64,000 bases of DNA from Myxococcota bacterium (GTDB taxonomy: Bacteria; Myxococcota_A; UBA9160; UBA6930). Position 1 is the first letter of the stretch. Each line of letters begins with the position of its first letter. Shown here one piece after another: positions 1 through 64,000 of the stretch. The notes under the pieces were generated by a model. It was not told the DNA's origin, ran no database searches, and saw nothing but the letters and a program-made list of their open reading frames with translations. The translations under genes and the position numbers were made by a program. Where the stretch lies: the NCBI GenBank assembly GCA_965223705.1, contig OZ245015.1:832001-896000 (forward strand), in the 5' to 3' direction.

Positions 1-2
1 TC

Positions 3-1415
3 GGAAACGTCGAGGAAGGCGTCGCGTCGACCCGAGCGCTGCTCTCGGAATTCGAAGCGGTGAGTGCGCGTTTCGCGGAACCCCTCGACGACGACGCGAT
101 GGAGAAACTGCTCGCCGAGCAGGCCGCGCTCCAAGACCAGATCGACGCGGCGGGGGCGTGGGAGCTCGACCGCACCCTGGAGATCGCGATGGACGCCCTG
201 CGCTTGCCGTCGGGGGACGCCGACGTTTCCACGCTCTCGGGTGGCGAGCGGCGCCGCGTCGCATTGTGTCGCCTTCTGCTTCAAAAGCCCGACATGCTGC
301 TGCTCGACGAGCCGACGAACCATCTCGATGCGGAGTCCGTGGCATGGCTCGAGCGCTACTTGGATGAATACCCGGGCACGGTCGTCGCCGTAACGCACGA
401 CCGCTACTTCCTCGATAATGTCGCCGGTTGGATCCTCGAACTCGATCGCGGCGCCGGGATTCCCTACCAGGGCAACTACAGCGGTTGGCTCGAGCAGAAG
501 CAGGCGCGGCTGGCCGTCGAGGAGAAGCGAGCCGGTGCGCGCCAACGAACGCTCGCTCGCGAACTCGAGTGGGTGCGCATGTCGCCTCGGGCGCGCCAGG
601 CGAAGAGCAAGGCGCGGATCAAGGCCTTCGAGACGCTGCGTGCGGAAGAGGAAGAACGCGCTCCCGACACCGTTGAAATTGCGATTCCGCCGGGCCCCCG
701 GCTCGGTGATGTCGTCGCCGAAGCGCAAGGCCTGCGCAAGGGCTTCGGCGAGAAGCTCTTGATCGAAGATCTCTCCTTCTCGCTACCGCCCGGCGGCATC
801 GTCGGCGTGATCGGCGGCAACGGCGCCGGAAAGACCACGCTCTTCCGCATGCTCGTCGGCGAGGAGCAGCCCGACGCTGGAAGCCTGCGACTGGGAGAGA
901 CGGTCAAAATCGCTTACGTCGACCAGGGCCGGGAGGATCTCGCCGGCGACAACACCGTCTACGAAGAAGTCAGCGGTGGTGATGACCTCATCAAAGTCGG
1001 TCGTCGCGAGATCAATGCGCGGGCATACGTCGGATCCTTCGGTTTCAAGGGAGCGGATCAGCAGAAGCGCGTCGGGCAGTTGTCCGGCGGCGAGCGGAAC
1101 CGCTTGCAGCTCGCGAAACTCCTCAAGAGCGCCGGTAACGTCCTGCTCCTCGACGAGCCGACGAACGATCTCGACGTCGACACGTTGCGGGCGTTGGAGG
1201 AGGCACTTCTCGGCTTCGCCGGCTGCGTTGTGGTCATTTCCCACGATCGCTGGTTCCTCGACCGGATCGCGACGCATATCTTGGCATTCGAGGGCGACAG
1301 CCACGTCGAGTGGTTCGAGGGGAACTACCAAGAATACGAAGCCGATCGGCGCAAGCGCCAAGGCGACCAAGCGGAGCAGCCGCACCGTCTCCGCTACAAG
1401 CGGCTCGAGAGCTGA
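3..1415 (+). CDS. ettA: Energy-dependent translational throttle protein EttA (ABC-F ATPase), 5'-truncated by the window edge
   Basis: Frame is open from position 3. Two ABC domains (LSGGE x2, LLLDEPTN x2, GGNGAGKT), the [17 protein letters not shown] linker and the PHRLRYK C-terminus typical of EttA. Confidence 0.95.
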
Positions 1416-1417
1416 CG

Positions 1418-3229
1418 ATGTCGCTCGAGCGGCTTCGGGCCGCCGTCGACGCGGTGATTGAAGGCCAGCAACGCGCGAAGACCGGGATTCTGCTGGCCAT
1501 CTTGGCGCGCGAGCACGCATATCTCGAGGGGCCGCCGGGAAGCGGGAAGACGCTCCTCGCGGAATCGATCGCTGCGCTTTGCGGGGCGCGCTATCGCGTC
1601 ATCCGCTTCCATCGCGACACGCGAGAGCAGGAGCTTCTCGGCGACGCCCTGCTGTATCGCGCTTCGCTCGAAGAGGGCGGCGGGGAGCAGTTGTCTCGCC
1701 GCCTGGTAGGTGGCCCGTTTCGGGACGCCGAGATTGTGGTGCTCGACGATATGTCGCGTGCCCCCGGCGAAGCGCTCGCTCCGCTGTTGCGAATCTTGGC
1801 GTCGCGCGAGGCCAACGGTGCTGCGCTTCCACTGGAGACAGCGATCACGACGGCACTGCCGCCCGGCCTCGAGCTCTACGCGGATCCGCTCGAGCCGACA
1901 CAACTGGACCGCTTCGCGGTACAGGTTCGGATCCCCGGGCTCTTGTACGCCGGCGACTGGACGCGCGCCCGCCGCGTCTTCGACGCAGCAACGCTCGAGG
2001 GCGCGCCGATCATCGACTCCGCGGAGCGCCAACGCCTTCAGTCGGCTTCCGCTGCCGTGGAGGTCCCGGAGCGCATTCGCGGCTTGTGGCTCGAGCTACT
2101 CGGACATATCCAGGAGATCGCGGAAGGCACTGGGAGCGCCATCACGGATCGCTCGCTTTCCCAATCGGGCCTCTCGCTGTTGCGAGCCCACGCGTGCTTG
2201 CGCGGCGCTGACACCGCGGACGAGCGCGATCTCGAAGTCGTTCGGTACATGCTGGCGCGCCGCGCCCCCGAGCTCCGCGACGCCGATATCGCGGCGCTCC
2301 TCGAGTTCGTGGTTCGGCCGAAAGAGCAGGAGAAAACCGAGGAATCCGAAGGCGGCGCACCGCGCCGAACGGAAACGGCCGACGGCGAAGACGACGCTCC
2401 CGAAGCGAAAGCTTCGCAGGCGGCGGGTGAAGGAGAGGACTCCGATCAAAGAACGGGGCCGAAAGCGTTGCGCCGTCCCGCGGCTCGGGCCGATGTCAGC
2501 GTGCTGCTCCGCGCTCTCGAAGGGCGCTTCGATCGCGGCGGCGTAGACGCCGAACCGGATCCGGGCGGCGTCCCGCGGCGAATCGAGCGGCTCCAGCGTT
2601 TCGACGGTTTTCTCGACGCCGACCCGGTGGAGACCTTGCTCCTGGCCGAAGGGCGGCTCGCTGAAATGCCTCGGGCGCTCCGGCGTGAGCGCTACAACCG
2701 CGGCGGCGCCGTCGCCGTGCTGCGCGACGTGTCTGCCTCGATGGACGGCGACTTCGCGCAGTGGTCCGGCGAGGTGGTCGCAGGGATCGTCCGTGCCGGC
2801 GCGCGCCGCCGCATGCGTGTCGGCTATCTCGAGTTCAATCACGAGGCGAAACCGTTCGAAGTCGACGGCGCTTTTCTCCATCGGCGCTACGGCCCGCTCC
2901 TCGCGACGGCACAGCACGCCCGGGCGCTCGGTCGCACGAACTACGAGGCCGCGTTGCGCACGGCGCTCGCCGAATTCGAAGGTCAGGGCGGAAGAAACCG
3001 TCATATCGTCATGCTGACCGACGGAGTGCCCGTCCTCGGAGATCCGGTGGTCGAGCGCGAGCGCGCGGAAGCGAAGCGGCTCGGGGTAAAAATTCACACC
3101 GTGTTCATCGGAAAAGGTGAAGCCCCGCGTATTCTCGACCGCTTGTCGCTCGAAACCCACGGCGTCCGTTTCGCCGCGAAGCCCGAGCGGGGCGGGCGCA
3201 TCGCTTTGGCCGAGCGGAAAGCGGCCTAG
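1418..3229 (+). CDS. RavA/MoxR-like AAA+ ATPase fused via an acidic linker to a C-terminal vWA domain (603 aa)
   Basis: ATG 1418 is 2 nt after the ettA stop (the ORF-track start 1310 lies inside ettA). Walker A GPPGSGKT, Walker B VVLDD, LDRF arginine-finger region, vWA MIDAS DVSAS plus TNY and LTDG. Confidence 0.85.
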   Translation: MSLERLRAAVDAVIEGQQRAKTGILLAILAREHAYLEGPPGSGKTLLAESIAALCGARYRVIRFHRDTREQELLGDALLYRASLEEGGGEQLSRRLVGGPFRDAEIVVLDDMSRAPGEALAPLLRILASREANGAALPLETAITTALPPGLELYADPLEPTQLDRFAVQVRIPGLLYAGDWTRARRVFDAATLEGAPIIDSAERQRLQSASAAVEVPERIRGLWLELLGHIQEIAEGTGSAITDRSLSQSGLSLLRAHACLRGADTADERDLEVVRYMLARRAPELRDADIAALLEFVVRPKEQEKTEESEGGAPRRTETADGEDDAPEAKASQAAGEGEDSDQRTGPKALRRPAARADVSVLLRALEGRFDRGGVDAEPDPGGVPRRIERLQRFDGFLDADPVETLLLAEGRLAEMPRALRRERYNRGGAVAVLRDVSASMDGDFAQWSGEVVAGIVRAGARRRMRVGYLEFNHEAKPFEVDGAFLHRRYGPLLATAQHARALGRTNYEAALRTALAEFEGQGGRNRHIVMLTDGVPVLGDPVVERERAEAKRLGVKIHTVFIGKGEAPRILDRLSLETHGVRFAAKPERGGRIALAERKAA

Positions 3230-3259
3230 CCCGGATCGATGGATGGAGTGTATTCCCTG

Positions 3260-4201
3260 ATGGATGCTCGAATCGCGCCGCTTCGCGAAGCACTCGACCG
3301 TCACGTGGTCGGACACGACGACGCGAAGCAGGCGATCCTGCTCGCGATCTTGTGTCGGGAGCACGTCTATATCGAGGGGCCTCCGGGCACCGCGAAGACC
3401 CGTATGGCCGAGGTCGCGTCGCGCGCTTCGGACCTCGAGTTCTTCTTCTACCAACTCCACCGTGATACCCGACTGCCAGAACTCGTCGGCGACGTCGTCC
3501 TCGAGCGACGCCAGACTGAGAGCGGCGGGGAGCTGATTCATCAGCGGACGCTCCCGGGCGGCATCCTGACCGCGGAAGTTTGCGTCCTCGACGACATTTC
3601 GCGAGCTCCGGGTGAAGCGCTCAACGTCTTGCTCCAGATTCTCAACGAAAGGCGTTTCGGCGAAGCGTCGATCCCACTGCTCACCGCCATCGCGACGAGT
3701 AACCCCGCCAGCGACGAGTACTACAACGAACCCCTCGACCCGGCGAACCTCGATCGGTTCGCCGTTCAGTTGCGCGTGTCGAGCTTGCTCGGCGGCGACG
3801 ACACGGAGTCGGCGCGCCGCTTGATCGATCGTTTTGTCTCCGGAGAAGTCCGCGAAGAACACGGAACGGAGCCCGTGTGCGATCGCGCAACCCTCGACGC
3901 CCTGCACGACGAGATCGCGCGGACGCCGGTGCCGGAGAGCGTCAAGGATGCGCTCCTCGACGTGTTTCGGGCCCTCGTCCTAGACCACGGCTGCAACGAG
4001 ACGAACTCGCTGCTCACCGACCGGAGCTTCCTCGTCAAATCGATCAAGCTGCTGCGCGGACGCGCAGTTCTGTCGGGTCGGGATCAGGTGGGCCTCGAGG
4101 ATCTCGAAGTGCTCCGCTGGATGACGACGTTTCGCATCCCCGAAGACGTTCACGAGAAGTTCCCCGAGATTCTTCGAGACGTCGTCGCGCGTCGGAGCTA
4201 A
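3260..4201 (+). CDS. RavA/MoxR-family AAA+ ATPase (stand-alone)
   Basis: GPPGTAKT (RavA-like Walker A), [25 protein letters not shown] 3260 has GGAG at 3245-3248; 3239 is an alternative start. Confidence 0.87.
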
Positions 4202-5433
4202 CCGGCGAAGCCCTTTTGGATCCGACGGATCGCTTCCTCGACGTTTTCTCGCGAGTTGAACGCGGAGAGGCGGAGGTAGCCCTCGCCCGAAGGGCCGAAG
4301 CCCGCGCCGGGAGTGCCGACGACGTGCGCCTCGGACAGCAGGCGATCGAAGAAGTCCCAGGAAGAGAGCCCCGCCGGCGTTCGCATCCAAATGTAGGGCG
4401 CGTGCTCACCGCCAAAGACCGTGAACCCCGCTGCGCCGAGGGCCTCCCGGAGGCGAGCCGCGTTCGCGCGGTAGTGGTCGACCTGTTCCTGCGTCTGTTT
4501 CCGGCCGGCATCGGAGAACACCGCCTCGGCGCCCCGTTGGATCAAGTACGGGACGCTGTTGAACTTCGTCGAATGGCGGCGCGACCAGAGGTCGCGGATC
4601 GAGACTCGCGCGCCGTCTGTCGCGATACCCACGAGCTCAGAGGGAATCGTCGTGTAGGCACAGCGCACACCGGTAAAGCCGGCGCGCTTCGAGAAGCTGC
4701 GCATTTCGATGGCGCATTCGCGCGAGCCGGAAATCTCGAAAATCGATCGCGGCAATTCCGGATCTCCGATGAACGCGTCGTAGGCGGCGTCGAAGATCAA
4801 GATCGCTTTGCGCTCGCGCGCCCATTCGACCCACTGCACCAAGTCGGAGCGCGTCATGACGGCGCCCGTCGGATTGTTGGGGGAGCACAGGTAGGCGAGG
4901 TCGATGGCTTCGTCGGGGGGAGCGGGGCTAAAGGCGTTCTCCTCCGTCGCCGGGAGGTAGACGATCCCAGAGTAGCGACCGGCTTCGTCGGCTTCGCCCG
5001 TTCGGCCGGCCATAACGTTCGTGTCGACGTAGACGGGGTACACCGGATCCGTCACGCAGATGCGACATTCGCTGCCGAAGATCTCCTGAATGTTTCCACT
5101 GTCCTGCTTGCTTCCGTCGGAGACGAAAATCTCGTCGGGCGAGATCTCGACGCCACGGGCCGCGTAGTCGTGCTCGGCGATCGCGTCTCGCAAGAAGTCG
5201 TAACCCTGCTCCGGTCCGTAGCCGCGGAATCCCGCTTCGCTTCCCAGTTCCGCCGCGGCGTGTTGCAGGGCCTCGACGACGGCGGGGGCGAGAGGCAGCG
5301 TGACATCGCCGATCCCCAGGCGGATCACCGCCGCTTCGGGGTGCGACTCGACGAAACTACCGACACGTCGGGAGATTTCGGGGAAGAGGTAGCCGGCTTG
5401 CAGCTTGCGGTAGTGGTCGTTGATCCGGGCCAT
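4198..5433 (-). CDS. dapL: LL-diaminopimelate aminotransferase
   Basis: [32 protein letters not shown], and the PLP lysine motif [13 protein letters not shown]. Confidence 0.95.
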
Positions 5434-5448
5434 GACCGGACCATAGCG

Positions 5449-7083
5449 CTACGAGGCGCGATCCGGATCGAAAAGCACACCCGGGTTGAGCGTCGCTGCG
5501 GGGTCGAGTTCGCGCTTCGCCGCGCGCATCGCGCGTTCGAATACGTCCGGCCGTTGGCCGTCGTACCAGCGGCGGTGATCCCTGCCCACGGCGTGGTGGT
5601 GCGTCACCGTGCCGCCGCCAGTCATCACCGCTTCGAGCGCCGCCGCCTTGATTTCGTCCCACTGAGCGAGCTCACTGCCGCGCTTTCCCAGAGCCGTGAC
5701 GGAGTAGTAGGGAGCCGGGCCGTCGGGATACACGTGGGTGAAGCGACACGTGACGGTGCCTCCGCCACAGATCTTGTCGACCGCTTCCCGGGTTGCCCGC
5801 ATGACCGATCGGTGAAAGTCGGGGAACCGCTCCCAGGTGATCGCCGTTTCGAAGGTGTCCATCACCATCGAGTGTTGTAGCAGGATGTCGCGGATGTAAG
5901 GCATCTCGATGAACGCTTTGCGCCACGCGCCGGCCGCACCCGAGCGCGACACGTTCTGGCTATCACCGGATTCAGAGCGCAGCTCCTCGTCGTCGATCTC
6001 CCCACCCGCGTCGCGACAGATTTCGACGGCGCGTCGCAGTTTCTCGTCGGTCGGGTGGTCGGCGGACTCGAAACCCAGAATGAAGACCGAGCACGATCCG
6101 TCCCCGGCACCGGCGTTCTTCGCCTCGATGGCGTCGAGGATGCGGCAATTCGTCGGGAATAGACCCGATTGAGCGACGCGCCGGACCGCCTCGGCGCCCC
6201 GAATGAAATCCTCGTCGCCGCGATAGCGAACCGCGGCGCTGGCGCGATATCGGGGGCGATCCTGGAGACGCATCCAGGCTTCGACGATCACGCCGAGCGT
6301 CCCTTCGGAGCCGGCGATCATGCGATCCGGGCTCGGTCCGGCGCCCGAACCGGGCAGGCGCCGACTCTCGAGCACACCGGTGGGCGTGACGACGCGAGCC
6401 GACTCGAGAAGATCTTCGATGTGGGTGTAGACCGTCGCGAAGTGTCCGCCGGAGCGCGTGGCGATCCAGCCGCCGAGGCTCGAGAACTCGAAGGACTGGG
6501 GAAAGTGTCGCAGCGTCAGTCCGTGCGGGCGAAGTTGTGATTCGAGATCGGGTCCCAGCACGCCGGCCTGAATGCGCGCGGCACGCGAGGTTCGGTCGAC
6601 CTCGAGGACTTCGCGCATCGCGGTCAGGTCGAGACTGATCGCGCCGGCATAGTCGCCGCTTTCGGGGCCCGGCATTTCGACGCCACCGACCACACTCGAC
6701 CCGCCGCCGAAGGGAATCGCGGCGAGGTGCTCGGACCCACACCAATCGAGCAAAGCGGCCACGTCTTCTTCGGTGCGCGGGTACGCCACCCAATCCGGCG
6801 GGTTCGGGAATTCACGGCGCAGGGCGCGCACGACGTCGCGATAGCCGTTGCCGTAGTGATGGGCGGCGCGATCTCGAGGGGAATCGACACAAAGCTCGGC
6901 AAGAGTCTTGGGTACCGGCACGCGGGGTGGCCGCAGCTCGAGCTCGGAAACCCTCGGAGGGGGGATCTTTTCGGGAAGCGGTCGCCCGAAGCGCTTTTCG
7001 ATACCCCGCGCGATGCCGGCGGCTTGCTCCTCGTTGGGTCCCGCCCCTTCGAAACCCCAACCCCAGAATTTTCGCTCGGCCAT
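5449..7083 (-). CDS. FAD-binding oxidoreductase, VAO/alkyl-DHAP-synthase-like
   Basis: KFWGWG start, PFGGGSSVVGG, HFPQSFEFSSLGGWIATRSGG, GSEGTLG, THHHAVG, LNPG. The start is moved to ATG 7083. Confidence 0.9.
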   Translation of the reverse strand: MAERKFWGWGFEGAGPNEEQAAGIARGIEKRFGRPLPEKIPPPRVSELELRPPRVPVPKTLAELCVDSPRDRAAHHYGNGYRDVVRALRREFPNPPDWVAYPRTEEDVAALLDWCGSEHLAAIPFGGGSSVVGGVEMPGPESGDYAGAISLDLTAMREVLEVDRTSRAARIQAGVLGPDLESQLRPHGLTLRHFPQSFEFSSLGGWIATRSGGHFATVYTHIEDLLESARVVTPTGVLESRRLPGSGAGPSPDRMIAGSEGTLGVIVEAWMRLQDRPRYRASAAVRYRGDEDFIRGAEAVRRVAQSGLFPTNCRILDAIEAKNAGAGDGSCSVFILGFESADHPTDEKLRRAVEICRDAGGEIDDEELRSESGDSQNVSRSGAAGAWRKAFIEMPYIRDILLQHSMVMDTFETAITWERFPDFHRSVMRATREAVDKICGGGTVTCRFTHVYPDGPAPYYSVTALGKRGSELAQWDEIKAAALEAVMTGGGTVTHHHAVGRDHRRWYDGQRPDVFERAMRAAKRELDPAATLNPGVLFDPDRAS

Positions 7084-7127
7084 GGGCGGAGGGTACTCCG
7101 CTGAGGGCGGTAGTCCTACGGCGATGC

Positions 7128-7574
7128 CTACAGTGCGGATCCCGCTGCGAGCAGCGCGCTGACGACGACGAGCGAAGCGGTCATCCACCGCGTCCAGGGC
7201 AGGCGCGCAGCGATCGGCTTGGGGAGCGAACTCGCGGTCTCTCGCAGGAGGTTCGCCGCTTCGAGGCCGTGTCCCTGCGCGGTCGCTTCGGATAGGCCTT
7301 GGCGGGTCAGGAGCGTTACGGCCTGAGTCAGATCACCGCCGCGATCGAGGAGTTCGAACGCGAGTAGGGTAGGCGCGAGGCGCGACGCCTCGGGCATGCT
7401 GACGCCGCGGTTTCGCATCCGTCGTTCGACGCCGGCGACGCCTGCCGCGAGGATGACCGGATAGCGGGCGTTCAAGACCCCCGCCGCGGCGCGCGCATGA
7501 TCCGGCGGGATGCCCCGCGCTTCGAAAATGTCTCGCAAAGTGAGAAAACGAGTCCGAGTGGCCGGTTGCGACAC
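7128..7574 (-). CDS. Hypothetical protein with a C-terminal hydrophobic helix
   Basis: 148-aa ORF filling the gap, co-oriented with its neighbours, natural composition, C-terminal TM-like segment. Confidence 0.6.
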   Translation of the reverse strand: MSQPATRTRFLTLRDIFEARGIPPDHARAAAGVLNARYPVILAAGVAGVERRMRNRGVSMPEASRLAPTLLAFELLDRGGDLTQAVTLLTRQGLSEATAQGHGLEAANLLRETASSLPKPIAARLPWTRWMTASLVVVSALLAAGSAL

Positions 7575-7653
7575 GGGACCCCTCCATGCCTGTGAAATCT
7601 CTCGGCAGGAAGGGCAGCGAGCTTAAGCTTCAGTGGAAGAATCGAGCGAGGGA

Positions 7654-9129
7654 CTAGCGCACCGGGCGAATTTCACCGCGGTGGAGGCGGTCGAGGTAAT
7701 CGTCGAGATCCCGTTTGACGTAGCCCGAAAGCATCACCACACCGACGATATTGGGAAACGCCATCCCGAGCAGCATCAAGTCTCCGAAGTCGAGAACCGA
7801 CGAGGCGCTGGCGACGGCGCCGATCCAGGCGAACGTCACAAAGAGCACGCGGTAGACACCGACAGAGTCTTCGCCGAGGAGTCGCGCCCAAGCCTGCTCT
7901 CCGTAGTAGCTCCACGAGATCATGGTGCTGAAGGCGAACAACACGGCGGTGATCGACAAAATGATGGGGAACCAAGGGAAGACCTTTGCGAACGCCCAGG
8001 ACGTGAGCTGAATCCCGCCCCCGAGATCGGGTTGGAGGTACGCACCGGTGATCACGATGACGAGCCCCGTCATCGTGCACACGACGACGGTGTCGATGAA
8101 CGGTTCGAGAAGGGCCACGATTCCTTCGCGCACCGGCTCGTCGGTAGACGCGGCGGCGTGGGCGATGGGTGCGGAGCCGACGCCGGCCTCGTTGGAAAAG
8201 GCGGCGCGGCGAAACCCCTGGATCACGACGGCGGTCATTCCGCCCCACGCGGCGGCCTCGGGCGCGAAGGCAGCGCGCACGATGGTCGCCAGTGCGTCAC
8301 CGACTTGATCGATGTGGATCCCGAGCACCAGTAAGCCCGCGACGATGTAGATGGCGCACATTCCGGGTACGAGAACCGCAGCGACTTCGCCGATGCGTTT
8401 GATTCCGCCGATGATGACGACCCCGACCAGCGTGGCGAGGACCAAACCGAAAATGGCAGCGCCAAAACGATCCGAGAGGAAGGGGAGTACGCCCGCCACC
8501 TGAGCATACGATTGGTTGGCCTGGAACATGTTCCCGCCGCCGAAGCTCGCTCCGATACACAAGATCGAGAACACCACGGACAGAAACGCGCCGAAGCGTG
8601 GCCAGCCGAGCTCCGAGAGGCCTTGCGACAGGTAGTGCATGGGCCCGCCCGACACCGTTCCGTCGGAGCGCACCACTCGGTAGCGCTGGCCGAGGGTGCA
8701 CTCGGCGAACTTCGAGCTCATGCCGAGAAGGCCCGCGAGGACCATCCAGAAAACCGCGCCGGGTCCACCCTTGGAGACAGCGAACGCCACCCCGGCGATG
8801 TTTCCCAAGCCGACGGTCGCCGAAAGCGCCGCCGAGAGCGCTTGAAAGTGCGAAATCTCCCCCACCTCGTCGGCGCGCGTAAACCGGCCGCGTACGCACG
8901 CAACCGCGTGACGAAAAGCCCGTACGTTGATGAAGTGAAAGCGCCCGGTGAAAAAGAGCGCGCCAAAAATCAGCCAAACGATCAGGAGGGGAAGCTCGAC
9001 CTCATCGGCGCGGCCGTTGTCCCAGAACGCGACGTCGAAGAAGAACACCGCTGAAATCGGTTCGACGATCCAGCGGGCGAACACCTGATCGAGCAGCGAG
9101 AAGAATCCCGCCTGCGGCGTGGGGTCCAC
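7654..9129 (-). CDS. Alanine/glycine:cation symporter (AGCS/AlsT family)
   Basis: SHFQAL, ATVGLGNIAGVA, GGPGAVFWM, FSNEAGVGSAPIAH, EPFIDT; many TM helices. Confidence 0.95.
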   Translation of the reverse strand: MDPTPQAGFFSLLDQVFARWIVEPISAVFFFDVAFWDNGRADEVELPLLIVWLIFGALFFTGRFHFINVRAFRHAVACVRGRFTRADEVGEISHFQALSAALSATVGLGNIAGVAFAVSKGGPGAVFWMVLAGLLGMSSKFAECTLGQRYRVVRSDGTVSGGPMHYLSQGLSELGWPRFGAFLSVVFSILCIGASFGGGNMFQANQSYAQVAGVLPFLSDRFGAAIFGLVLATLVGVVIIGGIKRIGEVAAVLVPGMCAIYIVAGLLVLGIHIDQVGDALATIVRAAFAPEAAAWGGMTAVVIQGFRRAAFSNEAGVGSAPIAHAAASTDEPVREGIVALLEPFIDTVVVCTMTGLVIVITGAYLQPDLGGGIQLTSWAFAKVFPWFPIILSITAVLFAFSTMISWSYYGEQAWARLLGEDSVGVYRVLFVTFAWIGAVASASSVLDFGDLMLLGMAFPNIVGVVMLSGYVKRDLDDYLDRLHRGEIRPVR

Positions 9130-9257
9130 GGTCCACCTCTCGAGGGGCAGGGATTTCTTGGGGGGACCCGGGCCCGCTAAGATAAGGTCTCCGACAACAC
9201 CTGGAAAGCGCGGAACGGGCGGCGATCGCCTCCGAGCCTCGCCCGAGGAGAAGACCC

Positions 9258-10445
9258 ATGCGAGAAGCCGTCATCGTCGCCAACGCCCGAACGCCGATGG
9301 CCAAGTCCTACAGGGGATCATTCAACATGACGCGCCCCGATGACCTGGCATCCCACGCGATCAACGCCGCGCTCGAGCAAGTTCCGGCGCTCGACAAGAA
9401 CGAGATCGAAGACGTGGTGATGGGGTGTGCGCTGCCGGAAGGGCCCTCGGGGTCGAACGTGGCGCGTATCGCGGCACTCGGCGCGGGTCTCGATGCTTCC
9501 GTGGCCGCGACAACCGTGAATCGCTTTTGCTCCTCCGGACTCCAGGCGGTCGCGATGGCGGCGCACCGCGTGATCGTCGACGGCTGCGACGTGACGCTCG
9601 GCGGCGGCACGGAATCGATCAGCCTCGTGCAGAACGACAAGATGCGCACGAAAGATCTGCCGAACAAACGCGTTTCCGAGATGTGGCCCGGTATCTATAT
9701 GGGTATGGGCATGACCGCCGAAGTTGTGGCTTCGCGCTACGGAATTTCCCGAGAGGATCAGGACCGCTACGGCGTGCGTTCACAGGAGCTCACGGCGAAA
9801 GCGCAGAAAGACGGTGTGCTCGGCGAATGCATCGCTCCGATCACCGTCACGCGCGGCGTGAAGCAGAAAGACGGCGATTTCAAGGTCGAGGAGGGATATG
9901 TCTGCAGTCAGGACGAATGCAACCGCCCCGGTACGACGCTGGCCGACCTCGAGAAACTGAAGCCCGCGTTTACCGAAGACGGCTCGGTCACGGCGGGGAA
10001 CGCGTCCCAGTTCTCCGACGGTGCTTCGGCGACGATCGTGATGTCGAGCGAGCGAGCGAAGCAGTTGGGGCTCGCACCGATGGGCATCTTCCGCGGCCTG
10101 CAAGTCGCGGGGTGCAACCCGGACGAAATGGGAATCGGGCCCGTCTTCGCCGTTCCGAAGCTTCTCGAGCGCGCGGGCCTCACCATGGACGACATCGATG
10201 TGGTCGAGCTCAACGAGGCCTTCGCATCCCAGGTCCTGTATTGCCAACGACAACTCGAGATCCCGGATGAGAAGCTGAACCCGTTGGGCGGATCGATTTC
10301 CATCGGCCACCCCTACGGAATGACGGGTTCGCGGATGACCGGGCAACTGTTGCGTCACCTGAAGCGCACCGGCGGGCGGTACGGGATCGTCACGATGTGC
10401 GTCGGCGGCGGCATGGGCGCAGCGGGCCTGTTCGAAGCCTGTTAG
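9258..10445 (+). CDS. Acetyl-CoA C-acyltransferase (thiolase)
   Basis: NRFCSSG, NEAF, GHPYG, CVGGG catalytic motifs; GAGGAG SD. Confidence 0.95.
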   Translation: MREAVIVANARTPMAKSYRGSFNMTRPDDLASHAINAALEQVPALDKNEIEDVVMGCALPEGPSGSNVARIAALGAGLDASVAATTVNRFCSSGLQAVAMAAHRVIVDGCDVTLGGGTESISLVQNDKMRTKDLPNKRVSEMWPGIYMGMGMTAEVVASRYGISREDQDRYGVRSQELTAKAQKDGVLGECIAPITVTRGVKQKDGDFKVEEGYVCSQDECNRPGTTLADLEKLKPAFTEDGSVTAGNASQFSDGASATIVMSSERAKQLGLAPMGIFRGLQVAGCNPDEMGIGPVFAVPKLLERAGLTMDDIDVVELNEAFASQVLYCQRQLEIPDEKLNPLGGSISIGHPYGMTGSRMTGQLLRHLKRTGGRYGIVTMCVGGGMGAAGLFEAC

Positions 10446-10455
10446 CGAGCTCACC

Positions 10456-12618
10456 TTGACCGATGACTGCACGCGAACTCTTTCGGAGTTCGCTTCGAAA
10501 GAGCTCGTTCGGAGCTTCGGCGTCTTGACGGCTCGGGAATCGCTCGTCGCGACCGCGGCGGAAGCGGTTGCCGCCGCCGCGAAAATCGGCGGGCCGGTCG
10601 CGCTCAAGTTGTGTGGCGACGAGATCGCCCACAAGACCGAGCGCGACCTCGTTCGTCTCGACGTGGTCGGCAGCATCGACGTCGAGCGCGTTTCCGAAGA
10701 GCTACTCGCGAAAGCCACGCCCGATGACGGGGACGTCGGCATTTTGGTCGCGGAGATGGTGGGGGGGCGGCGCGAGCTCATCGCGGGCCTGGTGCGCGAC
10801 CCGAACTTCGGTCCCTGCGTCATGCTCGGGCTCGGCGGCGTTCTCACCGAGGCGCTCGGCGATGTGGTTTTCGCGCGCGTCCCGTTGGCGCCGGGTCGCG
10901 CGCACCGGCTCGTCGAGGAGCTCGATTCCGCGAGACTCGTAACGGAAGCCTTCCGAGGAGAACCCCCGATCGATCGCGGTGCCCTCGCGGACGTTCTCGT
11001 CGGATTGTCGCGTCTGGCGGAATCTCGCCCGGACGTCGTGTCCGTGGATCTCAATCCCTTGGTGGTTTCGGGCGGTCGGCCCATCGCGGTGGACGCGTTG
11101 GTCGAGCTCGGCGAGCCGGCTGGGGTAAGCGCGCCGCGGGCGCGGCGCAGCGACCGCGAAGTCCTCGCGCGCCTCGATCCCCTCTTCAAGCCCGAAGGCA
11201 TCGTCGTCGCTGGGGTTTCTTCACACCCGGGAAAATTCGGCTTCGTCGCCTACCACAACTTGCGGCGCTTCGGTTATCTCGGAGCCCTGTTTCCCGTCAA
11301 TCGAGACGGTGCTTCGGTACTGGGCGCCGAAACGCTGCGCGACATCTCGGACGTACCCGAGGGCGCGGCGGACTTGATCTTTGTCTGCACTCCCTATTCG
11401 TCCAACATCGAACTGCTTCGGGGGGCCGCGGCCCGGGGCGTTCGGGCCGCGTTCATCGCGAGCGGCGGCTATGCGGAGACCGGTGAGGAAGGCCGCGCGC
11501 TCCAGGAAGAGCTCGTTCGTACGGCGGAAGAGCTCGGTATGGTCGTCGCGGGTCCAAACGGGCAGGGTGTCATCTCGACGCCGCGTTCGATGTGCGCGCA
11601 GATCGTCGCGCCCTTTCCGCCGCCCGGTCATATCTCGGTCGCCAGCCAGAGCGGCAACCTCGTCTCGAGCTATCTGAACTACGCGTGCCTGACCGGCGTC
11701 GGTGTTTCCAAAGCCGTCGCTGCCGGAAACTCGGCGCAGCTCACCTTGGCGGACTACATGGAGTACTTCGCCGCGGACCCCGATACCCAGGTCGGGTTGA
11801 CTTACCTCGAGGGGGTGGGCGACGGCGATCGTTTCTACGAAGCGGCGGAACGGCTGACCGAGAAGAAGCCGCTCGTGCTCGTGAAAGGCGGCGCGGAAGC
11901 GGCCGGGGCGCGCGCCGCCGCCAGTCACACGGGTTCTCTGGCCAGCGACGATCGCGTGTTTTCGGGTGTGTGCCGCCAACTGGGGATCACTCGCGCGGAG
12001 ACCGTCGAACACGCGTACGAGTACGCGGCGACCTTCGCGACCCAACCGCTTCCGAACGGTCGCAACACGATCGTTTTTACGACTGCAGGCGGATGGGGTG
12101 TGCTCGCTGCAGATGCCTGCGCCAAAGCCGGACTGGTGCAGATCGAGCTGCCCGAAGACTTACGGCGTGACATCGATCAGCTGGTTCCACCGCGCTGGAG
12201 CCGCGCGAACCCCATCGATCTCGCCGGCGGTGAAACACGCGACACCATTCCGGAAGTCATGGAACTCGTCTGTGCCCATCCAGACGTCCATGCGGTGATC
12301 TACCTCGGGATCGGAATCCAGTCCGCTCAAGCCCACGCGTTCTCCTCGGGACCGTTTCACCCGGGCTACGGGCTCGATCGCATCGCCGATTTTCATCGGC
12401 GTCAGGATCGCCGCTACGCGGAAGCCGCCCACGAGGCTTCTTCGAAGTATCAGAAGCCCGTGCTGACCGCGAGCGAGCTCGTTTACGCGGACCGTGGCTA
12501 CGGGAACCCGGGGCCCCAGGGCGTCCGCGAAACGGGTCGGCTGTGCTACCCGAGCGCCCATCGCGCGATCGATTGCCTGCGCGTCTTGTGCGAGTACGCT
12601 GAGTTTCGGGAGCGCTAG
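10456..12618 (+). CDS. ADP-forming acyl-CoA synthetase (acetate--CoA ligase family), ATP-grasp N-terminal to the CoA-binding/ligase domains
   Basis: HKTE..V, DPNFGP, DLNP (ATP-grasp), then GPNGQG, SQSG, ASHTGSLA (phospho-His) and NPIDL. Confidence 0.9.
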   Translation: MTDDCTRTLSEFASKELVRSFGVLTARESLVATAAEAVAAAAKIGGPVALKLCGDEIAHKTERDLVRLDVVGSIDVERVSEELLAKATPDDGDVGILVAEMVGGRRELIAGLVRDPNFGPCVMLGLGGVLTEALGDVVFARVPLAPGRAHRLVEELDSARLVTEAFRGEPPIDRGALADVLVGLSRLAESRPDVVSVDLNPLVVSGGRPIAVDALVELGEPAGVSAPRARRSDREVLARLDPLFKPEGIVVAGVSSHPGKFGFVAYHNLRRFGYLGALFPVNRDGASVLGAETLRDISDVPEGAADLIFVCTPYSSNIELLRGAAARGVRAAFIASGGYAETGEEGRALQEELVRTAEELGMVVAGPNGQGVISTPRSMCAQIVAPFPPPGHISVASQSGNLVSSYLNYACLTGVGVSKAVAAGNSAQLTLADYMEYFAADPDTQVGLTYLEGVGDGDRFYEAAERLTEKKPLVLVKGGAEAAGARAAASHTGSLASDDRVFSGVCRQLGITRAETVEHAYEYAATFATQPLPNGRNTIVFTTAGGWGVLAADACAKAGLVQIELPEDLRRDIDQLVPPRWSRANPIDLAGGETRDTIPEVMELVCAHPDVHAVIYLGIGIQSAQAHAFSSGPFHPGYGLDRIADFHRRQDRRYAEAAHEASSKYQKPVLTASELVYADRGYGNPGPQGVRETGRLCYPSAHRAIDCLRVLCEYAEFRER

Positions 12619-13424
12619 CCCAAGATCGCTCGGTCGAGATCCACGCCCACGGGGCAGTGATCGGAGCCCATGACCTCGGGCGTGATGAACGCGCGTCGCA
12701 CGAACTTCATCGCGGCCGGCGATGCGAGGACGTAGTCGATCCGCCAACCGATATTTTTCGCGCGAACGCCGGCGCGCTGACTCCACCAGCTGTAGTGACC
12801 TTCGCCCGGCTCGAAGTGCCGAAACGTGTCCACCCACCCCGCATCGAGCCAGCGCGTAAACTCGCGGCACTCCTTCGGCAGGAAACCGCTGATCTCGCGG
12901 TTCTGTTTCGGTCGAGCGAGATCGATCTCGGTGTGGGCGGTGTTGAAATCGCCCATCACCAAGACGCGTAGCCCGCTTCTTCGGAGCGCTTCGAGCCGTT
13001 CGAAGAGTTTCTTGTAGAACGCGAGCTTGAACGGGACGCGGCTGTTGTCGCGGTCTTTGCCTTTGCCGTTCGGGAAGTACACGTTCGCCACCGCGAGCCG
13101 GCCGAAACGGGCGATCTGGACGCGGCCCTCCGCGTCGAAGCGCTTCACGCCGAGTTCGGTTTCGACGCGATCCGGTGTCATACGCGAGTAGAGACCGACG
13201 CCGCTGTAACCCTTCCGGACCGCCGAGGCGAAATGCACGTCCCAACCGCTCGAATCGGTGAGCTCGGTCGGAAGCTGTTCACGTTCCGCACGAACTTCCT
13301 GCACGCCGACGATCGTGCCACCACTCGCGTCGAGCCACTTGTTGAAGCCTTTCTTCGCGCAGGCCCGGAGACCGTTTACGTTCCACGAGAGGACGCGCAC
13401 ATCGTTGTCGTTTTGCTTAGGCAT
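12615..13424 (-). CDS. xth: Exodeoxyribonuclease III / AP endonuclease
   Basis: SWNVNGLRA, QE, GYSGV, GDFN, GWRIDY, GSDHCP. Confidence 0.95.
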   Translation of the reverse strand: MPKQNDNDVRVLSWNVNGLRACAKKGFNKWLDASGGTIVGVQEVRAEREQLPTELTDSSGWDVHFASAVRKGYSGVGLYSRMTPDRVETELGVKRFDAEGRVQIARFGRLAVANVYFPNGKGKDRDNSRVPFKLAFYKKLFERLEALRRSGLRVLVMGDFNTAHTEIDLARPKQNREISGFLPKECREFTRWLDAGWVDTFRHFEPGEGHYSWWSQRAGVRAKNIGWRIDYVLASPAAMKFVRRAFITPEVMGSDHCPVGVDLDRAILG

Positions 13425-15318
13425 CGCCGGTCAGGTACGTGTATTCGGACAGCCCCTCCGCGAAGTGCTGTCGCAGGAGTTTCGACTCGTCGAGCGTGAT
13501 GCGACCCTCGCGCAGGGCCCGCTCGCTGGCGCGCCGCACGCGCTCGATCATCGCGCGGCGATCGTACTGTACGTAAGCCAAAACGTCGGTGACCTCGTCG
13601 CCCTCGACCACGTGCTCGATGGAAATATCACCGCTCGCATCGAGGCGAACGTGAACCGCATCGGTGTCCCCGAACAAGTTGTGGAGATCGCCGAGAATTT
13701 CCTGGTATGCCCCGACGAGGAACATGCCGACAAAGTAAGGCTCGCCGTTCCAGGAGTGCAGCTCGAGTACGTCTTTGACGTCTCGCTGATCGATGAACCG
13801 ATCGATCTTTCCGTCGCTGTCACAGGTCAGGTCGGCGAATACGCCGCGGCGGGTCGGTATCTCGTCGAGGCGGTGGATCGGGACCACGGGGAAGAGCTGC
13901 TTCACGGCCCAATGATCCGGCGCACTCTGGAACACGGAGAGATTGCCAAAGTAGGTGTCCGCCAGTCCGCGTTCCAAATCGAGGAGCTCTTCGGGAATTT
14001 GTGGGAGCTCGCTCGCGGTCCGTTGGATCTTTTTCGCACAGGCAAAGAAAAGCCGCTCGACGCGTGCGCGGTCTGTCAGCGACAACTGGCCCAGCGAGAA
14101 GAGGGTGATTCCATCCTCCCGGAGTTGCATCGCGTCGTGATACGCCTCGAGCACGTTCTTGCGAGTGATCGTATTCCAAACTTCCCCGAGATCGACTAGG
14201 ACTTTCGGATCGTCTTCGGCGACGGTCTCCTCGTTGGGTTCCGATCCCAGCTCGTTCACACCCAGTACATCGAAAATCAGCACGGAGTGGTGCGCCACCA
14301 TCCAGCGGCCGGCTTCGGTGACGATGTCCGGGTGCGGACACTCGCGCTCATCGCAGGCCGCTTGGATCTCGGCGACCACGTCGTTGGTGTACTCCTGCAC
14401 CGAGTAGTTCTTCGACGAGGGAAAGTTGGTCTGCGAGCCGTCGTAGTCCACGGCCAGACCGCCGCCAACGTCGATGATCGAAGGCGCGGCCCCCAGCTCG
14501 TGGAGCCCGACGAAAACCCGGCTGGCTTCACGGAGCGCGTCTTTGTGCGCGCGGATAGCGGTGATTTGAGAGCCGATGTGAAAGTGAAGAAGTTCGAGGC
14601 AGTCGAGCAGGTCTTGGCTGCGAAGGAGCGAAACCGTGCGCACGATTTCGTCCGCGGTCAGCCCGAACTTCGAGCGCGCGCCGGTCGAGGCTTCCCAGCG
14701 CCCGGCGCCCCGGGCGGAGAGCCGGGCCCGGATACCCAGGTGCGGCCTGATCCCGAGCTCCGCCGCGCACTTCACGACCAGTTCCACTTCGGGAAAACGA
14801 TCGATCACGATGATGGGGTGACGCCCGAGGCGTTGTGCCAGCAGCGCCGTTTCGATGTATGCGCGGTCCTTGTAGCCGTTGCAGACGATCAGCGCGTCTT
14901 CGGTGTCGAGTTCCGCCAGCGCGATCAAGAGCTCGGGTTTGCTGCCGGCTTCGAGTCCCATCCCGAGGCGCGAACCGATCGAGACGATTTCTTCGACCAC
15001 GTGGCGTTGCTGATTGACTTTGATGGGATACACACCGCGAAACCGGCCCCGGTATTCGTATTCTTCGATCGCTCCCTGGAACGACGCGACCAGGTGTTCC
15101 ATCCGGCGCGCGAGAATCTCCGGGAACCGGAGGAGGAGTGGCGTGCGAAGCCCCCGTCGCTTCAGATCGTCGACGAGCGACAGAAGGTCGACGCGAGCTG
15201 TGCCGTTTCCGTCGGGGCGCACTTCCAAGTGGCCCGTCTCGTTGATCCCGAAGAAACCTTGTCCCCAATTGGGGATGCCGTACAGCTCCGAGTTGTCGCG
15301 GATGATGCGTCGGTTCAT
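13417..15318 (-). CDS. speA: Biosynthetic arginine decarboxylase
   Basis: VYPIKVNQQ, GLEAGSKPEL, HFHIGSQI, DLTCDSDG, GAYQEILGDLHNLFGD. Confidence 0.96.
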   Translation of the reverse strand: MNRRIIRDNSELYGIPNWGQGFFGINETGHLEVRPDGNGTARVDLLSLVDDLKRRGLRTPLLLRFPEILARRMEHLVASFQGAIEEYEYRGRFRGVYPIKVNQQRHVVEEIVSIGSRLGMGLEAGSKPELLIALAELDTEDALIVCNGYKDRAYIETALLAQRLGRHPIIVIDRFPEVELVVKCAAELGIRPHLGIRARLSARGAGRWEASTGARSKFGLTADEIVRTVSLLRSQDLLDCLELLHFHIGSQITAIRAHKDALREASRVFVGLHELGAAPSIIDVGGGLAVDYDGSQTNFPSSKNYSVQEYTNDVVAEIQAACDERECPHPDIVTEAGRWMVAHHSVLIFDVLGVNELGSEPNEETVAEDDPKVLVDLGEVWNTITRKNVLEAYHDAMQLREDGITLFSLGQLSLTDRARVERLFFACAKKIQRTASELPQIPEELLDLERGLADTYFGNLSVFQSAPDHWAVKQLFPVVPIHRLDEIPTRRGVFADLTCDSDGKIDRFIDQRDVKDVLELHSWNGEPYFVGMFLVGAYQEILGDLHNLFGDTDAVHVRLDASGDISIEHVVEGDEVTDVLAYVQYDRRAMIERVRRASERALREGRITLDESKLLRQHFAEGLSEYTYLTGDA

Positions 15319-16610
15319 CGCAGGTTCTCGTGGCCCGGCAGGGCGACGTCTCGCTCCTCGCGAGACGCGAGATCTCGGGCTCGGGCAACGCCGCGCGCGA
15401 GCTCTTCTTCACCGACGACATAGAGTGTTCGCGCACCGGCGCGGTCCGCTTCCTGGAGGGCTTTCTTCACCCGCATCGGAGCGAGTGCGAGCTCGATCGA
15501 TTGTCCGTCCGCACGGAGCGCTCGCGCCAGCGACGCAGCCGCGCGTTGCTCCGGGGCGCCGAGCGCCAGGACGAATCCGTCGACGTGGTGGCGAAGTTCG
15601 GGCAGCAGATTCCGATCGCGGAGAAGTTCCGTGATCACCGCATCGCCGAAACCAAAACCTGCGGCGGGGAGCGATTTTCCACCGAGTGTTTCCAAGAGGC
15701 GGTCGTAGCGACCGCCTCCCGCAATCGCGCGCAGCGAACCCGTCGAATCGAACGCTTCGAAGACAACGCCCGTGTAGTAAGCCAAACCGCGCACCACGGA
15801 CGCGTCGAACTCGACGCGGTCGACAATCCCGTAGGCATCGAGAAGCTCGAACAATTCGCGGAGCGCCGCGAAACCCGCAGAGTGTTCCGCGACCGCAGCC
15901 GCCGCGTCGTCGAGTGAACGGACCGAAAGCATCGCAACACAATCCTGTGCCGCGGATCGCGAGATCCCGACCGGACCCGCGGAATCGCACAGTTGATCGA
16001 CGACGGCGTCGCTCCCGATTTTGTCGATCTTGTCGATGATGACGCACAGTGGCGCGAACGCTTCGGGCCGCTCCGCCAGAACGCCTCTTCGGAGGGACTC
16101 TTCAAGGACGGCGCGACTGTTCAAGCGCATCCGGACCGCGTCAGCCGGCAGACCCATGGCGTCGAGGGCGCTGAAGAGCGCGGAGATCAGTTCTGCTTCG
16201 GCCGAGGGTCCGGCCTCGCCCCAGATGTCGCAGTTCCACTGGTAGTGTTCTCGCCGTCGGCCGCGGGTCATTCGTTCGTAGCGCCAACACTGTGGGATGC
16301 TGAACCAACGAAGAGGCAGGCGGGCGCTTCCGGCGCGCCGTTGCACCATTCGCGCGAGCGACGGCGTGAACTCCGGGCGCAGGGCGAGGTGTCGATCGTG
16401 CAGCTCGAAGTGGTACAGCTGGTCGACGATCTCTTCGCCGGCCTTGCGGATGAAGAGATCCGCGTGCTCGACCATGGGGGCATCGACTTCTTCGAAGCCG
16501 AACCGGCGCGACACTTCTCGAAAATGGCCGAAGAGCCAGTTGCGTTGCCGCATATCTTCGGGGAAGAAATCGCGCGTGCCTCGAGGCGGATTCGTGTCGG
16601 TCTTCGCCAT
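15315..16610 (-). CDS. hisS: Histidine--tRNA ligase
   Basis: PRGTRDF, LRPEFT, RYER..GRRREHYQ, VRGLAYYTG, GGGRYD, anticodon-binding C-terminus. Confidence 0.95.
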   Translation of the reverse strand: MAKTDTNPPRGTRDFFPEDMRQRNWLFGHFREVSRRFGFEEVDAPMVEHADLFIRKAGEEIVDQLYHFELHDRHLALRPEFTPSLARMVQRRAGSARLPLRWFSIPQCWRYERMTRGRRREHYQWNCDIWGEAGPSAEAELISALFSALDAMGLPADAVRMRLNSRAVLEESLRRGVLAERPEAFAPLCVIIDKIDKIGSDAVVDQLCDSAGPVGISRSAAQDCVAMLSVRSLDDAAAAVAEHSAGFAALRELFELLDAYGIVDRVEFDASVVRGLAYYTGVVFEAFDSTGSLRAIAGGGRYDRLLETLGGKSLPAAGFGFGDAVITELLRDRNLLPELRHHVDGFVLALGAPEQRAAASLARALRADGQSIELALAPMRVKKALQEADRAGARTLYVVGEEELARGVARARDLASREERDVALPGHENLR

Positions 16611-16619
16611 GACGGTGGC

Positions 16620-17399
16620 CTAGCCGGACGCGATCGCTAGGAGGGCGCGATTCGCGACCTCGATACAAGCGTCCATATTGCGGTCGAGCTCGATCGCCGA
16701 GGGGCCGGGCCACGGCGTAAGGTCCGACACGACACAGATGCATCCCGCGCGAACGCCGAAGAGGGCGGCCAGCGTGAGCAGGGTGCCCGCCTCCATCTCG
16801 CAATTCGTCACGCGCGCGGCTTGCATCGCTTCGAGCTTCTCCCGATGGGCGGCCGTCCAGTAGCCCCCGACGCTCATCGACGAGAGCTGATCGCCCTCGC
16901 CCTTCACGGCGTTGCGGATGTAGAACGCATCGAGGGACCAGGTGATGCCGGCCCGGCAGGGCACGTCGACGCCCGCACTCGCATCCATCAGAGCGGAGAC
17001 CAAGCGGTAGTCTGCAACGGCGGGGTAGGAGGGGTCGACGTAGCTCTTCGACGTTCCGTCATCCCGTACACAGCCCGTCGTGACGACTAGGTCGCCGATC
17101 GCGACGTCCGCTGCGAGTCCGCCGCTGTTGCCAATACGCAACAAATCGCGGACGCCGAGTTTGACCAACTCTTCTACAAGGATGGCGGTCGAGGGCGCGC
17201 CAATTCCGGTCGAAGCCGCCGCCACCGGCACGCCGTCTCGTTCGCCCCGAATCACGCGGTATTCCCGCACGGAAACGAGCTCCTCGACCCCGCTCCAGCT
17301 CTCGGCGATGCGTGGAACCCGGGCGGGGTCCCCGCACAGGAAAACCCGGGGCGGAACTTGCCCGGGGCGTAGGCCGGTGATGGGTTGGGCGTCGCTCAT
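16620..17399 (-). CDS. Nucleoside phosphorylase (uridine phosphorylase-like, PNP/UDP family)
   Basis: GDPARV, REY, STGIGAPS, RIG, EME. Confidence 0.88.
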   Translation of the reverse strand: MSDAQPITGLRPGQVPPRVFLCGDPARVPRIAESWSGVEELVSVREYRVIRGERDGVPVAAASTGIGAPSTAILVEELVKLGVRDLLRIGNSGGLAADVAIGDLVVTTGCVRDDGTSKSYVDPSYPAVADYRLVSALMDASAGVDVPCRAGITWSLDAFYIRNAVKGEGDQLSSMSVGGYWTAAHREKLEAMQAARVTNCEMEAGTLLTLAALFGVRAGCICVVSDLTPWPGPSAIELDRNMDACIEVANRALLAIASG

Positions 17400-17608
17400 T
17401 GGGGTGCGCTCATTGGTTGGGAGAAGACAGGAAACGCAGCGTTGCGGACGGGTTGGCGCGATGCAACTCCCCGAGAACGAGTTCTTTTCCCCTGGGGGAG
17501 AAGTCGCCTCGGCTCGTTGGCCGAGGGGCCAAACTTGTCACCGTGGCGAGAGGAGGCTAACCGTGGCCAGCCAGGGGGGCGGTCGACGCCGAGCCGACGA
17601 GAGGTCAT

Positions 17609-20440
17609 TTGTCCAAGGCATTGGTCATCACAGAGAAGCCGAGCGTGGCGCGGGACATCGCGGCTGCGCTCGGGGGCATGCGCGAAGAAGAGGGCTACTT
17701 CGAAGGTGACGACACCGTCGTGACCTTCGCGGTCGGGCACCTCTTCGAGCTTCTCGAGCCCCAGGAAGTCGACGAGCGGTTCAAGGCGTGGACGCTCGAC
17801 GTTCTCCCCATTCTCCCGGAGCGTTTCCAGGTCAAGAAGAAGAAGGGGCAAAGCGAGCGGATTCGCGTCATCAAGAAGCTGCTCGAGCGGGACGACGTCG
17901 ATCGGGTAATCAACGCCTGCGACGCCGGGAGAGAAGGCGAGCTCATCTTCCGCGAGATCGTCGAGTTCCTGGGCAACGAAAAGCCGACCTTCAGGCTCTG
18001 GCTCCAGTCGATGACGCGGGATTCGATCCGACGAGGCTTTACGGAGCTCCGACCCGGTGAGGAACTCACGGGGTTGGCCGACGCGGCGAAGTGTCGCGCT
18101 CATGCCGACTGGCTCATTGGGATGAATGCGACGAGGGCGCTGACGAAGCGCCTGAAGAGCCGGAAGGAGCGCACGGCCTGGTCGGCCGGGCGCGTTCAGA
18201 CTCCCACGCTCGCGCTCCTCGTCGAGCGAGAGCGCGAAGTGCTGGCTCACGTTCCGGTGCCGTTCCATCGCATCACCGCCGAATTCACCCATGATGACCA
18301 CCCTTACATGGGCACCTACTTCGATCCGGCGTTCAAAGCGAACGACGATGACAGTCGCCGCGACGATCGAATTTTCGACGAGGCGGAAGCACGCGCCATC
18401 GTCGACGCGGTGCGCGGGAGCGACGCCGTCGCCGAGGAAACCCGAAAACCCTCGCGTGAAGCGGCGCCACCTCTGTTCGATCTCACGAGTCTTCAGCGCG
18501 AGGGCAACCGGCGTTTCGGTTGGTCGGCGCGACGCGTTCTCGGCGCGGCCCAACGCTGCTATGAGGCCCACAAGCTGCTGACCTATCCGAGGACGGATTC
18601 CCGCTGTCTGCCGAACGACTACAGACAGACCGTCGACGAGCTTCTGCAAACCTTCGCCGGGTTCGGCGACGAACACGCGGACTATGCGGCCGGGGCGAAG
18701 CGGCTCCTCGAACAAGGGCTCGAGAACGACCAGCGCGTCTTCAACGACGCCGGCGTCTCCGATCACTTCGCCATCATTCCGACCGGAAACCCGCCCCCGG
18801 ATTCGCTTTCGGGCGACGACCGCCGCTTGTTCGACCTCGTAACGAGGCGTTTTCTCGCGACGTTTCACCCGCCGGCGCGCTGGGAACGGGTCGAGCGCGT
18901 GACACGCGCAGCCGGCCACGCGTTCCGGACGCGCGCGCGAGCGTTGAAGGAACCCGGGTGGCGCGCTTGCCTCGCGAAGTCAGAAGAAGACGAAGCGACG
19001 GTGCTCCCGCCGTTGCAGGTCGGTGCGGACAAGGCGGAGGATGTCTCCGTCACAAGTGGAGACGTCGAGCTCCACTCCGAGGAGACGCGACCGCCGGCCA
19101 GGCTTTCCGAAGCCCGCTTGCTCGGATTGATGGAAAACGCCGGTCGCACCGTCGAAGACGAAGAGATCGCCGAGGTAATGAAGAGCACGGGCCTCGGCAC
19201 GCCGGCCACCCGTGCGGAAATCATCGAAAATCTGATCACGAAAGGCTACGCGGTCCGCCAGGGGAAGTCGCTCCGGCCCTCGGTCAAGGGTATCCGGCTG
19301 ATCGACACCCTGGAACGCATTCAAATCGATCGGCTGGCCTCGGCTCGCCTCACGGGCGAGATCGAATCGCATCTTCGCGACGTCGAGAGAGGCGAGCGCG
19401 GGGCGGGCGATTTCATGCAGGAGATGGCCGACTACGCGTGCGCCATCGTCGACCGCGCGAAGACCTTCGAGTACGACGAGCTCTACGGTCACGAAGAGCC
19501 GATCGGTATCTGCCCGCACGGGGGCAAGCCCGTCGTCGAAGGCGCCTGGTTCTACAGCTGCGAGAAAGATCCGTCGCTCGCCCGCGAAGACAAAGCGAAT
19601 CCCGATTGCCCGCTGGATTCGTGCCCGATGCTCCTCTGGAAGGATTCCTTCGGGCGCTACCTCGATCGGGGTTCGGCGGCGGCGATCTTGCGCGACGGCA
19701 AGACCGGAGTGCTCGACGGGTTCACCGCGAGAAACGGTCGCACGTACAAAGGCGTCCTCGAGTTCGATGTCGACGAGGGAAAGCTCACGGTGACTTCCGA
19801 GGGCTGGAACGAGGATTCGGTCAGTGAAGTCGCCGAGTACGAAGTCAATTCCGAGCCGCTCGGCGCGTGTCCCATCGGTAAGGACTGCACGGTCTTCGAG
19901 ACGCCGACGCACTTCGTGTGCACCGAAAAGAAGCGCGAGGAAGACGAAAAAGCGGCCTACAAGGAAGCGCGTAAGCTCGCGAAAGAACGCGGTGAAAAAG
20001 CGCCGCCGAAACCCGAGAAGCCCGACCACGCAGGCTTTATCCTGCCCCGCACGGTGTGCAAGCGCGAGATCACACGAGATGAGGCCACGGTGTATCTCGA
20101 GACGGGTAAGACGGAATTGCTCGAGGACTTCACTTCACGGCTCGGGCGACCGTTCTCCGCGACGCTCTTCCTGAAAGACACGGGCCGACACGGTTTCGAG
20201 TTTCCGCCGCGGAAGGCGCGTGGCGCCACGGCGGACGCAGACCAAGCCGACACCACGAAGGCACGCGGTAAAAAGGCGACCGGAAAGAAAGCGACCGGTA
20301 AGAAGACCACGCGCAAGAAGACGACGCGCAAGAAGACCACACGAAAAAAGGCCGCTGCCAAGACCGCCACGCGCAAGAAGACCACGCGTAAGAAGGCCGC
20401 TGCCAAGAAAACCGCGTCGACCGACGACGACGCCGAATAG
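17609..20440 (+). CDS. topB: Type IA DNA topoisomerase III with C-terminal repeats and a Lys-rich tail
   Basis: EKPSVA, NACDAGREGELIF, GRVQTPTL, LTYPRTDS (catalytic Tyr), GLGTPATRA. TTG start with GAGG SD. Confidence 0.92.
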   Translation: MSKALVITEKPSVARDIAAALGGMREEEGYFEGDDTVVTFAVGHLFELLEPQEVDERFKAWTLDVLPILPERFQVKKKKGQSERIRVIKKLLERDDVDRVINACDAGREGELIFREIVEFLGNEKPTFRLWLQSMTRDSIRRGFTELRPGEELTGLADAAKCRAHADWLIGMNATRALTKRLKSRKERTAWSAGRVQTPTLALLVEREREVLAHVPVPFHRITAEFTHDDHPYMGTYFDPAFKANDDDSRRDDRIFDEAEARAIVDAVRGSDAVAEETRKPSREAAPPLFDLTSLQREGNRRFGWSARRVLGAAQRCYEAHKLLTYPRTDSRCLPNDYRQTVDELLQTFAGFGDEHADYAAGAKRLLEQGLENDQRVFNDAGVSDHFAIIPTGNPPPDSLSGDDRRLFDLVTRRFLATFHPPARWERVERVTRAAGHAFRTRARALKEPGWRACLAKSEEDEATVLPPLQVGADKAEDVSVTSGDVELHSEETRPPARLSEARLLGLMENAGRTVEDEEIAEVMKSTGLGTPATRAEIIENLITKGYAVRQGKSLRPSVKGIRLIDTLERIQIDRLASARLTGEIESHLRDVERGERGAGDFMQEMADYACAIVDRAKTFEYDELYGHEEPIGICPHGGKPVVEGAWFYSCEKDPSLAREDKANPDCPLDSCPMLLWKDSFGRYLDRGSAAAILRDGKTGVLDGFTARNGRTYKGVLEFDVDEGKLTVTSEGWNEDSVSEVAEYEVNSEPLGACPIGKDCTVFETPTHFVCTEKKREEDEKAAYKEARKLAKERGEKAPPKPEKPDHAGFILPRTVCKREITRDEATVYLETGKTELLEDFTSRLGRPFSATLFLKDTGRHGFEFPPRKARGATADADQADTTKARGKKATGKKATGKKTTRKKTTRKKTTRKKAAAKTATRKKTTRKKAAAKKTASTDDDAE
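20270..20419 (+). repeat. Ten degenerate 15-bp units encoding KKxxx pentapeptides (KKATG x2, KKTTR x3, KKAAA, KTATR, KKTTR, KKAAA, KKTAS)
   Basis: Read directly in frame at the 3' end of topB. Confidence 0.9.
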
Positions 20441-20500
20441 TCCACACGTAAAGCAGCAGCACGCCCCGAGCTTCCCTACCCTTGGTCGAGAAGGGAGGCT

Positions 20501-21463
20501 ATGAGGCGTCGTTCCATCGGCTACCCGCTCGCGTTGGGCATCACGCTCGCGGTGGTGGCGGGAGCGCTTGCGGTCGGATGGCAACTGCTCGTTGTCGGCG
20601 AGCTCGAACCGGTGACGCGTGGCCTGACGCCACTCCACTGGACCCTGGTCATCCTCGGTTCGGTGTTCTTCGTCTTGCTGATCGTCGGCCTGCTTCTCCT
20701 CTGCGCCTGGCTCGTGCGAGAAATGCGCGTGAATCAGCGCCAAGAAGCGTTTCTCGACGCGGTGACCCACGAGATGAAAACGCCGCTGGCCTCTTTGCGT
20801 CTGTACCTCGACACCTTAGAGCGTCGCGATCCCTCGCCCGAACGCCGTCGCGTTTTCGTCGAGCGAATGGGCCAGGATATCGAGAGGCTCGAACGCACGG
20901 TCCAGCAAGTGCTCGTCGTCGCGCGCGCGGAGGGCGCCCAGAAAGCTCGTTTCGAGTCCGTCGATCTTGCCGCGGTCATTGGGGAGTGCATCGACGAGCT
21001 CGAACAGCGCCATGAATCAGCGGAGCATTCCGTTGCGCTTCGTGTCGACGGCCCGGGTTTCGTGTGGGGGAGCCGGGAAGAGTTGGTGGTCATCTTTCGA
21101 AATCTGCTGGCGAACGCCATCAAGTATTCGTCTCCAGGTTCTCGGACCGAGGTTTCGGTCGAGCCACGCGGTGAGGATCGCGTGCGCGTCGCTATCGCGG
21201 ACCGCGGAATCGGAATCGACCGCACAGAGCTACGCAAGATCTTCCGTCGGTTCTATCGCGCGGGTCGCGACGTTCAACAAGCGGCGGGTTTGGGGCTGGG
21301 TCTTTTCATCGTGCGCCAACTCGTGAAACGCCAGGGTGGACGCGTCGACGCGGAGAGTGAGGGGCGGGGGCAGGGAAGTTTGTTCTCGGTCACGCTTCGA
21401 ACGGCTCCAAGGGGAGGACATCAGCCAGCGCCGCGTGTACGTGCAGAAGAGGGTGTCGCGTAG
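20501..21463 (+). CDS. Membrane sensor histidine kinase (two TM helices, HisKA + HATPase)
   Basis: THEMKTPL H-box, NLLANAIKY, DRGIG, GLGLGL; GGGAGG SD. Confidence 0.93.
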   Translation: MRRRSIGYPLALGITLAVVAGALAVGWQLLVVGELEPVTRGLTPLHWTLVILGSVFFVLLIVGLLLLCAWLVREMRVNQRQEAFLDAVTHEMKTPLASLRLYLDTLERRDPSPERRRVFVERMGQDIERLERTVQQVLVVARAEGAQKARFESVDLAAVIGECIDELEQRHESAEHSVALRVDGPGFVWGSREELVVIFRNLLANAIKYSSPGSRTEVSVEPRGEDRVRVAIADRGIGIDRTELRKIFRRFYRAGRDVQQAAGLGLGLFIVRQLVKRQGGRVDAESEGRGQGSLFSVTLRTAPRGGHQPAPRVRAEEGVA

Positions 21464-22161
21464 TGTCTCGAATTCTTGTCGTCGAAGACGAGCTGCATAT
21501 CGCCGAGGGAATTCTCTTCAACCTCGAAGAGGAAGGGCACGAAGTTACGCACGTTACCGACGGCGATCAAGCCGTCGCCGCAGCCGTCACTTCGGCGTTC
21601 GACCTGGTCCTTCTCGACATCATGCTCCCCGGCATGTCGGGCTTCGAGGTGGCGCGCAAGCTCCGAGCTTCCGGCAACTACGTGCCGATTCTCATTCTCA
21701 CAGCGAAAGACGAAGCCAGCGATCTCGTTCGGGGAATCGAAGAAGGCGCGGACGATTACCTGACGAAGCCCTTCACCCTGGACGAGCTGCTCGCTCGCGT
21801 TCGCGCGTTGCTGCGTCGCCGACGTTGGGATCGCGTGCCGGACGAGCTCGAGGTCTCCGGTCCCGAGCGTTTCGGGCGAGTCGCTGTGCACTTCGATCGA
21901 TTCGAGCTCGAGACGCCGAACGATCGCATCCGATTGACCACTCGGGAAGCCGGATTGCTGCGCGCCCTCATCGATCGCGAAGGCGAAGTCGTACGGCGAG
22001 GAGAGCTCCTCGAAGGAGTGTGGGGACTGCGACCCGACACGAAGACCCGCGTCGTCGACACATTCGTGCACAGGCTCCGGCGCTATGTCGAAGAAGATCC
22101 ATCCCACCCGAAACACATTTTGTCGGTCCGTGGCCACGGTTACCGATTCGTGAGATCCTGA
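21463..22161 (+). CDS. OmpR/PhoB-family response regulator
   Basis: VVEDE, LLDIMLPG, GADDYLTKPF, winged-helix C-terminus VRGHGY. Start overlaps the kinase stop. Confidence 0.94.
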   Translation: MSRILVVEDELHIAEGILFNLEEEGHEVTHVTDGDQAVAAAVTSAFDLVLLDIMLPGMSGFEVARKLRASGNYVPILILTAKDEASDLVRGIEEGADDYLTKPFTLDELLARVRALLRRRRWDRVPDELEVSGPERFGRVAVHFDRFELETPNDRIRLTTREAGLLRALIDREGEVVRRGELLEGVWGLRPDTKTRVVDTFVHRLRRYVEEDPSHPKHILSVRGHGYRFVRS

Positions 22162-22165
22162 CGCC

Positions 22166-22942
22166 ATGTCCTCACTCCGGCTGGAAGTCACTCCCACGCT
22201 TTCCGACCCGGCGGCTGTACTCGCATTCTCCGGGTGGAATGACGCCGGCGATGCTGCGAGTTCCGCGCTTCGCTACCTGCAGGACTCAACGCAGAGCGTG
22301 ACGCTCGGGACCATCGACCCCGAAGTGTTCTTCGACTTTACGGTTCGCCGCCCCGAGGTGCGCTACGGGGAGGGGAAGGTGCGGGAAATCGAGTGGCCCG
22401 AGTTCCGCCTTCAATACGGCAACGCCGGCGTGTCGCGCGATCTCGTGACGGGGATCGGCCCGGAACCTCATCTGCGATGGCGCGAGTACTGCGATCAGTT
22501 CATCGATTTGCTTCACGAACTCGGCGTGCGCAGGGTCGCCTTGCTCGGTGCCTATTTGGCCGACGTCCTCTACTCCCTCCCGGTTCAGGTCACCGGTTTC
22601 GCCACCGATGACGAACTCATGCGAACCCTCGGGCTACAGGCATCGAGCTACGAAGGGCCGACCGGAATCGTCGGTGTCCTGTCTACGCGGTTGCGCGACG
22701 AAGGGTTTGAGGTGGCGAGTCTTTGGGCGGGCCTGCCGCACTACATCAACGCCGCTCCCAATCCGCGGGGTGCGCTGGCACTCATCCAGAAGTTGACGCG
22801 ATTCTTGAGTCTGAAGATCGACGAAGCGCCCCTCGCGAAGGCCGCCGCCGAGTACGAAGAGCGGGTCTCCGCGTTGGTCGCAAGCGATCCGGCGCTATCC
22901 GAGTACGTGAAAGAGCTGAAACGGCGCGAATTCGCGCAGTAG
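22166..22942 (+). CDS. PAC2 (proteasome assembly chaperone-like) family protein
   Basis: AFSGWNDAGDAAS, FFDFTVRRP, GPEPHLRW, YEGPTGIVG, WAGLPHY. Confidence 0.88.
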   Translation: MSSLRLEVTPTLSDPAAVLAFSGWNDAGDAASSALRYLQDSTQSVTLGTIDPEVFFDFTVRRPEVRYGEGKVREIEWPEFRLQYGNAGVSRDLVTGIGPEPHLRWREYCDQFIDLLHELGVRRVALLGAYLADVLYSLPVQVTGFATDDELMRTLGLQASSYEGPTGIVGVLSTRLRDEGFEVASLWAGLPHYINAAPNPRGALALIQKLTRFLSLKIDEAPLAKAAAEYEERVSALVASDPALSEYVKELKRREFAQ

Positions 22943-22953
22943 CGGGAAGCTCC

Positions 22954-23202
22954 TCAGAGCTCGATCGATTCTTCGATCAACATGACGGGGACGCCCTCGT
23001 CGACGACGTAGAGCACCTTGCCGTCGTCGCGGACGAGTCCTTCTTGAATCGCGGAGCCCAGTTTCTCGCCTCCCCGGTACTGAGCCGTACCCGCGCGAAC
23101 GCGTTCGTTCACGCTTTCGATTTCGCCGGCGGTCGCGGCGCGCAGGCCCTGGCGACTCTCCGGGCAGACAAGAATTTCGAGTAACTCGACATCGACGCTC
23201 AT
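22954..23202 (-). CDS. Trm112-family (UPF0434) protein
   Basis: LLEILVCP N-terminus and Y.V..GVPVML..E C-terminus. The start is moved to ATG 23202. Confidence 0.85.
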   Translation of the reverse strand: MSVDVELLEILVCPESRQGLRAATAGEIESVNERVRAGTAQYRGGEKLGSAIQEGLVRDDGKVLYVVDEGVPVMLIEESIEL

Positions 23203-23215
23203 CGGGGGTCCCTTC

Positions 23216-24436
23216 TCAACGGAGCATGCTCGAAGAATAATCGAGAATGCGCCGAGCAACGATGAGTTGATTGATCTGCTGCGTGCCTTCGTAGATGTCG
23301 TTGATCTTGGCGTCTCGCATCCACTTCTCGACCAGGAGCTTCTTGGAGTAACCGACGGGGCCGAGAAGCTCCACGGCTTTCTGCGTCACCGTGGTCACCG
23401 CGGCCCCGGCTTTCGCCTTGGCCATCGACGCTTCCAAGTTGTTTGGTTGCCCGCGGTTCATCATGCTCGCGGCTCGCCACGTGAGAAGACGCGCGGCTTG
23501 GAGTTGCGCTTCCATTTCCATGAAATCGCGCTCGACCGCCGTGAGTTCGTGAGGCGGCGCGTCGTACCGCGGCGAAATCCCGCGTTTGCCGAGCTCTTCG
23601 GCGACGACTTCGAGCGCCGCACGCCCGATGCCCACCGCCATCGCAGCCACGATGGGTCGGCTCGCGTCGAACGTCGCCATGGCCCCTTTGAAACCCTTGT
23701 CTCCCGAGCCCGACTTCCGCTGTTTCACTTCGGCGGATCCCAGCAGATGCGTTCCCGGAACGCGACAATCTTCGAGAAAGATGGTCGCGGTATCCGAAGC
23801 GCGAATGCCGAGTTTGTCTTCAACACCCGCCACGCGCATACCGGGCGTACCCGCCGGTACGACGAACGACTTGATGCCCGCGCGGCCCGCGCTTCGATCG
23901 ACCGTGGCCCAGACGACGATGAAACCGCCCTCTTGCCCAGCCGCACCTTCGCCGGCGGTACAGAAGATCTTGGTTCCATTCAAGATCCAATCGTCGCCGT
24001 CCCGGACGGCCGTCGTCTCGATCGCCGCTGCATCGGAACCGGCCGAGGGCTCGGTGATCGCCATGGCGCCCCAAATCGGCGGACCGTCGCCGCGGAATGG
24101 GGATAGGAACTGCCGTTTTTGTTCCTTCGTGCCCGCCGCCATGACGGCAGATCCGCCCAGGCCCGGAGTCGGCATCCGGAGATACAGCCCGGCGTCGCCC
24201 CAGCAGAGCTCTTCGGCTTGGACACACACCTGAACGAAACCGTCGTTCTCTCCCTCGAAGTCGCCCGCAAAACCGCTCCGGCCTTCCCGCCAATACCACT
24301 CCACCCATTCGGTCGGGAGCTCGTGCTCGAGATCGTCGTACTTGCGGGAGATGGGACGCATCTGTTCTGCGGCGACGCGCCGGAAGTGGTTCCGCGCGGC
24401 GATAGTGTTCGGCGACAGCTCAAACGAGATGGTCAT
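23216..24436 (-). CDS. Acyl-CoA dehydrogenase, FadE23-like
   Basis: MRPISRKYD, AMAITEP.AGSD, NGTKIF, KLGIRASDT, DIYEGTQQI. ATG overlaps the upstream TAA (TAATG). Confidence 0.92.
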   Translation of the reverse strand: MTISFELSPNTIAARNHFRRVAAEQMRPISRKYDDLEHELPTEWVEWYWREGRSGFAGDFEGENDGFVQVCVQAEELCWGDAGLYLRMPTPGLGGSAVMAAGTKEQKRQFLSPFRGDGPPIWGAMAITEPSAGSDAAAIETTAVRDGDDWILNGTKIFCTAGEGAAGQEGGFIVVWATVDRSAGRAGIKSFVVPAGTPGMRVAGVEDKLGIRASDTATIFLEDCRVPGTHLLGSAEVKQRKSGSGDKGFKGAMATFDASRPIVAAMAVGIGRAALEVVAEELGKRGISPRYDAPPHELTAVERDFMEMEAQLQAARLLTWRAASMMNRGQPNNLEASMAKAKAGAAVTTVTQKAVELLGPVGYSKKLLVEKWMRDAKINDIYEGTQQINQLIVARRILDYSSSMLR

Positions 24437-25521
24437 TACAGCAGAGCCAGCCCTTCGAAGGTGGTGAGCCCGCGCGCGTTGCGTAGGTGCATTTCGGGCA
24501 GGTACTCGCGGGTATACCCGTGTCCGCCAAAAACTTGTACAGCGCCGTCCGCGACTTCGAGCGCGACGCGGCACACCTGTTGGTACGCGAGTGTCGCCTC
24601 TCGGAGCGCGCTCTCGGATTGATCGAGACGCCACGCGGCTTCCCAGACCAAGAGCCTCGCGCCGTCGATTTCAATCGCCATGTCTGCGAGCTTGAACGCG
24701 ATGGCCTGCTTTGTTGCGATCGGACCGCCGAAGGCCTCACGCTCTTTGGCGTATTCGCGGGCGATCTCGTACGCCGCACGAGCGACGCCGATGCCCATCG
24801 CCGCGATGGCGACACGACTTCGCGTGATGAGGTTCGCGAGATCGAAGCGGTCTTCGCCGATGCGCACGTCGCGCGACACTTCGACGCGCTCGAACTGGAG
24901 CTCCACCGTCGGAAGTGCCTGGAGCCCCAGGTGGCGTTCGGGCGTAGCGTTGAGTCCCGGTGCGTCTCGCGGAACGACGAAGGCCGTCGGGTTCCCCTCG
25001 AGTGCTGCGACGGCGATGAAGACTTCGCCGCCGTCCTGCCATGGGACAAAGCACTTCGTGCCTTCGAGGACGTAGGACGCGCCGAGCCGTCGGGCTTCTA
25101 GGGCCGGACGAAAGGGATCCGCACCGACCCGGGGTTCGACGAGCGCGAGGGAGCCCGGGCAAAACGGTTCCGCGGCGAATCGGGGTACGAACTTCCGCTG
25201 CAGCGCGGTGTTGCCGTGGTCGACCAACGGGAAAGCACATAGAGCCGGCGAGAGAATCCCGATTGCGATCGATAGATCGCCCCAGGCCAGCTCTTCCGCG
25301 ATCAGCGCGCCGAGCACCGCCGAGCGCTCGCCGCCGCCTCCGAATTCTTCGGGAATGGCGTTTGCGACAAGGCCCAGATCGTGCGCTTGCGCCAGCGCCG
25401 CCGCCGGCAATTTTCCCGCTTCGTCCGCGCTGCGAGCCAGCGGTCGGACCTCGTTTTCCGCGAACTGACGCACGGTCTCAATGATGAGCGCCTGCTCATC
25501 ACTCGGCTCGAAATCGATCAC
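24436..25521 (-). CDS. Acyl-CoA dehydrogenase, short FadE24-like partner
   Basis: EELAWGD, REAFG.PI, QAIAFKLADM, GGHGY; ends shortly after FEG. GTG 25521 start. Confidence 0.88.
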   Translation of the reverse strand: MIDFEPSDEQALIIETVRQFAENEVRPLARSADEAGKLPAAALAQAHDLGLVANAIPEEFGGGGERSAVLGALIAEELAWGDLSIAIGILSPALCAFPLVDHGNTALQRKFVPRFAAEPFCPGSLALVEPRVGADPFRPALEARRLGASYVLEGTKCFVPWQDGGEVFIAVAALEGNPTAFVVPRDAPGLNATPERHLGLQALPTVELQFERVEVSRDVRIGEDRFDLANLITRSRVAIAAMGIGVARAAYEIAREYAKEREAFGGPIATKQAIAFKLADMAIEIDGARLLVWEAAWRLDQSESALREATLAYQQVCRVALEVADGAVQVFGGHGYTREYLPEMHLRNARGLTTFEGLALL

Positions 25522-25529
25522 GGTAGTGC

Positions 25530-26762
25530 TTAGACCCGCTCGATAACCGAGGCGACCCCCATGCCGTTGCCGATGCACATGGTGATGAGCGCGGTTTGCT
25601 TGTCCTGGCGCTCGAGTTCGTCGAGCGCCGTTCCCATCAGCATCGCTCCGGTCGCTCCGAGAGGGTGGCCCAAAGCGATCGCACCGCCGTTGATGTTGAC
25701 CTTCTCGTGGTCCATCCCGAGGTCGCGCATGGTTTTGAGCGGCACCGCGGCGAAGGCCTCGTTGATCTCGATCACGTCGATGTCTCCGATCGTCATCCCA
25801 GCCTTTTCAAGGGCTTTGCGGGAAGCCGGCGTCGGCGCCGTCAACATGATCACCGGCTCATCACCGGCCGTTGCCATCGAAATGATTCGCGCGCGCGGCG
25901 TGAGCCCGTTCGCTTTCGCGAACTCCGGTGAAGCCACGAGGACGGCGCTCGCACCGTCCACGATGCCCGAAGAATTTCCGGCGGTGTGGACGTGCTCGAT
26001 CTTCGCGTCGGGATAACGCGAGTTGGCCTTCTGAACGAAGCTGAGCTCGTCGCCCTTCTGGACGTATCCCCCTACACCTTCGAAAGAAGGGGGTAGTTTG
26101 CCCAGGGTTTCGATGGTGGTCTCGCCCCGCGGATGTTCGTCGCGATCGAGCACCACCTTGCCGTCGGGGCCCGTTACCGGGATCAGGCTCTTGTCGAAGC
26201 GTCCTTCTTTCTGTGCGCGCGCCGCGCGCTGCTGACTCGCGAGTGCATAGCGGTCGACATCCTCTCGCGAAAAACCCTCTCGGGCCGCGATCAAGTCGGC
26301 GGAAATGCCTTGCGGGACGAGCGGATGCAGTTCGCGCAGATGACGGTTGTGCCCGTCGATGCCCGACTTGTCTGCACCCATGGGGTGTTTGGACATCGAT
26401 TCGACACCGCCTCCAATTACGAGATCTTGCTGTCCGGCCATGACACCCATTGCGGCGAAGTTCACCGCTTGTTGGCCCGAGCCGCAGAAGCGATTGATCG
26501 TGACGCCCGTCGCCGCTTCGGCGTCCCAACCGGCGGCCAAGACGGACATGCGGGCGACGCAACCGCCCTGTTCGCCGACCGCGGTGACGCAACCGGCGAC
26601 CACGTCCTCAACCTGCTTCGGATCGAATCCGTTGCGTTGCTGCAGGGCGTTCAGGCACCCGGCCAGCAGCTCCTGGGGATGAACGCCCGACAATCCGCCG
26701 GTCTCTTTCTTGCCGCGACCTCGCGGGGTGCGCACAGCGTCGATAATCCAGGCCTCGCCCAT
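25530..26762 (-). CDS. Acetyl-CoA C-acyltransferase (thiolase)
   Basis: [38 protein letters not shown] before ATG 26762. Confidence 0.94.
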
Positions 26763-26937
26763 TTCCAGATTCTCCTCGATGAATTTTTCGGTCGGTTGCG
26801 ATGAGCCCGGCGATGGCGGCTCAGGGGGGTGGGCCGGGCCTCTCGTGAAGGTCGGCGTGGGCTGTCGCGCCACGCCGCGAATTTCAACCCCACATCTTAC
26901 CAGGTCCCGTTTTGGGCTGCATGACACGGAATCCCGC

Positions 26938-26964
26938 TTGACTCACGCTTTCGCACGTTCTAAT
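26938..26964 (+). promoter_or_regulatory. Possible sigma70-like promoter upstream of the act operon
   Basis: TTGACT (26938-26943) and TCTAAT (26959-26964), but the spacer is only 15 nt. Confidence 0.25.
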
Positions 26965-27183
26965 CAAAACCCGCGAACGCTCCGTTCGAGGGCTCGGGGA
27001 CACCTATGGTGTCGGCCTAGCTCCACGAAGAAGGCGCCGCGCGCCAGTCCCGCCCCGCGCTCCTGCGATGTCCGAAGTGTGCTGGGGACGGGTGCAGCGC
27101 GTTGCGCCGTCTTTTGCTGCCGAGGGGTTCTTAGCCCCGGGCAGCGCGAATGAGCGGGGACGAGGGAGGAGGAGCCCGATCCC

Positions 27184-27981
27184 ATGCGTGCCGAGGGAGA
27201 GGACCGCGAGCAGAGAGCTCACGTCCGTCCGCACTCCGAGCTGAAAGCTCGGGGCTGCGAGGACCGCAAAATCAACCGAGGCGTGGTCGCCGCGGCCGCA
27301 GTCGGGGCGCTGCTGGTCTCGTGGCTCGCGTCGGGTTCGCTCAGTCCGGCCGAGGCCGGGGCGGAGCTGCGCGCAAACAGTGTTTGTGAAGCGCAAGAGC
27401 TGAAGGCCCAAAAAGAGGCCGACCCGCACCTCGAAATCGTGATCCCGCCGGAGTACGACAAGCCATTCCCGTCGCTGTCGGCATGCCGCTCCCACGATCT
27501 CGCGTGGGACCCCGACGCGCCCGGTCCCCTTCAGCCAATTCCCTTTAGCCACGCGCACCACGCCGGCGAGTTCGAGATCGAGTGCCTTTACTGCCACTCG
27601 GGAACCGACCGGTCGCGGGCCGCCGGTGTTCCGTCCGTCGAATTGTGCATGGGCTGCCACAACGCTTTCTCCAAGGACTACGACGAACTCGAAGGCATTC
27701 GAATTCTGAAACAGCACTGGGAAGAAAAGAAACCGATCGAGTGGAAGCAGATTCATCGTCTGCCGGAACACGCCAAGTTCCGCCACAACCGCCACGTCAA
27801 AGCCGGGGTCGAGTGCCAGACGTGCCACGGCCCCGTCGAAGAGCTCGACAAGCTCTACCTGGTCCCCGACACGAACGCCGGCCCGACGCTGCTTCCCACC
27901 AAGAAGCTCGAAATGGGCTGGTGCATCAACTGCCACCGCGAGAACGGCGTCTCGCAGGATTGTCTCACCTGCCACTACTAG
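27184..27981 (+). CDS. actA: Alternative complex III pentaheme cytochrome c subunit
   Basis: QPIPFSHAHH and five CxxCH motifs (CLYCH, CMGCH, CQTCH, CINCH, CLTCH), MGWC; first gene of the operon. Start uncertain. Confidence 0.88.
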   Translation: MRAEGEDREQRAHVRPHSELKARGCEDRKINRGVVAAAAVGALLVSWLASGSLSPAEAGAELRANSVCEAQELKAQKEADPHLEIVIPPEYDKPFPSLSACRSHDLAWDPDAPGPLQPIPFSHAHHAGEFEIECLYCHSGTDRSRAAGVPSVELCMGCHNAFSKDYDELEGIRILKQHWEEKKPIEWKQIHRLPEHAKFRHNRHVKAGVECQTCHGPVEELDKLYLVPDTNAGPTLLPTKKLEMGWCINCHRENGVSQDCLTCHY

Positions 27982-28008
27982 GCAGGCAACGTCGTTCGAG
28001 GGAAACGC

Positions 28009-31000
28009 ATGCCCGAAATTGCTCGCCGTGACTTTCTGAAGCTGGTCGGTACCAGCGCCGGTGCGGCCGCCGCCGCAGGTTGTTCAGACCACGTCACGAA
28101 TCTGATTCCGTACGTTGTGCAACCCGAGGAGATCACGCCCGGACTGCCGGTGTACTACGCATCGACGTGTCGTGAGTGCCCGGCCGGTTGCGGGATCCAT
28201 GTGAAGACCCGTGAGGGCCGCCCGGTCCTCATCGAGGGAAACCCGGATCACCCCGTCAACCGCGGTGCGCTCTGTGCCCGAGGCCAGGCGTCGATCGGAC
28301 GGACGTATCACCCGGAGCGATTCAAAGGGCCGATGCTGCGGAACGGCGACGGCGAGCTCGAGCCGATCAGTTGGGACGATGCCATCGCGCGCCTCGCGAG
28401 CGAGGTCGGCAAGAACGCGCGTTCGACCCACTTCCTCGGTTCGCATCCGGGCGAGACGCTGTCGCGCCTGATGGACGAGCTGGTCGGTGCCATGGGCGCT
28501 TCGCGAACGGTGATGGAAACGTTCGCCGACGAATCCCTTCGCGAGGCCGCGAGACAAGTATTCGGCGAAGCCGCGCTGCCGGTTTTTGACTTGAGTGACG
28601 CCGATCTGGTGATCGATTTCGGCAACGAGTTGCTCGACACGGGCCTCTCACCCACCGAGCACCAGCGCCAGCTGGCCGACGCCCGCGATCCCGATAAACA
28701 CGAACACGGCGGCGCCCGGTTGGTCTACGTCGGTTCCCGCCTTTCACTGACGGCCTCGAGCGCCGACGAATGGCTCCCGGCCGTGCCCGGGACCGAGGGC
28801 ATGCTCGCGCTCGCGCTGGCCCAGGTGGCGATGAGCGCCGGCGGTGACACGTCGCTGGCAACGGCCGTGGGATCCGTCGACGTCAACAGCGTGGCGCAAT
28901 CGTCAGGCGTTCCCGCGGACACTATCGAGCGTATCGGTCGCGCGATTGCCAAGGGCAAACGCGTCGTCGCGCTGCCGCCGGGACCGGCGGTCAAGAGCCG
29001 ACGCGCGATCGGGGCGACCGCTGCGGTGCTGGTGCTGAACGCCGTCGCCGGTGCTCTCGGTCGGGGCATGACCCTCTCATCCGCGGGCGATCGCGGTCGA
29101 CCGAACTACCGCGACGTCTTGGCCCTGGTGAAGCAGATGCAGGACGGAGCGGCTTCGGTGCTTTTCGTGCATGGCGCGAATCCCGTCTACGCGCTCCCGA
29201 AAGCCGCCGGTTTTGCAGAAGCGCTCGCGAAGGTGGGCTTCGTCGTTTCCACCGCAAGCGCGCCGGACGATACGACCGCCCACGCGCATCTCATCTTGCC
29301 GGACCACACCCCCCTCGAGAGCTGGGGGGATGTGTCGCCCCGCGACGGTGTCCGCGACCTGGTTCAGCCTTCGATCCGTCCTCTCTACGACACCCGCTCG
29401 CTCGGCGACGTATTGCTCGCCACCGCACGCGCGATCGGCGGCAGCGCGGCGGCAGCCGCGCCGGAAGGAGACTTCCAAGCGGTGCTGGCCAGCGCATGGG
29501 CGGACACCGACTTCCGCAAAGCCCAGGCCGACGGCGGTGTCTTCACGCAGGCACCGGCGGTGACCGCGACGCCGACCGGCGCCCCGATCGACGCTTCGCT
29601 GCCGAAGCTTTCGGGCGAAGGCGATTACACCCTGGTCGCTTTTCCGCACAGCTTCTTGTACGACGGCAGCGGCGCGGATCTCCCGTGGTTGCAGGAGATT
29701 CCCGATCCGGTGACGAGCGTCGCGTGGCAGAGTTGGGCGGAAATCAGCCTGACGACCGCGGACAAGCTCGGGGTCGAGCTCGGCGACGTCATCGCCATCG
29801 AGACTTCCGCCGGCTCGATCGAAGTCCCGGTTTATCCGCGCGGCGGGATCCGCGACGACGTCGTCGCCGTCCCGATTGGCCAGGGGCACGAACACGGTTA
29901 CTGGGCCTCAAAGACCTGCGACGGCATCCCCGGCGAGGCACGCGGCGTGAACGTGATCGACGTGCTGTCCGCCGCGGTGGACGAAAGCGGTGGACGAGCG
30001 TGGCTGACCGAGCGCGCGTCGCTCACCAACACGGGCCGCTCTCGGCGCTTGCCCATGCTTCAATGGAGTGACAACAAACGGCAGCGCCAACTCGGCGAAG
30101 TCATCGCCCTCGCGGAACTCGAAGGCGAGCATCACGGCAACGGCGCCGGGGATCATCACGGCAACGGCGCGGGCGATGATCACGGCGGCCACGGCGGCGG
30201 TCACGGGGATCATCACGAGATTCATGAGCCCTACGACGCGGCGGACGACGCGCGCGACGGCATCGAATATCGCTGGGGCATGACCGTCGATCTCGACCGC
30301 TGCAACGGCTGCAGTGCCTGCATCCAGGCGTGTTACATCGAGAACAACGTGCCGGTGGTCGGCGAGCTCGAGACCTTGCGTGTGCGTCAGATGCCCTGGA
30401 TCCGGCTCGACCGTTGGGTCGGCGAGGGTGAGCAAGATCTCCCCTACGGCCGGGTCCATCCCCAGGCCAACGGCGAAAAGCTCGGCGAGACCGACGTTCG
30501 GAATTCGCCGATGTTCTGCCAGCAGTGCGGTTCCGCGCCTTGCGAACCGGTTTGTCCGGTGATCGCGACGTACACCAACGACGAAGGCCTGAACGCCATG
30601 GTGTACAACCGCTGCATCGGCACGCGCTATTGCGCGAACAACTGCCCGTACAAGGTCCGACGCTTCAACTACTTCGACAATCAGATCACCAAGATCCCCG
30701 AGCCGATGCACCTCATGCTGAACCCGGACGTCACGGTCCGCGGCCAAGGCGTGATGGAGAAATGCACGTTCTGCGTGCAGCGGATCCAGGCGGCGAGGCA
30801 GACGGCCAAGGACGAGGGCCGGATGATCGAAGACAGCGAAGTGAAAACGGCCTGTCAGCGCGCGTGCGGGGCCGGAGCGATCGACTTCGGCAACCTGCGC
30901 GCGTCGGGAACACCGTTCCGCAAGAAATTCGACGATCCGAAGCGCGGCTACCACGCGCTCCACGTTCTCAACACTCGCCCCGCGGTCACCTACTTGAAGA

Positions 31001-31029
31001 AGGTACAGCGCGGGAAGGTGGAGGCTTAA
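28009..31029 (+). CDS. actB: Alternative complex III subunit B (molybdopterin-oxidoreductase-like domain fused to a ferredoxin domain), Tat lipoprotein
   Basis: ARRDFLK Tat motif and AAGC lipobox; CNGCSAC..C, CQQC..PC..VCP, RCIGTRYCANNCPY, EKCTFC. Confidence 0.92.
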   Translation: MPEIARRDFLKLVGTSAGAAAAAGCSDHVTNLIPYVVQPEEITPGLPVYYASTCRECPAGCGIHVKTREGRPVLIEGNPDHPVNRGALCARGQASIGRTYHPERFKGPMLRNGDGELEPISWDDAIARLASEVGKNARSTHFLGSHPGETLSRLMDELVGAMGASRTVMETFADESLREAARQVFGEAALPVFDLSDADLVIDFGNELLDTGLSPTEHQRQLADARDPDKHEHGGARLVYVGSRLSLTASSADEWLPAVPGTEGMLALALAQVAMSAGGDTSLATAVGSVDVNSVAQSSGVPADTIERIGRAIAKGKRVVALPPGPAVKSRRAIGATAAVLVLNAVAGALGRGMTLSSAGDRGRPNYRDVLALVKQMQDGAASVLFVHGANPVYALPKAAGFAEALAKVGFVVSTASAPDDTTAHAHLILPDHTPLESWGDVSPRDGVRDLVQPSIRPLYDTRSLGDVLLATARAIGGSAAAAAPEGDFQAVLASAWADTDFRKAQADGGVFTQAPAVTATPTGAPIDASLPKLSGEGDYTLVAFPHSFLYDGSGADLPWLQEIPDPVTSVAWQSWAEISLTTADKLGVELGDVIAIETSAGSIEVPVYPRGGIRDDVVAVPIGQGHEHGYWASKTCDGIPGEARGVNVIDVLSAAVDESGGRAWLTERASLTNTGRSRRLPMLQWSDNKRQRQLGEVIALAELEGEHHGNGAGDHHGNGAGDDHGGHGGGHGDHHEIHEPYDAADDARDGIEYRWGMTVDLDRCNGCSACIQACYIENNVPVVGELETLRVRQMPWIRLDRWVGEGEQDLPYGRVHPQANGEKLGETDVRNSPMFCQQCGSAPCEPVCPVIATYTNDEGLNAMVYNRCIGTRYCANNCPYKVRRFNYFDNQITKIPEPMHLMLNPDVTVRGQGVMEKCTFCVQRIQAARQTAKDEGRMIEDSEVKTACQRACGAGAIDFGNLRASGTPFRKKFDDPKRGYHALHVLNTRPAVTYLKKVQRGKVEA
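30130..30177 (+). repeat. 24-bp tandem duplication encoding HHGNGAGD x2 in the His-rich linker of ActB
   Basis: catcacggcaacggcgccggggat followed by catcacggcaacggcgcgggcgat. Confidence 0.9.
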
Positions 31030-31030
31030 G

Positions 31031-32398
31031 ATGACGCCGCCGCCGGTCACGTCGATCGCCGAACCGATGCGCCCGCTCTCGCCCGCCGAGGACTCGAAGA
31101 TCAACCGCGACATCCTCGCGGTGATGGACAAGCCCACGCTCGGCTACTGGCTCTGCTTGGGCGCAGCTCTCGCCACGATGCACTTGGCGGGTGGCCTGTG
31201 GGTCTATCAGGTCTATATCGGGCTCGGGCTCGGAGGCTACACACATCCGCTTTTCTGGGGCGCCTACATCGTCACGTTCGTGTTCTGGGTCGGTATCGCC
31301 CACGCCGGCACCCTGATCTCGGCCATTCTCTACCTGTTCCGCGCGAAGTGGAGAAACGCGATCAATCGCGGCGCGGAAGCGATGACGGTCTTCGCGGTCC
31401 TGACGGCCGCGCAGTTCCTGGGCATCCACGTGGGCCGCATGTGGAAGTCGTATTTCATCCTGCCGTACCCGAATCAGCGCGGTTTGTGGGTGAACTTCAA
31501 GAGCCCGCTCATGTGGGACACCTTCGCGGTCTCGACCTACGCCACGATCTCGATCGTCTTCTTCTACATCGGGCTCATTCCCGACCTGGCGATCGCGCGC
31601 GATCGGGCGACGGGTTGGCGCAAGTTCCTCTACACCGCGTTGGCCCTCGGTTGGCAGGGCACCTCGCGCCAGTGGAAGTCGCACTCGCGTGCCGTTCTTC
31701 ACCTCTCGGGCTTGGCGACACCGCTGGTGCTCTCGGTGCACAGCGTCGTGTCCTGGGACTTCGCCGTGTCCATCGTGCCGGGTTGGCACGCGACCATCTT
31801 CGCTCCCTACTTCGTCGCGGGCGCCATTTTCTCGGGCTTCGCGATGGTGCTGACGGTGCTGATTCCGGTGCGTCGGATCTACGGCCTCGAGGCGTACATC
31901 ACCGAATATCACTTCGACATGATGACGCGCTTCATCCTGCTCACATCGCTCATCGTCGGTTACGCGTACGCCACGGAATACTTCGTCGCGTGGTACAGCG
32001 GCGTCGAGTTCGAGAAGACGTCGTTCTGGTTGCGCGCCTTCGGGCCCTACTGGATATCGACCTGGATCATGATCATATGCAACGGAGTGATCCCACAGGT
32101 CTTCTGGTGGAGACAGTGTCGAACCCACATACCGACGATTTTCGTCGTCGCGACGTTCATCAACATCGGCATGTGGTTCGAGCGCTACGTCATTATCATC
32201 ACCGGTCTGTCTCGGGAATACGACCCCGCGGTCTGGGGTGTCTACACACCGAGCTTCGTCGAGCTCGGCATCCTGGCCGGAAGCTTCGGCTTCTTCTGTA
32301 CCTTGTTCTTGATTTTCCTCAAGCTGTTCCCGGTGATCGCCATCGCGGAGGTGAAGGAACTCGCCATCCACGAGAAAGCACACGGGGGGGCACACTGA
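31031..32398 (+). CDS. actC: Alternative complex III quinol-oxidising membrane subunit (NrfD/PsrC family)
   Basis: FVFWVGIAHAGTLISA, R.AEAMT, SPLMWD, LATPLVLSVHS, GMWFERY. Confidence 0.95.
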   Translation: MTPPPVTSIAEPMRPLSPAEDSKINRDILAVMDKPTLGYWLCLGAALATMHLAGGLWVYQVYIGLGLGGYTHPLFWGAYIVTFVFWVGIAHAGTLISAILYLFRAKWRNAINRGAEAMTVFAVLTAAQFLGIHVGRMWKSYFILPYPNQRGLWVNFKSPLMWDTFAVSTYATISIVFFYIGLIPDLAIARDRATGWRKFLYTALALGWQGTSRQWKSHSRAVLHLSGLATPLVLSVHSVVSWDFAVSIVPGWHATIFAPYFVAGAIFSGFAMVLTVLIPVRRIYGLEAYITEYHFDMMTRFILLTSLIVGYAYATEYFVAWYSGVEFEKTSFWLRAFGPYWISTWIMIICNGVIPQVFWWRQCRTHIPTIFVVATFINIGMWFERYVIIITGLSREYDPAVWGVYTPSFVELGILAGSFGFFCTLFLIFLKLFPVIAIAEVKELAIHEKAHGGAH

Positions 32399-32910
32399 TG
32401 CCTTCGCTCATCGCCGTCTACGATCAACCGGACCCGCTCGTCGAAGTCGTGAAGCGCCTGAAGAATCGCGGTTACGAAGACCTCGAGGTCTATTCCCCCG
32501 CGCCCTTCGCCGAGATCGACGACGCCGTCATGGAGAAGCCGAGCCGCGTGCGGATCTTCACTTTGATCGGGGGGCTGCTCGGTGCTTTCACCGGTTTCTT
32601 CATCACGATCTGGATGTCGAACGATTGGCCGCTCATGATCGGCGGCAAACCGTACTCGTCGATTCCGCCCTACGTGATCATCTCTTTCGAACTGACGGTT
32701 CTGTTCGGCGGCCTGGCGACCCTGATCGGTCTCCTCACCGTTGGCAAGCTGCCGTACGGAAAGTTCGGCGTTCACGACGACGCGTATAGCGAGCGCTTTT
32801 CGGCCGAGGAATTCGGTCTCGTCGTCGAATGCGCCGACCGAGACGTCGCCGAGGTCGACGCGTTGATGCGCGCCCACTCCGCCAAGGAGGTGAACCTTGT
32901 CGAAGCATAG
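32398..32910 (+). CDS. actD: Alternative complex III subunit D (DUF3341)
   Basis: YSPAP, two TM helices, GGKP..S.P, FELTVL. ATG 32398 overlaps the actC TGA. Confidence 0.9.
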   Translation: MPSLIAVYDQPDPLVEVVKRLKNRGYEDLEVYSPAPFAEIDDAVMEKPSRVRIFTLIGGLLGAFTGFFITIWMSNDWPLMIGGKPYSSIPPYVIISFELTVLFGGLATLIGLLTVGKLPYGKFGVHDDAYSERFSAEEFGLVVECADRDVAEVDALMRAHSAKEVNLVEA

Positions 32911-33460
32911 TCCCAAGGCGCTGGCGACCTTGGTGCTGCTGTCGCTCACCACACTGCCCGGTTGTTGGGAGCAGTGGTCGGAGACGTGGTTCCCGCAGAT
33001 GAAGTGGCAGAAAGCCGTGCAGGCATTCGAAGCGCCGATGCTCGACGGTGAGATGCGCGAGTTCTTGCCGCCCGAAGGCAGCGTTCCGATCGACGGTGGA
33101 GAAGCCCAGGTCAATCGCCTGAACCTCCCCGCGGCCGATGCGTTGGTGAACCCGCGAGACGCTTCGGACTACCGCTCGCTCGCGAACGGCGAAGAGCAGT
33201 ACCAGGTCTACTGCGCCGTTTGTCACGGCGACACCGGGATGGGCGACGGGCCCGTCAGCGCCACGGGCACGAAGACGGGTCCGTTCGCCGGCGTGTTTCC
33301 CCTGGTCGGAATCACCCGAGGCCGCAGCGATGGCTACATCTACCTGACGATTCGCAATGGCGGCATCAATATGCCGAACTATAAGCACATACCCGCGATG
33401 GACCGCTGGGACATCGTGAACTACGTGCGTTTCCTCGATAAGAAGGGAGGCCGGCCGTGA
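32897..33460 (+). CDS. actE: Alternative complex III monoheme cytochrome c lipoprotein
   Basis: LPGC lipobox, PPEGSVP, CAVCHG..G.GDG, MP.Y, RW.IV.Y. Confidence 0.9.
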   Translation: MSKHSPKALATLVLLSLTTLPGCWEQWSETWFPQMKWQKAVQAFEAPMLDGEMREFLPPEGSVPIDGGEAQVNRLNLPAADALVNPRDASDYRSLANGEEQYQVYCAVCHGDTGMGDGPVSATGTKTGPFAGVFPLVGITRGRSDGYIYLTIRNGGINMPNYKHIPAMDRWDIVNYVRFLDKKGGRP

Positions 33461-34734
33461 GCGCGGGTGTCGTGCCGATCGAACGAGCGGCCCCGCGGAG
33501 TCTTCCCGGCACCGTCGCGGGCATCGCCGCAATCCTATTCGCCGGAGGCCTGATCGCGTTCTTCTACGGGCTCGCGAACGATCCGGAGACCGCGTGGCGT
33601 GCTTTCCACGTGAACTACATCTACTTCGGTGGCCTCGCCCAGGGCGCCATCGTTCTCTCCGCGGCGATGGTCATTATCGGCGCCCGTTGGGCGGGTCCGG
33701 TGCAGCGCATCGCAGAATCGCTCGGCGCGTGGGTCCCCGTCACGTTCGTGCTCGGTTGTGTCGGATACTTCGGCCGCCACCACGTCTACGACTGGATCGA
33801 GCACCCGATCGCGATCAAGGCCGCTTGGCTGAACCCGACGCGCATGTACGTGATGGACCTGGCGATCCTGGGAATCCTCGCGATCCTGACAATCGTCTGG
33901 CTCAAGACGCGCTGGCGCCCGACGCTTCACGGCGTCGAAGCGACGGGTTTCGCGAAAGGGATGATCGAGAGCTGGACGAAGGGCTGGCGCGGTGACGCCG
34001 AAGAAAACGAGGCGCGAGCCAGCCGTCTCAAGGTCCTCGCCCCGATCATCTGCCTGATGTACGGCTTCGGCTGGAGCATCATCGCGTTCGACCAGGTGAT
34101 GTCGCTCTCCCCGATGTGGTTCTCGAACTTGTTCGGAGCGTTCGTCGCGTGGGGCGGGTTCCTCTCGGCGGTTTCGGTCACCACGCTCCTAGCGGTTCTT
34201 CACCGCAATTATCCCGGCCTCGAGAACGAGATCACGCGCGCGCGGCTGCACGATCTGGGGAAGATGATCTTCGCTTTCTCCATTTTTTGGATGTACCTCT
34301 TCTTCGCCCAGTACCTGGTGATCTGGTACGGCAACTTGCCCGAAGAGACGATGTTCTTCGCGGCGCGACTCGGTACCGAGTTCCTGCAGGGCACCTGGTA
34401 CTTTGACGGTTGGTGGGAGCGAATCCAAGAGCCCTACGTGCGGCTCACTTTGTTCGCCTGGATCTGCGTCTGGGTCATCCCGTTCTGGTTCCTCCTCGGC
34501 CAACGGCCGAAGCAGACGTATTGGTTCGTCGGAAGCGTCGCGTTCATCTCGGCCTTCGGTCTGTGGATCGAGCGCAACGTGCTGATCTGGCCCTCACTGG
34601 TGCCCGACAACACGATGGCCCCGTTTGGATGGATCCAGATCGGAATCGCCCTCGGCTTCCTCGGCGCGTTCACACTTGTCTTCCTCATGTTCTCGAGGGT
34701 GTTCCCGTCGCTGGCGGTTCCGCAGGACTCCTAA
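33457..34734 (+). CDS. actF: Alternative complex III membrane subunit F
   Basis: WLN, D..MSL.P.WFS, HDLGK, FW.Y..F.QY..IWYGNLPEE. Confidence 0.92.
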   Translation: MSAGVVPIERAAPRSLPGTVAGIAAILFAGGLIAFFYGLANDPETAWRAFHVNYIYFGGLAQGAIVLSAAMVIIGARWAGPVQRIAESLGAWVPVTFVLGCVGYFGRHHVYDWIEHPIAIKAAWLNPTRMYVMDLAILGILAILTIVWLKTRWRPTLHGVEATGFAKGMIESWTKGWRGDAEENEARASRLKVLAPIICLMYGFGWSIIAFDQVMSLSPMWFSNLFGAFVAWGGFLSAVSVTTLLAVLHRNYPGLENEITRARLHDLGKMIFAFSIFWMYLFFAQYLVIWYGNLPEETMFFAARLGTEFLQGTWYFDGWWERIQEPYVRLTLFAWICVWVIPFWFLLGQRPKQTYWFVGSVAFISAFGLWIERNVLIWPSLVPDNTMAPFGWIQIGIALGFLGAFTLVFLMFSRVFPSLAVPQDS

Positions 34735-34800
34735 ACGAACGAGTTACCGCCGACGGCCAGTGAGGTTCGCTTCCCTCTAGGCGACGGCTTCGAACCCATC

Positions 34801-36084
34801 GTGGTGGCGGGCGGTGAGCTGCATCACCCGGAAACCACCTACCTGCCGGCGCGTTTGTCGCCGCTGCGCACCACACCCGTTCGTGCGATCACCCACTTTT
34901 CCGTGAGTGGTGCGGGAATCCGCATTGGCACCGCTCGGGGCTGCCATACGTTTCTACGCAAGCGTTTCGTCGATGCCTCGGGCCCAGAAGATCTGGCTCA
35001 CGCGATCGGTGAGGCGATGGCGCGTTCGGAGGGTCGCGGGGCGGCGTTCGAACACATGCGCGAACTCGATCTGCTCGCGCAACGAGAACGCACCCCTGTG
35101 AGTCACGGTGTCGCGATCCTCTGCGTCGTGGTCTTCGCGCTTCAGTGGGTGTTTCAGCCAGAGCTTCTCTACGCGGGCGAGTTCAGTGCCTCGTTCGTTC
35201 GCGCCGGTGAGCTCTACCGACTCGTGACGGCGAACTTCCTCCACGGGTCGCTGGTCCACCTCGCGCTCAATGTTCTCGGCTTGCGCTTTCTGGGCGCCTT
35301 CGTCGAACGCCCGTTGGGATCTCACGCCACGTTTTTTGTACTCGCGCTTTCGGGAATCGGCGCGATGGTCGGCAGCTACTTCGCAGACTACGCGTCGGCG
35401 GTAGGCGCTTCGGGGATGGTCTTCGGCCTCGCTGGTGCCCTGGTGTGGCTCGAGCTCGGCCGGGCGCGAGATCTCCCGGTGTCGTTCCGATTGCCGCGCC
35501 GCCTGCTCTTGACTTTGGTAGCGGCGGAGACGGTGGTGCTTTCGCTGGTTCCCATCGTCGCAGGCGCCGCTCACGTCGGCGGCCTTGTGGCGGGCTACCT
35601 CGCGGCACGCGTTGCCGGTTCGACCACTCTCCCCGCAAGCGCCGCCTGGTTGCCGCGCGCGAATGCGCCGATCGCAGCCTTGGCGATGCTCGCTGTTGTC
35701 ACGGCGGGCGTTTTTCACTTCGCGCGCGGGGACGAATACGCCCTCCGTCAAGCGGAACGGCTTCTTCAAGCGGAAGGCGTCCACCCGATGTTTCTCAACA
35801 ATGCCGCTTGGAAGCTTGTGACGGAAAGCGAACCCGAAGAAGAGACCCTCGACCTAGCGCTGCGCCTCGCGACGCGCGCGGTTGCTCTCACCGAGAGACG
35901 AGAGCCGACGATCCTCGACACGCTCGCGGAGATTCATTTCGTGGGCGGACGCAATGCGGAGGCCCTCAGGACGATCGACGAAGCGATCTCCTTGAAGCCC
36001 GAAGAAAGCTACTACCTCGAACAGAAGAGGCGATTTCTGGGAGAGCGGGACGCGGACGATCGACCGGCCGCTCCTGACTCCTAG
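34801..36084 (+). CDS. Rhomboid intramembrane serine protease with a C-terminal TPR-like region (true start possibly 34735)
   Basis: YRLVTANFLH..HL..N, GASG (catalytic Ser), AHVGG (catalytic His); C-terminal NNAAW and ILDTLA TPR-like motifs. Confidence 0.88.
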   Translation: MVAGGELHHPETTYLPARLSPLRTTPVRAITHFSVSGAGIRIGTARGCHTFLRKRFVDASGPEDLAHAIGEAMARSEGRGAAFEHMRELDLLAQRERTPVSHGVAILCVVVFALQWVFQPELLYAGEFSASFVRAGELYRLVTANFLHGSLVHLALNVLGLRFLGAFVERPLGSHATFFVLALSGIGAMVGSYFADYASAVGASGMVFGLAGALVWLELGRARDLPVSFRLPRRLLLTLVAAETVVLSLVPIVAGAAHVGGLVAGYLAARVAGSTTLPASAAWLPRANAPIAALAMLAVVTAGVFHFARGDEYALRQAERLLQAEGVHPMFLNNAAWKLVTESEPEEETLDLALRLATRAVALTERREPTILDTLAEIHFVGGRNAEALRTIDEAISLKPEESYYLEQKRRFLGERDADDRPAAPDS

Positions 36085-36096
36085 GGCGCGTCGCCG

Positions 36097-37062
36097 CTAG
36101 CGAGTGAAGACATCGCCGTCCGACGCGACCGATACGGCGCCCTGGAAATCTTTCCCGAGGATGCGCGTGTACTGAAAGCCGAACACCGGCGGCGGCGAAA
36201 GCTGGGTCAGTATGACGTGGGCGACATTCATTTGCTTCGCCAGCGCGCCCAGCTCCTCAACGGCGAGTGCCTTCTCCGAGACGGCGCGCAACCGCTCGGG
36301 GTCGCTCGCCCCGGCTTCGATCGCCGCCTCGACGCTGGCTCGGTAGGTCGCGGCCTGCACCCAGAAGGTGGCGTCTTCTGTAGCCCGCGCGAGCGCTTCA
36401 AGATCGAACACCCGGGAAGCGATGGCGACCGATGTCTCGCCGCGGCTGATCCGGTAGCTCATCGTCGGAAAGGGCTCTTCACCGACACGCAGCCAATCGA
36501 CTTGAAGATCCCCGACACTGGCCAAGCCATCGGTCCCCACGAGAGGTCCGGCAACCACGTCGGGGACCGCTCGAAGCCCTTCGATCTCGCGCTGGTTATC
36601 AAGACTCCGGTGATTGGATGCGGCGAGACCCAGCACGAAGTCATCGACGCCCACCGGGCCAAAGACCGATAGATCCGCCGCCCCGGGGACCCGCGCTCGT
36701 GCGGCGGTGAGGTCGTCGAGTCCTACAGTGGCTTCCGGCAGCAAGCTCGTCAAAAAGACGTGCTTGACTTGCTCGGCGGGAATTCCCGCCGAGCGCAGCG
36801 CGTCGGCAACTCCGCGGCCGGCGTCGACGAGAATGAAGTCGTGCCGAAACCCAACGCCCGTCGCAGGCCCGTAGCGGCGCTGGTTCGGGGCGCCGGTGCC
36901 GGTTCCGAGCAGGAACACGGAGAACTCGTCAAATTTCTGGGTCTCCAGGGGGCGGATCTCCGAGGCCGCCGCCTCGATGCGCTTCGAAGCCCAAGAGAGC
37001 CCGAAGACCGCGAAGAGGCCCACCACCCCCACGACCAGAAGAACCCCGCGGATCTGATTCAA
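36097..37062 (-). CDS. Membrane-anchored MBL-fold protein (RNase Z/AtsA-like) with a degenerate metal site
   Basis: LLGTG.G.P, ILVDAGRG, VFLT, YRI, ILTQL.P, DG are in the family order; N-terminal TM. TTG start. Confidence 0.75.
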   Translation of the reverse strand: MNQIRGVLLVVGVVGLFAVFGLSWASKRIEAAASEIRPLETQKFDEFSVFLLGTGTGAPNQRRYGPATGVGFRHDFILVDAGRGVADALRSAGIPAEQVKHVFLTSLLPEATVGLDDLTAARARVPGAADLSVFGPVGVDDFVLGLAASNHRSLDNQREIEGLRAVPDVVAGPLVGTDGLASVGDLQVDWLRVGEEPFPTMSYRISRGETSVAIASRVFDLEALARATEDATFWVQAATYRASVEAAIEAGASDPERLRAVSEKALAVEELGALAKQMNVAHVILTQLSPPPVFGFQYTRILGKDFQGAVSVASDGDVFTR

Positions 37063-37331
37063 GTCGGTCCCACCCCAAGCGACAAATGTGCTTTAACCGC
37101 CCGAATTCTAGCCACTTTTTCGCCGCTTGCGGGCGCTCTAGCTCGCCGCCTGTCCTTCCGATAAATTCCGGCATAGGGGAATCTCACTCATTCCCCGAGT
37201 CTCTCCGGGGCACGTTGCTTTCTGAGGGGCGACCTGGGGCGGTGGGAACGGCGCTCGCCATAACCCCGGGAAGACCGCGGCGGAGCCTGGGCCTCGCTGC
37301 AAGTCCCCTACGCCGGGAAGGAGGTGAAAAA

Positions 37332-37376
37332 TTGGACCATTATCAATCTACGGCGAGTGAGGTGGTGGCGTCCTAA
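37332..37376 (+). CDS. Candidate 14-aa small peptide MDHYQSTASEVVAS
   Basis: AAGGAGGTGA (37318-37327) is a 10-nt match to the canonical anti-SD; TTG follows 7 nt after GGAGG. It lies in a long intergenic gap. Confidence 0.45.
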   Translation: MDHYQSTASEVVAS

Positions 37377-37578
37377 CGCCCACTGAGAGCCGTTTTTTTC
37401 TCACTTCTCGGTGTAGCTAGGGGCGCCAGTCCCAGAGCCACCGCCCCGGGAGCGCGGACGCCGTAGCCGCTTTAGGGCCAAGATTCGCAAAGTCGCAACA
37501 GGCGAACTTGGCGGATAACAGCCCGCTCCCGGGGATTTTTTTGTCCTTCCCACGACTCCTTCGAATAGTTCGATGCGC

Positions 37579-37594
37579 TGTGACGTCGACCACA
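37579..37594. promoter_or_regulatory. CRP/FNR-family-like palindrome
   Basis: TGTGA-cgtcga-CCACA, 9/10 to TGTGA-N6-TCACA, flanked by C and G. Confidence 0.35.
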
Positions 37595-37770
37595 GTGGGT
37601 CCGCGCTGTCCGCCGTACAAAAGGGAACGAATTGATTTTGCGGTGAGAGGTTCCCGCGCGCGTCGATAGCCAGCGTCGGTGAGTCGGATGGTCCGACCGC
37701 CAATCCCGTCCGGGCGAGGTCGTCGGCGCGCGCGGTTGCTCCGCAGAGTCAGTCGTCCACGAGCTGGGGC

Positions 37771-37776
37771 TATACT
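37771..37776 (+). promoter_or_regulatory. -10 element of a probably leaderless transcript
   Basis: TATACT 7 nt before ATG 37784; no SD. Confidence 0.5.
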
Positions 37777-37783
37777 GCCGGCC

Positions 37784-39397
37784 ATGCCGAACCCCATCCA
37801 TCTCGATCCGATGACCCCGGTGACGTTTCTCGAGCGAAGCGTCCGCGTGTTTCCCGACAAGACGGCCGTTGTGTACGGCGACATACGCTGGACGTACCGC
37901 GAGTTTGGTCAGGAAGTCGGCAGGCTCGCGGGAGCGCTTCTCCGTGCGGGCATCGGTCCCGACGACCGCGTCGCTTTCCTCGCGCCCAACGTGCCGGCCA
38001 TGCTTGTCGCACATTTCGCCGTCTTGCGAATCAAGGCGGTCTTGGTCGCGATCAACACCCGTCTGAACGCCGAAGAGGTGGCTTACATCCTCAACCACTC
38101 GGGCGCCAAGATCGTCTTCTGCGACCCTGAGCTCGCGCCCAAGGTGGCAGAAGCACCGGGCGGACTCGACGCGAATCCGCTGCTGGTCAACGTGCTCGAC
38201 GCGGCTGCGGGCTTTGGAGAGTCGGTTCTCGACGGTCCCACCTACGACGAGTTCGTCGATTCTGCGGAGATCCTCCCGATCGAGATGGAGCTCGACGACG
38301 AAGATCGGGTCACGTCGATCAACTACACCTCGGGGACGACGGGCCGGCCGAAAGGCGTGATGTACACCCACCGCGGCGCGTTCTTGAACGCGTTCGGCGA
38401 GATGTACGTGCACGAACTCGAGCGCGACAGCGTCTATCTCTGGACCCTGCCGCTCTTCCACTGCAACGGCTGGTGCTTCCCGTGGGCAGTAACGGGCGCG
38501 GCGGGAACCCACGTGATGCTGCGAGCGGTCGATCCGACGGAGATCTACCGGTTGATCGACACCGAGGGCGTCACACACTTTAACGGCGCGCCGACTGTGC
38601 TCTTGATGATGACGGAAGCGCCCGAAGCTGCGGGTCGGCATTTCGATCCGCCGCTCAAAGTCGCCACCGGCGGTGCGCCGCCTTCACCCACGTTGCTCGC
38701 TGCGCTCGACAAGCTCGGCGTGCGCGTCATCCACTTGTACGGGCTCACCGAGACCTATGGGCCGCACGTGTATTGCCAGCTGCAGCCCGAGTGGGAAGCC
38801 CTCGAGGCTGGGCCGCGCGCGAAGGTCATGTCGCGCCAGGGTGTGCCGTACCACCACGCGTTCCATCTTCGCGTCGTCGACGGTGAGATGCGCGACGTTC
38901 CGGCGGACGCCGAGACCATGGGTGAGGTCGTCATGCGGGGCAACAACTGCATGAAGGGTTACTTCAACGACGAAGAAGCGACGGCGAAGGCTTTCGAAGG
39001 CGGTTGGTTTCATTCCGGAGACATCGGGGTCGTCCATCCCGACGGTTACATCGAGCTCCGAGATCGCAAGAAAGACATCATTATCAGCGGCGGCGAGAAT
39101 ATTTCGACCATCGAAGTGGAGCACATGGTGGTGAGCCACCCCGCGGTGTCCGAGGCCGCCGTCGTGGCCGTCCCGCACGAGAAGTGGGGCGAGGTTCCCA
39201 AAGCGTTCGTGATGTTGAAAGAAGGCGAAAGCGCGACGGAGCAGGACATCATCGAGTACTGTCGCTCGAACATGGCACACTTCAAATGTCCCAAACACGT
39301 CGAGTTCGGTGAACTGCCGAAGACCGCTACTGGGAAGATCCAGAAGTTCCGTCTGCGCGAGAAAGAGTGGGCGGGCTACGAGAAGCGGATCTCCTAG
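37784..39397 (+). CDS. AMP-dependent acyl-CoA synthetase/ligase
   Basis: YTSGTTGRPKG, LPLFHCNGW, YGLTE, GWFHSGD, SGGENIS, PKTATGK. Confidence 0.95.
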   Translation: MPNPIHLDPMTPVTFLERSVRVFPDKTAVVYGDIRWTYREFGQEVGRLAGALLRAGIGPDDRVAFLAPNVPAMLVAHFAVLRIKAVLVAINTRLNAEEVAYILNHSGAKIVFCDPELAPKVAEAPGGLDANPLLVNVLDAAAGFGESVLDGPTYDEFVDSAEILPIEMELDDEDRVTSINYTSGTTGRPKGVMYTHRGAFLNAFGEMYVHELERDSVYLWTLPLFHCNGWCFPWAVTGAAGTHVMLRAVDPTEIYRLIDTEGVTHFNGAPTVLLMMTEAPEAAGRHFDPPLKVATGGAPPSPTLLAALDKLGVRVIHLYGLTETYGPHVYCQLQPEWEALEAGPRAKVMSRQGVPYHHAFHLRVVDGEMRDVPADAETMGEVVMRGNNCMKGYFNDEEATAKAFEGGWFHSGDIGVVHPDGYIELRDRKKDIIISGGENISTIEVEHMVVSHPAVSEAAVVAVPHEKWGEVPKAFVMLKEGESATEQDIIEYCRSNMAHFKCPKHVEFGELPKTATGKIQKFRLREKEWAGYEKRIS

Positions 39398-40851
39398 CCG
39401 CGGCGACCTTCGAGCCGGTGGACGGCGGCTCCTTCGACGAAGTCGACCGCGCGGTCGATCCAAAGGGCGTTCCGGAACAGGACGGGGTCAACTCCAAACC
39501 GCGCCGTGTCGTCGTTCAGCGAAACGAGTTGCGGGTAGAGAATCCGCCTCGGGCCATAGCTGATCTCCGTCGGTAGCGGCTCGCGAATTCTCGCCTGGAA
39601 GCGGAAAAGCTCGCGTAGGCACACCATCGGGGCGGCTTTCGCCGCGAGCGTTCCGAGCAGTTCGACGGCCGCGGCGAGCCTCCGCGTCTCCTCGTGATGA
39701 GCGGCGATCCACGGCTCGATTTCCGAGAGGAGATCGCGATCGCGCAGCCTCGCGCGGAGTTCTTCGGCGACACCGAGTCGTGCACCGACTCCTCGCGCGA
39801 GGGCGCCGAGCGCAGCGCGCTCGCCGCTCTCATCTGCGAACGCCTGCTTCGCCGCCTCCCATAAGGCCTCGAGTTCGCCGTCGGTGTCGTCGGTGCGCGT
39901 CGGCCCAAAACGGTGCGCTCTCGCGAAGAGCGCGAACGGTTCCTCGACGCCGCTCGAGGACCGCGCCAACGCCGCTTCCCAACTCACCTCCATGTCATAC
40001 GCCGAGGGTTCGTTGAGAAAGTCGGCGGCGGTGCGCACCGCGATCGCGGACGCGCGCGCCTGCACCATGCCGTTCAACATCACGCCGCTGCAGCTTGTGG
40101 CGAGCCCCGGGTCGCGCCCGCAGTAGGGAGTCAGATGGAGCGCCGCACGCATGGGGCCGTCGGCGACGGGAACGTTGTCCCACACGAGCAGCTTTCGCCG
40201 AAGGGTGGCGCTTCGCGCTTCTGCTTCACTTCGCTTGATATCCGGCGAGAGCACCGTGCGGCCGGTCCAAGCCACGTCGATACTCCCGTCGAGTTCAGTG
40301 CCCAGCGTCTCGAGATATGGGGTCGGCTCGCTTCCGACGTAGTCTGTGGGGATCAACCATAGGAGGGCTTCGTCGCCGATCCATTGCTTCACAGCGTGAG
40401 CGACGTCGACGTGCGCCGCTGCGAGACTCGGGTACCGATGCTGATCGCGCTCGTGGAGCAGCGAAGTCGGTACGTCGTCGAGTGCTAGGCAGAAGAGTCG
40501 GGCGCCCGTTTCCCGAAATTGTTCGAGTTTCTCGCGAAGCAGTCGGCGATCGTCGTGGCCGCTGTACACCATGCTCACGCCCGGGGAGATCGCGAAGCCG
40601 ACGGTCACCCCATGACGTTCGCCGGCGTCGACGAGCTCACGAAAGCGCGTCAGCGTTTCCTCGGGGTAGGGCGTCTTCCAGTGCTCTCGGTGGAGCGGGT
40701 CTTCTTTGGGGGCGTAGAGGTATCGGTTCATACCGATGCGGCCGAGCTCTTCGATCCACCAGAGCCGGTCTTCATGCCGGTATGGGGTGCCGTAGAAGCC
40801 TTCGATCAAGCCGCGATGGACGAAGGGGGAAGTCGTTTTAGAGTTCCTCAT
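39394..40851 (-). CDS. GH84 beta-N-acetylglucosaminidase (O-GlcNAcase/hyaluronidase-like), no signal peptide
   Basis: GLIEGFYG.P, YLYAPKED, AISPG, catalytic LDD, WTG, WDN.P..D. The start is set at ATG 40851. Confidence 0.88.
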   Translation of the reverse strand: MRNSKTTSPFVHRGLIEGFYGTPYRHEDRLWWIEELGRIGMNRYLYAPKEDPLHREHWKTPYPEETLTRFRELVDAGERHGVTVGFAISPGVSMVYSGHDDRRLLREKLEQFRETGARLFCLALDDVPTSLLHERDQHRYPSLAAAHVDVAHAVKQWIGDEALLWLIPTDYVGSEPTPYLETLGTELDGSIDVAWTGRTVLSPDIKRSEAEARSATLRRKLLVWDNVPVADGPMRAALHLTPYCGRDPGLATSCSGVMLNGMVQARASAIAVRTAADFLNEPSAYDMEVSWEAALARSSSGVEEPFALFARAHRFGPTRTDDTDGELEALWEAAKQAFADESGERAALGALARGVGARLGVAEELRARLRDRDLLSEIEPWIAAHHEETRRLAAAVELLGTLAAKAAPMVCLRELFRFQARIREPLPTEISYGPRRILYPQLVSLNDDTARFGVDPVLFRNALWIDRAVDFVEGAAVHRLEGRRG

Positions 40852-41083
40852 CCTCGTCGATCGGAACGATCGAGACGGGGTGGGGCGAGTATTCCGTTCC
40901 CTTGTCCCAACCCTCGATCCGGCTCGCTTCTGCGATCCACGACTTCGCGAGATCTTCATCGACCAGCACGCCGCTTCCGTCGAAGGCTTCGGCGATTCCG
41001 TCCCAGAGGTCCTGGCCGCCGTTGTCCCACCAATCGCGAGACGTGAATTCAAAGTCGACTTTCAAACGGACCATGGCAGACAT
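40838..41083 (-). CDS. Small acidic Trp-rich hypothetical protein
   Basis: 81-aa ORF between glnS and GH84, co-oriented, overlapping the GH84 start; ATG 41074 is an alternative start. Confidence 0.65.
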   Translation of the reverse strand: MSAMVRLKVDFEFTSRDWWDNGGQDLWDGIAEAFDGSGVLVDEDLAKSWIAEASRIEGWDKGTEYSPHPVSIVPIDEDEEL

Positions 41084-41088
41084 CGCCG

Positions 41089-42867
41089 CTATCTCGCTCC
41101 CGACTTCTGTTGGGCTTTGGCCCAGGTATCGCGCAACGTCACGGCGCGGTTGAACACCGGTTTTTTTTCCGTGCTTTCGAGATCGACGGAGAAGTAGCCG
41201 AGGCGCTCAAACTGAACCGAGGTTCCCGGAGCGTGCTCGATAAGGCTCGGCTCGAGCTTCGCACCGAGCACGACCTCGAGGCTCGCGGGGTTCAAGTCCG
41301 CCAGAAAGTCTCCATCGTGTTCGGCCATCGGGTCTTCCGAACGGAAGAGCACGTCGTACAGTCGAACCTCTGCGTCGATCGCCGCCGCTTCAGAAACCCA
41401 GTGCAAGGTGCCTCGGACCTTGCGTCCGTCCGGTGCATCGCCGCCCCGCGTCGCAGGGTCGTATGTACAGCGAAGTTCTTTGATCTCGCCGTCTGGATCC
41501 TTGATCACTTCACGGCACGTGATGAAGTAGGCGTAGCGCAACCGAACCTCTCGCCCCGGCGCGAGACGAAAGAACTTCTTGGGGGGGTCTTCGAGGAAAT
41601 CATCGCGCTCGATCCAAAGCGTTTTCGAAAACGGCACCGTCCGGCTGCCCTGGCTCGGGTCTTCGGGGTTGTTGATCGCCTCGAGTTCCTCGATCTGGCC
41701 ATCCGGGTAGTTCTCGATGACCACGCGAAGAGGCTTCAACACCGCCATCGCGCGCGCAGCGCGTCGGTTCAGATCCTCTCGAAGACTGAACTCCAAGCGA
41801 GCGAGCTGAATCGTATTGTCGCGTCGTGCGACGCCGACACCCTCGCAAAAACTTCGGATCGATTCGGGGGTGAACCCCCGTCGCCGCAATCCCGAGAGTG
41901 TCGGCATACGCGGGTCGTCCCAACCCGCGACGTGACCGCCTTCGACGAGCTGACGAAGTACGCGCTTGCTCATCACGGTGTGACTCAAATTGAGACGCGC
42001 GAACTCGGTCTGTTGCGGCGGCGTCGGAATCTCGAGCTGCGCGAGGATCCAGTCGTAGAGCGGCCGGTGATCGGCGAACTCGAGCGTGCAGAGCGAGTGG
42101 GTTACGCCTTCGAGAGCATCGGTCAGGCAGTGAGCAAAATCGTAGAGGGGGTAGATCGGCCAGTCGGTTCCAGTGCGGTGGTGCGGATCGCCGACGATGC
42201 GGTAGAGGATTGGATCACGCATGGGCAAGACCGACGAGCCCATGTCGATCCTGGCGCGTAGGACCCGGGTGCCGGGCTCGAACTCGCCGTCGCGCATGCG
42301 GCCGAACAAGTCGAGATTCTCCTCGATGCTCCGGGTGCGGAACGGACTCTCGGTTCCGGGTTCTGTCAGGGTTCCGCGGCGAGCAAAAATCTCGTCGGAC
42401 GAGAGGTCGCAGACGAAGGCTTTGCCGCGCTCGATCAGCTGCCGCGCGAAAGCGTAGAGCTCCTCAAAGCGATCGGACGAGAAGTAGAGGTGCTCGCCCC
42501 AATCGAAACCCAGCCAGCGGACGTCCTGCTGGATCGCCTCGACGTATTCGGTGTCTTCGGTGGAAGGGTTCGTATCATCGAATCGAAGATGGCAACGCCC
42601 GCCGAACTCCTCGGCGATTCCGAAGTTCAGACAGATCGATTTCGCGTGGCCAATATGGAGATGCCCGTTGGGCTCGGGTGGAAAGCGCGTGATGACAGGC
42701 GGCTCGCGCTTTCCCGACCGGAGGTCCTCCTCGACGAGTTTGCGGATGAAGTGGGCGCCGCCCGACGCTTCCTCACCCTCGGCTCGCGATCGCTCGTTCA
42801 ACGGTGCTCCTTCTCGCCGGGTTGCGGCGCGGCGCGAAAGTGTAGGGATCCTTGCGGGTTCGGCCAC
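41089..42867 (-). CDS. glnS: Glutamine--tRNA ligase
   Basis: [57 protein letters not shown] before GTG 42867. Confidence 0.96.
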
Positions 42868-42943
42868 TTTGGCCTCACCTCCTGCAGCTTCGCGCGAGGT
42901 CTTCTAGCATCCCGGTTCACTTCTTTTCGGTCCGGGGGACGCC

Positions 42944-44710
42944 TTGCTGAACAAGCTCTTCATCGGGTTCGTCTTAACGATTGCCTGGTTCGCGGCGAGC
43001 GGAATGCACGCCGCGACGACCGGCGAGGGCGGCGAACTCTCCGCCGAAGTATTGAACCCCGAGCTGCCGTCGTTGTGGCCCGCCGAGAAGCCCGTCGGGG
43101 GTGCGCAGGGGGTGACGGGGGCGATGCTTTCAGCACCGTTCGAGGAGCTCTCGCGCTGGCTCCACTACGGAGGGGACTACCGCAACCACCGCCACAGCCC
43201 CTCGAAGCTCGCGCCCGTGGACGCGAAGGCGCTAGGCGTCGCCTGGGCTTTCGGGACGGGCACGCGGGGGCAGTTCGAAGCATCGCCCATCGTCTACGGC
43301 GGCGTGATGTATGTAACCTCGTCCTACAACCGGGTTTTCGCGCTCGACGCCGAGACGGGCGAGATGCTCTGGCGCTACGACCACACGCTCCCCGACGATC
43401 TTCGGCTGTGTTGCGGCCCGCCCAATCGGGGCCCGGCGATTCACGGCGATACGCTTCTCATGTCGACACTCGACGCGAAGCTCGTCGCCCTGAACCGCCG
43501 CACCGGCGAGCGCTTGTGGGAGGTGACACTCGCGAATTATCAAGACGGAATGAGCCTGACAGCGGCTCCGCTGGTCGTCGGGGAGCTCGCCGTGATCGGA
43601 ATCGCCGGCGGTGAATTCGGCGCTCGAGGTTTTTTCGACGCGTATCGGATCTCCGACGGCGAGCGCGTGTGGAGGCACTACACGGTTCCGGGGAAGCCCG
43701 ATGACCCCGGTGCATCGACGTGGGCCGGCAATTCGTACGAAACCGGCGGAGCACCGGCGTGGACCACCGGCGCCTACGATGCGGAAGCGGACGTCCTCTA
43801 CTGGACCACGGGGAATCCGTCCCCGGATTGGAATGGCGATCTTCGGGCGGGTGACAATCTCTACTCGAACTCGGTCCTCGCGGTCGAGCCAGCCACCGGC
43901 GAACTCAAGTGGCATTTCCAGTTCACACCACACGACGTGTGGGACTACGACGGAAACACGCAGATTTTTCTGGTGGACACGGAATGGGAGGGCGCGCCGA
44001 GAAAGCTACTCGTGCAGGCCAACCGCAACGGTTTCTTCTACGTACTCGATCGGGAGAACGGCGCGTTTCTTCGTGCCACGCAGTACGTCGAGCAGCTGAA
44101 CTGGGCGACCATCGGTCCCGACGGTAGACCGGTCGTAAACCCGAAAGCGCTACCCGTTGAGAAGCCCACGGAACGCGTCTGCCCGAGCAACCTGGGCGGT
44201 ATGAACGGAGCCTGGACGGGAGCCTTCAACCCGGCGCTGGGGCTCGCCTATATCCCGTCGATCGAGGCCTGCCAGCGCTACTCCAAGGGCATCATCACGT
44301 TTATCAAAGGCGCGCCTTTCATGGCGGGGTTGCCCGAGACGCTCGACGCGAACGAGGGCAAAGCGTACGGACACTTGTCTGCCGTCGATGTCGCGACCGG
44401 GGAGATCCGCTGGCGCTACCGAGACCCGCTGCCCATGATGGGCGGCGTGGTCAGCACGGCCGGAGGGGTCATCTTCACCGGGACGCTCGACGGACAAGCT
44501 CTGGCGCTCGACGCTGCGAGCGGCGAGGAGCTGTGGCGCTTCCGGATGGGCGGGGGCATGCGCAGCCAGCCCATCGTCTACGAGCTGGGTGGCCGAACTT
44601 TCGTCGCCGTGGCATCCGGGAGCTTCACGGCGCTCGACGTCTTCGGCGCGGGACTCGATCGCGTTCCCGAAGGCGGACACCTCTTCGTGTTCGCGACGCC
44701 CGAGCGCTAG
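42944..44710 (+). CDS. Periplasmic PQQ-dependent dehydrogenase, methanol/ethanol family, lanthanide-type motif
   Basis: Signal peptide, vicinal CC (LCCG..NRG), GGEFG, TGNP.P, GDNLY, TPHDVWDYDG, Trp-docking repeats. Confidence 0.9.
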   Translation: MLNKLFIGFVLTIAWFAASGMHAATTGEGGELSAEVLNPELPSLWPAEKPVGGAQGVTGAMLSAPFEELSRWLHYGGDYRNHRHSPSKLAPVDAKALGVAWAFGTGTRGQFEASPIVYGGVMYVTSSYNRVFALDAETGEMLWRYDHTLPDDLRLCCGPPNRGPAIHGDTLLMSTLDAKLVALNRRTGERLWEVTLANYQDGMSLTAAPLVVGELAVIGIAGGEFGARGFFDAYRISDGERVWRHYTVPGKPDDPGASTWAGNSYETGGAPAWTTGAYDAEADVLYWTTGNPSPDWNGDLRAGDNLYSNSVLAVEPATGELKWHFQFTPHDVWDYDGNTQIFLVDTEWEGAPRKLLVQANRNGFFYVLDRENGAFLRATQYVEQLNWATIGPDGRPVVNPKALPVEKPTERVCPSNLGGMNGAWTGAFNPALGLAYIPSIEACQRYSKGIITFIKGAPFMAGLPETLDANEGKAYGHLSAVDVATGEIRWRYRDPLPMMGGVVSTAGGVIFTGTLDGQALALDAASGEELWRFRMGGGMRSQPIVYELGGRTFVAVASGSFTALDVFGAGLDRVPEGGHLFVFATPER

Positions 44711-44711
44711 C

Positions 44712-45092
44712 GTGCTGATTCGTTTCGCGACACTTGCCGCTCTTGCGGCGCTGCTCGGTTGCGCTTCGGACGGAGGCGGCACCACGCCGGAAGAAGCCGC
44801 CCCGAAAGAGCTCTGGCAGACCTACGACGCGGCTCGGGGAGAGATCCTCTTCCGGAGCATTTGCGGGGGCTACTGTCACGGCATCGCCGAGGGAAAGCGC
44901 GACGCTCCGTTTCTTTTCGATTGCCCGTGGCAGCACGGCGGATCAGACCAGGAGATCTTTGCGGTCATCTCGAATGGCGTGCCTGGCACCCGCATGGTCG
45001 CTTTCGGAGGCAAGCTCCCGGAGGGCGACACCGACATCTGGAACATCGTCGCTTATCTGCGGAAAGCATCGCAGTGCAAGGCCGCGCCGTGA
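44712..45092 (+). CDS. Small class I c-type cytochrome lipoprotein with a CX3CH motif
   Basis: GTG 1 nt after the dehydrogenase stop; LLGC lipobox, CGGYCHG, NG.PGTRM.AF, IW.IVAYL. Confidence 0.85.
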   Translation: MLIRFATLAALAALLGCASDGGGTTPEEAAPKELWQTYDAARGEILFRSICGGYCHGIAEGKRDAPFLFDCPWQHGGSDQEIFAVISNGVPGTRMVAFGGKLPEGDTDIWNIVAYLRKASQCKAAP

Positions 45093-45892
45093 GCCCCCGA
45101 GGACGTTTCGACGGCCGCGTCGCCGTCATCACCGCGGCCGGCGCGGGCATCGGCGCGGCGACGGCGCAGCTCCTCGCGAACGAAGGCGCCCGGGTCGTCG
45201 TTTCCGATCTCTCGAACACGCGGGCCGAAGAAGTTGCCGGTCGGCTCAGCGAAGCCGGTTGTGAGGCGCGGGTCGCGAAAGTCGATGTGAGTGCACCCGA
45301 TCAGGTGAAGGACTTGCTCGAGGATACGCTCCGAGCGTGGGATCGACTCGACGTCCTGATCAACAACGCCGGCTTGGGAATTCCGAAAGCCCTGCACGAG
45401 CAAAGCCTCGAAGAATGGCAGCGAACACTCGATGTGACGCTCGGCGGAACCTTCTACGGGCTCAAATGGGGCATCCCGATCATGCGGGCCCAAGGAGGCG
45501 GCGCGATCGTCAATACCGCGTCCATTTGTGGGCTTGTCGGCGACTACAACATGGGCCCGTACAACGCCGCGAAAGCCGGCGTCGTCAACCTGACGCGAGC
45601 TGCGGCGCTCGAAAACGCGAGTCACGGCATCCGTGTCAACTGCGTCTGCCCGGGAGTGGTGCAGACCCGTGTCGCGACACTCATGGCTCCGGGCCGAGAA
45701 GACGAATTCCTCCGCGCCCAGGGACCGCTGCATCCGCTACAGCGCGTCGCGCAGCCCGAAGAAGTCGCTCGGGTGATTCTGTTCCTCGCGAGTGACGAAG
45801 CGTCGTTCGTGACGGGTGCCGCCTACACCGTCGACGGTGGGATCACCGCTCACACCGGCTTGTCCGATCTCGCCTTGGCGGGCACAACCTGA
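45089..45892 (+). CDS. Short-chain dehydrogenase/reductase
   Basis: TAAGAGIG, NNAG, YNAAK, CPG, VDGG. GTGA overlap with the cytochrome stop. Confidence 0.93.
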   Translation: MSPRGRFDGRVAVITAAGAGIGAATAQLLANEGARVVVSDLSNTRAEEVAGRLSEAGCEARVAKVDVSAPDQVKDLLEDTLRAWDRLDVLINNAGLGIPKALHEQSLEEWQRTLDVTLGGTFYGLKWGIPIMRAQGGGAIVNTASICGLVGDYNMGPYNAAKAGVVNLTRAAALENASHGIRVNCVCPGVVQTRVATLMAPGREDEFLRAQGPLHPLQRVAQPEEVARVILFLASDEASFVTGAAYTVDGGITAHTGLSDLALAGTT

Positions 45893-45894
45893 GC

Positions 45895-46713
45895 CTAGTC
45901 GGTGAGCTGTGCGCGCAGCGCATCATCGACGTCCGTGAGCTCGAGCCGGTAGTGGCGCCGAAGGCTCCGCGGAACCTGTCGGCTCCGGAGACAATCCGCG
46001 AGAAACGCGGCGAAGCGACGTTCTCCGAACCGGCGCATCAAGTGGTCCACCGCCGCGTAGGACGTCAAGTAAGCGGCTCCGGCACCACCTGCACCCAGGC
46101 TGGAGAAGGACTGCGCGCCGAGCTGGTGGAGACTCGGGAGCCGCCCCGCTCTTGCGACTCGGGCGAGATAGCTCCACTCGGCGCCCGACAAACCGCGCTT
46201 GCCGAGGGACCGATGAGCGAACCATTCGGCCAGACCCTCGTTCAACCAGCCTGGGACCGAGAAGGAAGCAGGCGCGGCTTGGTCCAATGCAGCGTGGACG
46301 AACTCATGATGGAGCACGTGGAGCAGGGCAGCGTCGATGCGCGTACCGCCCCGGACGCAAATCACCCCCCGAAAAAAACCAGCCGCCTGAAAGCGGAAGA
46401 GGCTCGAGAACTCGGCGTCGAAACGTTGTGGATCGTATACGTACACCGAGATCGGGCGTTGGGGTCGGACGCCAAACCGTGCGCCGAAGGCATCGTAGGC
46501 CGACTCCAGACCGTCGAGCACGCCGAGCTCGAATCGTCGGGTGCCGCGGTGGCCGGAATAGTTGTCGATCGCGACGTCTTGACGCAAGACGAAGTGACGC
46601 GATCTCCGCTCGGAAAACTCCCCGTCGGCGCCTCGGTTGCGAGCTTCCGCGGGGAGCGCCAGAGTGAGAAGCGCGAGCAGGACGGCTAGTCGGGTAGGCG
46701 CACCCCGTCTGAT
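45895..46713 (-). CDS. Exported clan MA-like zinc metallopeptidase (start uncertain, possibly ATC 46713)
   Basis: HEFVH and WLNEGLAE gluzincin motifs; signal peptide RRGAPTRLAVLLALLTLALPAEA. Confidence 0.8.
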   Translation of the reverse strand: MRRGAPTRLAVLLALLTLALPAEARNRGADGEFSERRSRHFVLRQDVAIDNYSGHRGTRRFELGVLDGLESAYDAFGARFGVRPQRPISVYVYDPQRFDAEFSSLFRFQAAGFFRGVICVRGGTRIDAALLHVLHHEFVHAALDQAAPASFSVPGWLNEGLAEWFAHRSLGKRGLSGAEWSYLARVARAGRLPSLHQLGAQSFSSLGAGGAGAAYLTSYAAVDHLMRRFGERRFAAFLADCLRSRQVPRSLRRHYRLELTDVDDALRAQLTD

Positions 46714-49379
46714 GGGTCGCCTCCTCCGGCTCCCGGGGTCGCGGCCGAGGAGACGCCGGACAGGGCTCCTGTCACGAAGTTCAGCCCGCTGATGTCGCTG
46801 CTCCCGACGACGATGTCGGAAGCGAGTCCCTGAGTCGGATAAGCGCCACACGCTTCGCCAGGGTCGCAAATGAAACTGTCGTTGTCCGCATCGGTTCCGG
46901 CCACGATCTGGTAGGAGCCTGGAGCGACACCCGTGAACGTAAAGGGGTAGGCGCCCGCGTTCGCCGACATGGACTGGACCGCCACGACTCGACGGGTCGC
47001 GACTTCGATCAGGAGGACGTAGTGGAAGCCGGCATCTCCCGCGGAGGAGAGCGTACTCCCAACCTGCATGATGACGGGGATCTCGACCGTGTTTGCGGCG
47101 ACGCTTGCAATCGTGATGGTACCGGTGTAGATGCCGTCGCCAGCAGCGAGGTTCCGGTCGACGGTCACGGTGTAGGTCCCCAGTCCAGTGGCGTCGACGC
47201 TTTGTGGGGTCACGGCCAGCCAGTTGCCGCCGTCGTCGGTCATCGTTGCCGTTGAAGCGATCTGGAGACTGCCGCCGCCACCGTTGCTCACGGCGAGGTT
47301 CGTGGTGGTCGTGGCCACGCCGAAGTTGAGGGCCCCGGGACTTGCGACCAAGCTCGGTTGGGCCACCGGAGGCGGCGCGCCCGGATCGAGGTTGGCCGCC
47401 GCTACGACCGCTTGGTAGGCGTCGATCACACCGTGGCCGAAGAAGTCGTCGCGTCCGGGGACACCGAAGTCGCGCGTGATGCCTCCCGACGTCAACAAGG
47501 TGTCGAAGTCATCCGGAGAGACCATTGGATTGACGGAGCGCATCAGCGCAGCGACGCCCGCGACGTGAGGTGCCGCCATCGAGGTGCCCTGAAGAAACCC
47601 ATACCCCGCGACGATCGGCCCCCCGGCGTCGCTCGCCAGGGACGACAGCACGCCGTCCGGTGCGCCGTCCCCATTCAGGTCCGTAGCGAAGTCGCCGCCG
47701 GGGGCCGAAACGTCGATGGTCCCACCGTAGTTCGAGTAGGGCGCCACGGAGTTCGCCAAGGTCACGGCGCTGACGCTCACGACGCCCGCCATCGCGGCGG
47801 GGTAGAAGGGAGTGTTCGTCGAAGAGTTCCCGGCTGCAGCGATGACAATCACGCCCGCGGCACGCGCCGCCGTGACGGCGTCTTGCAGGCCTTGGGAGAA
47901 GCCCGGCCCGCCGAGACTCATGTTGATGACGTCCGCGGGCGTCGGCGGGACCGTCCCCGAATCGTTCGGGAGGCCGGCTGCGTACCGGATCCCTTGGATC
48001 AAGTCGTAGTCGGTCCCGCCACCGAAGCCCAGAACCCGGATCGGCATCACGGAAGCGTTCCAAGCGACACCCGCTACACCTTCGTTGTTGCCGGTCTGCG
48101 CGGCGATGGTTCCGGCGACGTGTGTGCCGTGGAAGGAGCTGCCGCCGGGCCCGAGGTCACCGGGATCTTCGGGGTCGGGGTCGATACCGTTTCCGTCGAG
48201 GGCGGTGGCCGCGCTCGAGATGAAGTCATAACCCGGAGCGATCATGTTCATGAGGTCCGGATGGTTCGACACGATTCCCGTGTCGAGGACCGCGACGATG
48301 ACGCCGCTCGCGGGCGGAATCTCGTCCCAGGCCTGGGGGACCGCGATTTGCGGGTAGTGCCACTGGCGATCGAAGAGGGGATCGTTCGGGGTGAGACTCG
48401 GTGCTCGGATGTAGTTCAAGTCCGTTGCCATCACGTCGGGCCGCCGGGCGAGAATCTTCGCCAACCGCTCCGTATCCCAAGCGGCCTGTACCTCGGTCTC
48501 CACTTCGCGGGAATCGAGGTCACAGGGAATGAGGTGGCCCATTCCGAGCGCTCTGAAGCTCTGGGTGCGCGCACGCACGTCGCCGGCTCGCACCAACATC
48601 TCGCGTCGCGGTTCGCCCGCGGCGACATCGAGGGACGCCGCCTGCATATCGTCCTGGACGTCGTCACTGCGGAGCGCGATGCCGGGTTCACGGCGCATCC
48701 GTACGATGACTTCGCCCGGTACGTAGAGGGGCGAAGGAGCGGCCACGCTGCTCGAAGTTGCTTGCGACAACACCAGGGTGTAGTTCGAAGCGCCGGCGAG
48801 CGCGGTAACGGCGATCAGATATTCGTCGGCGGCGGGGACGACCAAGGATTCGAACGGCGTCGCCGACGCCGAAAACGCGACGATCGTCGTTCCCGTCGCG
48901 TCGTAAAGAGCGAGATCGAGATCGTCCGTCACGCCGTCCCCGGCGATGAACAACGACACCATCTGATTCGCACCGAGCGAAACCCGGTAGAGATCCTGTG
49001 GATCTCCCGCACCGAAGGAACGGCCCGGAGGCCCCATATTGGGCAAGTTCACGTAACCCGTGAGAGAAGCCGGGTTCGTGATCTCTTGCGCTGTCGCCGC
49101 CGTGTTGTTGTCGTCCGAGGGCGCCGTGAAGTTATTCGTATCGCGGTCGGCAGCCGAACTCTGAGAAGCGACGACCGTCCCGGAAACCGAGAAGGACGCT
49201 GAGGCGGAGGTGGCGCTCGCCGCTTCGCCACCTCCGCCCGAGCCTCCTCCGCCACCGCCCCCACAGGCGACTAGGAGGAGAACCGCAAGCAAGCATCCGA
49301 GGATCCGGGTGCCGGCCGCCACGCGAGCCGGAGAAGTCCGGTTCGTACCGACCGCACCCTTCGAAATCACCACGCGCAC
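46686..49379 (-). CDS. S8 subtilisin-like serine protease lipoprotein with PPC-like and C-terminal Ig/BACON-like domains
   Basis: LVAC lipobox with Gly tether; catalytic VLDTG, HGTHVAG, AAAGN, GTSMA. Confidence 0.92.
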   Translation of the reverse strand: MRVVISKGAVGTNRTSPARVAAGTRILGCLLAVLLLVACGGGGGGGSGGGGEAASATSASASFSVSGTVVASQSSAADRDTNNFTAPSDDNNTAATAQEITNPASLTGYVNLPNMGPPGRSFGAGDPQDLYRVSLGANQMVSLFIAGDGVTDDLDLALYDATGTTIVAFSASATPFESLVVPAADEYLIAVTALAGASNYTLVLSQATSSSVAAPSPLYVPGEVIVRMRREPGIALRSDDVQDDMQAASLDVAAGEPRREMLVRAGDVRARTQSFRALGMGHLIPCDLDSREVETEVQAAWDTERLAKILARRPDVMATDLNYIRAPSLTPNDPLFDRQWHYPQIAVPQAWDEIPPASGVIVAVLDTGIVSNHPDLMNMIAPGYDFISSAATALDGNGIDPDPEDPGDLGPGGSSFHGTHVAGTIAAQTGNNEGVAGVAWNASVMPIRVLGFGGGTDYDLIQGIRYAAGLPNDSGTVPPTPADVINMSLGGPGFSQGLQDAVTAARAAGVIVIAAAGNSSTNTPFYPAAMAGVVSVSAVTLANSVAPYSNYGGTIDVSAPGGDFATDLNGDGAPDGVLSSLASDAGGPIVAGYGFLQGTSMAAPHVAGVAALMRSVNPMVSPDDFDTLLTSGGITRDFGVPGRDDFFGHGVIDAYQAVVAAANLDPGAPPPVAQPSLVASPGALNFGVATTTTNLAVSNGGGGSLQIASTATMTDDGGNWLAVTPQSVDATGLGTYTVTVDRNLAAGDGIYTGTITIASVAANTVEIPVIMQVGSTLSSAGDAGFHYVLLIEVATRRVVAVQSMSANAGAYPFTFTGVAPGSYQIVAGTDADNDSFICDPGEACGAYPTQGLASDIVVGSSDISGLNFVTGALSGVSSAATPGAGGGDPSDGVRLPD

Positions 49380-49385
49380 GGGTTC

Positions 49386-50891
49386 CTAGACGGTGTTCCG
49401 AATCGGGGCGAACGAGATCAGACTGTCCAAATTCGCGCCGAGTCCGTGGGTGGGAAACAGCGTCGCGAACTCGCCCGTCCGATTCTGAAGCGCCAAGTAG
49501 TTCAGAACAATCGTCTCAGCCAAAAGGTCGACGTTGTTGGACGCCGGGGTTGCGCCGGTTTCGACGGACCCGTTCATTCGGTAGTGGCCAATCTGCTGCT
49601 GACCGGGAGCCGTTAGCTGCGGCCGACCCGCCGGGTCGTGAACGAAGAAGAACACGCCCGACGTTCCGGCGTTGTCGCCGCGCCAGGTGAACTTGCCTCG
49701 ACCCGCCTGACTGTTGTCGACCTCACCGTCTGAGAACACGGAACCGTCGGTGAAGACGTAGAGCATCAACTGCTGATTCAGGCGCGCCGCGTACTCGAGC
49801 ACGGCGCCCATCGCTTGACCGGCCTCGAAGTCGCGGATTTCGCCGGTCGCCCGGGTTCCGTTGTGGTAGTCGTAACCGCCGAATTGAATTGTACCCGCGC
49901 CAGCAAAGTCGCCGACCACGAGCTTCATCACCGAGGCTGTGCTCTCGAACTTGTTGTTATTGAGCTCAGCAGCAGTGAAGATGCTGTTGGCATCCCCGAC
50001 GATATTGAGATCCGCTAGCGGGTCGAGCAACGTCGGATTGCCGAAATTCGCGACCACGTCGGTCGTCTCGGTGTAGTTGCAGCCGATCAGATCGAGCAAC
50101 ATCTGCTCTTCCGTCATTTTCGACGTCTTCAGCGCCGAGATGGCTTCCGCCGCGCCCATCACGGCAGCCGCGTCGGCTTGGTCGAGCAGCTCGATCAGCT
50201 TCCCGGTGTCGACCAGCGCCGTCGCGTCGCTCGGACGATCGACTTTCGTCGGCCGCACCGCAGGATCGATCATCGACATCGGCGCACGGGAGCGCCCGCC
50301 GGATTCGCTGTTTTCCGTTCCGATCAAGGGAACGAGGCTGCCTCCCGCGCCGGCTCGATTGATGCCGTACATCGGGTTGTGCGGGTTGTTTCCCGTGTCG
50401 TTGTCCGATCTCGCGGCGATCAACGCGCCGTTCGTGTTGGCCAGCGTCGCCGGACTCGCCTTGTCCATGATGCCCAACAAGAACGGGCTATCGATGTGGA
50501 ACGGTAGTCCCAACGTTGTGCTGTCGATCTGGCCCGCGAGGTTCGGAGTTTGATCCGGTGGGAGACCCTGCAGCTGGTAACCGTCGACGCTCAGGAAATC
50601 CGTGGCACCTCCCATGCCGCCGCCGATGACGTTGGAGCCGACCATGTTGGCCCCACCACCGAGGTCGAAGCAGATGAACGGGATGTTGCCGTTGCCCACG
50701 CCGGACACGTTGCACTGAGCCGCCTGCGCCCGCGCCGCACGACCCTTGAAAAGGCCCAACAGGGAAGGCGAGGCGATCATGGCGGCACCCGACAGGAAGC
50801 CTTGCCCGAGAAATTCCCGGCGCGTTCGGGGCTTCGGATGATTTTCCAGCCGCAGGGGCGCGTTCGAATCGAGAAGCGGTTTTTTCGTCAT
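49386..50891 (-). CDS. Tat-exported protein of unknown function, DUF1501-like
   Basis: TRREFL twin-arginine signal ending ARA-Q; ICFDLGGGAN and GGYDYH resemble DUF1501 motifs (similarity by eye). Confidence 0.75.
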   Translation of the reverse strand: MTKKPLLDSNAPLRLENHPKPRTRREFLGQGFLSGAAMIASPSLLGLFKGRAARAQAAQCNVSGVGNGNIPFICFDLGGGANMVGSNVIGGGMGGATDFLSVDGYQLQGLPPDQTPNLAGQIDSTTLGLPFHIDSPFLLGIMDKASPATLANTNGALIAARSDNDTGNNPHNPMYGINRAGAGGSLVPLIGTENSESGGRSRAPMSMIDPAVRPTKVDRPSDATALVDTGKLIELLDQADAAAVMGAAEAISALKTSKMTEEQMLLDLIGCNYTETTDVVANFGNPTLLDPLADLNIVGDANSIFTAAELNNNKFESTASVMKLVVGDFAGAGTIQFGGYDYHNGTRATGEIRDFEAGQAMGAVLEYAARLNQQLMLYVFTDGSVFSDGEVDNSQAGRGKFTWRGDNAGTSGVFFFVHDPAGRPQLTAPGQQQIGHYRMNGSVETGATPASNNVDLLAETIVLNYLALQNRTGEFATLFPTHGLGANLDSLISFAPIRNTV

Positions 50892-50911
50892 GTTGAGTCC
50901 CCTTACTCCAG

Positions 50912-53071
50912 CTAGTGGACGCTCACAGCAGCGCTCGAGAGCACGGCTGAGCAGGCGGCCTTGACCACGGTTTCGGTACGTTCGGCGTCACACACTTCGG
51001 TCTGGCAGATGGCTGTGAGATCATCGATCAACGTGTTGATGATCGGTGAGACCTCGGCCATCGTCGGCTGGTTCGCGACGTTCGTCCCGATCATTCCATT
51101 TACCAGGGACGTCACGATGATGTTCCGCCCGTTGGCGTCAAACGCCGTCGCCGGAGCTTGATCGAACTGGAAGTTCGGAAAGAGAGCGTCCCGAATCGCT
51201 GGGGTTTCCACAGCGAGCTCGCAGTATTCGAGCGAGAGTTTCGCAATGGACACCTGGTGCGCCGCCGCGAATGATCGCAGATCAAACGAGACCGGTAGCG
51301 CCTGAGTCAGTTCCTCGAACGTGTTCGCGATGGCGGGGGTTGTCGCGTCGACACCGGTGAGTGCCGACATCGTGTCGTTGACGCGAGCGAAGTCGCGCAC
51401 ACCTTCGTTCGGGAAGACCTGGATCTCACCGACGAGCACCGGGGTCGGTCCGGTCGGGCTGTTGTCCGGATCGGGATCGGTGTAGTCGCCCAACGTCTCG
51501 AAATCGAGAGTAAAGACGTCCGTATCCAGGTCGACCATCTGGATGATCGAGCAAGTCGATGAAATCGTCTGACCTGACGACGTCACGGTGGCGTCGAGCG
51601 TTTGGAATGCCTGTCCGGAGACCGGGATAGTCCCATTGACGGCAATTTGCAGGTTCTGCACGCGGAGCCCCGGCGTGCTGGTCACGACCTTCGGGTCACA
51701 GAACAAATAACTGAACTCATCCAGCTGCTCGACGCGGAACTCGAGGTAGCTTCCCGCGCTGGCGTAGGAGCTGATGTCAAACCGCAAGACGAGCTTCTTG
51801 CCGACCCCTGCTGTGTAGTTCTGCGCAATCTGCGCGTCGGTCAGCGCGTATTTGTATACCGCGAGAAGTTGAATGCGCCCCATCCACTGGCGGTCGACAT
51901 TCGTCTCATCTCCGATGACAAACTGATAGTTCGGGTCCCAATTCCAAAGACGTCCGACTTCCTCGGCGAGGTCCGAGTCACCGGTGAATACGCCGTCGAC
52001 GTAGATTCGTCGCCCACGGTATTGGTCGTAAGTGAGAACGATGTGCTGAAGCGTCGCTTGGAGGTCTTCTTCAGCATCGGGCGTCTCGAGCGCGGGGCTC
52101 CCGTTGTCGTCGATCGCATTCGACAGGTTTCGGTTCCGATACACGATGTTGTAGTTGTTTTGGCCGAGCATGAAGTTTCGCAGCTGCGGCCCGTTCGAAT
52201 ACGTCACGATACGCGCGGGTCCCGTCTGATCCACATTGTCGGGGATTACCCAAGCTTCAACGGTGAACTGCTGGGTGCCGTTGGTCGGATCCGCGATGTG
52301 GTCGTAGAGTTTGCGGCTCGTGGTAGGCGTCGCCGCGGCCCGTCCGTCCATGATGTTGAGGCCCCAGTTGGTCATCCACGTCACGCCGTCGACGGGAGCG
52401 TCAATCATCAGATCCATCGCCGGGGCGACGTTCGAGACGTCTCGAACGACGGTCGACCCCTCGCCTTCCTTGAACGTGTAGTAGGCGATGGCGTTCTCCA
52501 TATAACGGAGGTTTCCCGAATCCTCGGTTCCGTCGTCGAGCGTCAGAGAGTTGCTCGTAATGCCATTGACTTGCGTTCCACCGGAGCCGAACTGGATCAG
52601 ACTCGCCCAGGCCTCGATCGCGGCCTGCATCGTGGCGCCGTCAGTGATGCAGTCGCTCCAGCAGTAGTGGAGATCCGCAACCAGACGCCGTACGAGGCGC
52701 GACGCTCCGGGGTCCGAAAAGTTGACTTTCTGATTGTCGACGACCGCGTTGAAGCCCGTCGTCATGTCGGGGTGCGCGATGTGCGGCGTGCCGGGTCCCG
52801 CGCCCGCGTGACAGGTCGTGCAGTTGGTCGTGAGAAGCGGCTGAACCGTCGAGCCGAACGCTTGGATCTGCTCGGCGAGGGAGACGCCGGCGCTTCCAGA
52901 CCCCGGCGTCGAGTTCAACGAACCCGACACAGAGGAACCCGCGACGCCTCCGTCGCCACCGCCGCCCGAGCTACCGCAGGCGGCGGCCAGCCCACCGACG
53001 GCGGCTAGGCCAACGAGTAGCGGGATACGAGAAGCGAGTCTACGCAATCGATCTGCGAGAGAAATGGTCAT
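50912..53071 (-). CDS. Lipoprotein with a c-type heme domain, a LamG/ConA-like domain and a helical C-terminal domain
   Basis: AAAC lipobox, CTTCH, LamG hallmarks FTVEAWV.P, HIVLTYD, IYVDG, IGDE; GGAG SD before ATG 53071. Confidence 0.82.
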   Translation of the reverse strand: MTISLADRLRRLASRIPLLVGLAAVGGLAAACGSSGGGGDGGVAGSSVSGSLNSTPGSGSAGVSLAEQIQAFGSTVQPLLTTNCTTCHAGAGPGTPHIAHPDMTTGFNAVVDNQKVNFSDPGASRLVRRLVADLHYCWSDCITDGATMQAAIEAWASLIQFGSGGTQVNGITSNSLTLDDGTEDSGNLRYMENAIAYYTFKEGEGSTVVRDVSNVAPAMDLMIDAPVDGVTWMTNWGLNIMDGRAAATPTTSRKLYDHIADPTNGTQQFTVEAWVIPDNVDQTGPARIVTYSNGPQLRNFMLGQNNYNIVYRNRNLSNAIDDNGSPALETPDAEEDLQATLQHIVLTYDQYRGRRIYVDGVFTGDSDLAEEVGRLWNWDPNYQFVIGDETNVDRQWMGRIQLLAVYKYALTDAQIAQNYTAGVGKKLVLRFDISSYASAGSYLEFRVEQLDEFSYLFCDPKVVTSTPGLRVQNLQIAVNGTIPVSGQAFQTLDATVTSSGQTISSTCSIIQMVDLDTDVFTLDFETLGDYTDPDPDNSPTGPTPVLVGEIQVFPNEGVRDFARVNDTMSALTGVDATTPAIANTFEELTQALPVSFDLRSFAAAHQVSIAKLSLEYCELAVETPAIRDALFPNFQFDQAPATAFDANGRNIIVTSLVNGMIGTNVANQPTMAEVSPIINTLIDDLTAICQTEVCDAERTETVVKAACSAVLSSAAVSVH

Positions 53072-53123
53072 GGTTCTTCTCCGAGCGGGGGGACGCATGA
53101 ACGAAGTGGCGAGTGGAGCCTGA

Positions 53124-54317
53124 CTAGTTGCCCATGCAGTAGGTTGCGGTCTCGGCGAAGACCCGTTTCATGCTGTAGGCGTTCTGTTCGAACACGTCCG
53201 CGATTCGGTTGACCTCAGTGATCTCGTCGGAGGTCTGAGGCTCCCGGAAGCACACCTGCTCGAACACCTTCTGAACCTGACACAGGGAAAATGCGCGACT
53301 CGAAGCGATCTCCACGCCCAGGCTCTTTGCGCCGAAGCCCGAAGGCTCGGGCCCACGCCAACCGAGGATCGCGTTGGGTCCCTCACGCCAGCGGTTTTCC
53401 CATCGGTTGTCCTGCGTCACGTAACCCGGAGGGAACGCGTTCGCGTTGATGAGGTGCTTCGGTTGAACCATGCCGCGCGTGTGGATGACGCGTTGCAGAT
53501 CCGCGTCCCACTCAAAATACGCGAAGGCGCCCGCCAAGGGGTCCATCCCGCTGTGGCAACCGCTGCACTGGTTGTGAAACAGCTGGCTGTCCCCGCCGGG
53601 GCTCCGACTGACGTCTTGGCGGATCCAATCCACGGATCGCGTGATGTCCTTGAGCTCTTCGAGGTCGCGGCACAAGTAATTGACTGCAATGAAGCGCAAC
53701 ATGCGCCGGTTCGTGCCGGCACTGAAGAACGCTTCCCCCGCGCCGCGCGTCGTGATGACACCGGCCGTCTCCGAACTCATCAGCTGGCTTCCGGGAAGAC
53801 TCGATTGCGCCACCGGGACGAGCATCGCCGGGTCGCCGAGGTCGACGCGCTGATCCTCGAGCTGTCGGTAGTGCAGGTTGTCCGTATGGGAGTAGGGCGC
53901 GTTGACGACACCGGGTGCTCCGACGTAGACGACGTCTGCCGACAGCACGTCCGTGAAAGGCACATCGTCACGGATGAGGCCGATCACTGTCGCCGTGTAG
54001 TCCGTGAGCTCGCCGAAGACCGAGCGCTCTTCGTTTGTCCAAGGCGTCACAAAATTCTTCAGTGCGCCGCGGTAGAAGTCCGGGTCGCTCATCGCGATAT
54101 CCGCGGCTTGGAGAGGCTGGTTCGTGATAAGGCCTGCCATCGCCGTGAGCGTCGCCTCGCTCGGCGGAGTTCCCACCAAACGGTCGTGCATTTTCTTCGC
54201 TTGCTCGCGCGGCCCGGCGAACGAAGCTGTCGCGAGGCCAGCGAACGCCACCATCGCCACAATCCAAGGTTTGGATCGATGGATCATCTTGAAGTTACCC
54301 ACGCCTAGGCCTCCCAT
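53124..54317 (-). CDS. Exported protein with a CxxCH motif, DUF1588/DUF1585-like
   Basis: Signal peptide ending SFA; CSGCHSGMDPL. Start is ATG 54317, GTG 54302 or ATG 54287; the ORF-track start 54638 looks non-coding. Confidence 0.78.
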   Translation of the reverse strand: MGGLGVGNFKMIHRSKPWIVAMVAFAGLATASFAGPREQAKKMHDRLVGTPPSEATLTAMAGLITNQPLQAADIAMSDPDFYRGALKNFVTPWTNEERSVFGELTDYTATVIGLIRDDVPFTDVLSADVVYVGAPGVVNAPYSHTDNLHYRQLEDQRVDLGDPAMLVPVAQSSLPGSQLMSSETAGVITTRGAGEAFFSAGTNRRMLRFIAVNYLCRDLEELKDITRSVDWIRQDVSRSPGGDSQLFHNQCSGCHSGMDPLAGAFAYFEWDADLQRVIHTRGMVQPKHLINANAFPPGYVTQDNRWENRWREGPNAILGWRGPEPSGFGAKSLGVEIASSRAFSLCQVQKVFEQVCFREPQTSDEITEVNRIADVFEQNAYSMKRVFAETATYCMGN

Positions 54318-54411
54318 GATCTGACCTCTTGTCAGAGGAGTCGCTTTCCCAACGCGGCGGACACAGGAGACAACATCGGACGCGCTGTTTTCGCCGCGCG
54401 TGGCAGCGCTC

Positions 54412-54484
54412 ACCGCAGTTCCACAGCAAACGACCGCAGTTCGTAGGACGGGCGCACCGCAAGGAACGGCAATCCGTAGGACGG
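54412..54484. repeat. Short direct repeats in the divergent promoter region
   Basis: ACCGCAGTTC at 54412 and 54433; CGTAGGACGG at 54442 and 54475. Confidence 0.6.
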
Positions 54485-54680
54485 TGTTCCGCATGCGTCG
54501 ACACCACGTGCGGAGTTGACTCGAGAAATCCCGCATTGCGTCCGGGGCAAACCTTGTCGCAGGCACATATCCCACGGGGTCGAAGACGGAGAACTTCTTC
54601 CGAACAGCTAGGGAAGCCGGAACCGCCCCTCTTCGCATACGCGTGTGCGGAGCGGTGTTCCTATATAGGGAAGGCTTCTC

Positions 54681-56909
54681 ATGCCGAAGCGATGGTTGGC
54701 ATTCTTCCTTCTGATAGGCGCTTTCAGCGTATTGCTAGCGAGCCCCTCACAGAGTGGTGAAACCGCGAGCCTCCACGAGGGAGCGGTTCACGAAGGACAG
54801 CCGACCGTCCGCGCGCAGCTCGTTGTGCATCCCGACGACGATTCCGGCCATCGGATCGGTGTCCTGTTCGACATCGCTCCGGGCTGGCACATTTACTGGA
54901 AGAATCCAGGTGAGTCGGGCCTCGCAACCGAAGTGGATTTCACCGTCGCAGGGGCGACGGTCGCGCCGCTCCTCTGGCCGACCCCGGAGCGGTTCGCAGA
55001 CGCCGGCACGAACTTCGATACGTATGGCTACACGGGGAGCGTGCTGCTCCACAGCGTGGCACTTCCCGAAGATGCGGGCTTCGTCCCGACGACCGTGGCG
55101 GCGGAAGTCGCTCTCGTTTCGTGTAAGGACGCCTGTATTCCCGATCAGTTCACCTTGAGTGGTGACGTCACGACTCTACGGGCAGCGGACCCGGACGCCG
55201 TTCGCGGCGTCTTTGCACGCGCGAGCTCTTCGCTGCCTCTCGCCCCGAAAGTCGCCGGCGTGCGCGTCGAGCCTTGGATGTCCCGCGACGGGGTTCGCCC
55301 GAGCGAACGCGTCGATCTCGGTTGGGCGATCTATCCGATGGACCCGTCGGAGGCTCTCGACGCCCAACTCGACGCGGTCGGATTCTTTCCGGAGAAAGTG
55401 TCGGGGCTAAAGCTCGAAGAGATCCGAGTCGCGCCTCATCCGGCCTCGTCGGGAGCCCTGTGGGTTTCGGCGAAGATGCTGGCCTCCACGAAGCCGCTCA
55501 CCGAGATGCAGCTCCTTCGCGGCGTTCTAAAGCTCGATGAGAAACGCTCTATCGCGGTCGAGTTGCCCGTCTCACGAGTCGGCCCGGAGGTCGCGACGAG
55601 CGCATTGGCGTCGCCCTGGACGACGAGCGCGAATCCCGAAAGCGGCGGTGCGTCGTGGGTGTGGATGCTGCTTTTCGCTTTCGTCGGTGGATTGGTCTTG
55701 AACCTCATGCCCTGCGTCTTGCCCATCCTCGCGCTGAAATCGTTCGCGGTCATGGAGATCGCCCAGGCGCGCCGCGGCGAAGCGTTGCGCCAGGGAGCCG
55801 CCTACACCGCGGGGATCCTCGGCTCCATGTTGCTACTCGCGTTCGCCGTCGTCGCGCTGCGACAAGCGGGGACCGCCGTCGGCTGGGGCTTCCAACTGCA
55901 GGAACCCGTGTTTCTCCTCACCGTGAGCGCGTTGTTGTTGCTCTTCGCCTTGAATCTCTTCGGCGTGTTCGAAGTCGGTTCCCCTTCGGCGCTGGCGAGT
56001 GTCGGTGCCGAAAAGAGCGGGGCGACACGGAGCTTTTTCGAGGGGTTCCTGGCCGTCGCTCTCGCGACGCCCTGTTCGGCCCCGTTCCTCGGGACCGCCG
56101 TCGGCTTCGCGTTCACCACCGGAAACGCGGCGACGATATCTGTGTTCCTGTGCGTCGGTTTGGGACTGGCCGCGCCGTTCATGGCGATTTCCGCGCTGCC
56201 GAACCTGTCCCGCCTGCTCCCGAAGCCCGGCCCATGGATGGTCCACCTTCGGACGTTCCTCGGATTCTGCCTGCTCGGTTCGGTGGTGTGGTTGTTGTGG
56301 GTTCTCGGCCAGGTGACAGCGGTCGATGCAGCACCGCAAGCGCTCGTCTGGTTGCTGCTGTTGTCCGTCTGCGCCTGGTTCTACGGACTCGGTCAAAAGG
56401 CCGATACCGGTCGGATGCGACCCGCCTTGATTGCGTTGGCGATCGGAGCCTTTGTCGCCGGCCCCGGCTTGATTCGCGCAGAACGGAGTGATCCCAGCGA
56501 GGCCAGGGTGCACGCATCCTCCGACGAAGCGCGCGATGTCGCCTACACACCCGAACGGCTAGCGGAGGGGCTCGCATCGGGTCGTCCGGTGTTCGTCTAC
56601 TTTACGGCGGACTGGTGCGTGACGTGCAAGGTGAACGAGCGGCGCGTTCTTTCGACAGATCGGGTGCGCGCCGCCTTCGCAGAAGGTGACTACCGCGTTC
56701 TGCGGGCCGACATGACGCGGCGTGATCCCGAACTGGTCGCGACGCTCGCTCGCTACGGTCGGGCTGGCGTGCCGCTCTATCTCCTGTTCCGGCCCGAAAG
56801 CCGCGATGAGCCGACGATTCTTCCCGAGCTCCTCCGCCAAGACGATGTCTTGGCGGAGTTGCGCGCAACTCGCGTCACAACTGCTTCCGACGTGCCGACC
56901 CGACTCTAG
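54681..56909 (+). CDS. dsbD: DsbD-family protein-disulfide reductase
   Basis: GWHIYWKNPG and SCKDACIP (N-domain), LMPCVLP and TPCSAP (TM Cys pair), TADWCVTC (thioredoxin domain). Confidence 0.92.
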   Translation: MPKRWLAFFLLIGAFSVLLASPSQSGETASLHEGAVHEGQPTVRAQLVVHPDDDSGHRIGVLFDIAPGWHIYWKNPGESGLATEVDFTVAGATVAPLLWPTPERFADAGTNFDTYGYTGSVLLHSVALPEDAGFVPTTVAAEVALVSCKDACIPDQFTLSGDVTTLRAADPDAVRGVFARASSSLPLAPKVAGVRVEPWMSRDGVRPSERVDLGWAIYPMDPSEALDAQLDAVGFFPEKVSGLKLEEIRVAPHPASSGALWVSAKMLASTKPLTEMQLLRGVLKLDEKRSIAVELPVSRVGPEVATSALASPWTTSANPESGGASWVWMLLFAFVGGLVLNLMPCVLPILALKSFAVMEIAQARRGEALRQGAAYTAGILGSMLLLAFAVVALRQAGTAVGWGFQLQEPVFLLTVSALLLLFALNLFGVFEVGSPSALASVGAEKSGATRSFFEGFLAVALATPCSAPFLGTAVGFAFTTGNAATISVFLCVGLGLAAPFMAISALPNLSRLLPKPGPWMVHLRTFLGFCLLGSVVWLLWVLGQVTAVDAAPQALVWLLLLSVCAWFYGLGQKADTGRMRPALIALAIGAFVAGPGLIRAERSDPSEARVHASSDEARDVAYTPERLAEGLASGRPVFVYFTADWCVTCKVNERRVLSTDRVRAAFAEGDYRVLRADMTRRDPELVATLARYGRAGVPLYLLFRPESRDEPTILPELLRQDDVLAELRATRVTTASDVPTRL

Positions 56910-57013
56910 TTCGGGGGGATTGGCCCGCAACGAGTCGTCGATCCGTGAGCGCGATCACGCGCTCTCCGCGCGCCCGATCGATACATCAAACACCCTGTAG
57001 TTCGGAGCGTTTC

Positions 57014-57616
57014 ATGACACCCGGATCCCGCCGCGCCCTCGTGCGCTCGTTCGTGTTCTGTTCGACGATGGCTTTCTTCCTCTCCGTGAGTGGCGGTTCA
57101 TTCGCCATAGATCGAGGTCGGCCGGCGCCGAAGTTCACCGGCCCGTCACTCGACGGGAGCGGAAAGCTCTCGCTCAAGCAATATCAAGGACGGGTCGTCT
57201 ACGTCGATTTCTGGGCGTCCTGGTGTCCTCCCTGCTTGAAGTCCCTGCCCGTGCTCGATGAATTCCAGAAGGAGTTCGAGGATCAGGGTTTCCAGGTTCT
57301 CGCGATCAACGTCGACAAAGACGTCGAGGCGGCACGCGAGTTCTTCGCGGAACGCGGCGCGAGCTACCCGAGCTTGTCCGACCCCAAAGGTCGGCTGCCG
57401 CGACAGTTCGGCCTCGAGACCATGCCGACGTCGTATCTCATCGATCGAGAAGGACGCGTGCACTGGATTCACGAGGGCTTCAAGAAGAAAGACGTCGAGA
57501 CGATCCGCACCGAGATCAAGGCGCTTCTCAAGAGCTCGGCTCCGCCCGAGACGTCGACCTATCCCGCCAAGCGGTCGCCGAAATCGGCGCGTCAGTTGAA
57601 GCGGGAGCAGCACTAA
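57014..57616 (+). CDS. TlpA-family thiol-disulfide reductase
   Basis: DFWASWCPPC, MPTSYLIDR.G; N-terminal signal/anchor; GGAG SD before ATG 57014. Confidence 0.92.
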   Translation: MTPGSRRALVRSFVFCSTMAFFLSVSGGSFAIDRGRPAPKFTGPSLDGSGKLSLKQYQGRVVYVDFWASWCPPCLKSLPVLDEFQKEFEDQGFQVLAINVDKDVEAAREFFAERGASYPSLSDPKGRLPRQFGLETMPTSYLIDREGRVHWIHEGFKKKDVETIRTEIKALLKSSAPPETSTYPAKRSPKSARQLKREQH

Positions 57617-57849
57617 TGAAGCGCTTCGCCGTCATGTCTCTTCTCGCGTGTACGACGTTTGCGCTCGCCGCCTGTCAGGCTCCGAAAATCGGAGGCGTCA
57701 AACCCTGGGAGCGCGACATCCTCGCGAAACCCGATATGGCGTGGGATCCCGATCCCCAAGAAGCCGCTCTCCGGTCCCACATCTTCTTCAGCAAAGAGGC
57801 CGCGACCGGCGGCAGCGGTGCGGGTGGGGGCGGATGCGGCTGTAACTAG
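57616..57849 (+). CDS. DUF4266-family small lipoprotein
   Basis: LAAC lipobox, VKPWER..LA, H...SKE, C-terminal GGGCGCN. Confidence 0.88.
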   Translation: MKRFAVMSLLACTTFALAACQAPKIGGVKPWERDILAKPDMAWDPDPQEAALRSHIFFSKEAATGGSGAGGGGCGCN

Positions 57850-57900
57850 TCCGCCGGAAAGCGTCTCGACCCCAAAGCCCTCGCAAGACGGAGCCCCCTC

Positions 57901-59205
57901 ATGAGCCAGGCACGCAGCCTACGTCGATTGGCACTGCGCCGCGATAAGAAACGAAACCGCAAGGGACACTCAGTCCCCAAGCCTCGGAGTTCGGCGCCCG
58001 AAAAGCATCGCCGTTCGTTGGCCGCGCTCACCGCTGGCGCACTCGCACTGCCGGGCCTCGCGGGACCGGCGGGCGCCGACGCACCGTCCGAACGGCCCAG
58101 CGCGAGCTACCGCTTCTCGACGTACCAGGAGGACAAGATCGATTCTTCGAACTTGGCCCCGGGAAGCGAGGACGAGCGCTACGAAATCGATACGCACCAA
58201 TTGCGGTTTTCTTCTCCGCTGAGTTCCAAGATCGATTTCTCACTCGATGTCGTGCACGAAACCATGAGCGGCGCTTCGCCGTGGTTCGTCCAGGAGGGGC
58301 CGAACGGTGAAGCCCTCCAGGTCATGAGCGGTGCGACGATCGACGAAGAGCGAACGGATTTCCTCGGAAAGCTGAACTACTTCCTCGACAACGGTCGCGT
58401 CTCGTTTCTCGGGGGTGTATCCGATGAAAAGGACTACCAATCGCTGAACGGCGGGCTCGAATGGGAACGTCATTTCAACGAAAAGAATACGACGCTGACC
58501 ACCGGTGTCGGTCTTTCGTTCGACGAGATCGAGCCCACGGATGCCGACCTCTTTGCGACGCGCGTTTCCAGCGAGGACAAAGAGAGCTACTCGGCGTTTA
58601 TCACGTTGTCGCAGATCTTGAACCGCCACTCCGCGATTCAGTCGACCCTGTCCTACCAGAACAGCAATGGCTTCTTATCCGACCCGTACAAGCTGATCTC
58701 TGTAGGCGGCGTGAACCTCGCGGATTCGAGGCCCGACGATCGCAACATGCTGGCGTGGTTGACACGCTATCGGCGCCACTTCGAGAAACTCGACGGTTCG
58801 TTCCACGCCGACTATCGGTTCTACATCGACGATTGGGATATCAATTCGCACACCGTCGAGTTGGCCTGGTACCAGAACCTATTTCGAACGATCAAACTCG
58901 TCCCGAACGCGCGCTACTACAGCCAGAGTGAAGCCGACTTCTACGCGCCATTCCTCTCGGTCTTGCCGAGTGACGGCTACGCTTCGAGCGATTATCGGTT
59001 GTCGCCGTACGGCGCGATTTCGTACGGAATCCGCGCCGAAACGACCTTCCGCGGGTTGTTCGGCGGTCGGCAGGATTGGACGGCCATCCTGTCGTTCGAT
59101 CGATACGACGCCGACGCCGACTACTCGATCCAGAGCGTTGGCACGGAAGCGCCGGGACTGGTGCAGTTCAACGTTCTCTCCTTCCGGATCAAGGCCGACT
59201 TCTAG
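57901..59205 (+). CDS. DUF3570-family outer-membrane beta-barrel with flavinylation motifs
   Basis: Y.E start, two MSGA[S/T] motifs, E.DY.S, G.L.DPYK, RPD.R, Y.DDW.I.SHT, SSDYRLS; alternating beta pattern; terminal Phe; typical position after DUF4266. Confidence 0.85.
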   Translation: MSQARSLRRLALRRDKKRNRKGHSVPKPRSSAPEKHRRSLAALTAGALALPGLAGPAGADAPSERPSASYRFSTYQEDKIDSSNLAPGSEDERYEIDTHQLRFSSPLSSKIDFSLDVVHETMSGASPWFVQEGPNGEALQVMSGATIDEERTDFLGKLNYFLDNGRVSFLGGVSDEKDYQSLNGGLEWERHFNEKNTTLTTGVGLSFDEIEPTDADLFATRVSSEDKESYSAFITLSQILNRHSAIQSTLSYQNSNGFLSDPYKLISVGGVNLADSRPDDRNMLAWLTRYRRHFEKLDGSFHADYRFYIDDWDINSHTVELAWYQNLFRTIKLVPNARYYSQSEADFYAPFLSVLPSDGYASSDYRLSPYGAISYGIRAETTFRGLFGGRQDWTAILSFDRYDADADYSIQSVGTEAPGLVQFNVLSFRIKADF

Positions 59206-59206
59206 G

Positions 59207-60157
59207 ATGGAGCCGAGGCGGTATCCCTTTAAGGCGATGGGGAGCCCCTGCGAGCTTCACCTCTACGGGAAGACGGCCGCCGATTGCGATGCCGCAGAAG
59301 CGCTCGCCCGGACCGAAATCGATCGGCTCGAGGCGAAATTCTCCCGGTACCGGGGCGACAGTTTGACGGCGAAGATCAACGCGAGTGCCGGCGATCCCTC
59401 GGGAGTCGAAGTCGACGAAGAAACCGCAACGCTCCTCGACTACGCCGACACGGCTTTTCGCGAGAGCGATGGCGCGTTTGATGTCACCTCGGGAATCCTC
59501 CGCCGGGTATGGGACTTCAAGTCCGGCCGCGTACCCAGTCGCCGAGACGTGAAGGCGCTCCTACCCATGGTCGGCTGGCAGCGCGTTCGCTGGGAACGCC
59601 CCAGACTCGTACTCCCGAAGTCCGGCATGCAGGTCGATTTCGGCGGATACGTCAAGGAATACACGGCGGACCGCGTCGCTGCACTGCTGCGAGAGGCCGG
59701 TGTGGAAAGCGGCCTCGTGGACCTGGGCGGCGATCTGGCCGTCGTCGGACCGCACCCGGACGGGTCGGCTTGGCGTGTAGGCATTCGGGATCCGCGTGCG
59801 AGAGGTCGCGCCATCGCACAAGTCGCACTCGCCGGAGGCGGGTTGGCGAGCAGCGGCGACTACGAGCGCTTCATCGAAATCGACGGAACGCGATACGCCC
59901 ACATACTGGATCCGCGGACCGGCTGGCCGGTGACTTCGCTTGCTGCGGTGTCGGTGGTCGCAGATCATTGCCTCGTCGCAGGCACCGCGAGCACGGTGGC
60001 GATGCTGCTGGGAGAGCGGGGCGGATCGCAGTGGCTTGAGGAGCTCGGTCTCCCTCATGTCCGTGTCGATCAACACGGCGAAGTGCGGGGCTCTCTGGCT
60101 CCATCGGCGCGAGCTCTTACGGCGCTGCGTTCGCCGGCACTTCCGGTTTGGCGATAA
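59207..60157 (+). CDS. apbE: FAD:protein FMN transferase (ApbE family) without an N-terminal signal
   Basis: AMG, S.Y..DS, GAFDVT, DFGG..K, DLGGD, SSGDYER, HILDPRTG.P. ATG 1 nt after the DUF3570 stop. Confidence 0.93.
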   Translation: MEPRRYPFKAMGSPCELHLYGKTAADCDAAEALARTEIDRLEAKFSRYRGDSLTAKINASAGDPSGVEVDEETATLLDYADTAFRESDGAFDVTSGILRRVWDFKSGRVPSRRDVKALLPMVGWQRVRWERPRLVLPKSGMQVDFGGYVKEYTADRVAALLREAGVESGLVDLGGDLAVVGPHPDGSAWRVGIRDPRARGRAIAQVALAGGGLASSGDYERFIEIDGTRYAHILDPRTGWPVTSLAAVSVVADHCLVAGTASTVAMLLGERGGSQWLEELGLPHVRVDQHGEVRGSLAPSARALTALRSPALPVWR

Positions 60158-63026
60158 TCCTCGCGACGTAGCCTCCCGAGGACAGCGCGTTCACCGCGCC
60201 CGCCGCGTCGCTGAGAGTCTCGTACGGCGACAAAACCACATCGAAGCGCTTCTCACCTTGCCATTCCCACGGGACGACGACACCGCTTCCGTCGGGGCCG
60301 GATACGGCTTCGGCGACATCGGACGCCTCGTCGCGATCGGTGTAGGTGCCGACCAACACCGCGAAAGGCCGCTCTCGATCGAGGGACAACCCTTCGAGCC
60401 GCGCGAGGTTCCGCTCGAAGCCCGCGCGCTGGCGTGCGGAATCGGCCAGTTGTTCGATATCCCCGCGGAGCGCCCGCGCCCGGACGGCTACGACGAACTG
60501 ATCGTCGACCTCCGTCGAAGTGGTCGAGCGGAACAAGAACCCGAGCAAGGGAATGTTCATCAGGAACGGAACGCCCGAAGCGGTCTCGATTTGTCGTTGG
60601 TCTTTCGCCAGCGCGACGATCGCGTACTCATCGCCGAACAATCGGATCGAGGTCTCGACGGCGCGCTGTGCGAGCGACGGACCGAGGTCTTGGTTGCCAC
60701 CCACGAGGGAGTTGATCACGGACGTCTGCTCGATCAGAAGATCGAGTCGCACCGAACCTTCTTCTCCGGTGTAGGGGGTGACCCGCAAGCGCAGGCCGAC
60801 GTCCTGCCGCTCGATGTCCTGGGTGGTTTGGAGTTGTGCGAGGTTTGCGCTCGCCTCGCTGCGCTCGACGGGTATGGGAACGTTTGCTCCGGCGAACAAC
60901 TCGTGCTCTTCACCCGCGACCATCAGCAGGTTCGGGCGCATGAGGACGCGTCCCCGAAGCTCTTGTTCATCCGCCGTGACGACGAACGATTCCCGCGGAA
61001 CCTGAACCGAAATCGGGACGCCCCCCGCCGTGACGATGGGAACCACTAGAGGTGCGCGCGTGAAGCGCACCGCACCGCGGGGCCCTCCGGGCGTACCGGG
61101 CCGGATGAGGCCGCCTCCAGACGGGTTGAGCAGCAGCGTTCCGAGAACGTCTTGCGCATCGGTCGGCCGCGAGATCGGAGTGAACGCGTCGAATCCGAGG
61201 GAGAGCTCTCCGGAGCTCGTGAGTTCGAACACCAAGACTTCGAGGCGAATGCGCGCCGGCGTGCGATCGAGCTCGGCGACGAGATCCGAGAGAGCGCGGA
61301 ACGTTTCGTCGTCGCTGCGGATGACCAGCGAGCGCGTCGGCGCATCCACCGTGACCTGAAAGTCTTCCCCTCGCAGGGCCGGACCGGCGTTCGCGAGAGC
61401 GCCGTCGCTCCCGCTTCCCGCGGCGATCGCCTCGAGCTCTTTCGCGATCTGTTCCGGATCTGCGGCGCGGAGCCGAAGCACGTGGAGGCTCCCCCCGCCG
61501 CGAACCGGTTGATCCAACCTCCGCAGGAAGTCGCGAACTTCAACGAGGCGCGTCGGGGTGGCGCGGACCAGCAAGGCGTTCGTTCGTTCGTCCGGGAAAA
61601 GTTCGGGCACATCGCGCGTTTCGTCGCGAAAACTTTCGTCGATCAGGTTCGCCGCGTCTGTCGCGTCCCGATGTCGCAGCCGAACGACGGCGAACTCGGT
61701 GCCCGATGACTCGTCGAGCGCCCGAATGATGGTGAGGATGCGGCGGAGCTGCCCCGCGCTCCCCGACAGGATCACGCTGTTGGTCGGGGGATAGGGCAGC
61801 ACGATCAACTGCGCGCCGAGCCAACCGCGAAGGGCGTCGACGACGTGCCTCGGAGAAACCGACCTCAGTTGAACGAGCGTCGTCACCGGCGCATAGCCCG
61901 AAAGGGAGTCCGCTTCTTCCCACGGGCCCGATGTCGTGCCGGCCTGGATCGGCAAGATCTTGTAAGCGCCGCCGGGTGTCAGGAGAGCGGCGTAACCGCG
62001 CATGAGGAGCGCCGCATGGAGCAACTCGAGGGCCTCGGCCCGTGTGATTCGCCCGCCGGCGGATACCGTGACCGCGCCTTGAAGGGAGTCGTAGATGAAG
62101 CGTTCGCCCGTGATCTCGGCGATCGCTTCTACGACCTCGACGAGCTCGGCATCTCGGAATTCGAGGGTGACGCCGGTTTCCGCGAGTCGCTCGCGTGCGA
62201 ACGCAACCGCCAGGATGGCCCCGCGCCGGGTGATCTCGGGCGGTTCCCGACCGGCGCGTTCGATGATGATCCGAACGGTCGGTTCCTCGATGTCGGCGCG
62301 TTCAAATACGCTTATCGAGGCGATTCCGCGCCCGATTTCGGGGGCGATGCGACCGGGGGCGCTCGGGTCGAGCGTCGTCCCCGGGAAATCGATGACGACG
62401 CTCGAAGCGGTTCCATCCTCGACTTCTGCAGTGACGCCGCGCTCAGCGAAGACGAGGATCCGCTCGAGCTCGTCTCCCGTTTCCAACTCGATCCCGTAGA
62501 TGCGTGTCGGTTTCGAGCTCGCGGAGACCGCGGGAAGCGCCGGCCTCGCTGTCTCGGGCGGACCGGCCGAAACCTGGGGAAGGGCGGACGTGGTCTCGAT
62601 TTCCCCCAGCACCACCACCCACCCCTCACCCGTGGGTTCGAGTCGCCAGCGACGAAACGGATCACGGGCGCTGCCCCCATCGACAACCACACGCGTGAAC
62701 TGGGCGTGTCGCCCGACGCGTACCCTTCGGGCCACGCTTCCGTCTCCCGAGACGCGCGTTCGTGTGACGCGGGTCTCGAGCTCGGGGAGATCGATGACGA
62801 GGCGCGTCGGATTCTTCAGCGCGAAGACGCGGGGTCGAGGGGGGAGGCCGTCGGTCTTGAGAATGATCCGCGGCTTGTCCGGAACGGCTCCGTCGATCGC
62901 AACGTCGACGAGCGCCGTGGCCTCGGTCATCACTTGCGCCTCGGCGACCCAAGGAGCCGCGAAGCAAAGCGCACAGGCGATGATCGCCGTCCGGATCAAA
63001 AAAACCCCCGAATGGGTGCATCCCAT
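60117..63026 (-). CDS. GspD-like secretin with two N-terminal AMIN-like domains and a C-terminal SPOR-like domain
   Basis: F.L.NP.RLVIDLP (AMIN), LEFRDA...EITG.RFI (N0), TNS/DERTNAL/TRSL N-domain repeats, RQDVG..L.VTP and VPFL..IPLLG.LFRS (secretin). Start uncertain (TTG 62999 possible). Confidence 0.85.
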   Translation of the reverse strand: MGCTHSGVFLIRTAIIACALCFAAPWVAEAQVMTEATALVDVAIDGAVPDKPRIILKTDGLPPRPRVFALKNPTRLVIDLPELETRVTRTRVSGDGSVARRVRVGRHAQFTRVVVDGGSARDPFRRWRLEPTGEGWVVVLGEIETTSALPQVSAGPPETARPALPAVSASSKPTRIYGIELETGDELERILVFAERGVTAEVEDGTASSVVIDFPGTTLDPSAPGRIAPEIGRGIASISVFERADIEEPTVRIIIERAGREPPEITRRGAILAVAFARERLAETGVTLEFRDAELVEVVEAIAEITGERFIYDSLQGAVTVSAGGRITRAEALELLHAALLMRGYAALLTPGGAYKILPIQAGTTSGPWEEADSLSGYAPVTTLVQLRSVSPRHVVDALRGWLGAQLIVLPYPPTNSVILSGSAGQLRRILTIIRALDESSGTEFAVVRLRHRDATDAANLIDESFRDETRDVPELFPDERTNALLVRATPTRLVEVRDFLRRLDQPVRGGGSLHVLRLRAADPEQIAKELEAIAAGSGSDGALANAGPALRGEDFQVTVDAPTRSLVIRSDDETFRALSDLVAELDRTPARIRLEVLVFELTSSGELSLGFDAFTPISRPTDAQDVLGTLLLNPSGGGLIRPGTPGGPRGAVRFTRAPLVVPIVTAGGVPISVQVPRESFVVTADEQELRGRVLMRPNLLMVAGEEHELFAGANVPIPVERSEASANLAQLQTTQDIERQDVGLRLRVTPYTGEEGSVRLDLLIEQTSVINSLVGGNQDLGPSLAQRAVETSIRLFGDEYAIVALAKDQRQIETASGVPFLMNIPLLGFLFRSTTSTEVDDQFVVAVRARALRGDIEQLADSARQRAGFERNLARLEGLSLDRERPFAVLVGTYTDRDEASDVAEAVSGPDGSGVVVPWEWQGEKRFDVVLSPYETLSDAAGAVNALSSGGYVARIIAKPEVPANAAP

Positions 63027-63092
63027 TCGGGGGCGAGGTTACCGGGCTCGACTACGAGGGCCCAGTCTCATCCGTCACAAACGCTCGAGCTT

Positions 63093-63860
63093 TCAGTCCT
63101 TGCCGAAACCGGGAAGCGAAAAGGAGAAGAAACGCACTTCCATGCCGGTCGTGATCTCGCTCGAATCGAGCTCGAGCTCATAGGTGCCAAATGAGGTCGG
63201 CCCGTTCAGCAAGTCGACTTCGAGATCGCCGAGATCGACCTTCCGGTAGCCCAGGGACCAAGTGACGTTGCGCGTCAGGTCGTAGCTCAGACCGACGCCC
63301 CAGTGAGTTGCAGATTCCGAGGTGCTGTCGCTTCCGGACGAGATGTTGTCCGTCGTCTGGATGTCGATGTCCGCCCAGCCGATGCCCCCACCACCGTAGA
63401 GACGCAACGGCTCGAGCACCGGGACGCGGCCGAAAATCCACGACACGGGTTCGTGTACGGGCACCTCGAGCCAGACACTCGGCATGATCGTGTCCGCTTC
63501 CACTTCGGTAAAGAAGCCGTCGCCGCCAGCGGTCCGGAACTCGTAGTCGCGGCCCCACGTGCCTTCGAGCTCGAGCCGCACGCGCCAGCTCGGGACCGGG
63601 ACGCGATCGATCTTGGTCAGCGCCTCTTCAAGCGTGAACGCGAGGCCGACCGCGCCGCCGTACGCGGGAGATTGGTCGTCGTCATCTCCGGTGAGCGGGA
63701 AAAACGTGGTCTGCCCCGAGGACGAGCCTTCGCCGTCCGAGACAAAGACGTTGCCTTTGCCGTACAGGTCCACCGAATAGGTCGGGCTCGATGCGAAGAC
63801 CAGCAGGCCGAACATCAAGACGACGGGAACAAGCGGCAAGTTCAAATGGGGGCGCGCCAT
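63093..63860 (-). CDS. Small outer-membrane beta-barrel protein (OmpA/Opa-like)
   Basis: Signal peptide, AVG, R.ELE, LYGGGGIG, GVGLSY, LGYR..DLG; GAGGAG SD. Confidence 0.82.
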   Translation of the reverse strand: MARPHLNLPLVPVVLMFGLLVFASSPTYSVDLYGKGNVFVSDGEGSSSGQTTFFPLTGDDDDQSPAYGGAVGLAFTLEEALTKIDRVPVPSWRVRLELEGTWGRDYEFRTAGGDGFFTEVEADTIMPSVWLEVPVHEPVSWIFGRVPVLEPLRLYGGGGIGWADIDIQTTDNISSGSDSTSESATHWGVGLSYDLTRNVTWSLGYRKVDLGDLEVDLLNGPTSFGTYELELDSSEITTGMEVRFFSFSLPGFGKD

Positions 63861-63970
63861 GGCTTCTCCTCAAACGGCCGATCGGGACCGGCAACGGTTC
63901 GGCAGCTCGGGACTCCCGACAGGAGGTCGCGCGCTGCATAGAGCACATCGTTCTGTGACTTCGAACCCCG

Positions 63971-63986
63971 TGTGACGAAACTCACG
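63971..63986. promoter_or_regulatory. CRP/FNR-family-like site upstream of the OMP/secretin genes
   Basis: TGTGA-cgaaac-TCACG, 9/10 to TGTGA-N6-TCACA, about 110 bp upstream of ATG 63860. Confidence 0.35.
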
Positions 63987-64000
63987 CGCCGAATCGTGAC

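Follow-up and report, generated by a model that had tools for sequence, protein, structure and literature searches.

Clusters that combine DsbD, a TlpA-type thioredoxin, DUF4266, DUF3570 and the FMN transferase ApbE have been published as the 'DsbD system' (PMC8238504). DsbD sends out reducing equivalents, and FMN on DUF3570 has been shown for the Chlorobium luteolum homologue only. DsbD itself is optional, being present in 227 DUF3570 clusters and missing from 316, and 25 DsbD-type clusters were noted with the VIT1 iron transporter. That study names no electron acceptor; LamG, DUF1501 and a barrel go unmentioned in its main text, and its supplementary table may list such neighbours (PMC8238504). 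Two further modules bear on the locus described here. PSCyt/PSD cytochromes and Tat-exported DUF1501/DUF1552 proteins form modules in PVC bacteria, in many copies per genome (PMC3542564, PMC5615132), and the Agl/Glt 'core complex' of Gammaproteobacteria has no assigned function in the passages that describe it, which mention neither a cytochrome nor a thioredoxin (PMC3169522, PMC3858216).

Layout of the locus and its flavin arm

We analysed a 64,000-nucleotide stretch of DNA (the window) from a Myxococcota bacterium. A sequence-only reading of it had described two divergent arms, whose ten open reading frames are real and positioned as it described. The features, with their conserved neighbours, are as follows.

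45895..46713, minus strand: MA-type metallopeptidase (HEFVH), a class-wide gene, passenger
46686..49379, minus strand: S8 subtilase lipoprotein with catalytic motifs present, passenger
49386..50891, minus strand: gene C, Tat-exported, predicted alkaline-phosphatase/sulfatase fold, DUF1501-like
50912..53098, minus strand: gene B, lipoprotein of 728 aa with an N-terminal CxxCH domain, a lectin-like LamG domain and a helical tail
53124..54317, minus strand: gene A, exported single-CxxCH protein of 397 aa, homologue of the PSD4-PSCyt3-PSD2 core
54318..54680, no strand: inter-arm gap of 363 bp, presumed promoters (from layout)
54681..56909, plus strand: DsbD, three domains (DsbD_N, DsbD_TM, Thioredoxin_7 in Pfam), optional locus member
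57014..57616, plus strand: TlpA/ResA-type exported thioredoxin, WCPPC (Redoxin, E 6e-27)
57616..57849, plus strand: DUF4266, small, exported, probable lipoprotein ending in CGCN (E 3e-24)
57901..59205, plus strand: DUF3570, predicted outer-membrane barrel (E 4e-72)
59207..60157, plus strand: ApbE FMN transferase without signal peptide (E 4e-78)
60117..63026, minus strand: secretin with AMIN and weak SPOR domains (Pfam), conserved neighbour
63093..63860, minus strand: small outer-membrane beta-barrel (OMP_b-brl, E 4e-12), conserved neighbour

The divergent arrangement is retained in relatives. The earlier reading's shared promoter region of about 360 bp stands as layout, but no sigma-70-type promoter was found between the arms (1 site in the whole scan against 2.3 expected by chance) and no Rfam RNA matched within 45000-64000, the inter-arm gap included, so that 'one promoter region' describes the arrangement of the genes. 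The terminator scan gave 17 sites against 14.2 expected by chance. Gaps of about 50 nt or less, as had been claimed, separate most genes (S8-Tat 6, Tat-LamG 20, LamG-CxxCH 25, TlpA-DUF4266 -1, DUF4266-DUF3570 51 and DUF3570-ApbE 1 nt), the exception being the 104 nt between DsbD and TlpA. ApbE is an exception to the statement that nearly every product carries an export signal. On the right the boundary had been drawn too narrowly, leaving out the secretin, the small barrel and a motor block beyond the window edge.

Pfam matches above cut-off were obtained for DsbD, redoxin, DUF4266, DUF3570, ApbE, Peptidase_S8 and Laminin_G_3, and the five DsbD-type components are contiguous. The right arm thus contains every listed component of the published cluster, with both [S/T]GA[S/T] motifs; it differs in its linkage to the trio of genes A, B and C and in the signal-less ApbE (PMC8238504). 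Both the right arm and the electron path that the earlier reading proposed for it are already in print (PMC8238504); the function is absent from print, and the earlier reading's statement that no function has been demonstrated for such clusters holds.

DsbD has cysteine pairs at 148/152, 345/465 and 646/649 and occurs in 18 of 21 host-type loci and none of 36 gammaproteobacterial ones. TlpA scores best against ResA/DsbE-type models, CxxC motifs are present in its relatives, and the C-terminal CxC of DUF4266 is the CGC of its CGCN end. Alternating hydrophobic strands and a C-terminal Phe suggest that DUF3570 is an outer-membrane barrel; a PDB sequence search with it gave no credible match. Its ApbE motifs, SGAS at 123 and SGAT at 143, lie in one long loop and would each carry an FMN; both are kept in 20 of 21 host-type relatives, the remaining one (L013) having a single motif. 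Most trio-linked gammaproteobacterial DUF3570s have DxxSSAS or DxxTTAS in place of [ST]GA[ST], so their flavinylation is putative. A Tat route for DUF3570 was ruled out, since the Arg-rich N-termini share no twin-arginine motif.

The window's ApbE has no signal peptide, lipobox or hydrophobic N-terminal stretch. By a crude hydropathy test, which left 3 further rows unscored, such a stretch is absent from all 15 scored host-type ApbEs and from all 13 scored other DUF3570-linked ApbEs, and present in 7 of the 10 trio-linked ApbEs scored from Gammaproteobacteria. The genome encodes another ApbE, which belongs to an Nqr-like operon and does have a hydrophobic N-terminal stretch. If an ApbE that lacks a signal peptide acts on an outer-membrane protein, flavin would have to be attached before export.

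The trio of exported proteins

Gene A carries a CSGCH motif at residues 251-255, a putative haem site. Of 130 distant relatives, 129 keep CxxCH; GTNR at 201-204 is invariant, and four extra cysteines are 90-95% conserved. The protein itself has no Pfam match at E 0.05; within its family, 56 of 92 members match PSD2 and 45 of 92 match PSCyt3 (E up to 1), with the matches to PSCyt3/PSD models (DUF1588/DUF1585/DUF1592) mostly under cut-off. In hhalign comparisons it reached 99.2% over 294 columns against canonical PSCyt proteins and 96.9% against L148, which makes it a homologue of these planctomycete-type cytochromes across their PSD4-PSCyt3-PSD2 core, CxxCH included. Fold searches gave a best Z of 4.9 and nothing under E 0.001, which does not demonstrate a new fold, and neither a PDB sequence search (no credible match) nor a search of a plasmid collection (no match) found a relative. 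The family comprises more than 7,000 sequence clusters and is present in 39 of the 300 Gammaproteobacteria sampled, which makes this a common system.

Canonical PSCyt proteins are single multidomain chains that start with a haem domain and end in a tail, whereas here the haem domain and a weakly similar tail sit in gene B. Its CTTCH motif spans residues 93-97, C93, C96 and H97 being kept in 70 of 70 relatives; H144, C146, C150 and the lipobox C41 are kept in 69 of 70, and H144 is a candidate distal haem ligand. Laminin_G_3 matches at E 9e-19. The tail aligns weakly with the canonical PSCyt tail (E 0.083), and a Pfam scan of 65 gene B tails found no consistent family. Together, A and B resemble a single PSCyt-type cytochrome that has been divided between two genes and has gained a LamG binding domain. 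A predicted complex of A, the B tail and the Tat protein came too close to a control to count either way.

Gene C has a twin-arginine motif in 75 of 76 relatives. Its predicted model (pLDDT 91) matched ENPP6 (VIA Z 11.5, rmsd 3.9, 217 aligned) and a sulfatase (Foldseek, E 1.3e-4). Nearly all of the 50 VIA matches listed belong to the alkaline phosphatase/sulfatase/NPP superfamily, with EptA/EptC, MCR-1, LtaS and BcsG among the fold matches, and we predict that the core alpha/beta fold is of this superfamily. Identity in the structural alignments is 7-13%, with about half of the chain aligned. D76, T166, D341, H343, D382 and D406 are invariant in 98 of 98 sequences; judged by motif order and not by coordinates, D76, D341, H343 and D382 would be candidate metal ligands and T166 a candidate nucleophile, a further likeness to the superfamily. 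PDB sequence searches with gene C and its profile gave no credible match, and gene C has no Pfam match at E 0.05. Its relatives bear the database label 'general secretion pathway protein GspF', a misannotation; gene C was rejected as a type II secretion GspF, a protein with polytopic inner-membrane T2SSF domains, because it lacks a Pfam match and its model is soluble and phosphatase-like.

Several features recall the PSCyt/DUF1501 modules, namely the CxxCH homologue of PSCyt3/PSD2, the optional Laminin_G_3 and the adjacent Tat protein with GGxDxH (PMC3542564, PMC5615132). Gene C has the Tat signal and the GGxDxH and GxGK..W motifs, and DUF1501 is found in 45% of the members of its Atlas neighbour cluster (score 0.92). 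Unlike in those modules, however, the cytochrome is split into two genes, tied to a flavinylation arm and present in single copy in this genome. None of the gene C members scanned reaches the DUF1501 model (PF07394): the window's protein gave no match, nor did 8 relatives at E up to 5, and a profile comparison was weak (E 0.014, probability 3%). Gene C has lost the His of the GKDHW motif of DUF1501, so its metal site differs.

Linkage across genomes

Among 80 genomes of the host class, 30 carry both gene A and DUF3570, 2 gene A only, 3 DUF3570 only and 45 neither; in 28 of the 30 double carriers the two lie on one contig within 5.2 kb. For 300 gammaproteobacterial genomes the counts are 38 with both, 1 with A only and 34 with DUF3570 only, and A lies within 12 kb of DUF3570 in 25 of 40 A genomes. 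The sampled genomes are related, so these counts overstate independence. The whole trio is present in 69 of 70 loci. Of the 60 loci for which 6.5 kb of DNA upstream was available, 50 contain DUF3570. A quick tree of DUF3570 shows that two clades, deeply apart (supports 98 and 100), are both linked to the trio. The co-occurrence and proximity of the CxxCH, LamG and Tat families with the DUF3570 cluster, which the earlier reading had predicted, are thus borne out in two phyla. We found no paper that describes the coupling of flavin arm and trio; a JDVT-CTERM link, in section 14 of bioRxiv 2023.06.07.544157, concerns other neighbours.

Partners are also exchanged. The 34 of 72 gammaproteobacterial DUF3570 genomes without gene A indicate that the trio is not the only partner of the flavin arm. 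Among 20 further DUF3570 loci are 3 in which canonical unsplit PSCyt3/PSD4 and DUF1501 share one operon with TlpA-DUF4266-DUF3570, with ApbE beside it, and a fourth has a RoxA-like dihaem protein nearby. Conversely, cytochromes with 5-21 haems replace the flavin arm beside the trio in 8 of 97 scanned loci, several with a TPR/barrel-like protein and some with an Fe-S flavoprotein; G062 and G122, class genomes with A and no DUF3570 match, are of this type. In 5 of 60 loci neither DUF3570 nor a multihaem protein neighbours the trio, and in three genomes (G329, G457, G472) the trio lies 41-202 kb from DUF3570.

The two proteases, which the earlier reading had made parts of the system, are passengers outside the conserved unit. 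A tblastn search of 94 trio loci found no MA gene and one unrelated S8, so that neither protease stands beside any of these trios. Full-length S8 orthologues occur in 9 of 80 class genomes, 8 of them of one genus, and none on gene A's contig; MA orthologues occur in 64 of 80, 38 of these without gene A, and come no nearer to A than 32 kb. It had been proposed that electrons open a disulfide-rich or metal-bound substrate which the proteases then cut. In favour, only 6 nt separate S8 from the Tat gene ahead of it on that strand, so that the two may share a transcript in this genome, and 8 of the 9 S8 genomes carry gene A; given the surveys above, the proposal is largely refuted as a general feature, and we regard it as highly improbable. 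In GC3 the proteases do not differ from the core genes (0.72-0.81), and their composition thus does not suggest that they were inserted recently. Peptidase_MA_2 falls just below the Pfam cut-off (31.8 against 32.4 bits). The MA gene has no ATG, GTG or TTG beside its signal peptide, a TTG at 46869 overlapping S8; read by hand, an in-frame ATC at 46713 fits better as its start.

Fetched flanks contain the secretin in 13 of 21 host-type loci and the small barrel in 7. Just beyond the window edge, at genome positions 896003-901092, lies an ExbB/ExbD/TonB-like block of ExbD-like, proline-rich, TPR-like, lipoprotein and ExbB-like genes, whose only match is a weak one to MotA_ExbB (E 0.001). The TPR gene of this block occurs in 29 of 32 A genomes, within 16 kb in 21; G062, G102 and G122 have gene A and no match to it. 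Gammaproteobacterial loci run TPR-TPR-TPR-ExbB-ExbD-ExbD-AgmX/PglI genes together with an OMP_myx_plus barrel, and in 8 of the 11 genomes fetched the adjoining genes include ExbB/ExbD homologues and one with a TonB-like C-terminal domain; in the one locus scanned, the AgmX/PglI tail was above its cut-off and the rest below equivalog cut-offs. These loci resemble the Agl/Glt core complex in its described passages, with TPR, ExbB-, ExbD- and GltG-like genes in a row (PMC3169522, PMC3858216), whereas the host class has another block, without Glt matches.

Proposed electron feed and its alternatives

The conserved unit consists of the trio and TlpA-DUF4266-DUF3570-ApbE, with or without DsbD. We propose, tentatively and as the best reading, that a thiol-to-flavin-to-haem electron feed serves a periplasmic enzyme complex, the flavin arm quite possibly supplying the trio haems. 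Electrons would pass from cytoplasmic thioredoxin via DsbD, TlpA and the CGC of DUF4266 to the DUF3570 barrel with its two FMN. There the flavin would receive electrons in pairs from thiol chemistry and release them one by one to c-type haems. Together with the phosphatase-fold metalloenzyme exported by Tat, the putative haem proteins A and B might then attack an anionic glycan or envelope polymer, either sulfated or phosphorylated, and the adjacent ExbB/ExbD/TonB-like block could move the substrate or gate the barrel. We favour this feed because of the A-DUF3570 linkage counts and the two DUF3570 clades involved, because PSCyt3/PSD4 and DUF1501 share operons with the flavin arm and multihaem neighbours replace it elsewhere, and because DsbD exports reducing equivalents and one DUF3570 homologue is flavinylated (PMC8238504). 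The co-occurrence of the motor-block TPR gene with A also counts in favour; the many gammaproteobacterial DUF3570 genomes without A, the trios without or far from DUF3570, the variant motifs of most trio-linked gammaproteobacterial DUF3570s and the missing GKDHW His of gene C count against.

DsbD or CcdA passing electrons to ResA is the established route for haem ligation. DsbD and TlpA could accordingly act in maturation only, keeping CxxCH reduced for haem attachment and sorting left-arm disulfides, with the flavin barrel separate. The preference of TlpA for ResA/DsbE-type models and the conserved extra cysteines of A and B are consistent with such a role. Yet TlpA remains with DUF4266-DUF3570 in loci without the trio, DsbD is missing from 36 of 36 gammaproteobacterial loci, and the multihaem replacement and the link to DUF3570 itself would be left unexplained; we think this unlikely.

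The usual rule for barrels places long loops outward. The FMN loop of DUF3570 would then face away from the periplasmic haems, which counts against the electron feed and suits reductive metal uptake, in which outer-loop FMN reduces a chelated metal such as iron, import is powered by the ExbB/ExbD/TonB-like block and the ligand is stripped off or stored by the trio. VIT1 in 25 DsbD-type clusters (PMC8238504) and the TonB-like domain adjoining ExbB/ExbD point the same way. No metal transporter was seen, however, among the annotated recurrent neighbour families of 93 loci, smaller clusters being scanned in part, and from LamG and the phosphatase fold one would rather expect an organic ester or a glycan. 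We regard metal uptake as doubtful.

Resemblance of the gammaproteobacterial motor genes and OMP_myx_plus to the core complex as described in part (PMC3169522, PMC3858216) suggests, alternatively, that the locus assists an Agl/Glt-type motor in moving and modifying a surface polymer made by the cell itself, gene C being a transferase (cf. EptA, LtaS, BcsG, among its fold matches). Such a role in envelope biogenesis or surface transport is, in our estimate, rather improbable: the host class has the different motor block, gene A stands without a motor TPR match in three genomes, and the recurrent neighbours included no recognisable glycosyltransferase cluster.

Beyond the electron feed, a wider scheme can be drawn, which we consider speculative and unlikely to hold as a whole. 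PSCyt/DUF1501 modules, first described in planctomycetes, would be reductant-dependent periplasmic enzyme complexes. DUF3570 would be a flavin-lined outer-membrane barrel that receives its FMN in the cytoplasm, ahead of export, and serves as a haem-free counterpart of a porin-multihaem conduit. Both would plug into interchangeable proton-driven motors, and the resulting machine would span the envelope and attack anionic glycans by redox chemistry. The pairing ties together three modules that had been listed separately and without assigned function, the DUF3570 flavinylation clusters, PSCyt/DUF1501 and the Agl/Glt core motor. As the pairing recurs, each module gains a partner that can be tested in Gammaproteobacteria available in culture (Catenovulum, Lentisalinibacter), Catenovulum sediminis being a cultured carrier.

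Layout of the locus and its flavin arm

All ten ORFs claimed by the sequence-only reading were found at the places it had assigned to them, spaced -1 to 104 nt apart within the two divergent arms and 363 nt apart between them:

45895-46713 (-), MA-type metallopeptidase
46686-49379 (-), S8 protease
49386-50891 (-), gene C, Tat-exported protein
50912-53098 (-), gene B, CxxCH-LamG lipoprotein
53124-54317 (-), gene A, exported CxxCH protein
54681-60157 (+), flavin arm

Pfam identifies the flavin arm as DsbD, redoxin (TlpA), DUF4266, DUF3570 and ApbE, and also recognizes the S8 protease and the LamG domain; the MA peptidase falls just under the cut-off, and the scan gave no match for genes A and C. 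Genes A, B and C (the trio), DUF3570 and DsbD each occur once in the 4.56-Mb genome, and the nearest named relatives are Myxococcota MAGs.

The right arm is an already published cluster type. PMC8238504 reports ApbE-DUF3570-thioredoxin-DUF4266 clusters, some of which include DsbD. It demonstrates flavinylation of a Chlorobium DUF3570 at two motifs and proposes DsbD as the feeder of a system whose function it leaves open; the accessible part of bioRxiv 2024.03.13.584918 makes no mention of DsbD. Both flavinylation motifs are present in the window's DUF3570, where both sit on one long loop that joins two strands, themselves bordered by short turns. Together with alternating hydrophobic strands and a C-terminal Phe, this sequence pattern suggests a putative barrel whose FMN loop would face outward. 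In the accompanying ApbE, 9 residues precede the first conserved motif and a hydrophobic stretch is lacking, as is the case for 15/15 scored host-type and 13/13 scored other DUF3570-linked ApbEs; the stretch is present in 7/10 scored gammaproteobacterial trio-linked ApbEs. Cytosolic ApbEs are known, with soluble targets, according to PMC12052999. We infer that DUF3570, as a putative outer-membrane protein, may be flavin-loaded ahead of export. Elsewhere in the genome (contig C1, 4409639-4416588), an Nqr-like operon encodes a separate, membrane-anchored ApbE and has two DxxSGAT motifs.

Linkage of the trio to DUF3570

Genes A, B and C go together with the flavin arm. Among 80 genomes of the host class, 30 carry both gene A and a window-type DUF3570, 2 gene A only, 3 DUF3570 only and 45 neither, and in 28 of the 30 double carriers the two lie on one contig, at most 5.2 kb apart. 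The corresponding counts for 300 gammaproteobacterial genomes, with the centre genome left out and one DUF3570-only genome (G242) being unpublished, are 38, 1, 34 and 227; DUF3570 lies within 12 kb of gene A in 25 of 40 gammaproteobacterial A genomes (centre genome included). The neighbourhood survey bears out, in two phyla, the proposed co-occurrence of families A, B and C with DUF3570 clusters. Since the sampled relatives are not independent, P values for co-occurrence were given no weight. Gene organization was compared across 88 distinct loci, drawn from 13 loci of the class and the 80 top matches (of 581) of a scan covering 19/64 parts, after removal of 5 duplicates: the order A-B-C is kept in 69/70 loci with room, and DUF3570 is upstream of the trio in 50/60. 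Against linkage, gene A is missing from roughly half of the gammaproteobacterial genomes with DUF3570, and three genomes have the trio at a distance of 41-202 kb from DUF3570.

In one locus (L014, G142:C27), a complete DUF3570 arm has beside it only a remnant of the Tat gene, which suggests loss of the trio there. L016, L017, L166 and L167 lack the trio and carry another type of DUF3570, about 900-1,000 aa long and accompanied by TlpA and DUF4266.

Trio families and swaps among their neighbours

Gene A keeps CxxCH in 129/130 distant relatives, along with an invariant GTNR and four further cysteines. Its members match PSD2 (56/92) and PSCyt3 (45/92), mostly under cut-off, and its profile aligns (99.2%) to the middle part of canonical 760-aa PSCyt proteins, which adjoin true DUF1501 genes. 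Gene B combines an invariant CxxCH with a LamG domain, and its tail aligns weakly (E 0.083) to the canonical segment after the A-like part. We read A and B as one putative PSCyt protein, split and rearranged, the tail link being weak. In two loci (L008 and L041), protein B reaches 1,700-1,800 aa with Ig/cadherin repeats. Gene C has a twin-arginine signal in 75/76 members, and its predicted model (pLDDT 91) finds its matches in the alkaline phosphatase/sulfatase superfamily (Z 11.5; E 1.3e-4 in a second search), with D76, T166, D341, H343, D382 and D406 invariant. It did not match the DUF1501 model and has motifs alone in common with that family. A carnosine-N-methyltransferase-like gene follows the Tat gene in 16/88 loci (e.g. 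L039:15056-16432). PSCyt and DUF1501 modules, some with Laminin_G_3, are described in PMC3542564 and PMC5615132 as being of unknown function, with carbohydrate-linked electron transfer suggested. The trio shares with them CxxCH homology and, in some, Laminin_G_3, but gene C misses the DUF1501 model.

A quick tree (39 selected rows) ties the trio to two DUF3570 clades that are distant from each other. The host-type clade has canonical motifs and DsbD in 18/21 loci; the gammaproteobacterial clade has DxxSSAS/DxxTTAS motifs instead, DsbD in 0/36 and a dihaem hydrazine-synthase-alpha-like lipoprotein in 36/36. Another 20 DUF3570 loci were picked by score; in three of them an unsplit PSCyt3/PSD4 gene and a true DUF1501 lie within the TlpA-DUF4266-DUF3570 operon, and in one more a RoxA-like dihaem protein is nearby:

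L148:3281-10098, PSCyt3/PSD4, DUF1501, TlpA-DUF4266-DUF3570 and a signal-less ApbE
L149:1546-8374, the same
L151:1738-7539, the same, PSCyt3/PSD4 gene broken by a stop
L150:2468-9887, DUF3570 cluster, with the RoxA-like dihaem protein, a PhoX-like Tat protein and a small dihaem lipoprotein alongside

Cytochromes with 5-21 haems adjoin 8/97 trio loci (L007, L008/L139, L041, L044, L046, L055, L063 and L086), several with a TPR protein with a barrel-like C-terminus and some with an Fe-S flavoprotein; no DUF3570 match was obtained in G122, whose one-contig genome belongs to this type. The abstract of PMC8238504 reports flavin/cytochrome interchange in other clusters. By guilt by association, these swaps share one theme: exported c-type haem enzymes with an electron conduit as neighbour.

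It is probable that the trio and flavin arm are functionally coupled. Because the direction of DsbD is established, outward electron flow is the likelier; the specific mechanism, in which the flavin arm would feed electrons to the trio, is a tentative proposal that we hold to be slightly less likely than not.

Boundaries of the locus

The locus as drawn by the sequence-only reading stops short on the right, missing a secretin, a small barrel and a motor-like block:

60117-63026 (-), secretin with AMIN/SPOR domains, in 13/21 host-type loci
63093-63860 (-), small barrel, in 7/21 host-type loci
C1 896003-901092 (L122:4003-9092), just past the window, five genes: ExbD-like, proline-rich, TPR-like, lipoprotein, ExbB-like

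The ExbD-like and TonB-like calls are based on sequence features, with a (weak) Pfam match for ExbB only. Within the host class, the TPR-like gene occurs in 29/32 A genomes versus 7/48 others. In 8/11 gammaproteobacterial genomes examined, a TPR-ExbB-ExbD-ExbD run lies next to the locus or to the DUF3570 half of it, and in 7 of them it comes with a GltG-like gene; the run resembles the Agl/Glt core complex, whose function is given as unknown in PMC3169522 and PMC3858216. Open-licence papers and bioRxiv yielded no report tying DUF3570 clusters to PSCyt/DUF1501 modules or the Agl/Glt core. The locus is a real, widespread and undescribed combination of modules that are each described yet unexplained.

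The S8 and MA proteases, previously counted as members of the system, are passengers. A tblastn search with both domains against 94 loci (duplicates counted; at least 3.5 kb past the Tat gene in 65/82 Tat-bearing loci) found MA nowhere and S8 once, as an unrelated protein of 28% identity. Of the 80 class genomes, 9 have a full-length S8 orthologue; eight of the nine are from one genus, eight also carry gene A, and S8 is on the contig of A in 0/9; trio genes were absent from all four S8 flanks examined. MA orthologues occur in 64/80 class genomes, 38 of them without gene A, and the smallest distance to A is 32-34 kb (five genomes). To the left of the locus (42944-45892, +) lie a PQQ-type dehydrogenase, a small cytochrome c lipoprotein and a short-chain dehydrogenase, a set not seen among the recurrent neighbours. 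None of the common start codons occurs at the signal peptide of the MA gene (46713-46869); ATC at 46713 is a candidate.
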